Positions 1-64,000 of a stretch of DNA of 64,000 nucleotides are shown here, piece after piece; position 1 is the stretch's first letter, and each line of letters starts with the position of its first letter. Origin of the DNA: Euglena gracilis (Eukaryota). The notes under the pieces are model-generated. The model was not told where the DNA came from and did no database searches. It saw only the letters and a program-made list of their open reading frames with translations. The position numbers and the translations under genes are program-made. Where the stretch lies: contig CP154954.1 of assembly GCA_039621445.1 (NCBI GenBank), positions 2,046,001 through 2,110,000 on the forward strand, in the 5' to 3' direction.

Positions 1-143
1 AAGGGTTTACCCCTAATTTTCCTTCGACACCAAAGGCGGCAAAGGCCAAAATTTGACCTCCTCTCCAAAGTGTCCCCCCTCCCCTGGAGTGGCCATTTGG
101 GTCCCACGATGCCTGGAGGGTGGCCACTTTGAGGGGGTGAGGG
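1..143. mobile_element. TA-flanked MITE, truncated by window start (same family as 3012-3228)
   Basis: Ends ...GAGGGGGTGAGGG followed by TA; closely similar to the 3' part of 3012-3228. Confidence 0.7.
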
Positions 144-572
144 TAGTGAAATTAAGTTAGTTAAGCTGACCCCCCAAATAATACCCCCCCGGGGTATTAT
201 TTTTTCGCCCGAAGTCCCGGCCCGAGGGGGGGGGGGTATTATTTGGGGGGGGTATTATTTTCCCAAATCTTTCGAAATTTTTCGAAGTCCCGTAAAACCC
301 AAAATAGCACCCAAAACCCTCTTTGGGGTCATTTTTTGCACTTTCTTGTGAAATTTACCATTTTATGGAGGCCAGATGAGCCGGGAAAATTTTTTTTTTC
401 GTAATTTGTTGTCACAGATAATGGTTTTTACCGACATTTTCAGGTCAAAAATCCGGGCCTTTGTCCGGGGTATTATTTAGGCGGCCGAAGTCGGACCCCG
501 AGGCGGGGGTATTATTTGGGGGGGGGTATTATTTGGGGGGGAGTATTATTTGGGGGGTGTTTAACTTCACTG
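144..572. mobile_element. MITE-like element with AGTGAA(A/G)TTAA termini
   Basis: TAGTGAAATTAA at left, TTAACTTCACTG at right; internal AAATAATACCCC / GGGGTATTATTT subrepeats in both orientations. Confidence 0.55.
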
Positions 573-783
573 AGGCAGATGAGGGGGAGGGTTTCCGGGA
601 CCCCCCCCCCCCGGTGGACTTCACCCATGTTCGGACATACCCAAAAATGACCACTTTCGGACCAAAAAGCATTTTTTTTTGTTCAAAAATGGCCCAAAGA
701 TGGCCAAAAATGACCGCTTTTTGGACCCAAAAATCAACGATTTTAGGATGCGTGCCGCCCTTCTCGTGATGGGATGCAACATC

Positions 784-2190
784 ATGGATGCTGCTTCCCG
801 ACTTCCTCCAAAGTGGCATACTTCCCCCGTGACTCCCCCGTGACCCCCCCCCCTCGTGACCCCCCCCCCCGTGACCCGCACCACCCCCTTGGGGTAACCC
901 CCCCCCCTAATTGGCCAGAAGGGGGGTCCGGGCCGCCCGGAGGGCGGCCAGTTGGTAGTAGAAACGCAGGAAGCAGCTTCAATCACTCCCCCTTGGCACA
1001 CCATGCGGAATTGAGCCAGGGTTGACGTTTTTTGTTTTTCAACAAAAAAACGAGTGTATGAGTCGCGGGGGGGGGTCGCGGGGGGGTCGCGGGGGGGGGT
1101 CGCGGGGGGGTCGCGGGGGGGGGGTCGCGGGGGGAACGTGGAAGTTTTGACGGGTCACACGTGACAAGTGTGACCTCTCATACAACGTCACATGGGACCT
1201 ATTTTTAGAACTTTTGGTCCAAAAATAGCTCCAATTAGGAATTTGTCACACATTTTAGGCAATTTTGATTCCTAATTTGGGTGCAAATTCCTAATCAGGT
1301 GCCCTTTTTTGGCTCCTACTGGGATGCGGAAACCCTCCATGTGTGGGTCGCGGGGGGGTCGCGGGGGGGTCGCGGGGGGGGGGGTCGCGGGGGATACACC
1401 CCCAACAAAAAAACATGTTTTCTTTTTTAAAAAAGCAAAATTTGACCTTTTTCCTTGCGAAATGCCCATTTTTTGAGGAAAAGGGTGTATCCCCCGCGAC
1501 CCCCCCCCCCCACCCCCCCGCGACCCCCCTGCGACCCACACATGGAGGGTTTCCACATCCCAGTAGGAGCCAAAAAGTGGCACCTAATTCCTAATTTGCA
1601 CTCAAATTAGGAATCAAAATTGCCAAAAATGTGTGACAAATTCCTAATTGCTATTTTTGGACCCAAAAGTTCTAAAAATAGGTTCCATGTGACGTTGTAT
1701 GAAAGGTCACACTTGTCACACGTGACCCGTCAAAACTTCCACATTCCCCCCGCGACCCCCCCGCGACCCCCCCGCGACCCCCCCCGCGACTCATACACCC
1801 CCACTCATTTTTTTGGTCATCAAAAGTGACGTATTTTTAGTTTTTCCAGCACCTTTAATGGACTACGAAGCTGCAGAGATGAAAAAAAGTAAAAAAAAAG
1901 TTTTAAAAAAATTCCCCCAAACCCCCATGAGGTTTTTTTTAAAAAAAATTTTAAAAAAACATATTTTTTCTTAGGGGGTACTAACCCCGTGCCCCCCCCC
2001 CAGTTACACCCCCGTGACCCCCCCGTGACCTGAGAATCGATCCTTCGCCATTCTTTTTTTTCAACATTTTTTAAAAAAAAAACAATGAACTTTCATGTAT
2101 CCTTCTCCGCCCAATGCGCCTTCACACCCAAAAATGGGGGGTCACGGGGGAAGTATGACACTTTGCAGGTAGCCGGGAGGCAACATCCAT
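784..2190. repeat. Outer inverted-repeat pair enclosing the 1054-1798 foldback element
   Basis: CATGGATGCTGCTTCCCG...CATACTTCCCCCGTGAC (784-833) is an imperfect reverse complement of 2141-2190; related sequence near 12350-12395. Confidence 0.5.
1054..1798. mobile_element. ~745-bp foldback (near-palindromic) element
   Basis: GTGTATGAGTCGCGGGG... mirrored by ...CCCCGCGACTCATACAC; arms complementary almost to the centre (~1425). Confidence 0.8.
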
Positions 2191-3011
2191 GACGTGGCAT
2201 CGCGATAAAATTGGTCATTTTTTGAAAAGGGAATTTTGTTAGGATTTTCTTGACCAACACGTTTTTGGGATGAAGTTTGGGCCATTTTTGACAAAATTCC
2301 GTTTTGGGTGGGGAAATGCACCAGTTTTTGGCACTTCTTTCAGGGGAAAAGATTTTTGGCCCCCGCCCCGTGACCCCCCCCATGACCCCCCCGCGACCCG
2401 CACCACCCCCTTAAAAAACGGCTTGTTTTTTTTTTTTTAAAAAACAAGCCGTTTTTTTTAAAAAAAATTTTCATCTGTCTCGGGGGGGTTGGAAGTGGGG
2501 GGGGGTCCCGGGAGGGGGGGGTTGGAACTGTACAGGGGGGGGAGGGGGGGTCCCAAGGTTTGACCAACTGTACTGCCTTGTCCTCCTTGGAGGGTCCACT
2601 GTAATCGGCAGCGCATCATTCATCGCACGTGGGACGCCATTCTGGGTGCACCGAAATTTTTTTGAAAAAGCCCTTTTCGGTGTTTGCCCGGCGTTCCGTT
2701 TTTTGTTGTTTTTTTTTTCCCAAAGTGAACAGGTACCTCCAGGTACACAGGGGGGGGGTCTCGGGAGTAAACTGAACAGTGGGGGGAGGAGGGGTCCTGG
2801 GGTCCCGAAGTGGACTATCTGGCCTCCATCGGCCGATTGAAGTTTTCACATGTCTGATGCCATGTTCCCCATCAATCGAAAGCTCTTCTCAAGGGCTTTT
2901 GACAGATGGCCACAGGATTCCGCCATACCGTTAATGCACACAGCGCTTGCTTTCAGCGATTGTGTATTCCAAAATTTGACATCTCACACCTCAGGTGCCA
3001 TGCATCATATA

Positions 3012-3228
3012 TCCTCACCCCCCCCCTCAAAGTGTCCCCCCTCCCAAAGTGGCCAAAAGGTTTGGCAAATTTTGGTTTATACCCCCTCAAAGTGGCAATT
3101 TTCCTTCGGCGCCAAAGGCGCCGAAGGCCAAAATTTGACCCCCCCCCAAAAGTGTCCCCCCTCCCAGAGTGGCCATTTGGGGTCCCATGGTGCCTAGAGG
3201 GTGGCCACTTTGAGGGGGGGGGTGAGGG
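3012..3228. mobile_element. Tc1/mariner-like MITE
   Basis: TA|TCCTCACCCCCC CCTCAAAGTG ... CACTTTGAGGGGGGGGGTGAGGG|TA. Confidence 0.75.
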
Positions 3229-3547
3229 TAAATTAAAAACGTGTTCAGCCCGCCAAATGCCTGCCCTGGAATTCGTGGTCATGAACACGTTTTCAATGAG
3301 GGCATTTGTGCCAATGACACGTTTTCAGTGAAGGCATCTGTGTTCAGGCACGTTTTCAGTGAGGGCATCTGTGGCAACCCCCAGCAAGAAAAATCGGTGT
3401 GCAAAATCGCAATCATGAAAAATCGGCGTGCGGTTGAGAGGCCGGGTGGTCCTCAACGGGTGAGGCGGGTCGGGGGCACTCTACAACACGAAGACGACAA
3501 CAAGAAGGCTAGGTTGCCTTGGCAGAACGACAGGGAAGGGGCGAAAA

Positions 3548-3751
3548 TCACGGCACACAACAGGCTTTACACAGAAAAGAGCCATACTTTGGTGGCCGCC
3601 GCAAATCTTGGCAATGAAAATGATATGCCAAACCGCAGGCGTCACAGACAACTTTGTTCAGCTCCACACAATTTGGATTTTTCGGAATGGCAACACCACA
3701 GAAACCACATTTCTCCTGTTTTACCGGGGGTAGCCAAAAGTCGTCTGGCAT
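3548..3751 (-). CDS. PHD-finger (C4HC3) coding fragment, possibly transposon-borne
   Basis: CGFC...CDAC GLAYHFHC...FLCKAC matches the PHD Cys4-His-Cys3 spacing; true gene boundaries not determined. Confidence 0.7.
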   Translation of the reverse strand: MPDDFWLPPVKQEKCGFCGVAIPKNPNCVELNKVVCDACGLAYHFHCQDLRRPPKYGSFLCKACCVP

Positions 3752-4004
3752 TAAAGGCCGACCGGCTTTTACCCGTGCGGTTTTATGCCGCCCCCTTGCC
3801 CTCCACCCGTCGGGCTTAATCCCGCCCCCCTCCCCGGAGGGGTACGACCGGTTTTATTCCGACCCTGCTATACTCCGCACCCAGCCCTTGCGGTAAAAAA
3901 GTGAATCAGTGAAAGTGAGTCAAGGCACGCAAGTGCTCACCGTTCACCGAGGCCGTGGGCCGGGCTTTACCGCCGCCTCCTGCGGTCTCCTCCGCCAGCC
4001 GTCT

Positions 4005-4332
4005 AAAATTTTCGACTCACGGGGGCTGAAGGTCAAAGTTTTCGGACCCGGGGGGGGGGGGGCTGAAAATCAAAATTTTCAGTCACAGGGGGGATGAAAA
4101 TTGAAATTTTAACTCTCACGGGGGGGGCTCAAAAAATTTTGAGTCTCGGGGGGGGGCTGAAAATTAAAATTGTCAGTCTCATTGGGGGGTGAAAATTAAA
4201 AATTTCAGTCTCACGGGGGGGGTGAAAATTTGAATTATCAGTGTCACGGGGGGGCAGAAAATTAAATTTCTTCAGTCGCACAAGGGGGGGGGCAGAAAAT
4301 TGAAATTTTCAGTCTCACAGGGGGGCTGAAAA
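4005..4332 (+). repeat. Minisatellite of ~31-33-bp units
   Basis: About ten degenerate copies of AAAATTGAAATTTTCAGTCTCACGGGGGGG. Confidence 0.8.
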
Positions 4333-5981
4333 AGCTTGTTGCTTCATGTTGGGATTGTTCCTGTTGCAACTGCTGCTGGGATTTTTCCTGTAGCAGGTGG
4401 TGCTGGCATTCTGCTGTCAGATGGTGGGGCTTTTCAGGCAGCAAATACTGATGGTAATTTCCCTGCTGCAAATGCTGCTGGGATTTCCCCTTCAACTGAT
4501 GGTCATGTTGATGTCGCTGGCATTTCCCAGCTGACAATACAAACATGCACTTCTGCTGGGATTTTTCTGGTCGCAAATGTTGGGATTTCCCATGAACTGT
4601 AGCAAAAGATTGATGGGGGAAGAGAGGCAGATATAGTGAGGAGGGGAACTTTGACAGGTGTCCCATGTGTTTTTTCCATCTGGGGAATGCAACAAAACAA
4701 GGCAGGGTTGCATGGAGGTGAGCGGGGTCTTAAAATGACGATTATGAAATTATTTGATTGGGACGCCACTTGGTCTGCTTGAGGGGTAAAACGCGAGGGG
4801 GGGCTGAATGCTTGGGGAAGTAGTGATTGATGGAAGAGGGGTGAGGGGGAGTTTACTAGGGGGTGGGGGGCGGAGGAAAAAAATAAGATAAAGAGTCATG
4901 GGAGTGTGAGGATGAAAAATAATTGTCTTTCGCAGGGGATAAAAAGTTCACCCAGTTTGACGGGCTGAATGGGGGATTTTGTCGAAGAGGGGAAAATTAA
5001 ATTTGTCTCAGAATAGGGGGGGGTGAAAATTGGAAGGGTGTGGGGCTTGGCGGGGCTGGGGGGAGGGATTGAAATGTTTTCTCCGTTGAAAGGGGGGGGT
5101 TGTTGAAAAAATAGTTGTTAATTTGATAAGTTGTTCCGTGGATTTATGACAGGTGGAAGTTGGGGGATTTGATGGGGGTGGGGGGGGGGAAAACAGGCAA
5201 TGAAGCTGGGAATGTTATTCCCTTAAATGCTGGATCAAGGATGGAGTGGGGTGGGATGTCGCATGTTTGCAATGATACAAACATGGTCTGATTTTTTTCG
5301 AAATTTGGGATTTATTTCCCAACCAGATTTGAACTGTACAGGCAATTGTGAGTCACTGGGAGATGCAATGGAAAGATGTGACTGGGGAGGGGTGCATCCC
5401 CCACTTTGACAGACCCAGTGTCCCATGTGTTTTCATTTCCCCTGGGGAATGCAACAACAACAAGGCAAAGATGTGGCATGGAAGTCCCTGTCTTAATAAT
5501 GTCTTGACAGAGGTCGATGATCGACATGGTGCCATTGTCGGTACACCTTGGCTGCTGGGGCTGCCTGTGGCTATACTCCTGCTGCTGGGGCGGCCTCTGG
5601 CAAGCAAGTTCGACTGCTCGAGCTTCTTGAACTTGAATCTTGCTTGGACTTGTACTTGATAGTGATAACTAATTCACACCTGAGGTTTTGTCCAACAATG
5701 TCTTCGGGCTTCAACATACCCCACCAGGGGCTTTCACTTGTCCGACATGACATGCGAAAAAAATAGACACTCAGAAAGAAATATGGGACAGGTGGTAAAT
5801 TGTCTGGCGTGGTTCTTAATTCGTTCGGCGCAGCCTGTTTCGCGATCTGCGATACCTCGACCAGACTAAAGCCGTCAGGACAAATGTTGCCCCCACAGTT
5901 GTGAGTCGTCGGGACTTATGTCGCCCCTTGGATGGGGTCGACAATAAGCTCGGGCGGTCATTAAGCCCCTCCGGGATTTGG

Positions 5982-6236
5982 CTACCCCCGGTATAGGCAG
6001 TCGGGACACAGCACGAGGCACAGGGGGTTGGTCATCTCGTTGAAGTGGGGGAATTGGCGCTCTGAGGAAGGCAAGACTACTCCCTCGGTCGTTGTTTTGC
6101 GGAATGCCCGAGCGACGGCATTCATGTATGTCTGAAAAGAGGTTGCCGAACGATTCCCTGAAACGAACAAAGTTCCCGACTGCTGCTCAAGTTGAGCCAC
6201 ACATTGTTCGATGACGCTCGCCTCATCGAACAACGG
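5982..6236 (-). pseudogene. Fragment homologous to the tyrosine-recombinase-like ORF at 8.4-9.3 kb
   Basis: LFDEASVIEQC...RSATSFQTYMNAVARAF...VVLPSSERQFPHFNE aligns by eye with LFDDEADVKSC...LSADSWRSYVNGMMRAY...IVLPAFVDRQFTLRNE. Confidence 0.55.
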
Positions 6237-6253
6237 GCTGGGTTAGGGTTAGG

Positions 6254-7260
6254 CATTTTCCTTCATAGTTTCTCCGTGGTTCCGAAAACAGCCATGCCGC
6301 GCTGTTTTGGGCCATAAATTGGCCATATTTTGGGCCAGGCGGGGAGTTGCGGGGAAATCAAAACACAATTAGATAGAGCATCGTAAGGGCTCGTAAGGGC
6401 CTCAATTTAGGTCTCAACGTGGTTTTTTGACCCCCCAAAAAAACAGCCCAAAATGGCCCAAAAACGGGCCAAAATGGGCCAAAAAATGGCCGTAACTCGG
6501 GCTACACGAAGAGTCGAGGGAAAAGAAAACCATGGTTGGATACAGCGTTCCAAAGGCTTCATTTTTGCTCTCCGGACATTCTTTTATTTTACTTCATTGT
6601 CGAGATATTTGAAAAAAATCGATTTTTTTTGACCCAGAAACAGCCCAAAAAAAACACTGCAAAATGCCCGTTCTGAGTTGCAAAAGCGCGCCGGAACACG
6701 GGCCAGGCGTGTCGGCAGCCAAAACGGTGATTATGGGGCGGTGATAGAGGGCCTCCGGGGGTGCATTTCGTCAGACCTACATTTCTGGAAAAATTGTACG
6801 TTTTCTGAGATATTTTGGACCCCAGCGAAGTGGCAGAGTCGGAAGAGGGGGCGGGGCAGTCCTACCCAGTGAATAACTCAGGCCTGGCAGGGAGTTGCAG
6901 GTCAAACGGAGGTGATTCGGAAACTGAGATCCAGTCGCTCGCAACTGGAAAAAAAAATTCGGGACCCGGGTCATGGTGATAATTTGCCGGTTCTCCTGGT
7001 GGCCCCGACCCGGGGGGGGACGACCCCCCTTTTCCGCAGTGGAAAGGTTCGCTCTTACACATAAAAGGATAAGAGCTCAGCGACCCCCCCATACCTCCCA
7101 TAAACCGTTTCCTGGTTTCTTTTTCAGTAAACCGTGGGAGTCGTGATAATCAAAAAATGCGGGAATGCTGTGGACCCACCCCCACATCCCCCCATTGAAA
7201 ATGCCAAATATTAGTAAAAATTGCAACTAACCAGAATTCCTGTTTTGATTACCAAATACA
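6254..7260 (+). repeat. ~1-kb solo copy of half of the 2.15-kb tandem unit
   Basis: Nearly identical to ~36704-37710 (CATTTTCCTTCATAG...GATTACCAAATACA). Confidence 0.9.
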
Positions 7261-8323
7261 ATGGGGGTACCAGTTTTGAGGGGGGGGGATTTTTGCACAA
7301 TTCACCATTTTTGTATTTCTGGCCAAAAGTGGGGGAGGGAAATTATCAACCAGGGAAAATTACCATGCCCCCCCCATGGGAACAGCACAGGGGGGGGGGA
7401 CTAGGTCCTAGGCCCCCTCCCAATTCCCATACCATCCCAATTCCATGGTCATGATGATATGGCCACGGTTTTCATTTCCTTACCCAGGGACTGAGTCTGT
7501 GTTAAAGTCTGTGTCAAAGTCTGGGTTAGACGCCTGCCTGATGGTGCCAGGCAACCCAGCCCGGTCGGTGCTCCCCCCCCCGACCCGCCCGATTGCCTGG
7601 AGGTCCGGATTTGGAACAAAACGGCCTTGCACTACAACCGTCGGATCGTTTTCCTTGGTCGAAAGTCCCCCCCCACTTTTCGGTTGAGAAATGGCAATCC
7701 GTAACCCGTTTGAAAATTTCCCCCCAAAAATTTTGGCTGCTCCAACCCTTGTTTGAGGCTTTTTTGGCACGAAGTGTTTAACTCCCTAGTTTTCGCGGGG
7801 GGGGGGGGGGCAAAATATCCGGAAACCAAAATCTGTTTGGCACAGGTCCCTTAAAATTTCCCATCTAAAGGTATTTTGACTTCCCCGCAACTCCCGCCAA
7901 GCTCGGGGACGGCCCAAAAAACAGCACTTCAGACTTCCGGCTCTGCCGTTTTCTGTCATTTTTCCGGGCCACCATAACTGACTGAAACTTGGCACCCAAA
8001 CATGGCACAAAATGGGCCGAAAGAGGTCTGAAGGAAGCAGGCGTTACCCCCCCCCCTTTATTGTCCCACCGACCTGCCCTCGGGAGGCCCGATCGGACAA
8101 TATGGGGGGGGGGGGACAATAAGACCGTACCATAGGAATTTCATTGGCCGGGCCAAAAAAAACCCCGTCGTCCGGGGCCCGACAATGGAGATCAGGCGGT
8201 AACTTTTGGGGTCCCGGACCCCCCGTCCCCCCCCCCCAGGTTAAGTTCACTGTTTAAAACCAATTTCCTGGGCCCGACGCCTGTCTTGAATTTCTACAGA
8301 CACTAACGGATTTCAGGCTGAAT

Positions 8324-8412
8324 CCGTTAGTGTAAAACGATTTCCAAGACAGGCGACCGTTAGTGTAAAACGATTTCCAAGACGGCGTACGTTTTCTTGA
8401 AAAAACTGACAA
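8324..8412 (+). repeat. 33-bp tandem repeat (2 copies) plus tail; direct repeat of 9373-9580
   Basis: CCGTTAGTGTAAAACGATTTCCAAGAC units ending GGCGTACGTTTTCTTGA...TGACAA. Confidence 0.85.
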
Positions 8413-9323
8413 GCGTGGTCAGCCGACTCAAAACCTCGGCACGCAAACCCGTCCTGAATCCAAAAATCAGCAAATTCCAACGTTGTTTGCGTCAAAACCA
8501 GGGGTTTTTTTTAAGGATATATTGGGATATTGGGATATACTTTTCGGCGCCAAAGGCGCCGAAAAAAGTGCTATTTTTAGCACTTTTCGCGATTTTTCGG
8601 CCATTTTTTGTGGGTCCCCCGGGGGGCCCCCTAGGGGCCCCCCCAGGGGGCCCCTAGGAGGTGGGTGGGTGGGGGGGACCCCCCCCTCCCCCCTGGCACC
8701 CCCCCGGGGGTCCACGACTAAAAAAAAACCCCTGGTCAAAACGTGTTCGGAGGGACAGAAGTTCCCAGGTGTCGTCCGTTGAGCAGCTTCCGTGGCACGC
8801 ACCCCTCTTTCACGTTTGAGCACCGGGGCAGCAAATTCATTCCGCAACGTAAATTGACGATCCACGAAGGCAGGCAAGACAATTTTTGGGACCGTTGCAT
8901 TGTACGCCCTCATCATGCCGTTCACATAACTTCGCCAGGAGTCTGCAGAAAGTTCTTTTAGTGAGAAGTTCTGTGTGGCCCGCTGTTGTTTGCAACTTTT
9001 CACGTCAGCCTCATCGTCAAACAAATACACCGGAAAAATGGTGCGACGAGCCCAACCTCGCAAATATTCGTCCAACGAGTCATATTTTAACCCGTTATCC
9101 TCACAAAAATCGACAAAAGTCAGAAAATGCAGGATGCCGGATCGTTGACGCCTTGCGCTCCGGAAAGTCTCTTGGTTTCTTTCTTAGCAAACAAGGGGCC
9201 GTTCACCGGGTCATCTGCCTCCTGCTTACCGCCCTCAGAAATTTTGCGGATCGCAGCAACAAATTCTTCAGGGGGCGGAGGTTTCAGTCCGGCCAACACC
9301 ACAAGGTTCGCCCGTTTAGCCAT
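8395..9323 (-). pseudogene. Tyrosine-recombinase-like (Crypton/DIRS-type) N-terminal region: frameshifted, MITE-interrupted, truncated
   Basis: ATG at 9323, frameshift near 9185, then ...ILHFLTFVDFCEDNGLKYDSLDEYLRGW...LSADSWRSYVNGMMRAY (core-binding-domain-like). After removing the 8499-8734 MITE it continues EHVLTQTTLEFADFWIQDGFACRGFE (box-I-like R at ~8437). Family call is by eye only. Confidence 0.5.
8499..8734. mobile_element. hAT-like MITE
   Basis: TIR CAGGGGTTTTTTT/AAAAAAACCCCTG; perfect 8-bp TSD GTCAAAAC (8491-8498, 8735-8742). Confidence 0.92.
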
Positions 9324-9372
9324 TAAGAACAACTGAGGACAAGAAGAACATATCACCATCAGCAAAGAGCAA

Positions 9373-9580
9373 ACAATTTCCAAGACAGGGATCCGTTAGT
9401 GTAAAACGATTTCCAAGGCAGGGATCCGTTAGTGTAAAACGATTTCCAAGACAGGCGACCGTTAGTGTAAAACGATTTCCAAGACAGGGATCCGTTGGTG
9501 TAAAACAATTTCCAAGACAGGGATCCGTTAGTGCAAAACGATTTCCAAGACGGCGTACGTTTTCTTGAGAAAAATGACAA
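9373..9580 (+). repeat. 33-bp tandem repeat (~5.5 copies)
   Basis: Head-to-tail CCGTTAGTGTAAAACGATTTCCAAGACAGGGAT with no spacers. Confidence 0.9.
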
Positions 9581-11288
9581 AACCGGCCAAAACTCAAGCC
9601 AGGTGCATCGGTCGAATGAATTTTCAAGACAGGCGTGCGGGCCCAGACGAAATAGGTTTTTATAAATCAAAAAAACGTCAAAAGTACCCCCGTACTGCCT
9701 AACCTCCAATGGTCGGGCCGACCAATGGTCGGGTCGACCGAGGTCGGTACGACCTCCAGGATCCTCATAGCCAATTATCCGCCCGGGGCCCAAAGGGCCG
9801 AATCGACTTCACTGCTCCTTGTTGTACCCCCCCCCCTCCATTGTCCACCGACCTGCTCCCCGGAGGCCCGATCGGACAATAGGGGGGGGGGACAATTGGG
9901 GGCTTAAAAGTCGGCTCGACCCATCAGCACATCAGAGTGGGTGTTTCGCCGACCAACCGGCCGACTGCTCCTCCCCTCCCAGCGTCATTGCACAAGTGTC
10001 AGGACACTTTCGTAAAGGATGCTCCAAACCAACGCCAAATGGATGTTGTGGAGGTGCTATTTTGAGCATGTGAACGAAAAAAAGCTTATTTTAGGTGGGA
10101 ACAGTAAGGAGGAAGGAGCTCATCCCCGGGGCCAGAGGGTGGGAATAATAAAGGGGGGGCGTGGTTTGGGTCATGGGGTGGGGTGACAGCATGAACACCA
10201 CAATTTCTGTGTCCACCAAACCAGATTTTTGGTGAAAAAATCCATAAATCAGGAATCCCACCTGTGACTTTGGCGCCAAATTCGGAATCACCAACCCAAA
10301 TTTGAAAAATTCATGTGTCAATGCTGGGGAATCTGTCTGAAAATTTATCAAAGGGGGGAACACTCGGGGGGGGGGGGAACAGCTCCATGGGGGTATGGCA
10401 AAATTTGGTCCAGCCCGGGAGGTTTGGCACGTCTGACGAGGACTCTCGGCCACCATGGAAGTGGGAGGTCCCCATTTTGCCACAACAAGGGGGTCACACC
10501 TCCAAGGGTGTGTCTGTCGCAGCGGAGAGCCAAACTTTCCAAAGGAAATTTTGTTGGTGTGGTTGGTGTGGTTCGGCATGCCGTGCCGAGGGGGTCGGTC
10601 GACCATGGTGGGTTCCCATTTTGCCGAGCCGTTTCAACCCCATTGAATTTTCCAAAAAGGCGCGTGAAAACGCGATTTTTGGGCCTTTTTCAAGCCTTTT
10701 TATTTCACTCGACCCCAAGGGGGGGCTCCCAGCCCGAATTTGGGCTGCTGGCTGGATTTGAGCTGCTGGCTGGCTGGACCACCCCCAGGGGATGTGGTCC
10801 CCTTCGGCTTAAGAAAACCCCTGGGTGAGATGAACGTTCCTTTTCAAAGAAAAAATCAACGTTTTTTTCAAAAAAGAAAACAGGGTTTTATGGTGCTTTT
10901 TTTACACGTTTTTGTTTCAAAAGAACAGAAAAACATGCGAGCTCCACCCCCCTCGGGGGGGGGGGGGCAGGGTAAATGAGGGGTGGTTCTGGGGGGGGGG
11001 CAGACCACCCCCTTTTTTAAAAAAAAAAAACCACAAAAAACCAAAATAAAAACAATTTTTGTTTTTCGACATATACCCCCAATGGCATTTTCTTTTCTCA
11101 AAAAAAAACATGATTTTAAAACTTCGTTTTATGGGCTGGCTGACGGCGTGACAGCATCTGGGTGGACCAGTTCCAAATTTGGTGCAAATTCTAATTTGGT
11201 GTAATTTTGAAAGGTCAAATGCCTAATTTCATGTGCTAACTGACTGCCTGGGGGGGACCCAAGGGCAGGACCCTTTCAATTGAAGGTA

Positions 11289-11944
11289 CCCCCCCCTTTA
11301 TTTGATCCCCCCCCTTACCATGCCCCCCCCCATACCCCCCCCCTTTATTGTCCCCCCCCCTTTATTGTCCCTGGGCCCCGGCCGACGGGGGGTTTTTTTG
11401 GCCCGGCCAATGAAATTCCTTTGGTACCCCTTTATTGTCCCCCCCCCTTTATTGTCCGGTCGGGCCTCCCGGGGGCAGGTCGGCGGGACAATAAAGGGGG
11501 GGGGTATTGTACCCCCCCCCCCTAGGAGCCATTTTTGAGGGGGGGGTACATTATGGGGGGGTACATTATGGGGGGGGGTCCCTCAGAGTGGGGGGGTACA
11601 GAGATTTTTTAGCCCATTTTCTTGCGTCCTCCGATGGCGGCCGGAAATATAAGATCCGCCGAATTTTCACCGACCCGAAAAAAATCTTCCGGCCGCCTTC
11701 GGCGGCCAGTTTTTGGTCAAAATTTTTCGGGGGGTCGGAGGGGGGGGTAAATTATGGGGGGGGTACAATATGGGGGGGGGGCATGGTAATTGAGCATTTG
11801 GGTCCGGGGAAAGCTTTTTTTTCATGCGCCGAGGCGCGGAAATTTTTTTTGTAAAGGAATTTTTGACCCCCCTTATTTGACCCCCCCTTATTTGAGCATT
11901 TGGGGGGTCCGTTGGCCCGTGGGTGTGCTCAAAAAAGGGGGGGG
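11289..11944. mobile_element. TA-flanked MITE hosting a nested MITE
   Basis: TA|CCCCCCCCTTTATTTGA ... TCAAAAAAGGGGGGGG|TA; related sequence at ~15470-15680. Confidence 0.7.
11335..11504. mobile_element. Nested Tc1/mariner-like MITE
   Basis: TA|CCCCCCCCCTTTATTGTCC ... GGACAATAAAGGGGGGGGG|TA; partial copies at ~8045-8180 and ~9825-9900. Confidence 0.8.
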
Positions 11945-12884
11945 TACCCAGGGGGGTTGGTACGCCATGGCGAGGGGGTCCGAATGGGGGGGGGGGAGGG
12001 GGGAAATGGCCGGAAAATGGCGTGGCGAGGGGGTCTCGGATGGGGGGGGAGGGGTGTACCATGGTTGCACAATGAAAAATGTGTTGGGTGGCGTGGCGAG
12101 GGGGTCCGGCTAGGGGGGGGGGGAGGGGGGGTAAATGGCGTGGCGAGGCCCTCGGAGAGGGGGAGGGGAGGGGGAGGGGGGGGGTCCCGTGGAGAGGTCC
12201 CACGGTCAATTGGGGGGGGGTAATTCGGTGGCTTTCAAATTTTGAATGACACCTGCAAATTCTAAATTTTGAGTGGCTTGGTGCCCAATTTTTTTCATGA
12301 TTTTCGGTTGCAAACCCCCACGGGTTGGTGCGGGCCACGGGGGGGGGGGGGTCACGGGGGAAGTCACTTTGGAGGTTGTCGGGAGGCAGCATCAATGACC
12401 AACAAAAAGAAAGGTTGAAGTGATGAAGGGTGATTCACCGTATGAAAATGAAACCGTGTTTGGGCCGATTTCGAGACTTTAAAAGTCTTAAATCTTCGCC
12501 CAAACACGGTTTCTGATACGAAAACTGTGTCCAGAACGCCGGTTCGGGCGTGAAGCCGTGTTCCAGAACGCCAGTTCTGGCGGCAGAAATGTGTGAAGGT
12601 CGTTGGGCCACAATTCCACCCCGCGTCCCCCCCGCGCCCCCCCCGCGCCCCCCCCCCCCCCCCCCCCCCCCCCCGCGTCCCGAACCACCCCTGAATGTTA
12701 CACCATTGAGGAATTGGCTTCAACCACATGGCTGGCCGACGGCGTGCTCCCCCATCTACGAGGTCCCTCACAGGGCCTCTACGAGGGCCACATTTTTCGG
12801 CCAAAATCATGGGAGATTTGTTCAGATGACCAAAGTCTTACACTTCTTCCCGCTCAATGTATGTATCATGCTTGTGCTTACCAA

Positions 12885-13430
12885 CCGGGGGGGGGGAGGG
12901 GGGGTGGGTGCTATAGGGTGCCTGCCCCTAGCAGGCACACCAGGGGATAGGGGTCCTGGGGGGACCCAGAAAATTTTCATTGAAAATGGCCTTTTCCAGG
13001 CCCCGGCGCCTTCGGCGCGGGGTCGGATGCCTATAAGGGCAGGCCCCCCAAATACCCCCCCCTATTTGGGGGTCGGAGGGTGCTATGGGGTAGCTGGGGG
13101 GGGGGCCCCGGGGGGGTTTTTGGGTCCGGGGCCCCTTTTTCCCCGAGGCCCTCCCCCCTTATTTGGGCCCTCCATTGGGGGGGGGTTTTGGCCCGTGGGG
13201 GGTTGCCCGTGGGGCTCGGGGGGAGGGGGGGTTGGGGGGGGGGGGGGGGGTAAGGGGTGGGGGGGGGGGATGGGGGGGGGCAGAGGGGGTCCCCTGGGGT
13301 GGCGGGGGGCGGTGGGTGGTCCCCAGGGGGGTGGGGGGGGGGGGGGGGGGGGGGGGGTCGGGGGGGTAGAGGGGGAGGGGGGAGGGGGGTTTGGACCCTG
13401 GGTTTGGGGGGGGTTGGCTGAACTTGGGCC
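12885..13430. other. G-rich low-complexity stretch, probably poorly resolved sequence
   Basis: Long G runs interspersed with MITE-like fragments. Confidence 0.5.
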
Positions 13431-15894
13431 CCTATGAAATCCCCCACGGTTTTTCATGACGGTGCAGACGGTGCCTTTGCGGGGGGGGGTGTCGCCTTTC
13501 CAGGGTCCTCTGCCAGGAACACGATGTGCGTTTCGCTTTCGTCATCTGATGAATTCACGTGGCTGTCAACCCGTGAGGTCTCCGTGCCCCCGCGTTTTTC
13601 ACCACCCCTGCTTTCCTCCATGGTGCTTTGTCACGTGCTCCCAATCACGGGCTCCGAGGGCCACTTTTTCTTCTTTGCTTCCACCATGTTGTTTCCCTTG
13701 AATGTCTATGGCCTTTTTTTTTTTGAAGGGCCTTTTGGCCTACCGCGGGGGGGGGGGGGGTGTTGGGGGGTGCGGGGGGGGGGGGTCGTGCTATGGGGTA
13801 GGCACCCGACTAAGCACAAGCCTGGTTGTATTCTGGCCAATGTTCATGATTAAAAACCCATTCTCTCGCTTTTCTTTTACTAATGAGGGTGAAGGATCCA
13901 ATAAGATGGTAAAATACGAGCATGGCCGGAGGTTTTTGTTCAAAGCTCCTGAAAATAAGTGGGTTGTGAAAAAAAAACAAAAAAAAGTGTTCCCCGGTTC
14001 CTCTTTTCAGGGGGGATTTGGGGGTTTCAGCACCATTTCAAAAAACCACCAAACCACTGGGGAGAATATCGTGGGGGGGGTCCAGGGGAGGGAGTGTGTG
14101 GTGCATTATCTTTGAAAGTCTTGGCAGAGAATGGAAGGGCATACCTTAATTGCAGTATCAAGGCGAGAAGAGACAGCTTCCAAACGGGATTGTAGGCGCA
14201 AATAATTCAGGGCTTCATTGTGCTTTCGGATTGCATTCTGTGCATAAATCCTTGCAGAGTATGTTGCCAACACAGAAGGGATTTTGTTATATGAGGGGGG
14301 GGTGCGGGGGGGGGGGCGGAGCCCCCCCGCCTATGCCAAAGTGAGCCACAAAAACGACTTAGCCCCCGAGTATGTTGCCAACACAGAAGGGATTTTGTTA
14401 TTTGAGGCTCGGATTGGGGTGGAGGGGGGAGTTTTCTGCCTCTCGTGATGCAGAATGCAGATTGCAGATTGCATTTCTAAAGGATTTTCATGTAATCCCT
14501 GTTTCATTAGTGGTTTTTTACCCCTCCGGACCCCCATCAAGGGCCCACCGACCCCCCCACTGACCAAAGATTTCCATCTGGGGGTGTTTATTTAGGCGTA
14601 AGACACTTATTTGGACCCATTCGGACCATTTCTGGGTGATTTGGGCCCGCCACAGACCATGTTTATGACCGCCGACTAGCCACCGACTAGTTTGCATTGG
14701 ATTTTGTTCATGGGGGGGGGGCTTAAAAGTCGGCGGTTTTGACCCGTTAGTACATTAGAGTGGGTAGTCGGCCGACTAGTTGGCCGACAACCCACTACCC
14801 CCCACCCCTGTCTCGCCGACTAGCAACCGACTAGGCCTAGTCGGCGGACCAATTGGGTAGTTGGCCGACTAGTCGGCCGACTACCCACTACCCCCCCCCC
14901 CCAGTCTACCGCCTTGCGCCGCAACCCCGCCCGCGACCCATACACCCCCCATGATGGCCATCATGACCATGCCATCATGACCCATGATGGCCATCATGAG
15001 CAATGATGGCCATCATGACCTCATGGACATCATGGGTCAAAAAAGTCGAAAAAAATCGAACAATTTTTTTTGTTGCCTCCCGAACCCAGAAACAATGTTT
15101 TTGGGCCGAAAATGAGAGTTTTTCGACCCGCTAGCGCCCCGTTTTGGGCTGTCAACCCACTCACTTCTGGTCATTTTTGGGTCAAAAAAGTCCAAACAAT
15201 CGAAATTTTTTTTTCGCTCAAAGCGCTGTTTTTTGTTGGCTATCCAGGCCCGGATAAGGTGTATTGTGAGCCAAAAATGAGTGTTTCTTCACCCCGGGGC
15301 CCTGTTTCGGGCACAAAACCTTTGCATTTCCGTCAACAGAGCTCCATGGAGTGCGCCGGTTTACATGGGGGTGTCAATGAAGGGGTGGGTGAGCGCTTAT
15401 TAAGAGCTCAGCACCATTCAAAACCTGGTTACCCCGGCCAATGGCCAATGAGCCTGACAATGACAATACCCCCCCCCTTTATTTGACCCCCTTAACAATA
15501 CCCCCCTTAATTGAGCATTTGGGTCCGGGAATTTTTTTTTCATGTGCCAAAGGCGCCGAAAATTTTTTTTGCCCTATTCTAAAGGAATTTTCGACCCCCC
15601 CCTTATTTGACCCCCCCCCCTTATTTGAGCCGAAGAATATTTGAGCATTGGGGTTTCCTTTGGCCCGTTGGGTGGCAGAATTTTTTATTTTTGAAAAGTG
15701 TTCTGCGCAGAAACGTGTTTGGGCCGATTTCGAGACTTTAAAAGTCTTAAATCTTCGCCCAAAACACGGTTTCAAACAAGAACAGTGTTTTGGGCCAAGG
15801 TTTTAGGGGGTCCCAGGGGGGACCGCGGCGCCTTCGGCGCCGCGGTCCCCGCCCCTGGGCTCCCCCTAACTCTTGGCCCAAACACAAGGCAATG

Positions 15895-16160
15895 AAAATT
15901 GCAGATTATCACCATGACCCTGGCACCTTCGCGAGCGACAAGATCCCGGGTTTCTGAATCACCTCCTTTTGACCCCCAACTCCTTGCCAGACCCGAGTTA
16001 TTCACCCGCGAAGGGGTCCAAACTGGGTAGGATAGCCAACACCCCTAGTTTCGACTCTGTCATTTCCGCGGTGAGATCTTCGGTCAAAGATGGGATTATA
16101 TATCTCAAGAAAACGTACATTATTTCCAGAAGTGTCGGCCAGACGAAATGGACCCCCGGA
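15895..16160 (-). repeat. Diverged, inverted relative of the 6254-7260 / 2.15-kb repeat family
   Basis: ATTATCACCATGACCC...GAATCACCTCC...GAGTTATTCAC matches the reverse complement of ~6870-6985. Confidence 0.7.
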
Positions 16161-17164
16161 GGCCTTCTGGGCGTTTTTTGGGGGGGGGGTTCATTGTGGG
16201 CTGTTTTGAGCACATTTGGGCATCTCTAAAGCACTTCAGGACATTTTGGGCAATTTTGGCCACTTCGGGCCGGTTTTGGCCCAATTTGGGTTACTTCGGG
16301 CTTATGTTGGCTGTTTTTGGACCGTTTGCCCATTTTGGACCATTTTGAATTATTTTGGGCCATTTCAGCCATTTTGGGGTGAAATTCTGAAATTTGGGGT
16401 TGGTGATTCCTCCTTTGGTGCAGAACTCCCAACTTCATTCCTATGGTTTCATTTCCCCCCCAAATTTTGGGGGTTGGAGATTCCTAATTCCATGACAAAA
16501 CGGGCCAAAAACAAGGAAAACGTGCATTAACGCCCCCCCCCGATAATTTCCGATTTTTCCGGACGCAATATCCGATATCCATCCTTGGATCGCTTTTCAT
16601 GTTTGTTTTCTCACACAGTCACTCTTGTATGGGCCAAGGTGACAGTTTGCTGAAACGCATTGACTCAAAGGAAGGATCATGCGACAAACTTGTTGACAAG
16701 TATGCAATGGGCCCGGGAAACAGCTCATTTTTTCAATTTTTGCCATGCTCGGACAGTACAGGAGACTGCTTTTGTTACTTTTGGGGCCACCCCAACCCAC
16801 CAATTGGGTGGGTGGAATCTGGGGTGCCCCCGGGCAGTTTTATGGGTCCATGCAGGGGGGGGGGTACTTTCTATCTTTGCCAGCCGAAGCTGCGTCAAGA
16901 ATGATTTTTTCACATGTTTTTTGATGATTGCACAGGATTTATATCTGGTCCTCTAAACGAAGGTACCCCAGTGTCTTTGCTTTGGCCAAGGGATGCTGCC
17001 ACCACCTGAAATCCAAAATATGGATTGCAGAAGGTTGTGTTTGCAATTTTGGATAGTTGACAAGGTTTTTTTTTTGCATTCTTTTGGCTTTTTTTTGCAT
17101 TATTTTGATCTTCTGATTTTTTTAATAATAAAAACACATAATGTTCATTGCAAAGCAATGAGTA

Positions 17165-17469
17165 CCATGCCCCCCCCCCAATAAGACATCCCCCATATAA
17201 GACCCCCCCCCCTGGCCGACCAAAGGCTGGCCCTTTGGCCGGGACCGCACCCCCCCTATAACACCCCCACATGTAAGACCCCCCCCGGGATTTTGGCTCC
17301 CGGGAGGCCCCCCGACCTTGCCCCATACCCGGCCAAAGGGTCCGGGCCAGGATTCGCTAAAGGAAATTTGTTGATATCCCCGATCTTGTCCCCCCCCCCC
17401 CCCGATCTTGTCCCATACACGGGCTAGCGTTAGCCGGGGTATGGGGGATGGTGTATGGGGGGGGCATGG
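17165..17469. mobile_element. Tc1/mariner-like MITE
   Basis: TA|CCATGCCCCCCCC ... GGGGGGGGCATGG|TA. Confidence 0.75.
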
Positions 17470-17865
17470 TATCATGGGATTTTTTTAATTAAAATTCTTT
17501 TCCAATGCATGATTTCGACCATTCCTGCAAGTTGTGGGCCATTATGCCCGAAAATAGTCCAAAAATAAAATTTTCTGCTTCATTTTTTGTTTTGGCATTT
17601 TTGCACCTTTGATGTTCAAAGAACTGTGTAGGATTTGAAATGTTGTTCAGAAATTCTTTCAGGCTGTTCAATGAAGTGCTTTCCACTTTTTGACGTTTTT
17701 TTCCCTAGCTAGCGGACACCCGAGTAGGGAATTTCGGACAAATGAAGATCCCTCCCGGCCAAGTTTTGTTGTCCCTTGCGGACACCTTCCTAAGAACCCC
17801 CCCGGCCACAATTATTGATCCCTGGTGGACGAGAGTTTTAGGCCCTGATAGTCATTTTCATTGAG

Positions 17866-18181
17866 CACGCTGTATTTTAGTCGTGTGCCGACCCCACCCC
17901 GGGGGGGGGGGCGGTGCCTGCTTGGGCAGGCACTCCAAGGCACAGAAGTCTGACCCCCGGGGACACGGCCAAAAGTGCCCACCAGGCATTCCGGCGCCGA
18001 AGGCGCCAGAGTGCTCATACAAGGCCTTTTTTCAAGGATTATGGCCTATTTTCTGAGGAAAGTTCCTGGGCACAGGCCAAAATCCGACCCCCCCCGGGGG
18101 GGTAGTGCCTGCCTGGGCAGGCACCAAAGGGCACTCCGGACCCCCCTCCCCCCCCCCCCAGGGTTGGTGAAAAACAGCCTG
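17866..18181. mobile_element. hAT-like MITE (CAGGCTGT family)
   Basis: Left end CACGCTGTATTTT (CAGGCTGTATTTT in the 31434 copy), right end AAAAACAGCCTG; TSD TCATTGAG/ACATTGAG (7/8). Confidence 0.8.
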
Positions 18182-19438
18182 ACATTGAGCCCCCTTGGCC
18201 ACTTTGTGTGAGACTCGACTGTTAAATGTCTCCCATTCTGGCAAATTTTTGTTGGCTTTATGCCCCAGGATATGTTCAAGTGATGTCTTTGTGCTTGCCA
18301 CACCCTGCCCACACATGATAGAAGTGAACTTTTTTGTGAATGCCCACAATTTTTCAGCATGTGCAAACCCATGTGGGGTTTGACCAAACATTTTAAGAGA
18401 CCAGTCAGTTGCAACAAGGGTTTTTCTTGAGTCGAAGGGACCCTGCCCCCCCCCCCCGACCCAGGGTCCAGCCAGCCAACCAGCAACTTATTTTCCAGCC
18501 AGCACCTCCCGACAAATTAAATATTTCTAAAATCAGCATGTTCCCAAAACTACAAAAACTATGTTTTTGGACCTTTTTTTGGAAATAGTGTGAGACAGTT
18601 CAAAATATACACCAATGTTGCAAAATGACCAAATTTATGAAATTTTTCTCAGTCCCCTGCAGCCGAGGTATACATATTCCCAAAACTGCAAATACCGCAA
18701 TTTTTCCGCAATTTTCCCACAATTTTTCCGAAGTCCTCCAACATCAATCCCCCCCCCTGCAAGGTATCCACATCGAGAACTGTGTCCCAGACACCGGTTT
18801 GGGTGTGAGCCGGGGGCCACGTTCTTTTTCAATCAGTTCTCCAAGACAGGATTCCCCCAAAAATGTCCATCAGGGTCAAAAATTCACGGGTCGGGGGGTT
18901 GACTATTCATGTCCCTGGGGGCTCTATAGCACAGTCCATTTCCTGCACCGCGGGGGCCAACAAAAATTTTGGGTCCGACAACTGTCCAGCCGGGTCCGAC
19001 AATTGTGTTTGTCGCCTCTAGTGATTTTTTTCAAAGAAGGTTTTTTTAATTTGTCAAAACAAACCCACCGCATCAATTCATTCACCAAATTATACTTTGA
19101 AGATACTTTGATTTGGCCAAGAGAAGATTTGTCCCCCCCCTCCAATGGACCATTTTGGCCATTGAAGGTACTTACAGCCAAAATGGGTCCCCCCATACCC
19201 CCTCCTTAAATGACCCATGGGTGGCAAAATTTTTGAGGGTGCTTGTGAAACACCTGGGTGGTGGGGTCAATTATGTTCAGAAAGAGCGTTTTTGCATGTT
19301 TTTTTTTCTCCGCCACCTGTGGTTTTGGAGAGGCTGGGGGGAACTCTGCTCCAAGGGGGGACCTGGTAGTGGATTACAGATCCCCCCTGTGTGTCTGCAT
19401 TTTGTTGTAATGAATGGGCTTCAGTCTTTCTTCCTCAG

Positions 19439-19481
19439 GATGTTCAACAAGCTCCACACGGATGGAAATGGCGTTTTGGAG
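19439..19481 (+). CDS. Putative EF-hand gene exon (MFNKLHTDGNGVLE)
   Basis: Follows polypyrimidine-CAG acceptor; EF-loop-like xTDGNGVLE with H at position 1; followed by GGT-CAG (nonconventional-type 5' end, or a GT donor). Confidence 0.5.
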
Positions 19482-20228
19482 GGTCAGAAATACACCCTTG
19501 CTCAATGCTCTTCTTCCCACCATGCTACCAAAGCTTCGACTTGGTCAAAATGGCTCAAAACGAGCGAATTCAAGCTGTATAATAATTTGGGCCCAATACA
19601 TAACTTGCTTTTTTGTCTGTGACGCTTTTTGAAAAGATTTGCCGAAATGGGCATTTTTTTTTAGGAAAGAATTCAAAGTTCAAAGTTGTAAAGAGGCCAG
19701 TTTTTTTTTAATCACAAAAGCCATCACAGCTACACCTGTCGGTTCTGGACCCTGGTGCTTAACCCAGCCAGTTTTCCCTTGAAAATGGCTTTCGGCACAG
19801 GGGGGGGGTTGCTTTAGCACTACCAACCCCAAAACCCGACCCCCCGGGGTCAAAAGTGCCCCCCCCCCCCGCTGTCTGCCCACAGCCCCCCCCTGGAGGT
19901 GCGCATTTAAAAAGAAGTCTGGCTGGGTACTTGGGGCAAGACCCGCCGGGGTTGGTACACAGAAGCCTGTGCCCAGCCGTGAGATTTGAATTATCCCGGT
20001 TTTTGCTCTTTCTCTTTTTCGAATTTGCATCTTTTTCCCAGATGCTGGACTTTTTTCTCACAAGGTTTTGTTTTTCTGCACTGGGGCAACGTTTCTGAGA
20101 ACAGGTCTTAATACCATCCCGAAGTTTGTTCATGTGGAGAGAAGCTATTTGTGAAAAACCTTCCATCAAGAAACGGCGTTTTTTTTGCATTTGTTTTTCA
20201 AACATAGCCCTGTGCATCAAATAATCAG

Positions 20229-20331
20229 CAATGGTGTGATTACGAATACGAAATCCTCATGAGGAGCACCATTGACTACGTTGTGAAGAACTACCATCAC
20301 AGCGGGTATTTCATCATTCGAGATGAGTCTA
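20229..20331 (+). CDS. Putative EF-hand gene exon (…YEILMRSTIDYVVKNYHHSGYFIIRDES)
   Basis: Protein-like codon use; degenerate EF-loop spacing; boundaries uncertain. Confidence 0.35.
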
Positions 20332-20936
20332 GATCAGAGATGGGTTTCTTTGTCCATGAAACAACTTCGCTTTTTTACCCCTGTCTCATTTTAGGCCATG
20401 CTTGGAATTTTCTTCTGCACCCTCCCCCCCAAACTCACGAATAGCATAGATAGACCCCCTGGGGGGATCCAGCTCAAAGCTGGAAAATTTGGGTTGGCTG
20501 GGAAAAGGCTGCTAGCTGACCCCCCCCCATGGGGTCCCAGGGCTGCCGGGATCGAACCGGATACCAAAAATCAAAACTGCAAAAATTCCCAAAAATCGTG
20601 ACAATTGTGCGGACAAAATGATTTTTTTCCACGGGGGGGGGGGGGAAAGGGAATTGGAGACAAAAAATTGGGGGTTAAAGCCAAAAAGGGTGGAATATTT
20701 TGCGTTTTTTTCAAGAAAAAAAAAAAACGTGGAAAAAATGCATGCCGATTGTTTTCTTGAATGAATTTCATTGAAAACAGGCGCAATATTCAAAAGTTTC
20801 CGAAAAAATGCAGAAAATTTTGGCAGTGTCGGCCAAGAAAACGGTGGATACAGATTTGGCAGGATTCGGCTCTGCCAATTTTTTCCATACCACTTTTTAG
20901 GCCATTCCAAAAAAATTCCGTCCCTTGCTTGTCATG

Positions 20937-21012
20937 TGAATGGCGAATATGACAAGGGCCTGCCCCTCATCCAAAGCATCCACCATCCCGACACCCTGGT
21001 CCTGACACTAAG
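20937..21012 (+). CDS. Putative exon (NGEYDKGLPLIQSIHHPDTLVLTL+AG)
   Basis: Ends AG|GTGAAA in phase 2, matching the acceptor at 22400; 5' boundary uncertain. Confidence 0.45.
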
Positions 21013-21695
21013 GTGAAATAATTTCACAATAAAACAATCGCAAAATCCGAAGAAAGAATGAAATTCCTCCACAAAAGCACAAAAAATTCCAATGAAAAAA
21101 CCAGGACAAAATCAGCACTGTGGACCACTGACCAAATTAAACGATGAAAAGTGGAAATCAAATGTCGCAATCGAGATTTGTCAAAGTTCAGTTGAAGTGA
21201 GAGCATTTTGGAATAACGTTCAAGAAATCCTCAACTGTCAATGGGTGGTGTTCTCAATATCTTTTCTTTTTTAAAAAAATCTAGTTTTTTGAGAAACAAT
21301 GCCATTGCATGTCTCCATTCTCAAGGTTTTTTTTTCAAGCAGTGCCACTTTGGTTGAGAAGGTTGCACAATGGGGAGAGAGAGGGACATCAAAGCCTCAG
21401 GTTAAGGTGAGAATGGGGGAAGGTGCAGTGCTTTTGGATGATTCTGCACCACTTTTATGTTTCTCATCATGGCATTGCGAAACTCATTTCGTTTCCCTCG
21501 GGCATTTTGTCAGGGATCGAAATGGATTATGATTGATTAAACATTCAACATGTCTTGTATGCATGCGAGTATCAAAATACGTGTGTTTTTTGAGTGAGGG
21601 GTTATTTTTCAATTTGCCATTTTACACCAAGCACCTTTTTTGGATTTTTTTTTTAAGAGGAGCTTTATGAATTTGCAAAGAAACACGAAGGGGTG

Positions 21696-22035
21696 CAGAC
21701 TTTCATTTAGTGCGCTGCGGAATTTTTTTTTCTGTGTCGCGTGTGCCGCGACACCAGAAATTTTGTGACCGTGTGCGCCGCGGATGATTTCTTTCTGTGC
21801 GCCGCGTCCACCGCGGCAGCGCCGCGGCATAGCCATCCCAATTATCGCTGGAACGTCATTGGTACACTGCGGTGCGTTGTTGGTGCGCCGCGGGTGTGCC
21901 GCGGCAAAAATTTGATTGTGCGCCGTGTGCACTGCGGATTTTTTTTTTGTGCCGCGGCAAAGACTTTAATTTAGTGTGCCGTGGCGAAGTTTGCGCCGCG
22001 GCGAAGTTTGCCGCGGCGCACTAATTGAAAGTCTG
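21696..22035. mobile_element. hAT-like MITE
   Basis: TIR CAGACTTTCA(T/A)TTAGTGCGC; perfect 8-bp TSD AAGGGGTG; internal GCCGCGGC subrepeats. Confidence 0.92.
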
Positions 22036-22400
22036 AAGGGGTGTCACCAAAATTCCACAAACTTTTCATTTTTGCACAACCTTTGGCAGTTTTGATATTC
22101 ATTATTTGAACATTTTTTACGTGGAAAACACTAAAACATCAAAAAAAAAGGGAAATATACTTGAGGGAAAAGGGCGTTTTTATGTTCATTTTCTGGTGCA
22201 AAGCGCCGGAAGAAAATTTTTCGCTATTTTTTGGCACCTGCCGAGAAGGGGGGTCCGGACACCCCCTCCAACATCCATTTTTCGGCATCTAATTTCAACC
22301 TCTCATTTTTTTCTTTGGTCAAGGGACTCCCAGGGTACATGATTCTTTGTATTTCCCAATATTTTGAACCCGTCCCGAACTCGTGGCTCTACTGTTTCAG

Positions 22401-22449
22401 GGCCTCTTTCGATCGTTCTCAACTTCGTGTTTGGGTGGAGCAGACATTA
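22401..22449 (+). CDS. EF-hand gene exon (R-ASFDRSQLRVWVEQTL)
   Basis: TTTCAG acceptor; joins in frame to 22580 across a nonconventional intron. Confidence 0.6.
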
Positions 22450-22579
22450 GAACAGGCTTTTTTTTATTCCCTTCCCACCTGACAGTGTCCAAGTCGTGTG
22501 CTTTGTCCTTTCCTTAACTAAAAAGGAACTAAAAACTTTCCTTTTTAGTTCCAGGAAAAACAAAAGACAGCCTGGTCTT
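22450..22579 (+). other. Nonconventional (euglenid-type) intron
   Basis: A|GAA-CAGGCT...AGCCTG-GTCTT|G: CAG at +4, CTG at -8, complementary ends, in-frame join. Confidence 0.65.
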
Positions 22580-22693
22580 GACCCCAACCAGGACAAGAAG
22601 GTTACCAAGGAAGAGCTGAAGGAGAACCTGAAACGTCTGCTGGAGGCAGAGAAGATGATCGCAAGAAGCAAGTCAAACAAATGTCACTCTTGA
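22580..22693 (+). CDS. Terminal EF-hand exon (DPNQDKKVTKEELKENLKRLLEAEK...stop)
   Basis: D-x-N-x-D-x-x-V-T-x-x-E 12-residue EF loop followed by an amphipathic helix. Confidence 0.7.
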   Translation, partial: DPNQDKKVTKEELKENLKRLLEAEKMIARSKSNKCHS

Positions 22694-22931
22694 CCCAACT
22701 GTCTGCGTTTCTTTTCCTTCCAATGTGTAGTTTGGAAAACGGTCCACTTTTTTTGCCCGTCTTTTCCACTACGGCACAGTAAGCATCACCAATTATAGCC
22801 CAAAGGCAAAATGGCTGAGCCTACTTTATTCTGAGTTTCTGAAGGGTGGAATTTGGTGGCATATCCACGGATAGATGGGAAACCCTTCGTTTTTGAGGTG
22901 GGTGGTGGGAGTTGGACACCCCCCCCCCAGG

Positions 22932-24516
22932 GGTAAGGTGGTAGGTGGGAGTCCAGACCCCCCCATCCTCGATGTTGGGAGGGGGTGTCCGGACCCCCCC
23001 TCTTCGGCAGGTTCCAAAAATAGCGAAAAGTTTTCTTCCGGCCCTTTGCACCGGAAAATGAACGCCCTTTTCCCTCACTTTTGAGCATTTTCCCATTTTT
23101 TTTTGATGTTTTAGTGATTTCCATATTTCCACAAAAAATGTTCAAACAATGAGCCTTTTTGGATTTATTTTCAAAGAAAATCAGCGATTTCCGTACATTT
23201 TTTTGCCCTTTGCCAGTCCGCGAAACCGAAAATTTTCCGGGCCCATGTCATTTTCGAAATAGAAGGGATGGGGGCCCTCCGTGTCGGGAAGGGGGGCCAA
23301 CCCCCCCCCCCTCCCAAGGCTTCCCATCAATCCCTGGGCATATCGCGTGTCTTCACAGCGCTTTTGCATTCCATTGTTAAGCAAGCTCACTCAATGAAAT
23401 CTCTTTTTTGGGGGTATCGCACCAACATAACCCTCTTCCCCCTTTTCGTTTTTGTGTTAAGTTTTGAGTTCCCTTGCCCAACTTCTATTATTGGAGGTCA
23501 TAAAAATGTTGTCCCCCCTTCGAGGAGAGTGCTGGAGATGGGGCAGATATAGTTTTGTGTCAACACAGCCCCTCGTCCATACCTATCTTTTATTGTCCGT
23601 TGTTTCCAGGAGTATTTCGTCTGAGATTAGTTTTCACGGAATTTTCAAATTGTATTTTGGGATACCTTTAAATAGGTTCACTATGAGTATTTCCACCTTT
23701 CATTTATGGCTAACTTCACAAGTTAAGGTAAGGTGGTAGGTGGGAGTCCAGACCCCCCCATCCTCGATGTTGGGAGGGGGTGTCCGGACCCCCCCTCTTC
23801 GGCAGGTTCCAAAAATAGCGAAAAGTTTTCTTCCGGCCCTTTGCACCGGAAAATGAACGCCCTTTTCCCTCACTTTTGAGCATTTTCCCATTTTTTTTTG
23901 ATGTTTTAGTGATTTCCATATTTCCACAAAAAATGTTCAAACAATGAGCCTTTTTGGATTTATTTTCAAAGAAAATCAGCGATTTCCGTACATTTTTTTG
24001 CCCTTTGCCAGTCCGCGAAACCGAAAATTTTCCGGGCCCATGTCATTTTCGAAATAGAAGGGATGGGGGCCCTCCGTGTCGGGAAGGGGGGCCAACCCCC
24101 CCCCTCCCAAGGCTTCCCATCAATCCCTGGGCATATCGCGTGTCTTCACAGCGCTTTTGCATTCCATTGTTAAGCAAGCTCACTCAATGAAATCTCTTTT
24201 TTGGGGGTATCGCACCAACATAACCCTCTTCCCCCTTTTCGTTTTTGTGTTAAGTTTTGAGTTCCCTTGCCCAACTTCTATTATTGGAGGTCATAAAAAT
24301 GTTGTCCCCCCTTCGAGGAGAGTGCTGGAGATGGGGCAGATATAGTTTTGTGTCAACACAGCCCCTCGTCCATACCTATCTTTTATTGTCCGTTGTTTCC
24401 AGGAGTATTTCGTCTGAGATTAGTTTTCACGGAATTTTCAAATTGTATTTTGGGATACCTTTAAATAGGTTCACTATGAGTATTTCCACCTTTCATTTAT
24501 GGCTAACTTCACAAGT
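22932..24516 (+). repeat. Tandem duplication of ~795 bp (22932-23724; 23727-24516)
   Basis: Two nearly identical copies, GGTAAGGTGGTAGG...CTTCACAAGTT. Confidence 0.92.
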
Positions 24517-24786
24517 TTCTTCTGACCTTTGGCTGACCCCGCAACGCTTGGAGTACCTGCTTTGTTACATACCAGCTTGGCACCTTAGTGCCACATAGGT
24601 TTTATCCCTCTTCATTTTATGAACTTGCTCCTGGCACTTTCAAAATCATTCTCAAGTGTTTTGCTCCGCTAATCTTTTTTACTGGTTTTATATTTTTTTT
24701 GGCTGACATTTACTTTTTCCCACAGGATGACTTCTACCGCCCAAGCGTTTGGAACGTGGGTTGAGGCCACAGGATGCAGTCCGGAT

Positions 24787-25221
24787 CAGGCTTTTGCTTA
24801 AGGGATTGCAGTACCCCCTGGGGGGGGGGGGCTGGACTGCAGCTAGTCCAAATTTGGCTAGTGGGATTGCTAGCAGACCCCCCCCCTGGGGGGGGGTCTG
24901 CTAGCAGGGCTAGCTAGTGGAATTTTTTTTTCCAGTGACCGGCGCGAAGCGCCGGAACTTTTTTGGGCCCCAAAAATGTCCAAAAATGCCCGTTTTTGGC
25001 CATTTTTTGGGAATTTTTTCGAACAAAATCAGCCCAAAACCTATTAAAATCCTCATTTCCACCTCAGCGCGCAGCGCCGGAGGAAATTTTTTTTCCAGTT
25101 GGGGGGACCCCTGGACCCCCCCCCGGGGGGGGAGGGGGTCTAGCTAGTCCATTTTTTCCAGTGTCTAGCCAATTGGCTAGCCAGTACCCCCCCCCCCCGG
25201 GGGTCCTTAAGCAAAAGCCTG
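24787..25221. mobile_element. hAT-like MITE (CAGGCTTTTGCTTAAGG family)
   Basis: 17-bp TIR; perfect 8-bp TSD GTCCGGAT; CTAG-rich subterminal motifs; relatives at 49281 and 51319. Confidence 0.95.
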
Positions 25222-26346
25222 GTCCGGATATGGGAGACGAAGTAACGGGAAATCACCAACTATTTCTTATCTCTTTCTCCACGGTGTCTTTTCTCTTTTT
25301 TACCGCTGGTAGTGGAAGACACCCCTGGTATCTTCCACGCTATCTTAGAGATGACCCCTACAGGAAAGAAACCAATTAAAGAATCCAACCGATCAAAGGT
25401 TCTGCACTGATGGTGTCATCTTTTGCCACATGTGTGCGTGTGTAAGTTCGTGTGTTGTGCTGTGCATGTGTGCGGCATGCGTGCGTGCGTGCGTGTGTGG
25501 GCTGGTTTTCTGTTCTTTCGTATGTAGACGAAGACCTGCACAGTTGCCAATTTTGAGTTTTTCTCCTCCAAGTTTTTTGCAATAGAAGGTTGATGCATTA
25601 CACTGCTGGGTGGGACATGGGGGTGTTTTTTTCTTGATTTTTTTGTGTATTTTTTATTTCTGAAAAATATGCAGTTTTTTTTTGTTTTTTCTCACCTTTT
25701 TTTGCGTTTCCCAGCGATTTTTTTCTTTCTGCTGGAAAATGTTTTCGAATTCGAAAAACTCCTCATTTTGGACCTAGCTTTCCTCCCTTTTTGTAATCTT
25801 TGACTTTTTTTGGCCAATAAAAAGCAAAATTATAAAAATCGTGCTTTTTTTACATTGTTTTTGCTTTTTTTTATCCACGTTGCTTCCTCCCACCAGGAAT
25901 TTCCTTTTTTAAGGATTCCCAGAAAGAGGAGGGGGAGTAGCCAGGTGGAAAAATGTGCTGGTTGGAAAAATATGCAAGCTGAATTCCCTCAGTGGGTGCT
26001 GGGGGCGGGGCAGGCATCGTCCTACCAGCTGCTGGGCTAGACCTGGCTGATCCCAAAAACTGGCACCTTGCCAAAATCCAGCTGGGTGGGGATTTTTCAG
26101 GCTTTTTTTTTCCAGGGAAAAGTCTAGAAAACCCCACAAAAAAAACATCATTTTGACCTTTTCTGATCATTCCTTTTCGACAATTTTTGGGTTGCGCCAA
26201 TTTTTTTCCTGGTCTATCCTGGCTTCGTCGATCTGGGGATTTTTTTCATTTCCACTGCACCCCCCCCCCCCAGAGGTTCCCCAGTCTGGCTGGGAGCGGG
26301 GTCATTTTGAGGGGTCAGATTTTCACCAACAATTCCGGGACCTGTA

Positions 26347-26431
26347 ACCCCCCCCACCTATAACCCCCCCTTCAGCCGACCAACCAAACCGGATTGTATA
26401 AACCCCAGGGGGTTTATAAGTGAGGGGGGTT
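26347..26431. mobile_element. Small TA-associated MITE
   Basis: AACCCCCCCCACCTATAA ... TTATAAGTGAGGGGGGTT imperfect inverted ends. Confidence 0.5.
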
Positions 26432-26487
26432 TAATCCTCATTTTTTCCACCAAATTTTCGGCATGATTTTCATTTGCTTTGACTGTA

Positions 26488-26900
26488 AACCTCCCCTCCA
26501 AATATAAAGCCCCCCCCCCCCCAAATATAAAGCCCCCCCCCCAGGGGGTTTGGTTTTGCCGCCCAAATATAAAGCCCCCCCATGATGAGGGAGCCAGATG
26601 ATGGTGTCATTCAGGAAAAAGTTGAAACATTTTGGGTGGATACACCTTTTTTTTCGACATTGATCCTCCATTTTGGATAATAATTGCAAATTTCTGCGAA
26701 AAATAGAAGGTGCACAACAAAAATTTGGCATATATTTGGTATTTGGCCACAATTGAAGGCCGCCGAAGGTCATAAAGGCCACCCGAAAAAGTTTGATCTC
26801 CCCCCAAGTATAAAGCCCCAAATATAAAGCCCCCCCTGAGGGTCTTGAAATCCCGTCCAAATATAAAGCCGGGGGGGGCTTTATATTTGGGAGGGGGGTT
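26488..26900. mobile_element. Tc1/mariner-like MITE
   Basis: TA|AACCTCCCCTCCAAATATAAAGCC ... GGCTTTATATTTGGGAGGGGGGTT|TA; repeated AAATATAAAGCCC motif. Confidence 0.8.
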
Positions 26901-29039
26901 TATATTCCCGAAGAATCATTTTCCCACCTTATTTCCACATTTTTGAGAAAGTTTCGGAATGATCATTGCTGTGGTATTTTTTCTTGTTGCTTGTGTTTGG
27001 CTTATGCCCATCTTTCAAATGCAGTTCTGCAGTTCTGCAGTTCTGCAGGAAGTCTTTAAAGGTCATTGTGGGGTCCCTTGTGGGAAGGTTCCACAGTGTC
27101 CTCCACCCCGCCTTTTTCTGGTAGTCCAGTTCCAAAGGCATAAAAACAGAGTTAAAGAAACGTACCATCTCCCCCTATATTATCACCCTGATTGCCGGCC
27201 GATGGACATGGATCAAAAAGCCAACTTTTGAAAACCTTCAAAATGGCCTGTTTTGGCTTTTTTTTATTTGGCTGGATAGAACTGATCTTTCCAAAATGCA
27301 TAAAACGCAAAATTTCCAAAATTTCCAAAATGCAGTAAAAAGTTGACCTCCGAAATGGGGAGTACACCACCCCGTAGGGACTGGTGAAGGGCTGCTGGCC
27401 AAGTGAATATTGGGCGGGGGATAAGTCTCATTGGACTGCCCCGTGCAGTCAGATGTCCATGTATCCTTCCAAAAACCACAGAACAAGAAAACAGGGTGAA
27501 TTACTGAAAGGAGAAAATCTTTTCGAATGGATTCCAAAGCCCCCAAAAATGCAAAGAACATGCTTTTTTGGAGAAAATGCTGTGCCTTTTTGTTTTATTT
27601 TTGAGATTTTTTTTTGAAAAAAGACATTTAATCTTCCCCAAATTGTCCAAAAATGGACGTCTGGAGGCTTGTTTGCGGCTTTTTCATATTTCAATTACCT
27701 CAAAACAGACCGCAAACGGCATGCACCATCCCCCCCCCCCCCAAACGGAACCCCTCTGGGCTCCGGCTGGGGGTCAATTGGGGGGCCCTTCAAGCGTTCT
27801 CGTCAATAATGTCTTGGGCTGACGGCAGGCCAAGAAGGCAGTCTGCAGGTGGTTATTTACAGGAATGGCGGTTTCTTCAGTTTAGATGAATCACTGTAGC
27901 TCTTAATCAGGCCACTTCAACGGACAGGTTTGTTTTTTTATTTTTGCAGATTCAATTGTGTTTCAACTTATGGTTGTCAGCCTCAATGACTGACTCGTAT
28001 GGCTTTGTGCGAGGATGTGGGGACAACCACTTCAAACCCTTTCGATAGTGAACCTGTTTCTGTTCCTGATGGGAATGTAGCCGAAAGACCAGAAGGTGTG
28101 GTGACTGCAAGCTTGCTTTGGGAAACAGTTGCCTTCTCATGGAAGCTTCACTGAGTAGCAAGGATAATTCCACAAATTAGTCGCTTAGTCACTGGCCGAC
28201 ACCCCCCCCCCCATGGGTGACTGGTTTTTGTCTTCTAAACCCCTCCCCCCAGGGGGGGGGGGGGTTGGCAAAAAACCACTGCAATGACCCGGCACCGAAG
28301 CTGACGGAATTATGTGGCTTTTTCTCCACATTTGTGATTAGTTTTCTCCTTGGATTCCAGAGTTGCCGATACTGCGGTGGGGGGGAGGAGGGAGCAGTGA
28401 CAGACTGGTTTTCCAACAGAGGCGTGACTCCCAGGCTCGGTAAAAGCTGTATGGTGAAGAGGTCCTCGTCAAAAGGTATGCACCTTTGGGGTGGGGATGG
28501 ATGGGAAATGAACAAAAAGCAGGCAGGAAATTTATTTCTGTTCAAATTTGCAATTTGATCATCACATTTTCTCCAAAAACTCCCGTTAGAGTTTTTCAAC
28601 TGAAACTGAGAAATGGTCGTTTTCTGTACCAGGACCCTGGACGTTTTGACACAGCTGGGTTTTAGGATTGTTTTTGACAATATGGGGGATTTCCCAAAGG
28701 AAATTTTCTGGGAAAAAACAACCAACTGGATTTTTTCATTTCTCGGTTTTGGGTGCCCTTTCTTGGTTCCATACAGTCCAGCCCGGCAGCCAGCTGGAAC
28801 GCGCCCACCGGACCTCTTTCCCGATGCCTGGCACCTGTTTCTGGCCAGCCGATCGACCCCTGCCCAACTTGGGGGGGGTCTCTTCGTCACAATGTAAATC
28901 CTTTTTGTGGATGTTTGCCAATTTTTTTTATCTGAACTCAGCCGGCTGAGTTGGACCCCCTTATTTGAGTCCACTGCTGAGAAAGATCACCCAGTTTGCA
29001 TTGCCTCGCCCCACATGCTCCAATTTCAAGGCTGCCATC

Positions 29040-29151
29040 GTTCTCCGCTGTCCCAGAATCATTTACCCAATTTCGTGCCACAGGCCCCAGCTCAAGTTCT
29101 CCGCTGTCCCAGAATCATTTACCCAATTTCGTGCCACAGGCCCCAGCTCAA
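29040..29151 (+). repeat. 56-bp tandem duplication
   Basis: GTTCTCCGCTGTCCCAGAATC...CCCCAGCTCAAG occurs twice. Confidence 0.9.
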
Positions 29152-29244
29152 GCCAGCTCGACCTCTCGGCTGGGCCCAACCCAGCCCCTGAGTGCATCCA
29201 GGATGCGCAACCAACCCGTGCACCATTTGTTGCTACGGCACATA

Positions 29245-29543
29245 CCCGGCCCCCCCTTGTCGTACAACCACCCCTCATTTACGATCACCCCCCCCCCGGT
29301 CGCAGGTTGCAGGTCATGGGGGTGTTACGACCACCCCCCGGTCGCAGGTTGCAGGTCATGGGGGTGTTATGACCATTCCCCCGGTCGCAGGTTGCAGGTT
29401 GCGAAAATTTCAACACCACCTCACCTACGAGCGCCCCTTCATTTACAATCACCCCCCGGTCGCAGGTTGCAGGTTATGGGGGTGTTACGACCCCCCCCCC
29501 CCAGTCGCAGGAACCCGGTTGTACGACAAGGGGGGGGGGCGGG
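29245..29543. mobile_element. Tc1/mariner-like MITE
   Basis: TA|CCCGGCCCCCCCTTGTCGTACAACC ... GGTTGTACGACAAGGGGGGGGGGCGGG|TA; internal CCGGTCGCAGGTTGCAGG repeats. Confidence 0.85.
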
Positions 29544-31433
29544 TAGTATGTTTTCTAATGAAAAAAGGGAAGTGAAGAAGGACTCGAAGTAAAAATTTCA
29601 CCCAAGCCGGTTAATAAAGTCTTCACTCTGGAAAAATTTTGTATTTTTGTTCTTGCCCAACCACATAGGACCCCCATCTCATGCAACGGTTTGATCATGG
29701 TACAGGGGGGAAGCTGGTGAGCGCCGCTCTGAAGGATCTGATTCTGTGCTGCCACTCTACACATGTAAATTTCCCAAGCTTTGAGAGATGGCTTGAGATA
29801 CCCTACTAGACGGAGTGTCCCTCTTTGCAGATGCATGTGCCCACGCCATGTGCCCAGTCCCTTTCTACCCTAATGAAGGTGCCATTGCGGTTCTGAAGAA
29901 GGTGCCATTGTGATTCTCCAGCAAAATGAAAACAAAAACAGCAGCTGTTCAAAGCTCTGAACGTCCTGCCCTCCAGAATAAAGCCTCCTGAAAATGACCG
30001 GTTTTATTAGATATCCCAATACTCAGACCGCAGAGGTTTATTGCCCTGACCATCCTTTAAGCCAAGGGGACTCTGGGGGAGGAGAAGGAGTAGCAAATAA
30101 GTCATTCTATTCCTGCAAGCCACCAACAAAATTTAGGGAGTCTGCTCAACGTAAATGAAATGGTCTTGTGGAAGCATTTTTTGTTTTAAAGAGGTTGGTG
30201 TGAGCCACTCTCAGGGCAATCAAATTTTGTATACAAAAAGACAGGGTTATCAATTCTTGGGCTTAATTTATATGAAAATCAAAAAACACCGCCAGCAGTC
30301 CATTTGACTTTTTTTTGAAATTCCGAGTTGATTTTTGTCAAAGAAGCTTCATTGCAACTGAAAAAAACTCCCCCCCATATTTTTCCCTTCTTCGAAATCA
30401 AAAATGTTCAAAAATGCAAAAATGCCTAAGCATAAAAAGAACAAATGTGGAAAATGAAATATCAGGGGGCAAAAGGAAAATGAAAAATCAAAATTATTGG
30501 AAAAATCGGGAAAAGTAAAAAAAAGTCAAAATGACAGGTCAGGGGTAAAAGAGGCAGTTGGGAAGGGGGCAAAGGGGAATTGCCACCTTTGTTAATCATT
30601 AATGAAAAAATCATTTTTTTGGATCCACGATCAAAATTTATCTTATTTCCCTGTATTATTATTATTTTTGTATTTTTTGTCTGAGCACTGCATATGCAAA
30701 AAAATCATTATTTTGACCAAATGTCAAAGATACGGAGGCCCTTTTCAACGCATTTTTGCCTAATTCGTTCAGGGTAATTCCAAAGCGGGGGGTGCACTGG
30801 ACAAAATCACGGGAATACATTATGGGTATCGGGGTGGTTTATTTTTTTATGCCTCCCCCCGTACTGAATTTATAGGTTAACTGAGGGTTCTGAAAGCAAT
30901 TTTTCCAGTCCGGTCCTCAGGGGGGGGGCAAAAATTGGACCGAACTTCCTGACTCTCCGAAAAACATTAAAAATACATCCCCTCATGTTTTCAGCAACTG
31001 ATCCAAACGATCCAGAGGCTTCTTTTTCAGGGTGGGATATGATTGCAAAGAATTGACCCAAGGTTGATCCCCCCCCAAATGACATTTGCTTTTGGGTCCA
31101 TTACTGGAAGCCTCCAGGGGATGCATTTTTCGGGGGATTTATTTTATGTTATTTCTCCCTTGACTGAAAAGACATCATTTTTGGGATTCCAGAACATCAA
31201 ATACTTTCCTTCGGCATTTCACGCCATGTGTTTATTGGTGTACATGGATGTTTTGCATTTTTTTTTTTTGGCCTTGAATGTCCCATTTTTGAATTTGCAT
31301 CATTTTGGCCTTTTGGTAAAATTTCCAGGGAATTTCACCACTGCTTCGGCACTTCGTGCCGTCAGGGGGAATAATTGTTTAATTTGGGGAGTTTTATTTT
31401 TTTTTTTATTTTTTGTTTGATTTGATTGGGGGA

Positions 31434-31715
31434 CAGGCTGTATTTTAGTCGTGTGTCGACTCCACCCCGGGGGGGGGGGGATTGGCTGTGGGCATGCACC
31501 CCAAGGCACTCCAAATCAGACCCCCCCCCCGGGGGGGGGTAGGGCACACGGCCAAAAGTGCCCTAGCACAACCCCCGCCCCGAAGGCGCCGGGGAGCCAA
31601 AAATGGCCTATTTTCAAAGGAATGTGCCCGGGCACAGGCCGAAATCCGACCCCCCCCGGGGGGGTAGTGCCTGCCTGTGGGCAGGCACTCACAGGCACTC
31701 CGGACCCCCCCCCCC
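31434..31715 (+). mobile_element. Truncated copy of the 17866-18181 hAT-like MITE family
   Basis: Starts CAGGCTGTATTTTAGTCGTGTG and is colinear with 17866-18160; right TIR absent. Confidence 0.75.
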
Positions 31716-33159
31716 TAGATACGCGAATGAGCTCCACCTTGCACATGGCCTGTACACATACATCTGAGGGTGGTTCAAGCCATCAAGAAACTCTCAAAGC
31801 TTGGTTTTTTTTTTTTTATTTTCCCAAAGTGCATGGGCGTGCACATTTTAAGGACGTAGTTTCGGACCCCAAGGGGTGCGCATTTATTAGGGCACTGCGC
31901 AATTATTAGGACAAAGCACAAAATATTTAATTCTCCTCTATGCTTTTCCAGTTCTTCCCTTTCTTTTGTGATGTCAAGCAATGAGTCAAGTGATTATCTG
32001 TCAAATTTGGGCTTGGATGATGGAAGTATTTGGTCTGAGAAGGACAGTTCCGAGGATTGTGTGTAATGTGACGGCGGTTTCTCCTTTGGGGGTGCGCACT
32101 TATTAGGGCACTTCGCACTTATCAGGGGGGGGGGTTAGAGTGGCAGCACAGCATCAGAACCTGCATGGCGGCGCTCACCAGCTCCTGAAAGGACAAGAAA
32201 TTCCCACAGGATTCCGTGATGCACGCGCAATATTTGGTGATGCACTCACACACATAATACGGGGGGGGGGTTGGTGCAAGGATTCCATGGCTGGCTGCAA
32301 ACCAACACCGCTTGGCATTCACATCCTGCATCAAGCGGGGTGTGAACCACTGGCAGACCACAACTGGAAAACCACAAAGCCTTCACCCCTCAAATGGGAC
32401 GTGGGTCCCAATGGCTGCTGCCAACGATCCGCCGGCCCCCCCGAAGAAGCGCGGCAAGAGCTTCCTGCCGTTTCAGCCAGACCGCGCAGGGACCAAGTGC
32501 CATGTGTTTTCCCTCCCTGGATGCTTTTTTTAACCGCCTTCCCATCGGGCAGAGGCTTTGTGTATCTGGGCACCTGTTGTGTCCTGAGCCACACTTTTTT
32601 TTTTCCAGGCGGACAGGACCCAACTCCCTCTCCAGGGTAGAGTGCTCCGCAACAGTTTTTTTCCCCCCCCGAGCATTGGATCGAAGTGATCCAGATGGCT
32701 CTCCATCGTTCCTAAATGATTGCCAATGTTTTTCTGATGAGGGACAAATTCTTCTCTGCCATGAGTTTTAAATGGGTCGCACAATTTCATGGAAATGAAA
32801 CAAGAACTGGACGGCAAGAACGGTGACACCAGGCTTTGTTTTAACCTCACACGGGCATGCCCCCCCCCCCCCAAGGGTCATGTGCAGTGACGGGTTGAAA
32901 ATGGGCTGACCACCAATCAAGGTGTTTGGATCCTCATTTCTCGGGTCCAGGACCCCCGTCCGCTGCCCATTTTTGGTGCGACTCGTACGGCCTTTTTTTC
33001 CTCCAAATTCTCCCACATGCCAGTACCTTCTAAGGGGTGAGAGGGGTTCCGGGAGGAATTAAAATGTGTTGGACAGATCGTTAGACAGGGGAACCCCACC
33101 CAGGGCAGTGGATGAATTGCGTTGGGGGGGAGAGAGAGGGTTTTCTTTCCATTTCTTCC

Positions 33160-34499
33160 ACATGGATCCCACGGACCCGTTGCGCGTCTTTCCCAAATGC
33201 AGTTTTCTCGACGAGATCTCGCTGGCCTCGACTGCCAGCAGTGGCAGACATCGCTTCAGGGCCCCAACCCAAACGACCGGGGCCTGCGCCGACGCTCGCC
33301 GCGGCTGCGGGACGTGCCGGAGCCTCCCCCACCGCCGCAGTACATCGCGCCGCCCTGCGGGCCCGAGCCGCTGTACACGGTGGCCAGGGCTGAACGGGGC
33401 GGCACAGTACCCCGGCGCCCCGGTGGGTGCTGTGTGGGGGATGGGCCAGTCCTCCGGGGTCCGACCTTCTTATTGTATTATTGTATTATTGTATTATTGT
33501 ATTATTGTATTCACTGTATTATGTGAGAGTTGATTTTGCACAGGGAGGTCAGACCACCCCTGAATCCTGAACGAAGCGCCAGAGAGCTTTTGGTTCCAGG
33601 AGGTCCCCCCCCCAGACGCCGGAAAAACCAAAAGGTGTGTGAAACGTGGGGGGCTTGCCAGCCACCCAACAGTTTTTGCTGCTTCGTGCCGAAAATCTTT
33701 TGCACAGGGGAGAGGGGCGTCGTAACCCCCTCCCCTCTCATTGAATTCCCCGATCCCAACAATGAAACAATGAACAAGTTCCCACTGTACCATCAAAGCG
33801 AGATCGCACGCCAGAGAGCTTTTGCCGAGGGTCCCTCCCCCTCGCGAATGGGGGAGGGGGTGCATGCCGGTTTTTAAAAAGGTGTGTGAAACGTGTTGGG
33901 GGCTTGTTTTCAGCCACCCAACAGTTTTTTTTTTTTTTGTGAAGGAAAATCTTTTGCACAGGGGGAGAGGGGCGTCCTTAACCTCCTCCCCTCTCATTGA
34001 ATTACCCGACCCTCCCACACGGCTTTTTCCAAATGGCCCTGAGAATGGTCGACTAGGAGATGTTCGATGGGGGCGCTGGTACCATCACCATCCTGCGCGA
34101 CTCCACGCGGCAGGAGGGCAGCCAGGTCTGTTGCACGACCGGTGTTGCAATTCAACGATGTTGCCGAGGAGTCCCCTCGCCACAAGCTTCTGTTTGGTGG
34201 TCCCCTGTGTTGTCTCTTCCCCATCACAGGAGACAGCCAAGCATCTTCAACCTTCCCCGTGGTTGGGAAACTGCGTTGGGCTCAGCTCGATGTGAAAGGG
34301 TTGGGGCACCAAATCCTCTGCCACGCTGTTCCGCAAACTTTGATGCGGCGAGTGGATGGGAGCGCCACTGCACACCGTCTTGCAGTGGATGTATGACGTG
34401 CAATGGGAGGGGTACACGGGGCCGGAGGGCGACGCCGCCCAGAACAACAGTTCGTATCCTGAGGCCTGGATCTGGCACCGCTCCTTTGTGCCCCCATCG
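33160..34499 (+). pseudogene. Chromodomain-like gene fragment (exons ~33160-33381, 34047-34125, 34386-34499)
   Basis: Spliced translation ...PEPLYTVVD*EMFDGGAGTITILRDSTRQEGSQ/WMYDVQWEGYTGPEGDAAQNNSSYPEAWI; Y-x-V-x-W-x-G-Y motif; one nonconventional and one GT-AG intron; in-frame TAG at 34054-34056. Confidence 0.5.
33382..34046 (+). other. Putative nonconventional intron
   Basis: GGC-CAGGGC...GCCCTG-AGAAT|G; CAG at +4, CTG at -8; contains (ATTGTATT)n and a ~250-bp internal duplication. Confidence 0.5.
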
Positions 34500-34710
34500 G
34501 TGTGTTCGCGTGTGCGTCGTGCATGCGTGCGTGCGTGCGTGCGTGTGCGTGCGGGCGTGCGGGTATGCGTGGGTGCGTGCGTGAGTGTGCGTGCGTGCGT
34601 GCGTGCGCGCGCGCGCTGTGTGTGCGTGCGTGCATGCGTGCGCGCGCGTGTGTGCGCGCGCACGCGCAGGCGCGCGTGTGTGTGTGCTCGCGTGCGCGCT
34701 TGTGTGTGTG
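34500..34710. repeat. (GTGC/GC/GT)n microsatellite
   Basis: Direct reading of sequence. Confidence 0.95.
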
Positions 34711-35560
34711 GAACCTATCCCCCTCATGCCTTTGTCCACGGATCCTCACACATCATCCTGAAAAGGAAATTCACGGAAATTCACGGAGGATCACGGAAAT
34801 GGACGGAAGGCCATTTTCACGGAAATCACGGAAAATCACGGAAATTCACGGATGAGGCGGAGGGTTCGGAAAATTTTTTTGTGTTTTTTTTGAATGTGCT
34901 TTGCTTGTGCAGATGCATTTTGATGGGATGTTTTGCACGTTCTCTGCCTTTCCAAACAGACAATCAAGCAAAACCTCATTCAGACAATAACAGATGATTT
35001 TGTGGCCGCTTTCCTCCATTCTGGTCTCCCGGTCACAAAATTGGACAACAAAAGCAACAGAGGTGTTCTCCAGAAATACACCCAAATTGAGGACGTGTAG
35101 GTTTTTGTTTATTCAGAATGACTTTCCACCTTTCGCCCAGGCTGCATCCAGAAGGGTCAATCGCTATATCGGTCCACTGGCAGGGTTTTGGCAACCCATT
35201 TAGGGGCAATCAAGAAAAAAATTCAAGGCCAAAAGGTTGTTTTTTCCCCTCCTCTACGTTTTTTTATTTTCACATTCGGGTGTGGATAGAAATTGATGAA
35301 TTGACAGTTCTGGGCATGTGACCACAAACATTTTGTTAGGTATGCAAGGGAAGATCTACATTGTAGCATGCGTTCAGTTAGATTGCAGAGGGCTTAACTT
35401 GGGGGTTGAGCACTCGGATTTGGCTTCTGTCGAGGCCCTGGAAGATCTCCGGAACTATGATATGGAGAAAAAATCTGCTGCCACAACTGCCCAAATATTG
35501 CTCCGGTGCAGAATGGAATGTGGCTTTTGACCTTTTCCGGAAACAGGAAATTCACGGATA

Positions 35561-38500
35561 CAGAGAGACCCAAATTGATGTATTTCGTTTTTGGTCTGAT
35601 TTTCTTTGGTCTTTCAAGCTTTGCTGAAATTTCAGAACAAATTGGTGATGGAAATCATAATGAGAGAAAACGAGAGAAAACAACCAAAAAAAATATTAAA
35701 TGTTTTATCCTTACATATGGTGCTGGACTGATACATTCTCTGGCTTTGTGTCCAAAGAAGAATTCCGGTTTCCTTCCACAATATCCTCACCCCGGCCGGT
35801 TCCCAGGCCGCAATTTTCTCTGCATTTGAGGGGGTTTTCGTGATGCCAAAACCAACGTGAAGAAAATGGTTTGTTTTCCTTTAGACCTAGAAACTATAAA
35901 CATGGTCTTCGATGTAATTGACAACTCGTACAATGTAAATCAAATGTGTGCCAAAAAGGATACGAGGCTTTTTTATTTAGCTTCTTCCTAATTTTCCTGC
36001 TTTTTTGCATGCCTTTTGGTTTCTTTTCATGAAAAAAATAAATATGATAAATGATGTTGTAAGGAATTACAAAATGACAAATTAAGTTGTATCATTTTAA
36101 GCCCAGGGTTTAACATACCCTAAACGGGTAGACCCCCCTCCTGAGCCTGGCTAGGCACCCAGGAACCACACAGAGGTTATTTTTTGTCCTTCGGCACTTT
36201 TTTGTTATAATATTTTACAACGATTTTTTTTGGATTCTTGATGCACTTCTGCACAAAAAGGAAATTTTTGGCCTAATTTTTCGACTTTTTGACCTAAAAA
36301 TGGCAAAAAAAAAAAAAAACGGCAAAGTCAAAACAAGCCAACACTGTACAAAATGGCCCAAAATTGGCCAAAAAGTAGCCGTAACTCAGGGTAGGCGGGG
36401 AGTTGCGGGGAAATCAAAATACTGTTAAACGAAGCAATTTAAAGGCTTCAATTTGGGTCTCATGACATTTACTTTGATTCCCCACCAATTTTGAGAAACT
36501 TTAAATTTATTTTTTGACCCAAGACAAGGCGGGTTCGACACCAGGCAAAAAGTGAAAAACTCAATCAAATAATTTGGGTCAATAGCAAATGGAACAACAA
36601 GAACGCAGATACCGGGAAAGAACCCCCCACCAACAGCGGCGAACTGCCTACAGCAAAGCCCCAGTGTCAGATCAGCCAAGACACTACAACCCTGTTCCCA
36701 CCCCATTTTCCTTCATAGTTTCTCCGTGATTCCGAAAACAGCCATGCCGCGCTGTTTTGGGCCATAAATTGGCCATATTTTGGGCCAGGCGGGGAGTTGC
36801 GGGGAAATCAAAACACAATTAGATAGAGCATCGTAAGGGCTCGTAAGGGCCTCAATTTAGGTCTCAACGTGGTTTTTTGACCCCCCAAAAAACAGCCCAA
36901 AATGGCCCAAAAATGGGCCAAAATGGGCCAAAAAATGGCCGTAACTCGGGCTACACGAAGAGTCGAGGGAAAAGAAAACCATGGTTGGGTACAGCGTTCC
37001 AAAGGCTTCATTTTTGCTCTCCGGACATTCTTTTATTTTACTTCATTGTCGAGATATTTGAAAAAAATCGATTTTTTTTGACCCAGAAACAGCCCAAAGA
37101 AAACACTGCAAAATGCCCGTTCTGAGTTGCAAAAGCGCGCCGGAACACGGGCCAGGCGTGTCGGCAGCCAAAACGGTGATTATGGGGCGGTGATAGAGGG
37201 CCTCCGGGGGTGCATTTCGTCAGACCGACATTTCTGGAAAAATTGTACGTTTTCTGAGATATTTTGGACCCCAGTGAAATGGCAGAGTCGGAAGAGGGGG
37301 CGGGCCAGTCCTACCCAGTGAATAACTCAGGCCTGGCAGGGAGTTGCAGGTCAAACGGAGGTGATTCGGAAACTGAGATCCAGTCGCTCGCAACTGGAAA
37401 AAAAATTCGGGACCCGGGTCATGGTGATAATTTGCCGGTTCTCCTGGTGGCCCCGACCCGGGGGGGGGACGACCCCCCTTTTCCGCAGTGGAAAGGTTCG
37501 CTCTTACACATAAAAGGATAAGAGCTCAGCGACCCCCCCCATACCTCCCATAAACCGTTTCCTGGTTTCTTTTTCAGTAAACCGTGGGAGTCGTGATAAT
37601 CAAAAAATGCGGGAATGCTGTGGACCCACCCCCACATCCCCCCATTGAAAATGCCAAATATTAGTAAAAATCGCAACTAACCAGAATTCCTGTTTTGATT
37701 ACCAAATACAGAGAGACCCAAATTGATGTATTTCGTTTTTGGTCTGATTTTCTTTGGTCTTTCAAGCTTTGCTGAATTTCAGAACAAATTGGTGATGGAA
37801 ATCATAATTAGATAAAACGAGAGAAAACAACAAAAAAAAATATTATCTATCTTTAAAATTTCCTGATCATTCCTCACAATCTTCTGAGAAGAATTCCGGC
37901 CTTCACAATTTTTCGCCAACATGGTCTTTGATTTTGATGCCAAACCAATGTACTGAAAAGTAAAAATGGTTTTTTTTTCCTTCATATTTCTGGTATCTGA
38001 TACATTCTCTGTGTGCCAAAAAGGATACGGTTTTTATCTTTTTGAATTTCTCTGCATTTGATTTTCGTGGAAAAATGAAAAAATGGTTTGCCTTTAGACC
38101 TGAAAAAAACATTTAAGTTCGTAAACATCAACGGGTAGCAACAATCCCCAGGAACACACAGAGGTTATGTTTTCTTCTCGGTTTTTTTTTCTTTTTTTTT
38201 TTTTCTTGATGCACTTCAAAAATCAATTTTTGGCCAATTTTCGACTTTTGATATGGCCAAAAAAAAAATCAAAACAAGCCAAAACTGTACAAAATGGCCC
38301 AAAATTGGCCAAAAAGTAGCCGTAACTCAGGGTAGGCGGGGAGTTGCGGGGAAATCAAAATACTGTTAAACGAAGCAATTTAAAGGCTTCAATTTGGGTC
38401 TCATGACATTTAATTTGATTCCTCACACAATTTGAGAAACATTAAATATATTTTTGACCCAAGACAAGGCGGGTTCGACACCAGGCAAAAAGTGAAAAAC

Positions 38501-40600
38501 TCAATCAAATAATTTGGGTCAATAGCAAATGGAACAACAAGAACGCAGATACCGGGAAAGAACCCCCCACCAACAGCGGCGAACTGCCTACAGCAAAGCC
38601 CCAGTGTCAGATCAGCCAAGACACTACAACCCTGTTCCCACCCCATTTTCCTTCATAGTTTCTCCGTGATTCCGAAAACAGCCATGCCGCGCTGTTTTGG
38701 GCCATAAATTGGCCATATTTTGGGCCAGGCGGGGAGTTGCGGGGAAATCAAAACACAATTAGATAGAGCATCGTAAGGGCTCGTAAGGGCCTCAATTTAG
38801 GTCTCAACGTGGTTTTTTGACCCCCCAAAAAACAGCCCAAAATGGCCCAAAAATGGGCCAAAATGGGCCAAAAAATGGCCGTAACTCGGGCTACACGAAG
38901 AGTCGAGGGAAAAGAAAACCATGGTTGGGTACAGCGTTCCAAAGGCTTCATTTTTGCTCTCCGGACATTCTTTTATTTTACTTCATTGTCGAGATATTTG
39001 AAAAAAATCGATTTTTTTGACCCAGAAACAGCCCAAAAAAAACACTGCAAAATGCCCGTTCTGAGTTGCAAAAGCGCGCCGGAACACGGGCCAGGCGTGT
39101 CGGCAGCCAAAACGGTGATTATGGGGCGGTGATAGAGGGCCTCCGGGGGTGCATTTCGTCAGACCGACATTTCTGGAAAAATTGTACGTTTTCTGAGATA
39201 TTTTGGACCCCAGTGAAATGGCAGAGTCGGAAGAGGGGGCGGGCCAGTCCTACCCAGTGAATAACTCAGGCCTGGCAGGGAGTTGCAGGTCAAACGGAGG
39301 TGATTCGGAAACTGAGATCCAGTCGCTCGCAACTGGAAAAAAAATTCGGGACCCGGGTCATGGTGATAATTTGCCGGTTCTCCTGGTGGCCCCGACCCGG
39401 GGGGGGACGACCCCCCTTTTCCGCAGTGGAAAGGTTCGCTCTTACACATAAAAGGATAAGAGCTCAGCGACCCCCCCCCCACCTCCCATAAACCGTTTCC
39501 TGGTTTCTTTTTCAGTAAACCGTGGGAGTCGTGATAATCAAAAAATGCGGGAATGCTGTGGACCCACCCCCACATCCCCCCATTGAAAATGCCAAATATT
39601 AGTAAAAATCGCAACTAACCAGAATTCCTGTTTTGATTACCAAATACAGAGAGACCCAAATTGATGTATTTCGTTTTTGGTCTGATTTTCTTTGGTCTTT
39701 CAAGCTTTGCTGAATTTCAGAACAAATTGGTGATGGAAATCATAATGAGAGAAAACGAGAGAAAACAACCAAAAAAAATATTGTTTTATCCTTACATATG
39801 GTGCTACACTGATACATTCTCTGGCTTTTTGTCCATAGAAGATTTCCGTTTTCCTTCCATAATATCCTCACCCCGGCCGGTTCCCGGGCCGCAATTTTTT
39901 CTGCATTTGAGGGGGTTTTCGTGATGCCAAAACCAACGTGAAGAAAATGGTTTGTTTTCCTTTAGACCTAGAAACTATAAACATGGTCTTCGATGTAATT
40001 GACAACTCGTACAATGTAAATCAAATTTGTGCCAAAAAGGATACGAGGCGTTTTTTATTTAGCCTTCCAAAATCAAACCCCTGTTTCCAAAATTGTAGCC
40101 CAGGGCTTTTCATGAAAAAATAAATATGATAAATATGTTGTAAGGAATTACAAAATGACAATTAAGTTGTACAGTAAGACCGGGTTTTAACACCCTCGGG
40201 TAACCCCCCTCCTGAGCCTGTAGGCACCCAGGAACCCCCACACCAGAGGTTATTTTTTTTCCTTCGGCGCCTTTTGTGTCATAACATTTTGCAACGATTT
40301 TTTTTGGATTCTGATGCCATTGTTTCTGCCCAAAAATTTGGCCTAATTTTTCGACTTTTTGACCAAATCAAAAACAGCAATCAAAACAAGCCAACTGTAC
40401 AAAATGGCCCAAAATGGCCAAAAAGGCCGTAACTCGGGTAGGCGGGGGAGTCGGGGAAAAGAAAACCATGGTTGGTACAGCAATTTAAAGGCTTCATTCT
40501 TTGCTCTCCGGACATTTACTTTGATTTCCCCAGATATTTGAAAACGATTTTTTTTGACCCAACACTGGCCGTTTGCAAAACACAGGCAAAAACTCAAGCC
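35561..40600 (+). repeat. Tandem array of ~2.15-kb units (left arm; units 2 and 3 degraded)
   Basis: Units start at CAGAGAGACCCAAATTG (~35560, ~37710, ~39647). Confidence 0.85.
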
Positions 40601-41612
40601 AAAAATGCGGTGCTGATGGAATTGTAATCACCATATCTCAGGCTTGGCGGCACTCAAAAATGTTATTGGCATTTTAAGGTTTCAATATGGAATATCCGGA
40701 CATCTCGGTTTTTCTGTTCATTTCGAGATATTTTGGCATTTTCAATCGGGGGGCCCAGGAAAAACGTCCAACCGGGACTGTTCAAACATTTTTTTTTTCG
40801 TCCAAACGGGATGGACGAGAATGGTAGATTGGGGGGTTGCAGCACTGTTGGTCGCAAACACCCGAGCCTGGGATGGGGGGACGACCCCCTTTTCCGCAGT
40901 GGGGTTCGCTCAAATTCAGCGACCCCCCCCCATCCCTCCCCGTAATTCCTACTTGGCCCGAGGAATCACTGTATTTGATAGCCACAAAATCGCAAATGCC
41001 AACATTTTAAAAATGAAGCAAAATCCATCAAATTCAGCAAAAGTGCTTGATGAACTTAAAACGGCCTTTACACTGAAACCAAAACACAATTAGACAGGGC
41101 AGTTTAGGAGCTGCTTTTGATCTTGAAAATTTATTCATTTTGCTTCATTTTAGAGATATTCTCAAATTTCAAAAAAAAACAAAAATGAGGCAGCAAAATT
41201 TGGGTGTAACTTTGGTCAGCTGCGAAACTTCCAAAGAATGTGCACACACGGCGTTTACACGGGCTTGATTTTTTTGTTGGTCCCTTTGGGCAGCTGGCCT
41301 TCCTTGGGCCTGATAGCACAAAAAGCAAGCACTCAGGACACAATTAACCATCAGATAAACCCCCCACTCCACGCCGCATGAAGCTCTGCCCGGACGAGAC
41401 GGGCGGGGTACAAACATCCAGGGAGGGGGGTGGGGGGAGACGCTGCCGTGACTGGGAACCAATGGCCGAGACCCAGCGAGAAACACAACTGTACCGAGCG
41501 ATTCACAAACCCCTTGGGCCGACGGGGGGGTTCCTGGCGGGGGTTCCGTTTCACAGCACCGTCCCATCGTGTGGAGAGAAACACACAATGGGACGTGACG
41601 GGAGGGGGCATA

Positions 41613-51217
<9,605 letters not shown>

Positions 51218-51318
51218 GGGGCCAGCCCTCCGCTTCTCACCCCCACGGGGCGGCCGGTGAGGGTGGTTGGAGGCCTTGCCGGCCGGCCGCTGCCAAGGCA
51301 GAGGGGAGGAGCCGGGTG

Positions 51319-51676
51319 CAGGCTTTTGCTTAAGGGATTGCAGTACCCCCCCGGGGGGGGGGGGCTGGACTACAGCTAGTCCAAATTGCCTAGTGGTATT
51401 TCTAGCAGACGGGGTTCTGTTAGGGCTAGCTAGTGGAAAAAATTTTCCTGTGACCGACGCGGACCCCCAAAAATGGCTAAAAATGCCCGTTGGGAATTTT
51501 TGTAACGAAATCAGCCAAAAACCTACTCAAAACCTCATTTTTCCAGTTCGGGGACCCCCCGGAAACCCCCCACCCCCGGGGGTGGAAGTGGGTCTAGTTA
51601 GTCCACTTTTTTCCAGTGTCTAGCCGATTGGCTAGTCAGTACCCCCCCCTTCCGGGGGTCCTTAAGCAAAAGCCTG
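51319..51676. mobile_element. Mirror copy of the 49281-49637 MITE
   Basis: Same TIRs; flanks GCCGGGTG/GCCGGCAG. Confidence 0.9.
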
Positions 51677-51805
51677 GCCGGCAGGGAGTGGGGGCTGCCG
51701 AGGGCCCGGCCCATCCGCTGGAGGGGAGGGCTGGCAGGAAGCGGACCACACATAGCTGGTGTTGCACTGTGGGGGTGGGGGTTGGGGAAGCGAAGGGGTG
51801 GCCCC

Positions 51806-54400
51806 GGCGCTGCGGACCAACGCCGCGTTGCAGAAGGTGAACCTCAGATGTATGGCCCCTCTCTGCGGTTCCTGTCACACACGTTGGTGTATTGGTGTGA
51901 CGGGGAGGTGCCGTAGCAAAACCGTTTGTGTTAAAATGGTATCGATCATATTTTCCACCACCTGCCATTGTGGGGTGGGGTGACAATGTGGTACCGTCGG
52001 ATTCCAGCCAGCAGCATTGGGGGGGGGGGGCTGATCCATGTCATGTCTTAGGACATGGAACAGTGCAATGCCTGTGGTGGTTTGTCGCACCAAACTCACA
52101 ATGTTCTGTTTATTGTTAATCTGCACTGAAAGGGGTATTTGTCCCCACATTTCTAGCAAAGCACCTGCTGAATTGCACAAAGCACTGTGAGCGAAGTGAC
52201 TCGTGTGTGACACAACACCTTCCCATCAAAGCGAGGAGATGAACCCTACAGCACCTCGGAGGTGTATTTTGGTTACGAAAGGATCATTTTTTTTACTGCA
52301 ACAAACATTGCAGATGAATACTTTGGGTTTTCTTGAGCCGGAGGTGACCCTACCCGAGGGGGGGTCCAGACTGCCAGTAACTTTTTTCCAGTCATCACCT
52401 CCCAGCTGGGCTGGGATCCACACCCTGTTGTGGGTCCGTTGGGATACAGTTTAGGCCAAGCCAGCGAAGCCGGGCAGTTACCGATAATGTTTTCAGCGCA
52501 AAGCCACAAAATTTTGGAGAAAAGGGTCAAAAATGGCCAAAAATGTATTTTTTAGGTGCTTTTTGAGTTTTCACCTCCTGATTTTGCTTAAAAATGGCAA
52601 CGCGGCTCGATTTAGGTTTTTTGGGGGGGACTTCTTGGGTACCTGTCCCCCCAGCCAGCAACTTTTTCCAGCTGGCCCGCAGTTTTTGTCTGTTTTTGCT
52701 TATTTCCACCTTAGAGCCTGTGGCTACCGTGACCCACAGTTCGTTCCCGTGTTCTTTGTCACTTCCCTTCTTCCCCTTGCCCTGCGCAGGGAACTCCATC
52801 GGGTCGGAGGGCGCCAAAGCGTTGGCGGAGGCCAGGGCTGCGCTTCTGAACGGGGGAAGGTTGCCACACACCCGGGGGTAGGGGAAGTGTTGGGGCGGTG
52901 GGGGAAGGGTCAGCGTTGGGGATGGGACTGCCGCGTCAGGGGCACCAAACCACACACCCCACCCTCCCCAAGGTGTGGGGGTGTGGGGGGTGTGGGGGTG
53001 AGAAGCGGAGGGCTGGCCCCGGCTCTCCGGACTAACGCCACGCTGCGGGAGGTGAACCTCCTTGGTATGCCCCCTCCCCTCCCCTCCCGTACCGTTCCGT
53101 GGGGTGTTTCTCTCCACCGCGATGGGCCGGTGCTGTGAAAAGGAACCACCGCCACAAACCCCCCGTCGCCCATGGTCGCTGCTAGCTGATGCCCGCTGAA
53201 TCGCTCGGTGCGGTTGGGTTGTTCTCGCTGGGTCTCGGCCATTGGTCCCCAGTCACGGCACGCGTCACCCCCCACCCCACTCCCTGAGTGTGGTGCCCCC
53301 GCCCGTCTCGTCCGGGCGGTGCGTCGTGTGGCGTGGAGTGGGGGGTTTCTCTTGATGGTTAATTGTGTCCTGAGTGTTTGCGGCACACGGCACATACGGC
53401 ACATGTGTTTCTCGGAAGTTCCGCAGCTGACCAAAGTTACACCCAAATTCTGCTGCCTCATTTTTGATTTGTTTTTTGAAATTTCAGAATAACTCTAAAA
53501 TGAAGCAAAATGAATAAATTTGTCAACATCAAAAGCCGCCTTTAACCTGCCCTGTCTAACCATATTTTCGTTTCAGTGTAAAGCTGTAAATAAGTTCATC
53601 AAGCACTTTTGTTGTATTTTGCTTCATTTTTGAAATCGGTGGCATTTCGCGCTTTTGCAGCTTAAATACAGTGATTCCTCGGGCCAGGTAAGGAATTACG
53701 GGAGCCCTCATGGAACGCAATTTTTATTTTCCACCCATCCCAAGCTCTGGCGTGTTTGCGACACCAAACAGTGCTGCAAGCCCCCCACTCTACCATTCTC
53801 GTCCATCCCGTCTTTGGGCCGACAGAAACTGTTTTGTGCAGTCCAGTTTGGGACGTTTTTTCTGGGCCCCAAAATTGCGAAATACCAAATATCTCGAAAA
53901 TGAAGCAGAATCAAACAGAATGTCCAGATATCTAAATTGAAACCTTAAGAATGCCCAATTAAAACTTTTTTATTGCCGCCAAGCCTGAGAAATGGCTGAT
54001 TTACACTCCCAATCAGCATTGCAGGCTTGTCTGGGCTGTGATGGGCCGCTGGGCCGGGCCGGGTATGTTGCTGTTCATCACAAAGAGCTCAGCACCAAAG
54101 AAAACGTGGCAATTCCAGACCCCCCCTCCAACGCACCACTCAGGGCCAACCCAAAAAAGGTCGACAATTTGCGCCTTTGCGATTTTTAAGCAATTTTTCC
54201 GAATTTTCACCCAAACAATGCCGAAAATTAATATTTTTCACCGATTTTTGGTTGGCAAATTCTTTTCAACGCTCTGCACTGCCCAAAGAGTCACCCGGAC
54301 CACGAGAGGGGAAGGGTGACTCTTAGGCACCCCCTGCATTCCAATAAAAAAAACGGTGTTTTTTCTTAGGGTTTCAAGGCATGCCTGCTGCTGCCCAAAG

Positions 54401-54465
<65 letters not shown>

Positions 54466-57400
54466 GCGCGCGCGCGCGGATGCGCAAAGAGCACGGATGC
54501 CCGAACACGCAAAGAGGCAGTTCGCGGTTGTTAATATCGCAGATGAAACCCCTTTTTGTTTTCTTGAGTCGGAGGTGACCCTACACGGGGGGGGGGGGGT
54601 CCAGACTGCGCTGTAATTACACCAGAGTTACTCACCCGGCCAGGGGGAGCAACAAAAGAGCACTGGTGTAAGGGGTCCTTGGCCACTTACCACACAGCAA
54701 ACTGGGCCAGAAACGAAGATAGTGCCGGCCATAAACAGACAAGAAGCCTTAGTGCAACAAAGGGGGGTTCCAGACTGCCAGCAACTTTTTCCAGCATGCA
54801 CTTCCCAGCTGGGCTGGGATCCACACCCTGTGGTGGGTCCGCTGAAATAAAATTTGGGCCAAACCAGCGAAGCCAGGCAGTAACGATAACGTTTCGGCGC
54901 AAAGCCTCAAAATTTTTGGAGACATGGGTCAAAAGTAGCCTAAAAAGTGGTTTTCCAGGTGCTTTTTGAGTTTTTACCTCCTGATTTTGAGGGGAAAAAT
55001 GGCAACGCATCTCGATTTTTGCTTTTGGGGGGTACATCTTGGGTACCTGCCGGATGCTCAACCTCACAGGACCCGGGGGGTGATTCAGCCTGCACTTTTC
55101 TTCCCCCCAGCCAGCAACTTTTTCCAGGTGGCCCACAGTATTTTTATTTCTTTTTGGCTTATTTCCACCTTAGAGCCTGTGGCTACCGTGACCCACAGTT
55201 CGTTCCCGTGTTCTTTGTCACTTCCCTTCTTCCTCTTGCCCTGCGCAGGCAACGCCATCGGGCCGGAGGGCGCCAAAGCGTTGGCGGAGGCCAGGGCTGC
55301 GCTTCTGAATGGGGGAAGGTTGCCACACACCCGGGGGTAGGGGAAGTGTTGGGGCGGTGGGGGAATGGTCAGCGTTGGGGATGGGGCTGCCGCGTCAGGG
55401 GCACCAAACCACACACCCAACCCTCCCCAAGGTGTGTGGGGGTGTGGGGTGTGGGGGTGAGAAGCGGAGGGCTGGCCCCGGCTCTCCGGACTAACGCCAC
55501 GCTGCAGGAGGTGGACCTCGGCTGTATGCCCCCTCCCCTCCCGTCCCGTTCCGTGGGGTGTTTCTCTCCACCGCGATGGGCCAGTGCTGTGAAAAGGAAC
55601 CGCCGCCACAAACCCCCCGTCGGCCCAAGGGCTGTGTGAATCGCTCGGCGTGGTTGGGTTGTTGTCGCTGGGTCTCGGCCATTGGTCCCCAGTCACGGCA
55701 CGCGTCACCCCCCACCCCACTCACCTGGGTGTGGTGCCCCCGCCCGTCTCGTCCGGGCGGTGCTTCATGCGGCGTGGAGTGGGGGGTTTCTCTTGATGGT
55801 TAATTGTGTCCTGAGTGCTTGCGGTGTACTGGGGGATCAGGCCCAAGGATTAGCCGAGCTATGTAGCTGACCAAAGTTACACCCAAATTTTGCTGCCTCA
55901 TTTTTGATATGTTTTTTTTGAAATTTGAAAATATATCTGAAATTCAGCAAAATGAGTAGATTTTCAACATCAAAAGCAGCCTTTAAACTGCCCTGTCTAA
56001 CCATATTTTGGTTTCAGTGTAAAGCCGTAATTAAATTCATCAAGCATTTTTGCTGGAATTTGATGTATTTTGCTTCATTTTTGAAATTGTTGGCATTTCG
56101 CTATTTTGCGGCTTAAATACAGTGATTACTCGGGCCAGGTGAGGAATTATGGGAGCCCTCATGGGACGCAGTTTTTATTCTCCCCCGCTTCCTGCGGTCC
56201 CGCCCATCCCAAGCTCTGGCGTGTTTGCGACACCAAACAGTGCTGCAAGCTCCCCACTCTACCAGTCTCGTCCATCCAGTCTTTGGGCCGACAAAAACTG
56301 TTTTGTGCAGTCTAGTTTGGGACGTTTTTTCCTTGGTCCCATCATTACAAAATGCCGAATAACTCGGAAATTAAGCAGAATCAAGCAGAATGTCCGGATA
56401 TCCAAATTGGAACCTTAAAGATGCCCAACTAAACTGTTTTTTATTGCCCCTTTCCCCTCCCTCTGCCACCTGCTGTCCGGCACGTAGGCACCGGCATTGG
56501 GGACGAGGGGACCGTAGCGTTGGCGGTGGCCAGGCCTGCGCTTCAGCGATGTCATCCCCCTCCCCTGGGGGTGTCGGGGTGGATGGGGCACAGGAAGGCC
56601 TGGGCGGCCGGTGAGGGGCGGGTGGAGGCGGTGCCGGCCGGCCGCTGCCAAGGCAGAGGGGAGGGGCCGGGTGGGAGTGGGGGCTGCCGAGGGCCCGGCC
56701 CATCCGCTGGAGAGAAGGGCTATCAGTAAGCAGACCCCCCATGGCTGGTGTGGCACTGTGGGGTGGGGGTGGGTTGGGGAAGCGAAGGGGTGGCCCCGGC
56801 GCTGCGGACCAACTCCGCGTTGCAGAAGGTGGACCTCCACTGTATGTCCCCTCTCACGTTGGTGCATTGACGTGACGGGGAGGTGCCGTTGCAAAACAGT
56901 TTGTGTTGAAATGGTATCGATCCTATTTTCCACCACCTGCCATTGTGGGGTGGGGATCCAATGTGGTACCGTCGGATTCCAGCCAGCAGGATTGAGGGGG
57001 GGGGGAGGCTGATCCATGTTTGAGGACATGGAACATTGCAATGCCTGTGGTAGTTTATCGCACCAAACCCTCCCTATCCCGTTTTTTTTTGTTTCATTGT
57101 GCTGAAAGGGGTATTTGTCCCCACATTTTCAGCAAAGCACCTGCTGAATTGCACAAAGCACTGTGAGCGAAGTGACTCGTGTGTGACACAACACCCTCCC
57201 ATCAAAGCGAGGAGATGAAGCCTGCAGAACCTCGGAGGTGTATTTTGGTTACGAAAGGATCATTTTTTTTACTGCAACAAACATTGCAGATGAATACTTT
57301 GGGTTTTCTTGAGCCGGAGGTGACCCTACCCGAGGGGGGGTCCAGACTGCCAGTAACTTTTTTCCAGTCATCACCTCCCAGCTGGGCTGGGATCCACACC

Positions 57401-58037
57401 CTGTTGTGGGTCCGTTGGGATACAGTTTAGGCCAAGCCAGCGAAGCCGGGCAGTTACCGATAATGTTTTCAGCGCAAAGCCACAAAATTTTGGAGAAAAG
57501 GGTCAAAAATGGCCAAAAAGTGTTTTTTAGGTGCTTTTTGAGTTTTCACCTCCTGATTTTGCTTAAAAATGGCAACGCGGCTCGATTTAGGTTTTTTTGG
57601 GGGGACTTCTTGGGTACCTGTCCCCCCAGCCAGCAACTTTTTCCAGCTGGCCCGCAGTTTTTGTCTGTTTTTGCTTATTTCCACCTTAGAGCCTGTGGCT
57701 ACCGTGACCCACAGTTCGTTCCCGTGTTCTTTGTCCCTTCCCTTCTTCCCCTTGCCCTGCGCAGGGAACTCCATCGGGTCGGAGGGCGCCAAAGCGTTGG
57801 CGCAGGCCAGGGCTACGCTTCTGAACGGGGGAAGGTTGCCACACACCCGGGGGTAGGGGAAGTGTTGGGGTGGTGGGGGAAGGGTCAGCGTTGGGGATGG
57901 GACTGCCGCGTCAGGGGCACCAAACCACACACACCACCCTCCCCAAGGTGTGGGGGTGTGGGGTGTGGGGGTGAGAGGCGGAGGGCTGGCCCCGGCTCTC
58001 CGGACTAACGCCACGCTGCGGGAGGTGAACCTCAGCC
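51806..58037 (+). CDS. RI-like LRR protein (partial; right arm). Exons 51806-51849, 52790-52829, 53021-53064, 55249-55288, 55480-55523, 56488-56527, 56798-56841, 57765-57804, 57994-58037
   Basis: ALRTNAALQKVNLRWNSIGSEGAKALAE ALRTNATLREVNLLGNAIGPEGAKALAE ALRTNATLQEVDLGCTGIGDEGTVALAV ALRTNSALQKVDLHWNSIGSEGAKALAQ ALRTNATLREVNLS; open frame across all junctions. Confidence 0.92.
52830..53020 (+). other. Nonconventional intron
   Basis: A|GGCCAGGGCTGCGCTTC...GAAGCGGAGGGCTGGCCCC|G; CAG at +4, CTG at -8, terminal stem; no GT-AG. Confidence 0.88.
55289..55479 (+). other. Nonconventional intron
   Basis: Same termini as 52830-53020. Confidence 0.88.
56528..56797 (+). other. Nonconventional intron (GTG variant at -8)
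   Basis: T|GGCCAGGCCTGCGCTTC...GAAGCGAAGGGGTGGCCCC|G. Confidence 0.8.
57805..57993 (+). other. Nonconventional intron
   Basis: A|GGCCAGGGCTACGCTTC...GAGGCGGAGGGCTGGCCCC|G. Confidence 0.88.
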
Positions 58038-59070
58038 GTATGCCCCCTCCCGTCACGTCCCATTGTGTGGGGTGTTTCTCTCCACCACGATGGGACGGTG
58101 CTGTGAAACGGAACCCCCGCCAGGAACCCCCCCGTCGGCCCAAGGGGTTTGTGAATCGCTCGGTACAGTTGTGTTATTCTCGCTGGGTCTCGGCCATTGG
58201 TTCCCAGTCACGGCACGCGTCTCCCCCCACCCCCCTCCCTGGATGTTTGTACCCCCGCCCGTCTCGTCCGGGCAGAGCTTCATGCGGCGTGGAGTGGGGG
58301 GTTTATCTTGATGGTTAATTGTGTCCTGAGTGCTTGCGGTGTGCTGGGGGATCAGGCCCAAGGATAGGCCGAGCTGCCCAAAGGGACCAACAAAAAAAAT
58401 CAAGCCCGTGTAAACGCCGTGTGCACATGTCTTTCTCGGAAGTTTCGCAGCTGACCAAAGTTACACCCAAATTTTGCTGCCTCATTTTTGGTTTTTTTTT
58501 GAAATTTGAGAATATCTCTAAAATGAAGCAAAATGAATAAAATTTTCAAGATCAAAAGCAGCTCCTAAACTGCCCTGTCTAATTGTGTTTTGGTTTCAGT
58601 GTAAAGGCCGTATTTAAGTTCATCAAGCACTTTTGCTGGAATTTGATGGATTTTGCTTCATTTTTAAAATTGTTGGCATTTCGCGATTTTGTGGCTTAAA
58701 TACAGTGATTCCTCGGGCCAAGTAGGGAATTACGGGAGCCCGCATGGAACTGAATTTCCCCCCCCCCACTTCCTGCGGTCCCGCCCATCCCAGGCTCTGG
58801 CGTGTTTGCGACACCAAACAGTGCTGCAAGCCCCCCAATCTACCATTCTCGTCCATCCCGTCTTTGGACCAAAAAAAATGTTTTGAACAGTCCAGTTTGG
58901 GACGTTTTTCCTGGGCCCCAAAATTTGAAAATGCCAAATATCTCGAAAATGAAGCAGAATCAAGCAGAATGTCCGGATATCCATATTGAAACCTTAAGAA
59001 TGCCCAATTGAACAGTTTTTGAGTGCCGCCAAGCCTGAGATATGGCTGATTTACAATTCCAATCAGCACC

Positions 59071-62000
59071 GCAAATTATTTGATTGAGTTTTTCACTTTT
59101 TGCCTGGTGTCGAACCCGCCTTGTCTTGGGTCAAAAAATAAATTTAACGTTTCTCAAAAATGGTGGGGAATCAAAGTAAATGTCCTGAGATTCAAATTGA
59201 AGGCTTTAAATTGCTTCGTTAAGCAGTATTTTGATTTCCCCGCAACTCCCCGCCTACCCTGAGTTACGGCTACTTTTTGGCCAATTTTGGGCCATTTTGT
59301 ACAGTTTTGGCTTGTTTTGATTTTGCCGTTTTTTGGCCATTTTCAGGTCAAAAAGTCGAAAAATTAGGCCAAAAATTGTCTTTTTGGGCAGAAGTGCATC
59401 AAGAATCCAAAAAAAATCGTTGCAAAATATTATAACAAAAAAGCGCCGAAGGAAAAAAAAATAACCTCTGTGTGGTTCCTGGGTGCCTAGCCAGGCTCAG
59501 GAGGGGGGTCTACCCGTTTAGGGTATGTTAAACCCTGGGCTTAAAATGATACAACTTAATTTGTCATTTTGTAATTCCTTACAACATCATTTATCATATT
59601 TATTTTTTTCATGAAAAGAAACCAAAATGCATGCAAAAAAGCAGGAAAATTAGGAAGAAGCTAAATAAAAAAGCCTCGTATCCTTTTTGGCACACATTTG
59701 ATTTACATTGTACGAGTTATCAATTACATCGAAGACCATGTTTATAGTTTCTAGGTCTAAAGGAAAACAAACCATTTTCTTCATGTTGGTTTTGGCATCA
59801 CGAAAACCCCCTCAAATGCAGAAAAAAAATGGGAACCGGCCGGGGTGAGGATATTGTGGAAGGAAACCGGAATTCTTCTTTGGACACAAAGCCAGAGAAT
59901 GTATCAGTCCAGCACCATATGTAAGGATAAAACACTTAATTTTTTTTCGGTTGTTTTCTCTCGTTTTCTCTCATTATGATTTCCATCACCAATTTGTTCT
60001 GAAATTTCAGCAAAGCTTGAAAGACCAAAGAAAATCAGACCAAAAACGAAATACATCAATTTGGGTCTCTCTGTATTTGGTAATCAAAACAGGAATTCTG
60101 GTTAGTTGCAATTTTTACTAATATTTGGCATTTTCAATGGGGGGATGTGGGGGTGGGTCCACAGCATTCCCGCATTTTTTGATTATCACGACTCCCACGG
60201 TTTACTGAAAAAGAAACCAGGAAACAGTTTATGGGAGGGATGGGGGGGGGTCGCTGAGCTCTTATCCTTTTATGGGTGAGAGCGAACCTTTCCACTGCGG
60301 AAAAGGGGGGTCGTCCCCCCCCCCCCCCGGGTCGGGGCCACCAGGAGAACCGGCAAATTATCACCATGACCCGGGTCCCGAATTTTTTTTCCAGTTGCGA
60401 GCGACTGGATCTCAGTTTCCGAATCACCTCCGTTTGACCTGCAACTCCCTGCCAGGCCTGAGTTATTCACTGGGTAGGACTGGCCCGCCCCCCCTTCCGA
60501 CTCTGCCATTTCGCTGGGGTCCAAAATATCTCAGAAAACGTACAATTTTTCCAGAAATGTCGGTCTGACGAAATGCACCCCCGGAGGCCCTCTATCACCG
60601 CCCCATAATCACCGTTTTGGCTGCCGAGACGCCTGGCCCGTGTTCCGGCGCGCTTTTGCAACTCAGAACGGGCATTTTGCAGTGTTTTTTTTGGGCTGTT
60701 TCTGGGTCAAAAAAAATCGATTTTTTTTCAAATATCTCGACAATGAAGTAAAATAAAAGAATGTCCGGAGAGCAAAAATGAAGCCTTTGGAACGCTGTAC
60801 CCAACCATGGTTTTCTTTTCCCTCGACTCTTCGTGTAGCCCGAGTTACGGCCATTTTTTGGCCCATTTTGGCCCATTTTTGGGCCATTTTGGGCTGTTTT
60901 TTGGGGGGGTCAAAAAAACCACGTTGAGACCTAAATTGAGGCCCTTACGAGCCCTTACGATGCTCTATCTAATTGTGTTTTGATTTCCCCGCAACTCCCC
61001 GCCTGGCCCAAAATATGGCCAATTTATGGCCCAAAACAGCGCGGCATGGCTGTTTTCGGAATCACGGAGAAACTATGAAGGAAAATGAGGTGGGAACAGG
61101 GTTGTAGTGTTTTGGCTGATCTGACACTGGGGCTTTGCTGTAGGCAGTTCGCCGCTGTTGGTGGGGGGTTCTTTCCCGGTATCTGCGTTCTTGTTGTTCC
61201 ATTTGCTATTGACCCAAATTATTTGATTGAGTTTTTCACTTTTTGCCTGGTGTCGAACCCGCCTTGTCTTGGGTCAAAAAATAAATTTAAAGTTTCTCAA
61301 AATTGGTGGGGAATCAAAGTAAATGTCATGAGACCCAAATTGAATCCTTTAAATTGCTTCGTTTAACAGTATTTTGATTTCCCCGCAACTCCCCGCCTAC
61401 CCTGAGTTACGGCTACTTTTTGGCCAATTTTGGGCCATTTTGTACAGTTTTGGCTTGTTTTGATTTTGCTGTTTTTTTGGCCATATCAACACGTGTATAT
61501 CAGTCGTATCCTTTTTGGCACAAATTTGATTTACATTGTACGAGTTGTCAATTACATCGAAGACCATGTTTATAGTTTCTAGGTCTAAAGGAAAACAAAC
61601 CATTTTCTTCACGTTGGTTTTGGCATCACGAAAACCCCCTCAAATGCAGAGAAAATTGCGGCCCGGGAACCGGCCGGGGTGAGGATATTGTGGAAGGAAA
61701 CCGGAATTCTTCTTTGGACACAAAGCCAGAGAATGTATCAGTCCAGCACCATATGTAAGGATAAAACACTTAATATTTTTTTTGGTTGTTTTCTCTCGTT
61801 TTCTCTCATTATGATTTCCATCACCAATTTGTTCTGAAATTCAGCAAAGCTTGAAAGACCAAAGAAAATCAGACCAAAAACGAAATACATCAATTTGGGT
61901 CTCTCTGTATTTGGTAATCAAAACAGGAATTCTGGTTAGTTGCGATTTTTACTAATATTTGGCATTTTCAATGGGGGGATGTGGGGGTGGGTCCACAGCA

Positions 62001-64000
62001 TTCCCGCATTTTTTGATTATCACGACTCCCACGGTTTACTGAAAAAGAAACCAGGAAACGGTTTATGGGAGGTATGGGGGGGGTCGCTGAGCTCTTATCC
62101 TTTTATGTGTAAGAGCGAACCTTTCCACTGCGGAAAAGGGGGGTCGTCCCCCCCCCGGGTCGGGGCCACCAGGAGAACCGGCAAATTATCACCATGACCC
62201 GGGTCCCGAATTTTTTTTCCAGTTGCGAGCGACTGGATCTCAGTTTCCGAATCACCTCCGTTTGACCTGCAACTCCCTGCCAGGCCTGAGTTATTCACTG
62301 GGTAGGACTGGCCCGCCCCCTCTTCCGACTCTGCCATTTCACTGGGGTCCAAAATATCTCAGAAAACGTACAATTTTTCCAGAAATGTCGGTCTGACGAA
62401 ATGCACCCCCGGAGGCCCTCTATCACCGCCCCATAATCACCGTTTTGGCTGCCGACACGCCTGGCCCGTGTTCCGGCGCGCTTTTGCAACTCAGAACGGG
62501 CATTTTGCAGTGTTTTCTTTGGGCTGTTTCTGGGTCAAAAAAAATCGATTTTTTTCAAATATCTCGACAATGAAGTAAAATAAAAGAATGTCCGGAGAGC
62601 AAAAATGAAGCCTTTGGAACGCTGTACCCAACCATGGTTTTCTTTTCCCTCGACTCTTCGTGTAGCCCGAGTTACGGCCATTTTTTGGCCCATTTTGGCC
62701 CATTTTTGGGCCATTTTGGGCTGTTTTTTGGGGGGTCAAAAAACCACGTTGAGACCTAAATTGAGGCCCTTACGAGCCCTTACGATGCTCTATCTAATTG
62801 TGTTTTGATTTCCCCGCAACTCCCCGCCTGGCCCAAAATATGGCCAATTTATGGCCCAAAACAGCGCGGCATGGCTGTTTTCGGAATCACGGAGAAACTA
62901 TGAAGGAAAATGGGGTGGGAACAGGGTTGTAGTGTCTTGGCTGATCTGACACTGGGGCTTTGCTGTAGGCAGTTCGCCGCTGTTGGTGGGGGGTTCTTTC
63001 CCGGTATCTGCGTTCTTGTTGTTCCATTTGCTATTGACCCAAATTATTTGATTGAGTTTTTCACTTTTTGCCTGGTGTCGAACCCGCCTTGTCTTGGGTC
63101 AAAAAATAAATTTAAAGTTTCTCAAAATTGGTGGGGAATCAAAGTAAATGTCATGAGACCCAAATTGAAGCCTTTAAATTGCTTCGTTTAACAGTATTTT
63201 GATTTCCCCGCAACTCCCCGCCTACCCTGAGTTACGGCTACTTTTTGGCCAATTTTGGGCCATTTTGTACAGTGTTGGCTTGTTTTGACTTTGCCGTTTT
63301 TTTTTTTTTGGCCATTTTCAGGTCAAAAAGTCGAAAAATTAGGCCAAAAATTGCCTTTTTGGGCAGAAGTGCATCAAGAATCCAAAAAAATCGTTGTAAA
63401 ATATTATAACAAAAAAGTGCCGAAGGACAAAAAATAACCTCTGTGTGGTTCCTGGGTGCCTAGCCAGGCTCAGGAGGGGGGTCTACCCGTTTAGGGTATG
63501 TTAAACCCTGGGCTTAAAATGATACAACTTAATTTGTCATTTTGTAATTCCTTACAACATCATTTATCATATTTATTTTTTTCATGAAAAGAAACCAAAA
63601 GGCATGCAAAAAAGCAGGAAAATTAGGAAGAAGCTAAATAAAAAGCCTCGTATCCTTTTTGGCACACATTTGATTTACATTGTACGAGTTGTCAATTACA
63701 TCGAAGACCATGTTTATAGTTTCTAGGTCTAAAGGAAAACAAACCATTTTCTTCACGTTGGTTTTGGCATCACGAAAACCCCCTCAAATGCAGAGAAAAT
63801 TGCGGCCTGGGAACCGGCCGGGGTGAGGATATTGTGGAAGGAAACCGGAATTCTTCTTTGGACACAAAGCCAGAGAATGTATCAGTCCAGCACCATATGT
63901 AAGGATAAAACATTTAATATTTTTTTTGGTTGTTTTCTCTCGTTTTCTCTCATTATGATTTCCATCACCAATTTGTTCTGAAATTTCAGCAAAGCTTGAA
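59071..64000 (-). repeat. Tandem array of ~2.15-kb units (right arm) downstream of the last visible LRR exon
   Basis: Unit boundaries CAATTTGGGTCTCTCTG at ~60072 and ~61907; the middle unit has an internal deletion near 61485-61505. Confidence 0.88.

Follow-up and report, generated by a model that had tools for sequence, protein, structure and literature searches.

Introduction

Leucine-rich repeats (LRRs) of the ribonuclease inhibitor (RI) type have a period of 28-29 residues, in which the core LxxLxLxxN(x)I/L is followed by a helix of the form G..GA..LA..L, and the LRR exons of NLRP genes are 171 nt long. Animal RI and NLR genes (RNH1; the NLRP family) resemble the locus described here in their 28-residue LRR_6 repeats and in exons which are in register with these repeats. 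In RNH1 one exon corresponds to two repeats, and skipping of exon 7 was reported to cause an in-frame loss of 57 residues (PMC10400601).

Euglena genes with both conventional and nonconventional introns have already been documented (PMC6221363; PMC12501133). In tubA and gapC as well as genome-wide in E. agilis and E. gracilis both intron classes were found within one gene (PMC6221363; PMC12501133; PMC11170887), as is the case here. Conventional introns of Euglena show GT-AG borders, a 5' site near GTGTG with G at +5, a C-rich tract and a (C)AG 3' site, and their ends do not pair (PMC11170887). For nonconventional introns the signature 5'-N3-CDG...CH'G-N5-6, followed by a purine-starting exon, was published and applies to 61.2% of such introns, and single changes in the C-H-G motif abolished splicing in a knock-in assay (PMC12501133). 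In E. gracilis they were also reported to carry CCAGG at +3..+7 (PMC11170887).

In the present study a 64-kb stretch of Euglena gracilis DNA, hereafter the window, was analyzed. It holds part of a gene that belongs to a large and expressed LRR family of the RI type (Pfam LRR_6). The segment shares with other euglenid mixed-intron genes the paired ends of its nonconventional introns and, in three of the four on the plus strand, their N3-CAG / CTG-N5-6 / purine signature, as well as GT-AG borders, G at +5 and a C-rich tract in its conventional ones. In contrast to those genes, each 28-residue repeat holds exactly one intron of either class, so that the two alternate strictly periodically around exons of 40 and 44 nt, and the nonconventional introns appear to have spread because the module in which they sit was duplicated in tandem, and not because they entered new sites. 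Unlike in RNH1, a single repeat is split twice into micro-exons, and in contrast to animal RI and NLR genes one of the two introns in each repeat is not of the spliceosomal type. No account of this LRR family or of a periodic alternation of intron classes was found in the literature searched. Taken as a whole, the locus is probably a fragment of an LRR_6-family gene made of duplicated split modules, served by two known splicing pathways and doubled in the assembly by an artefactual inversion. As such it provides a clear case from nature in which the two splicing systems of euglenids act repeatedly, a few dozen nucleotides apart, on one pre-mRNA; and because the two systems alternate around 40- and 44-nt exons, it is a convenient substrate for studying exon definition, removal order and the nonconventional splicing code.

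Organization of the LRR array

A first-pass annotation of the DNA had described RI-like repeats of 28 residues, each split twice, at 51806-58037 of the plus strand, and this anatomy was confirmed by the exon coordinates and by the frame of the joined exons. There are five exons of 44 nt and four of 40 nt. GTATG..AG introns of 940, 2184, 964 and 923 nt alternate with introns of 191, 191, 270 and 189 nt which lack GT-AG borders and have pairing ends. Each 44-nt exon is followed by an intron starting with GTATG(G/C/T), which ends in (C/T)AG and lies in phase 1, and each 40-nt exon by a non-GT-AG intron in phase 2; the annotated position of the former (923-2184 nt) after the beta-strand exons and of the latter, stem-forming and 189-270 nt long, in the helix was thus correct. 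The features are as follows.

51246..51805, plus strand: truncated 3' part of a nonconventional intron of the 270-nt type, aligned to the intact 270-nt intron and to the complete minus-strand copy and delimited by self-BLAST
51806-51849, plus strand: 44-nt beta-strand exon, type A, peptide ALRTNAALQKVNLR, profile match
51850..52789, plus strand: conventional intron, 940 nt, GTATGG..GCAG, phase 1, C-rich pyrimidine tract
52790..52829, plus strand: 40-nt helix exon h1, peptide NSIGSEGAKALA, profile match
52830..53020, plus strand: nonconventional intron, 191 nt, GGC-CAG...CTG-GCCCC before a G-starting exon, phase 2, fits the published code
53021-53064, plus strand: 44-nt beta-strand exon, type B, peptide ALRTNATLREVNLL, profile match
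53065..55248, plus strand: conventional intron, 2184 nt, GTATGC..GCAG
55249..55288, plus strand: 40-nt helix exon h2, peptide NAIGPEGAKALA
55289..55479, plus strand: nonconventional intron, 191 nt, fits the N3-CAG..CTG-N5|G code
55480..55523, plus strand: 44-nt beta-strand exon, type B', peptide ALRTNATLQEVDLG, profile match
55524..56487, plus strand: conventional intron, 964 nt, GTATGC..GTAG
56488..56527, plus strand: 40-nt helix exon h3, peptide TGIGDEGTVALA, profile match
56528..56797, plus strand: nonconventional intron, 270 nt, 5' GGC-CAG, 3' motif GTG and not CTG, ends pair
56798..56841, plus strand: 44-nt beta-strand exon, type A', peptide ALRTNSALQKVDLH, opens the second 4992-nt super-unit
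56842..57764, plus strand: conventional intron, 923 nt, GTATGT..GCAG
57765..57804, plus strand: 40-nt helix exon h4, peptide NSIGSEGAKALA, ends GCGCA, profile match
57805..57993, plus strand: nonconventional intron, 189 nt, fits the code
57994..58037, plus strand: 44-nt beta-strand exon, type B'', peptide ALRTNATLREVNLS, GTATGC directly 3'
58038..59070, plus strand: start of a fifth conventional intron, homology to the 2184-nt intron ending at about 59068-59073

Joined, the exons give 126 codons open in one frame, with three and four stops in the other two, and encode four complete 28-residue RI-type repeats. With nucleotide profiles run over the whole 64 kb, the 44-nt exon was recovered 11 times (E 4e-11 to 1e-15) and the 40-nt exon eight times (E 2e-8 to 6e-11), always inside 41615-58037; no LRR exon was found 3' of 58037 within the window, where from about 59068-59073 to the window end a tandem repeat family of 1.8-1.9 kb follows. 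When the complete window was compared with Rfam at gathering thresholds, no match was obtained. The truncated intron at 51246..51805 is devoid of its first ~76 nt and of the upstream helix exon, and a MITE-like insertion of 366 nt (51319-51684) lies within it. High-copy repeats and an (AC)31 run are located inside the 2184-nt intron.

Conventional and nonconventional introns

The GTATG(G/C/T) 5' site is present in eight of nine copies of the conventional introns, the exception being GTATCC in the left arm of the inverted duplication described below. Borders are GT..AG with G at +5, the last 20 nt hold 9-11 C against 3-8 T, and the 3' end is GCAG or GTAG. Folding the ends of five GT-AG introns gave 0 to -5.6 kcal/mol, i.e., weak or no pairing, and none was seen at the termini of the 940-nt intron. 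In borders, +5 G, C-rich tract and weak end pairing these introns agree with the conventional introns of Euglena.

All eight nonconventional introns, counted on both strands, have borders other than GT/GC-AG, start with GG and end with CC; they share the GGC-CAG 5' end, CCAGG at +3..+7 and a G-starting next exon. Their ends (10 nt + U7 + 10 nt) fold at -10.5 to -11.7 kcal/mol (-10.5 kcal/mol in 52830..53020), and in whole-intron minimum-energy folds the ends are paired in six of the eight, the MITE-bearing copy and a low-quality left-arm copy being the exceptions. An exact fit to 5'-N3-CAG..CTG-N5|G was found in three of four introns on the plus strand and in four of eight on both strands. In all three complete copies of the 270-nt type the 3' motif reads GTG, and in one left-arm copy it reads CCG. 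Since GTG replaces the required C-H-G, the splicing competence of the 270-nt intron at this locus is uncertain; CAG..GTG is a natural variant of the published code, for which the published assay would predict failure.

Protein family and relatives

Family assignment of the joined product was made by local alignment to stored relatives, while Pfam was run on contiguous stretches. Of the contiguous read-through peptides two of six matched LRR_6 positions 12-24 below the 23.4-bit cut-off (h1, 52790..52829, E 0.049; h2, 55249..55288, E 0.016). Of five Euglena transcript proteins (EukProt names EG_transcript_23535, 15336, 41433, 27904 and 53015), four align free of gaps over 86-125 residues with 52-72% identity, among these EG_transcript_23535 (82/125), EG_transcript_41433 (62/86) and EG_transcript_27904 (60/86). 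The closest reaches 72% over 86 residues; none is identical to the product of the window and none represents this locus. The helix-exon peptides NAIGPEGAKALAEA and GIGDEGTVALAVA are identical to those of the window: the h2 peptide recurs in EG_transcript_53015 and EG_transcript_23535, and h3 agrees in 13 of 13 residues with EG_transcript_27904.

EG_transcript_23535 (P0005, 66% identical) itself matches LRR_6 with 103 bits (E 1.5e-30). Among solved structures it matches LRRC34 (5e-43), ribonuclease inhibitor 1z7x (1e-33), 5irl_A (5e-30), NLRP14 (4e-21) and an entry deposited as RanGAP1; 5irl_A bears the deposited name 'Uncharacterized protein' and is presumably NOD2. In contrast to animal NLR genes, no NACHT or other signalling domain was found: Pfam gave only LRR_6 in the relatives P0001 and P0005 and no family in 20 chosen stop-to-stop ORFs of the window (119-306 aa, chosen outside the poly-C runs and the array and not simply the longest), so that in these ORFs and relatives no NACHT/NB-ARC, kinase, TIR or transmembrane part is joined to the LRRs. 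The expressed relatives are small soluble LRR_6 proteins without a receptor domain. They possess a Met-starting N-terminal cap and C-terminal tails, neither of which is present in the window, where tblastn with both found nothing better than E 0.04. An exact 45-nt exon/intron-junction string had no match in metagenome contigs.

Across 19 repeats no change is seen at L2, N5 and G22, and aliphatic residues are kept at positions 8, 11, 13, 18 and 26, but these eight positions were preset or restricted by the regular expression which selected the repeats; among those left free by it, only position 16 (N/Q/S/T, 0.88 bits) bears independently on conservation. Variation is concentrated at positions 14, 15 and 17 (>3 bits). 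These data suggest that Euglena expresses an LRR_6 family of considerable size, so far undescribed, with variation on ligand-facing positions.

Splicing in RNA reads

Reads of the RNA runs X21 and X24 (stranded), contigs of X16 and the DNA-type run X6 were placed on the window. Both junction types occur in the RNA reads, and X6 contains neither. Among the nonconventional joints, which slide over three letters of border ambiguity, 52829>53021 was covered by 18 reads of X21, three of X24 and four contigs of X16, 55288>55480 by 141 and 24 reads of X21 and X24, 56527>56798 by 169 and 51, and 56526>56797 by 105 and 38, each with zero in X6. Of the conventional joints, 53060>55248, with three other letters at the variable exon end, was found in eight reads of X21, five of X24 and one contig of X16, and 55521>56486 together with 55521>56488 in five reads of X21, one of X24 and three contigs of X16; in addition, beta-exon sequence abuts 55250 in 107 X21 reads. 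The acceptor 57994 is used in RNA, both in the joint 55288>57994 and in 58 loose-end reads of X21 with a helix-exon end before 57994. The own joint of the 923-nt intron 56842..57764 was not among the 15 joints listed, with 161 further joints beyond that listing. RNA depth is close to zero in intron bins, the 940-nt intron included. First mates of X24 lie on the minus strand (31.4 versus 1.66 in bin 54989-55305), which corresponds to sense RNA if the usual stranded-library convention applies to X24.

Only 41 of 1202 placed reads of X21 and 27 of 500 of X24 are at least 99% alike to the window, and 1161 of 1202 in X21 are only 95-99% alike, therefore most RNA reads come from paralogues. At four marker positions in the 44-nt exons 84-99% of covering reads carry a paralogue's base; the T of the window is found in 50 of 254 X21 reads at 53033, 5 of 173 at 55492 and 64 of 401 at 58006, and at 55506 the base of the other two exons is carried by 150 of 183 X21 reads on that exon. 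The use of both junction types in RNA, and with it the earlier proposal that two intron types are spliced on the transcripts, is shown at the level of the family. In DNA, 22174 of the 22806 depth units of X6 at 53033 belong to the G variant, a rough figure with depths summed over contigs, which suggests many more module copies in that run than in the window.

In EG_transcript_53015 the conventional intron is removed, and 12 codons read into the nonconventional intron are identical to 55289-55325; this state agrees with the order of removal reported for euglenid genes (PMC6221363). For this locus we infer the same order, i.e., the conventional introns would be removed first by the spliceosome, and the nonconventional ones next, after pairing of their ends (GGC-CAG with CTG-N5, before a purine-starting exon).

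Inverted duplication

Self-BLAST revealed the array of 51806-58037 as one arm of an inverted duplication of ~14 kb. The other strand holds the following features.

41615..51217, minus strand: inverted array copy with one extra 5' module, found by profiles and alignment
51217-51174, 49151-49108, 47821-47778, 45376-45333, 44108-44065 and ~41656-41615 (frameshifted), minus strand: beta exons
49826-49787, 48051-48012, 45604-45565, 44418-44379 and a degenerate 41864-41839, minus strand: helix exons
49715..51245, no strand assigned: spacer between the arms, holding the extra minus-strand module

The plus-strand copy has neither a 5' end nor an in-frame ATG, and its first intron is truncated at the head-to-head junction 51246. 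Because this intron is cut and the N-cap and C-tail of the family are absent from the window, the copy is a gene fragment as assembled. The arms differ by 0.2-1.2% in substitutions, of which only nine of 55 are transitions, compared with 121 of 242 between the tandem units (p 4e-6); this transversion-heavy spectrum, together with poly-C runs and clustered small deletions in the left arm, looks like sequencing error and suggests one locus that was read twice. The inversion is thus probably an assembly artefact. It was also considered that the inversion is real and the plus-strand copy a dead, headless pseudogene fragment, derived from a fold-back rearrangement within stem-forming introns. The junction does fall inside two nonconventional introns, leaving the right copy devoid of the 5' half of its intron and of the upstream exon; the terminal exons are missing from the window; and the 1.5-kb spacer carries a distinct module, which differs by ~9-12% from its counterparts and would not be expected from a mere fold-back read. 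Against a dead duplicate, all exons of the right arm are intact and in frame, and the differences between the arms are of the error-like kind just described, so that we regard a real inversion as rather unlikely.

Probable tandem duplication and divergence

Positions 51676-53383 and 56665-58339 are 91% identical, introns included, from which a tandem duplication of a three-module unit of 5 kb can be assumed. In the proposed history the ancestral 28-residue module would already have consisted of two exons, one of 44 nt for the beta strand and one of 40 nt for the helix, with a phase-1 GT-AG intron of the spliceosomal kind directly behind the beta strand and a nonconventional one in phase 2 at the end of the helix; this module would then have been copied in tandem and later the 5-kb three-module unit, introns included. 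The strict alternation of intron classes would follow because the duplicated module already carried one of each.

Comparison of the tandem units showed changes at 10 of 128 exon sites and at 33 of 1101 intron sites (p 0.010); the divergence of exons equals or exceeds that of introns and affects mainly exposed LRR positions. In two of three helix comparisons the nonconventional intron is 3.7-4.2% different and the adjoining helix exon 7.5-10%, whereas between h1 and h4 intron and exon have diverged about equally (4/189 versus 1/40). Nonconventional introns can therefore increase in number when the module that houses them is duplicated, and can change less than the coding sequence on either side.

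This pattern, with variation at repeat positions 14, 15 and 17 beside invariant framework residues and an X6 depth suggesting many further modules, could also reflect diversification at the DNA level, in which conserved introns serve as homology tracts for unequal crossing-over or gene conversion and positive selection acts on exposed LRR residues. But the counts are small and the comparisons not independent, in two of the three comparisons of beta exons the conventional intron beside the exon has diverged just as far, and copy number derived from summed contig depth is a rough estimate; we therefore hold this explanation to be decidedly unlikely. Very doubtful is the extended version, by which the germline of Euglena would encode a large repertoire of RI-type LRR binding surfaces assembled from modules of 84 nt, with introns aiding exchange among paralogues. 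There, the hypervariable positions 14, 15 and 17 may be placed directly around the conventional intron, and the conserved introns, above all the nonconventional ones, may act as homology tracts or splice scaffolds; if true, it would be a protist counterpart of modular LRR immune repertoires.

Proposed module skipping

The first-pass annotation had furthermore proposed a cassette system for receptor diversity, in which one locus makes many LRR isoforms by skipping 84-nt modules via either splicing route. Its arithmetic is sound, since 44 + 40 = 84 nt and loss of a whole module keeps the frame, and seemingly fitting joints exist: 55288>57994 in 266 reads of X21 and 103 of X24, and 51847>55250/55251 in 16 reads of X21. 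But the backward joint 55288>53021, an impossible one, is almost as common (174 reads of X21), the three exons that could serve as acceptor are alike at nearly all positions, and 84-97% of reads carry bases absent from the locus at 53033, 55492 and 58006, while most show the base of the other exons at 55506. Cross-module and backward joints therefore most probably stem from near-identical exons and other loci and not from isoforms of this one; 55288>57994 and 51847>55250 were rejected as exon skipping and 55288>53021 as back-splicing, near-identical acceptors and paralogue variants explaining them all. The locus also has no 5' end and no ATG, no receptor domain was found, and only 11 skipped-exon events in 28,337 introns were reported for E. 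gracilis (PMC11170887). A cassette system is thus highly improbable; diversity by alternative splicing in the LRR_6 family is not supported, and on present evidence no new receptor-diversity mechanism is revealed. In the preferred explanation, a duplicated member of a paralogous family, diversity would be encoded in the genome by many paralogous modules which differ mainly at exposed LRR positions. The module order of the relatives could be read in favour of skipping, as EG_transcript_41433 and EG_transcript_27904 show an alternation of two modules (A, then a TGIG-type) and not the three-module unit found here; but they differ in residues too, and are therefore other genes.

Exon array and reading frame

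At 51806-58037 the first-pass annotation had described a leucine-rich repeat (LRR) gene of 44-nt beta-strand and 40-nt helix exons, and this anatomy was confirmed by exon coordinates, an open frame and nucleotide profiles; the helix exons are here called h1 to h4.

Features of the array (window coordinates, all plus strand)
51806-51849, 53021-53064, 55480-55523, 56798-56841 and 57994-58037, +, 44-nt exons, encoding peptides such as ALRTNATLREVNLL
52790-52829, 55249-55288, 56488-56527 and 57765-57804, +, 40-nt exons, encoding peptides such as NAIGPEGAKALA
Introns after 44-nt exons, +, 940, 2184, 964 and 923 nt, start GTATG(G/C/T), end (C/T)AG, phase 1
58038, +, start of a fifth GTATG-type intron
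Introns after 40-nt exons, +, 191, 191, 270 and 189 nt, start GG, end CC, phase 2

Joined by coordinates, the nine exons gave 126 codons and no stop in one frame, in which four and a half 28-residue repeats are read; the remaining two frames are interrupted by 3 and 4 stops. When the 64 kb were searched with nucleotide profiles built from the exons, the 44-nt exon was hit 11 times and the 40-nt exon eight times, besides one degenerate copy, and all hits fell within 41615-58037; this confinement and the open frame therefore place the array far beyond chance. An in-frame ATG was absent from the array. Intron homology after 58037 stops near 59070 and is followed by a 1.8-1.9-kb tandem repeat up to the window end.

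Two classes of introns

Conventional phase-1 introns had been proposed to alternate with stem-forming introns lacking GT-AG borders, and borders, lengths and end folds agree with this. All eight short introns on both strands start with GGC-CAG and carry CCAGG at +3 to +7, which is the consensus of E. gracilis nonconventional introns (PMC11170887). When 10 nt from each end were linked through seven U and folded, as in PMC11170887, they reached -10.5 to -11.7 kcal/mol (8/8), as against 0 to -5.6 in five GT-AG introns tested, and both ends were paired in six of the eight whole-intron folds. The genetically defined code (PMC12501133), 5'-N3-CDG .. CH'G-N5-6 with a purine as the first base of the next exon, is fitted exactly by three of four short introns on the plus strand and by 4/8 over both strands. 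In their sequence the short introns thus appear to match published euglenid nonconventional introns. The long introns possess G at +5, a C-rich tract (among the last 20 nt, C 9-11 vs T 3-8) and a 3' GCAG or GTAG, traits listed for conventional E. gracilis introns in PMC11170887, where the consensus 5' site is GTGTG, however, instead of the GTATG of the window.

In three complete copies of the 270-nt type (56528-56797, 44109-44378 and 49152-49786) the 5' CAG is kept and GTG stands in place of the required C-H-G, while CCG is found in one left-arm copy. This GTG is retained between copies about 12% different, and the exon junction of the 270-nt type is abundant in RNA at the family level.

Use of the junctions in RNA

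Two raw-read RNA runs (X21, X24), a probable RNA contig set (X16) and a probable DNA contig set (X6) were aligned over 49600-59100.

Joints between exons
52829>53021, nonconventional: 18 reads X21, 3 reads X24, 4 contigs X16
55288>55480, nonconventional: 141 reads X21, 24 reads X24
56527>56798, nonconventional: 169 reads X21, 51 reads X24, 3 contigs X16
56526>56797, the preceding joint shifted by one base: 105 reads X21, 38 reads X24
53060>55248, conventional, three other letters between: 8 reads X21, 5 reads X24, 1 contig X16
55521>56486 and 55521>56488, conventional: 5 reads X21, 1 read X24, 3 contigs X16

Transcripts using both junction types, by which the first-pass annotation was to be checked, are thus present in RNA at the family level, and X6 contained none of these joints. 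Conventional junctions are less clean, as family members differ in the final 3-4 nt of the 44-nt exon; beta-exon-like sequence directly adjoined the helix exon at 55250 in 107 X21 reads, and the 15 joints listed, beside which 161 more were counted, include none for the 940-nt or 923-nt intron. RNA depth was about zero in intron bins of both runs (e.g. 52136-52769, 55623-56256, 58159-59100). First mates of X24 lay almost wholly on the minus strand (31.4 vs 1.66 in bin 54989-55305), so that this RNA is sense to the LRR frame, provided that the usual stranded-library convention holds for X24.

Only 41 of 1202 X21 reads and 27 of 500 X24 reads were at least 99% alike to the window, and 922 of the 1202 X21 reads overlap the stretch only in part. 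Where the window has T, G was read in X21 at 53033 (204/254), 55492 (168/173) and 58006 (337/401), and in X6 the G variant at 53033 made up 22174 of 22806 depth units. With near-identical reads scarce and G at the marker sites, junction use is therefore shown for the family, to which this exact copy may or may not contribute, and we infer that the genome contains many more modules than the window.

Module skipping

Skipping of whole modules had also been proposed as a cassette system for receptor diversity. The arithmetic is right, as 44 and 40 nt add up to an in-frame 84, but isoform diversity from this locus found no support in the short reads. Cross-module joints do occur (55288>57994, 266 X21 reads; 51847>55250/55251, 16 X21 reads); they were not taken as isoforms of this locus, since near-identical exons and many paralogues must give such joints. 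One joint even runs backward (55288>53021, 174 X21 reads), few positions distinguish the three exons that could serve as acceptor, and at 55506 the base of the other two acceptor exons was present in 150 of the 183 reads aligned there. Some Euglena relatives show a two-module order, but they differ in residues too and so are other genes.

The LRR family in Euglena

With a 46-residue contiguous read-through of the helix exon as query, one database protein was retrieved, EG_transcript_53015 (P0001, 114 aa, EukProt name), where 'EG_' is read as Euglena gracilis. Its last 25 residues are those of helix exon h2 followed by 12 codons from the start of the adjoining nonconventional intron, so this database protein is partly intron-encoded; upstream, a beta-strand exon is joined straight to the helix exon. 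P0001 accordingly represents a transcript that has lost the conventional intron and still retains the nonconventional one, which is the intermediate reported for E. gracilis (PMC6221363), where conventional introns are removed first. Compared with window positions 55251-55325, its 12 intron codons are identical to the window's intron.

Searches with P0001 and then EG_transcript_23535 (P0005) yielded four further Euglena transcript proteins, which align to the joined window product with no gap across eight junctions.

Identity to the joined window product
EG_transcript_23535 (P0005): 82/125
EG_transcript_41433: 62/86
EG_transcript_27904: 60/86
EG_transcript_15336: 65/124

P0005 was assigned to Pfam LRR_6 (E 1.5e-30), and its best solved relatives were LRRC34 (5e-43), a ribonuclease-inhibitor-like protein and ribonuclease inhibitor 1z7x (1e-33), besides DRC5, RanGAP1, NLRP14 and 5irl_A (5e-30), deposited as 'Uncharacterized protein', which we take to be NOD2. 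Axonemal LRR proteins, beside RI and NLR types, are among these top structural hits. Scanned alone, window helix exons matched LRR_6 positions 12-24 in two of six peptides tested, below the cut-off (E 0.016 and 0.049). The relatives are small proteins of 150-397 aa that have a Met-initiated cap as well as low-complexity tails; neither a receptor nor a signalling domain was found in them, and their N-caps and C-tails were not found in the window by tblastn (best E 0.04).

Between tandem units exons differ more than introns (10/128 vs 33/1101 sites, p 0.010). Of three helix-exon comparisons, two showed less divergence in the nonconventional intron (3.7-4.2%) than in the neighbouring helix exon (7.5-10%), and between h1 and h4 the two are about equal (4/189 and 1/40); in two of three beta-exon comparisons the flanking conventional intron is as diverged as the exon. 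Over 19 repeats selected by a regular expression, four from the window and 15 from five Euglena proteins, entropy exceeded 3 bits at positions 14, 15 and 17, and L2, N5 and G22 were invariant, which is not independent evidence because the expression required those residues. Position 14 corresponds to the final intact codon of the 44-nt exon and position 15 to the one interrupted by the conventional intron; the standard LRR model places both among the exposed residues that follow the beta strand. This pattern of variation therefore suggests a functional family that is diversifying in the germline.

Origin of the alternation

The regions 51676-53383 and 56665-58339 are 91% identical, introns included, and 51806 is separated from 56798 by one tandem period of 4992 nt, which spans three modules. 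The first ~18 and last ~20 nt are common to all nonconventional introns, and conventional introns share their ends too. The array is thus a tandem duplication that took the introns along: an ancestral module with one intron of each class was probably duplicated, which gives strict alternation. Genes with both classes are reported as common (PMC12501133). The mechanism is the known euglenid dual splicing on a duplicated LRR module; in the literature searched, a published description of this LRR family or of such periodic alternation was not found. The array offers a useful natural substrate on which the nonconventional splicing code can be tested.

Inverted duplication and truncation

Self-comparison revealed that 35613-49714 is the reverse complement of 51246-64000 (97.5-99.6% in four blocks, 91% in one), with a 1.5-kb spacer between the arms. 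The duplication extends to the window end and so may be longer. On the minus strand the array is continuous through the spacer, with an extra module (beta exon 51217-51174, helix exon 49826-49787) whose 270-type intron is complete and, with a 366-nt MITE-like insertion, 635 nt long. The plus-strand copy of this intron starts abruptly at 51246: the initial ~76 nt and the exon before them are missing, and it abuts head-to-head the final ~30 nt of a different nonconventional intron. As assembled, the plus-strand copy 51806-58037 is a fragment.

The inverted duplication is probably an artefact of assembly or reads. The arms differ by only 55 substitutions over 8127 aligned positions, mostly transversions (transitions 9/55), unlike those between tandem units (transitions 121/242; Fisher p 4e-6). 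The left arm contains poly-C runs of 1291 nt (92% C, 42283-43573) and 145 nt (48200-48344), for which the right arm has no poly-G counterpart; deletions of 1-6 nt are scattered throughout its last module, and its most divergent block has 94 bases missing vs 40 extra. Together these features suggest a single locus that was sequenced twice, one of the two times badly. The spacer, however, holds its own distinct module, unlike the product of a simple fold-back read.

Repeats and insertions

Adjoining the longer poly-C run, 41550-41960 shows many small deletions relative to the right arm. The 1.8-1.9-kb tandem repeat family (copies 95-99% identical) occupies 59068-64000, 35558-40592 and 6254-7260; it matched neither Rfam nor Pfam families, and RNA reads were absent over 58159-59100. 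A perfect microsatellite in the 2.2-kb conventional intron differs in length between the arms, with (AC)31 at 54402-54463 and (GT)28 at 46388-46443.

The MITE-like insertion lies at 51319-51684 in a nonconventional intron, with its minus-strand copy within 49152-49786, and has terminal inverted repeats of 17 nt (CAGGCTTTTGCTTAAGG / CCTTAAGCAAAAGCCTG), flanked by an imperfect duplication of 8 nt; the summed depth of its bin in X6 was extremely high (146,170). Other very high-copy elements in conventional introns (54355-54988, ~52330-52700 and ~57310-57640) reached summed X6 depths of 164,000-176,000. At 54608, 59 X24 reads share a common unrelated 5' extension, so these intron elements are transcribed somewhere in the genome.
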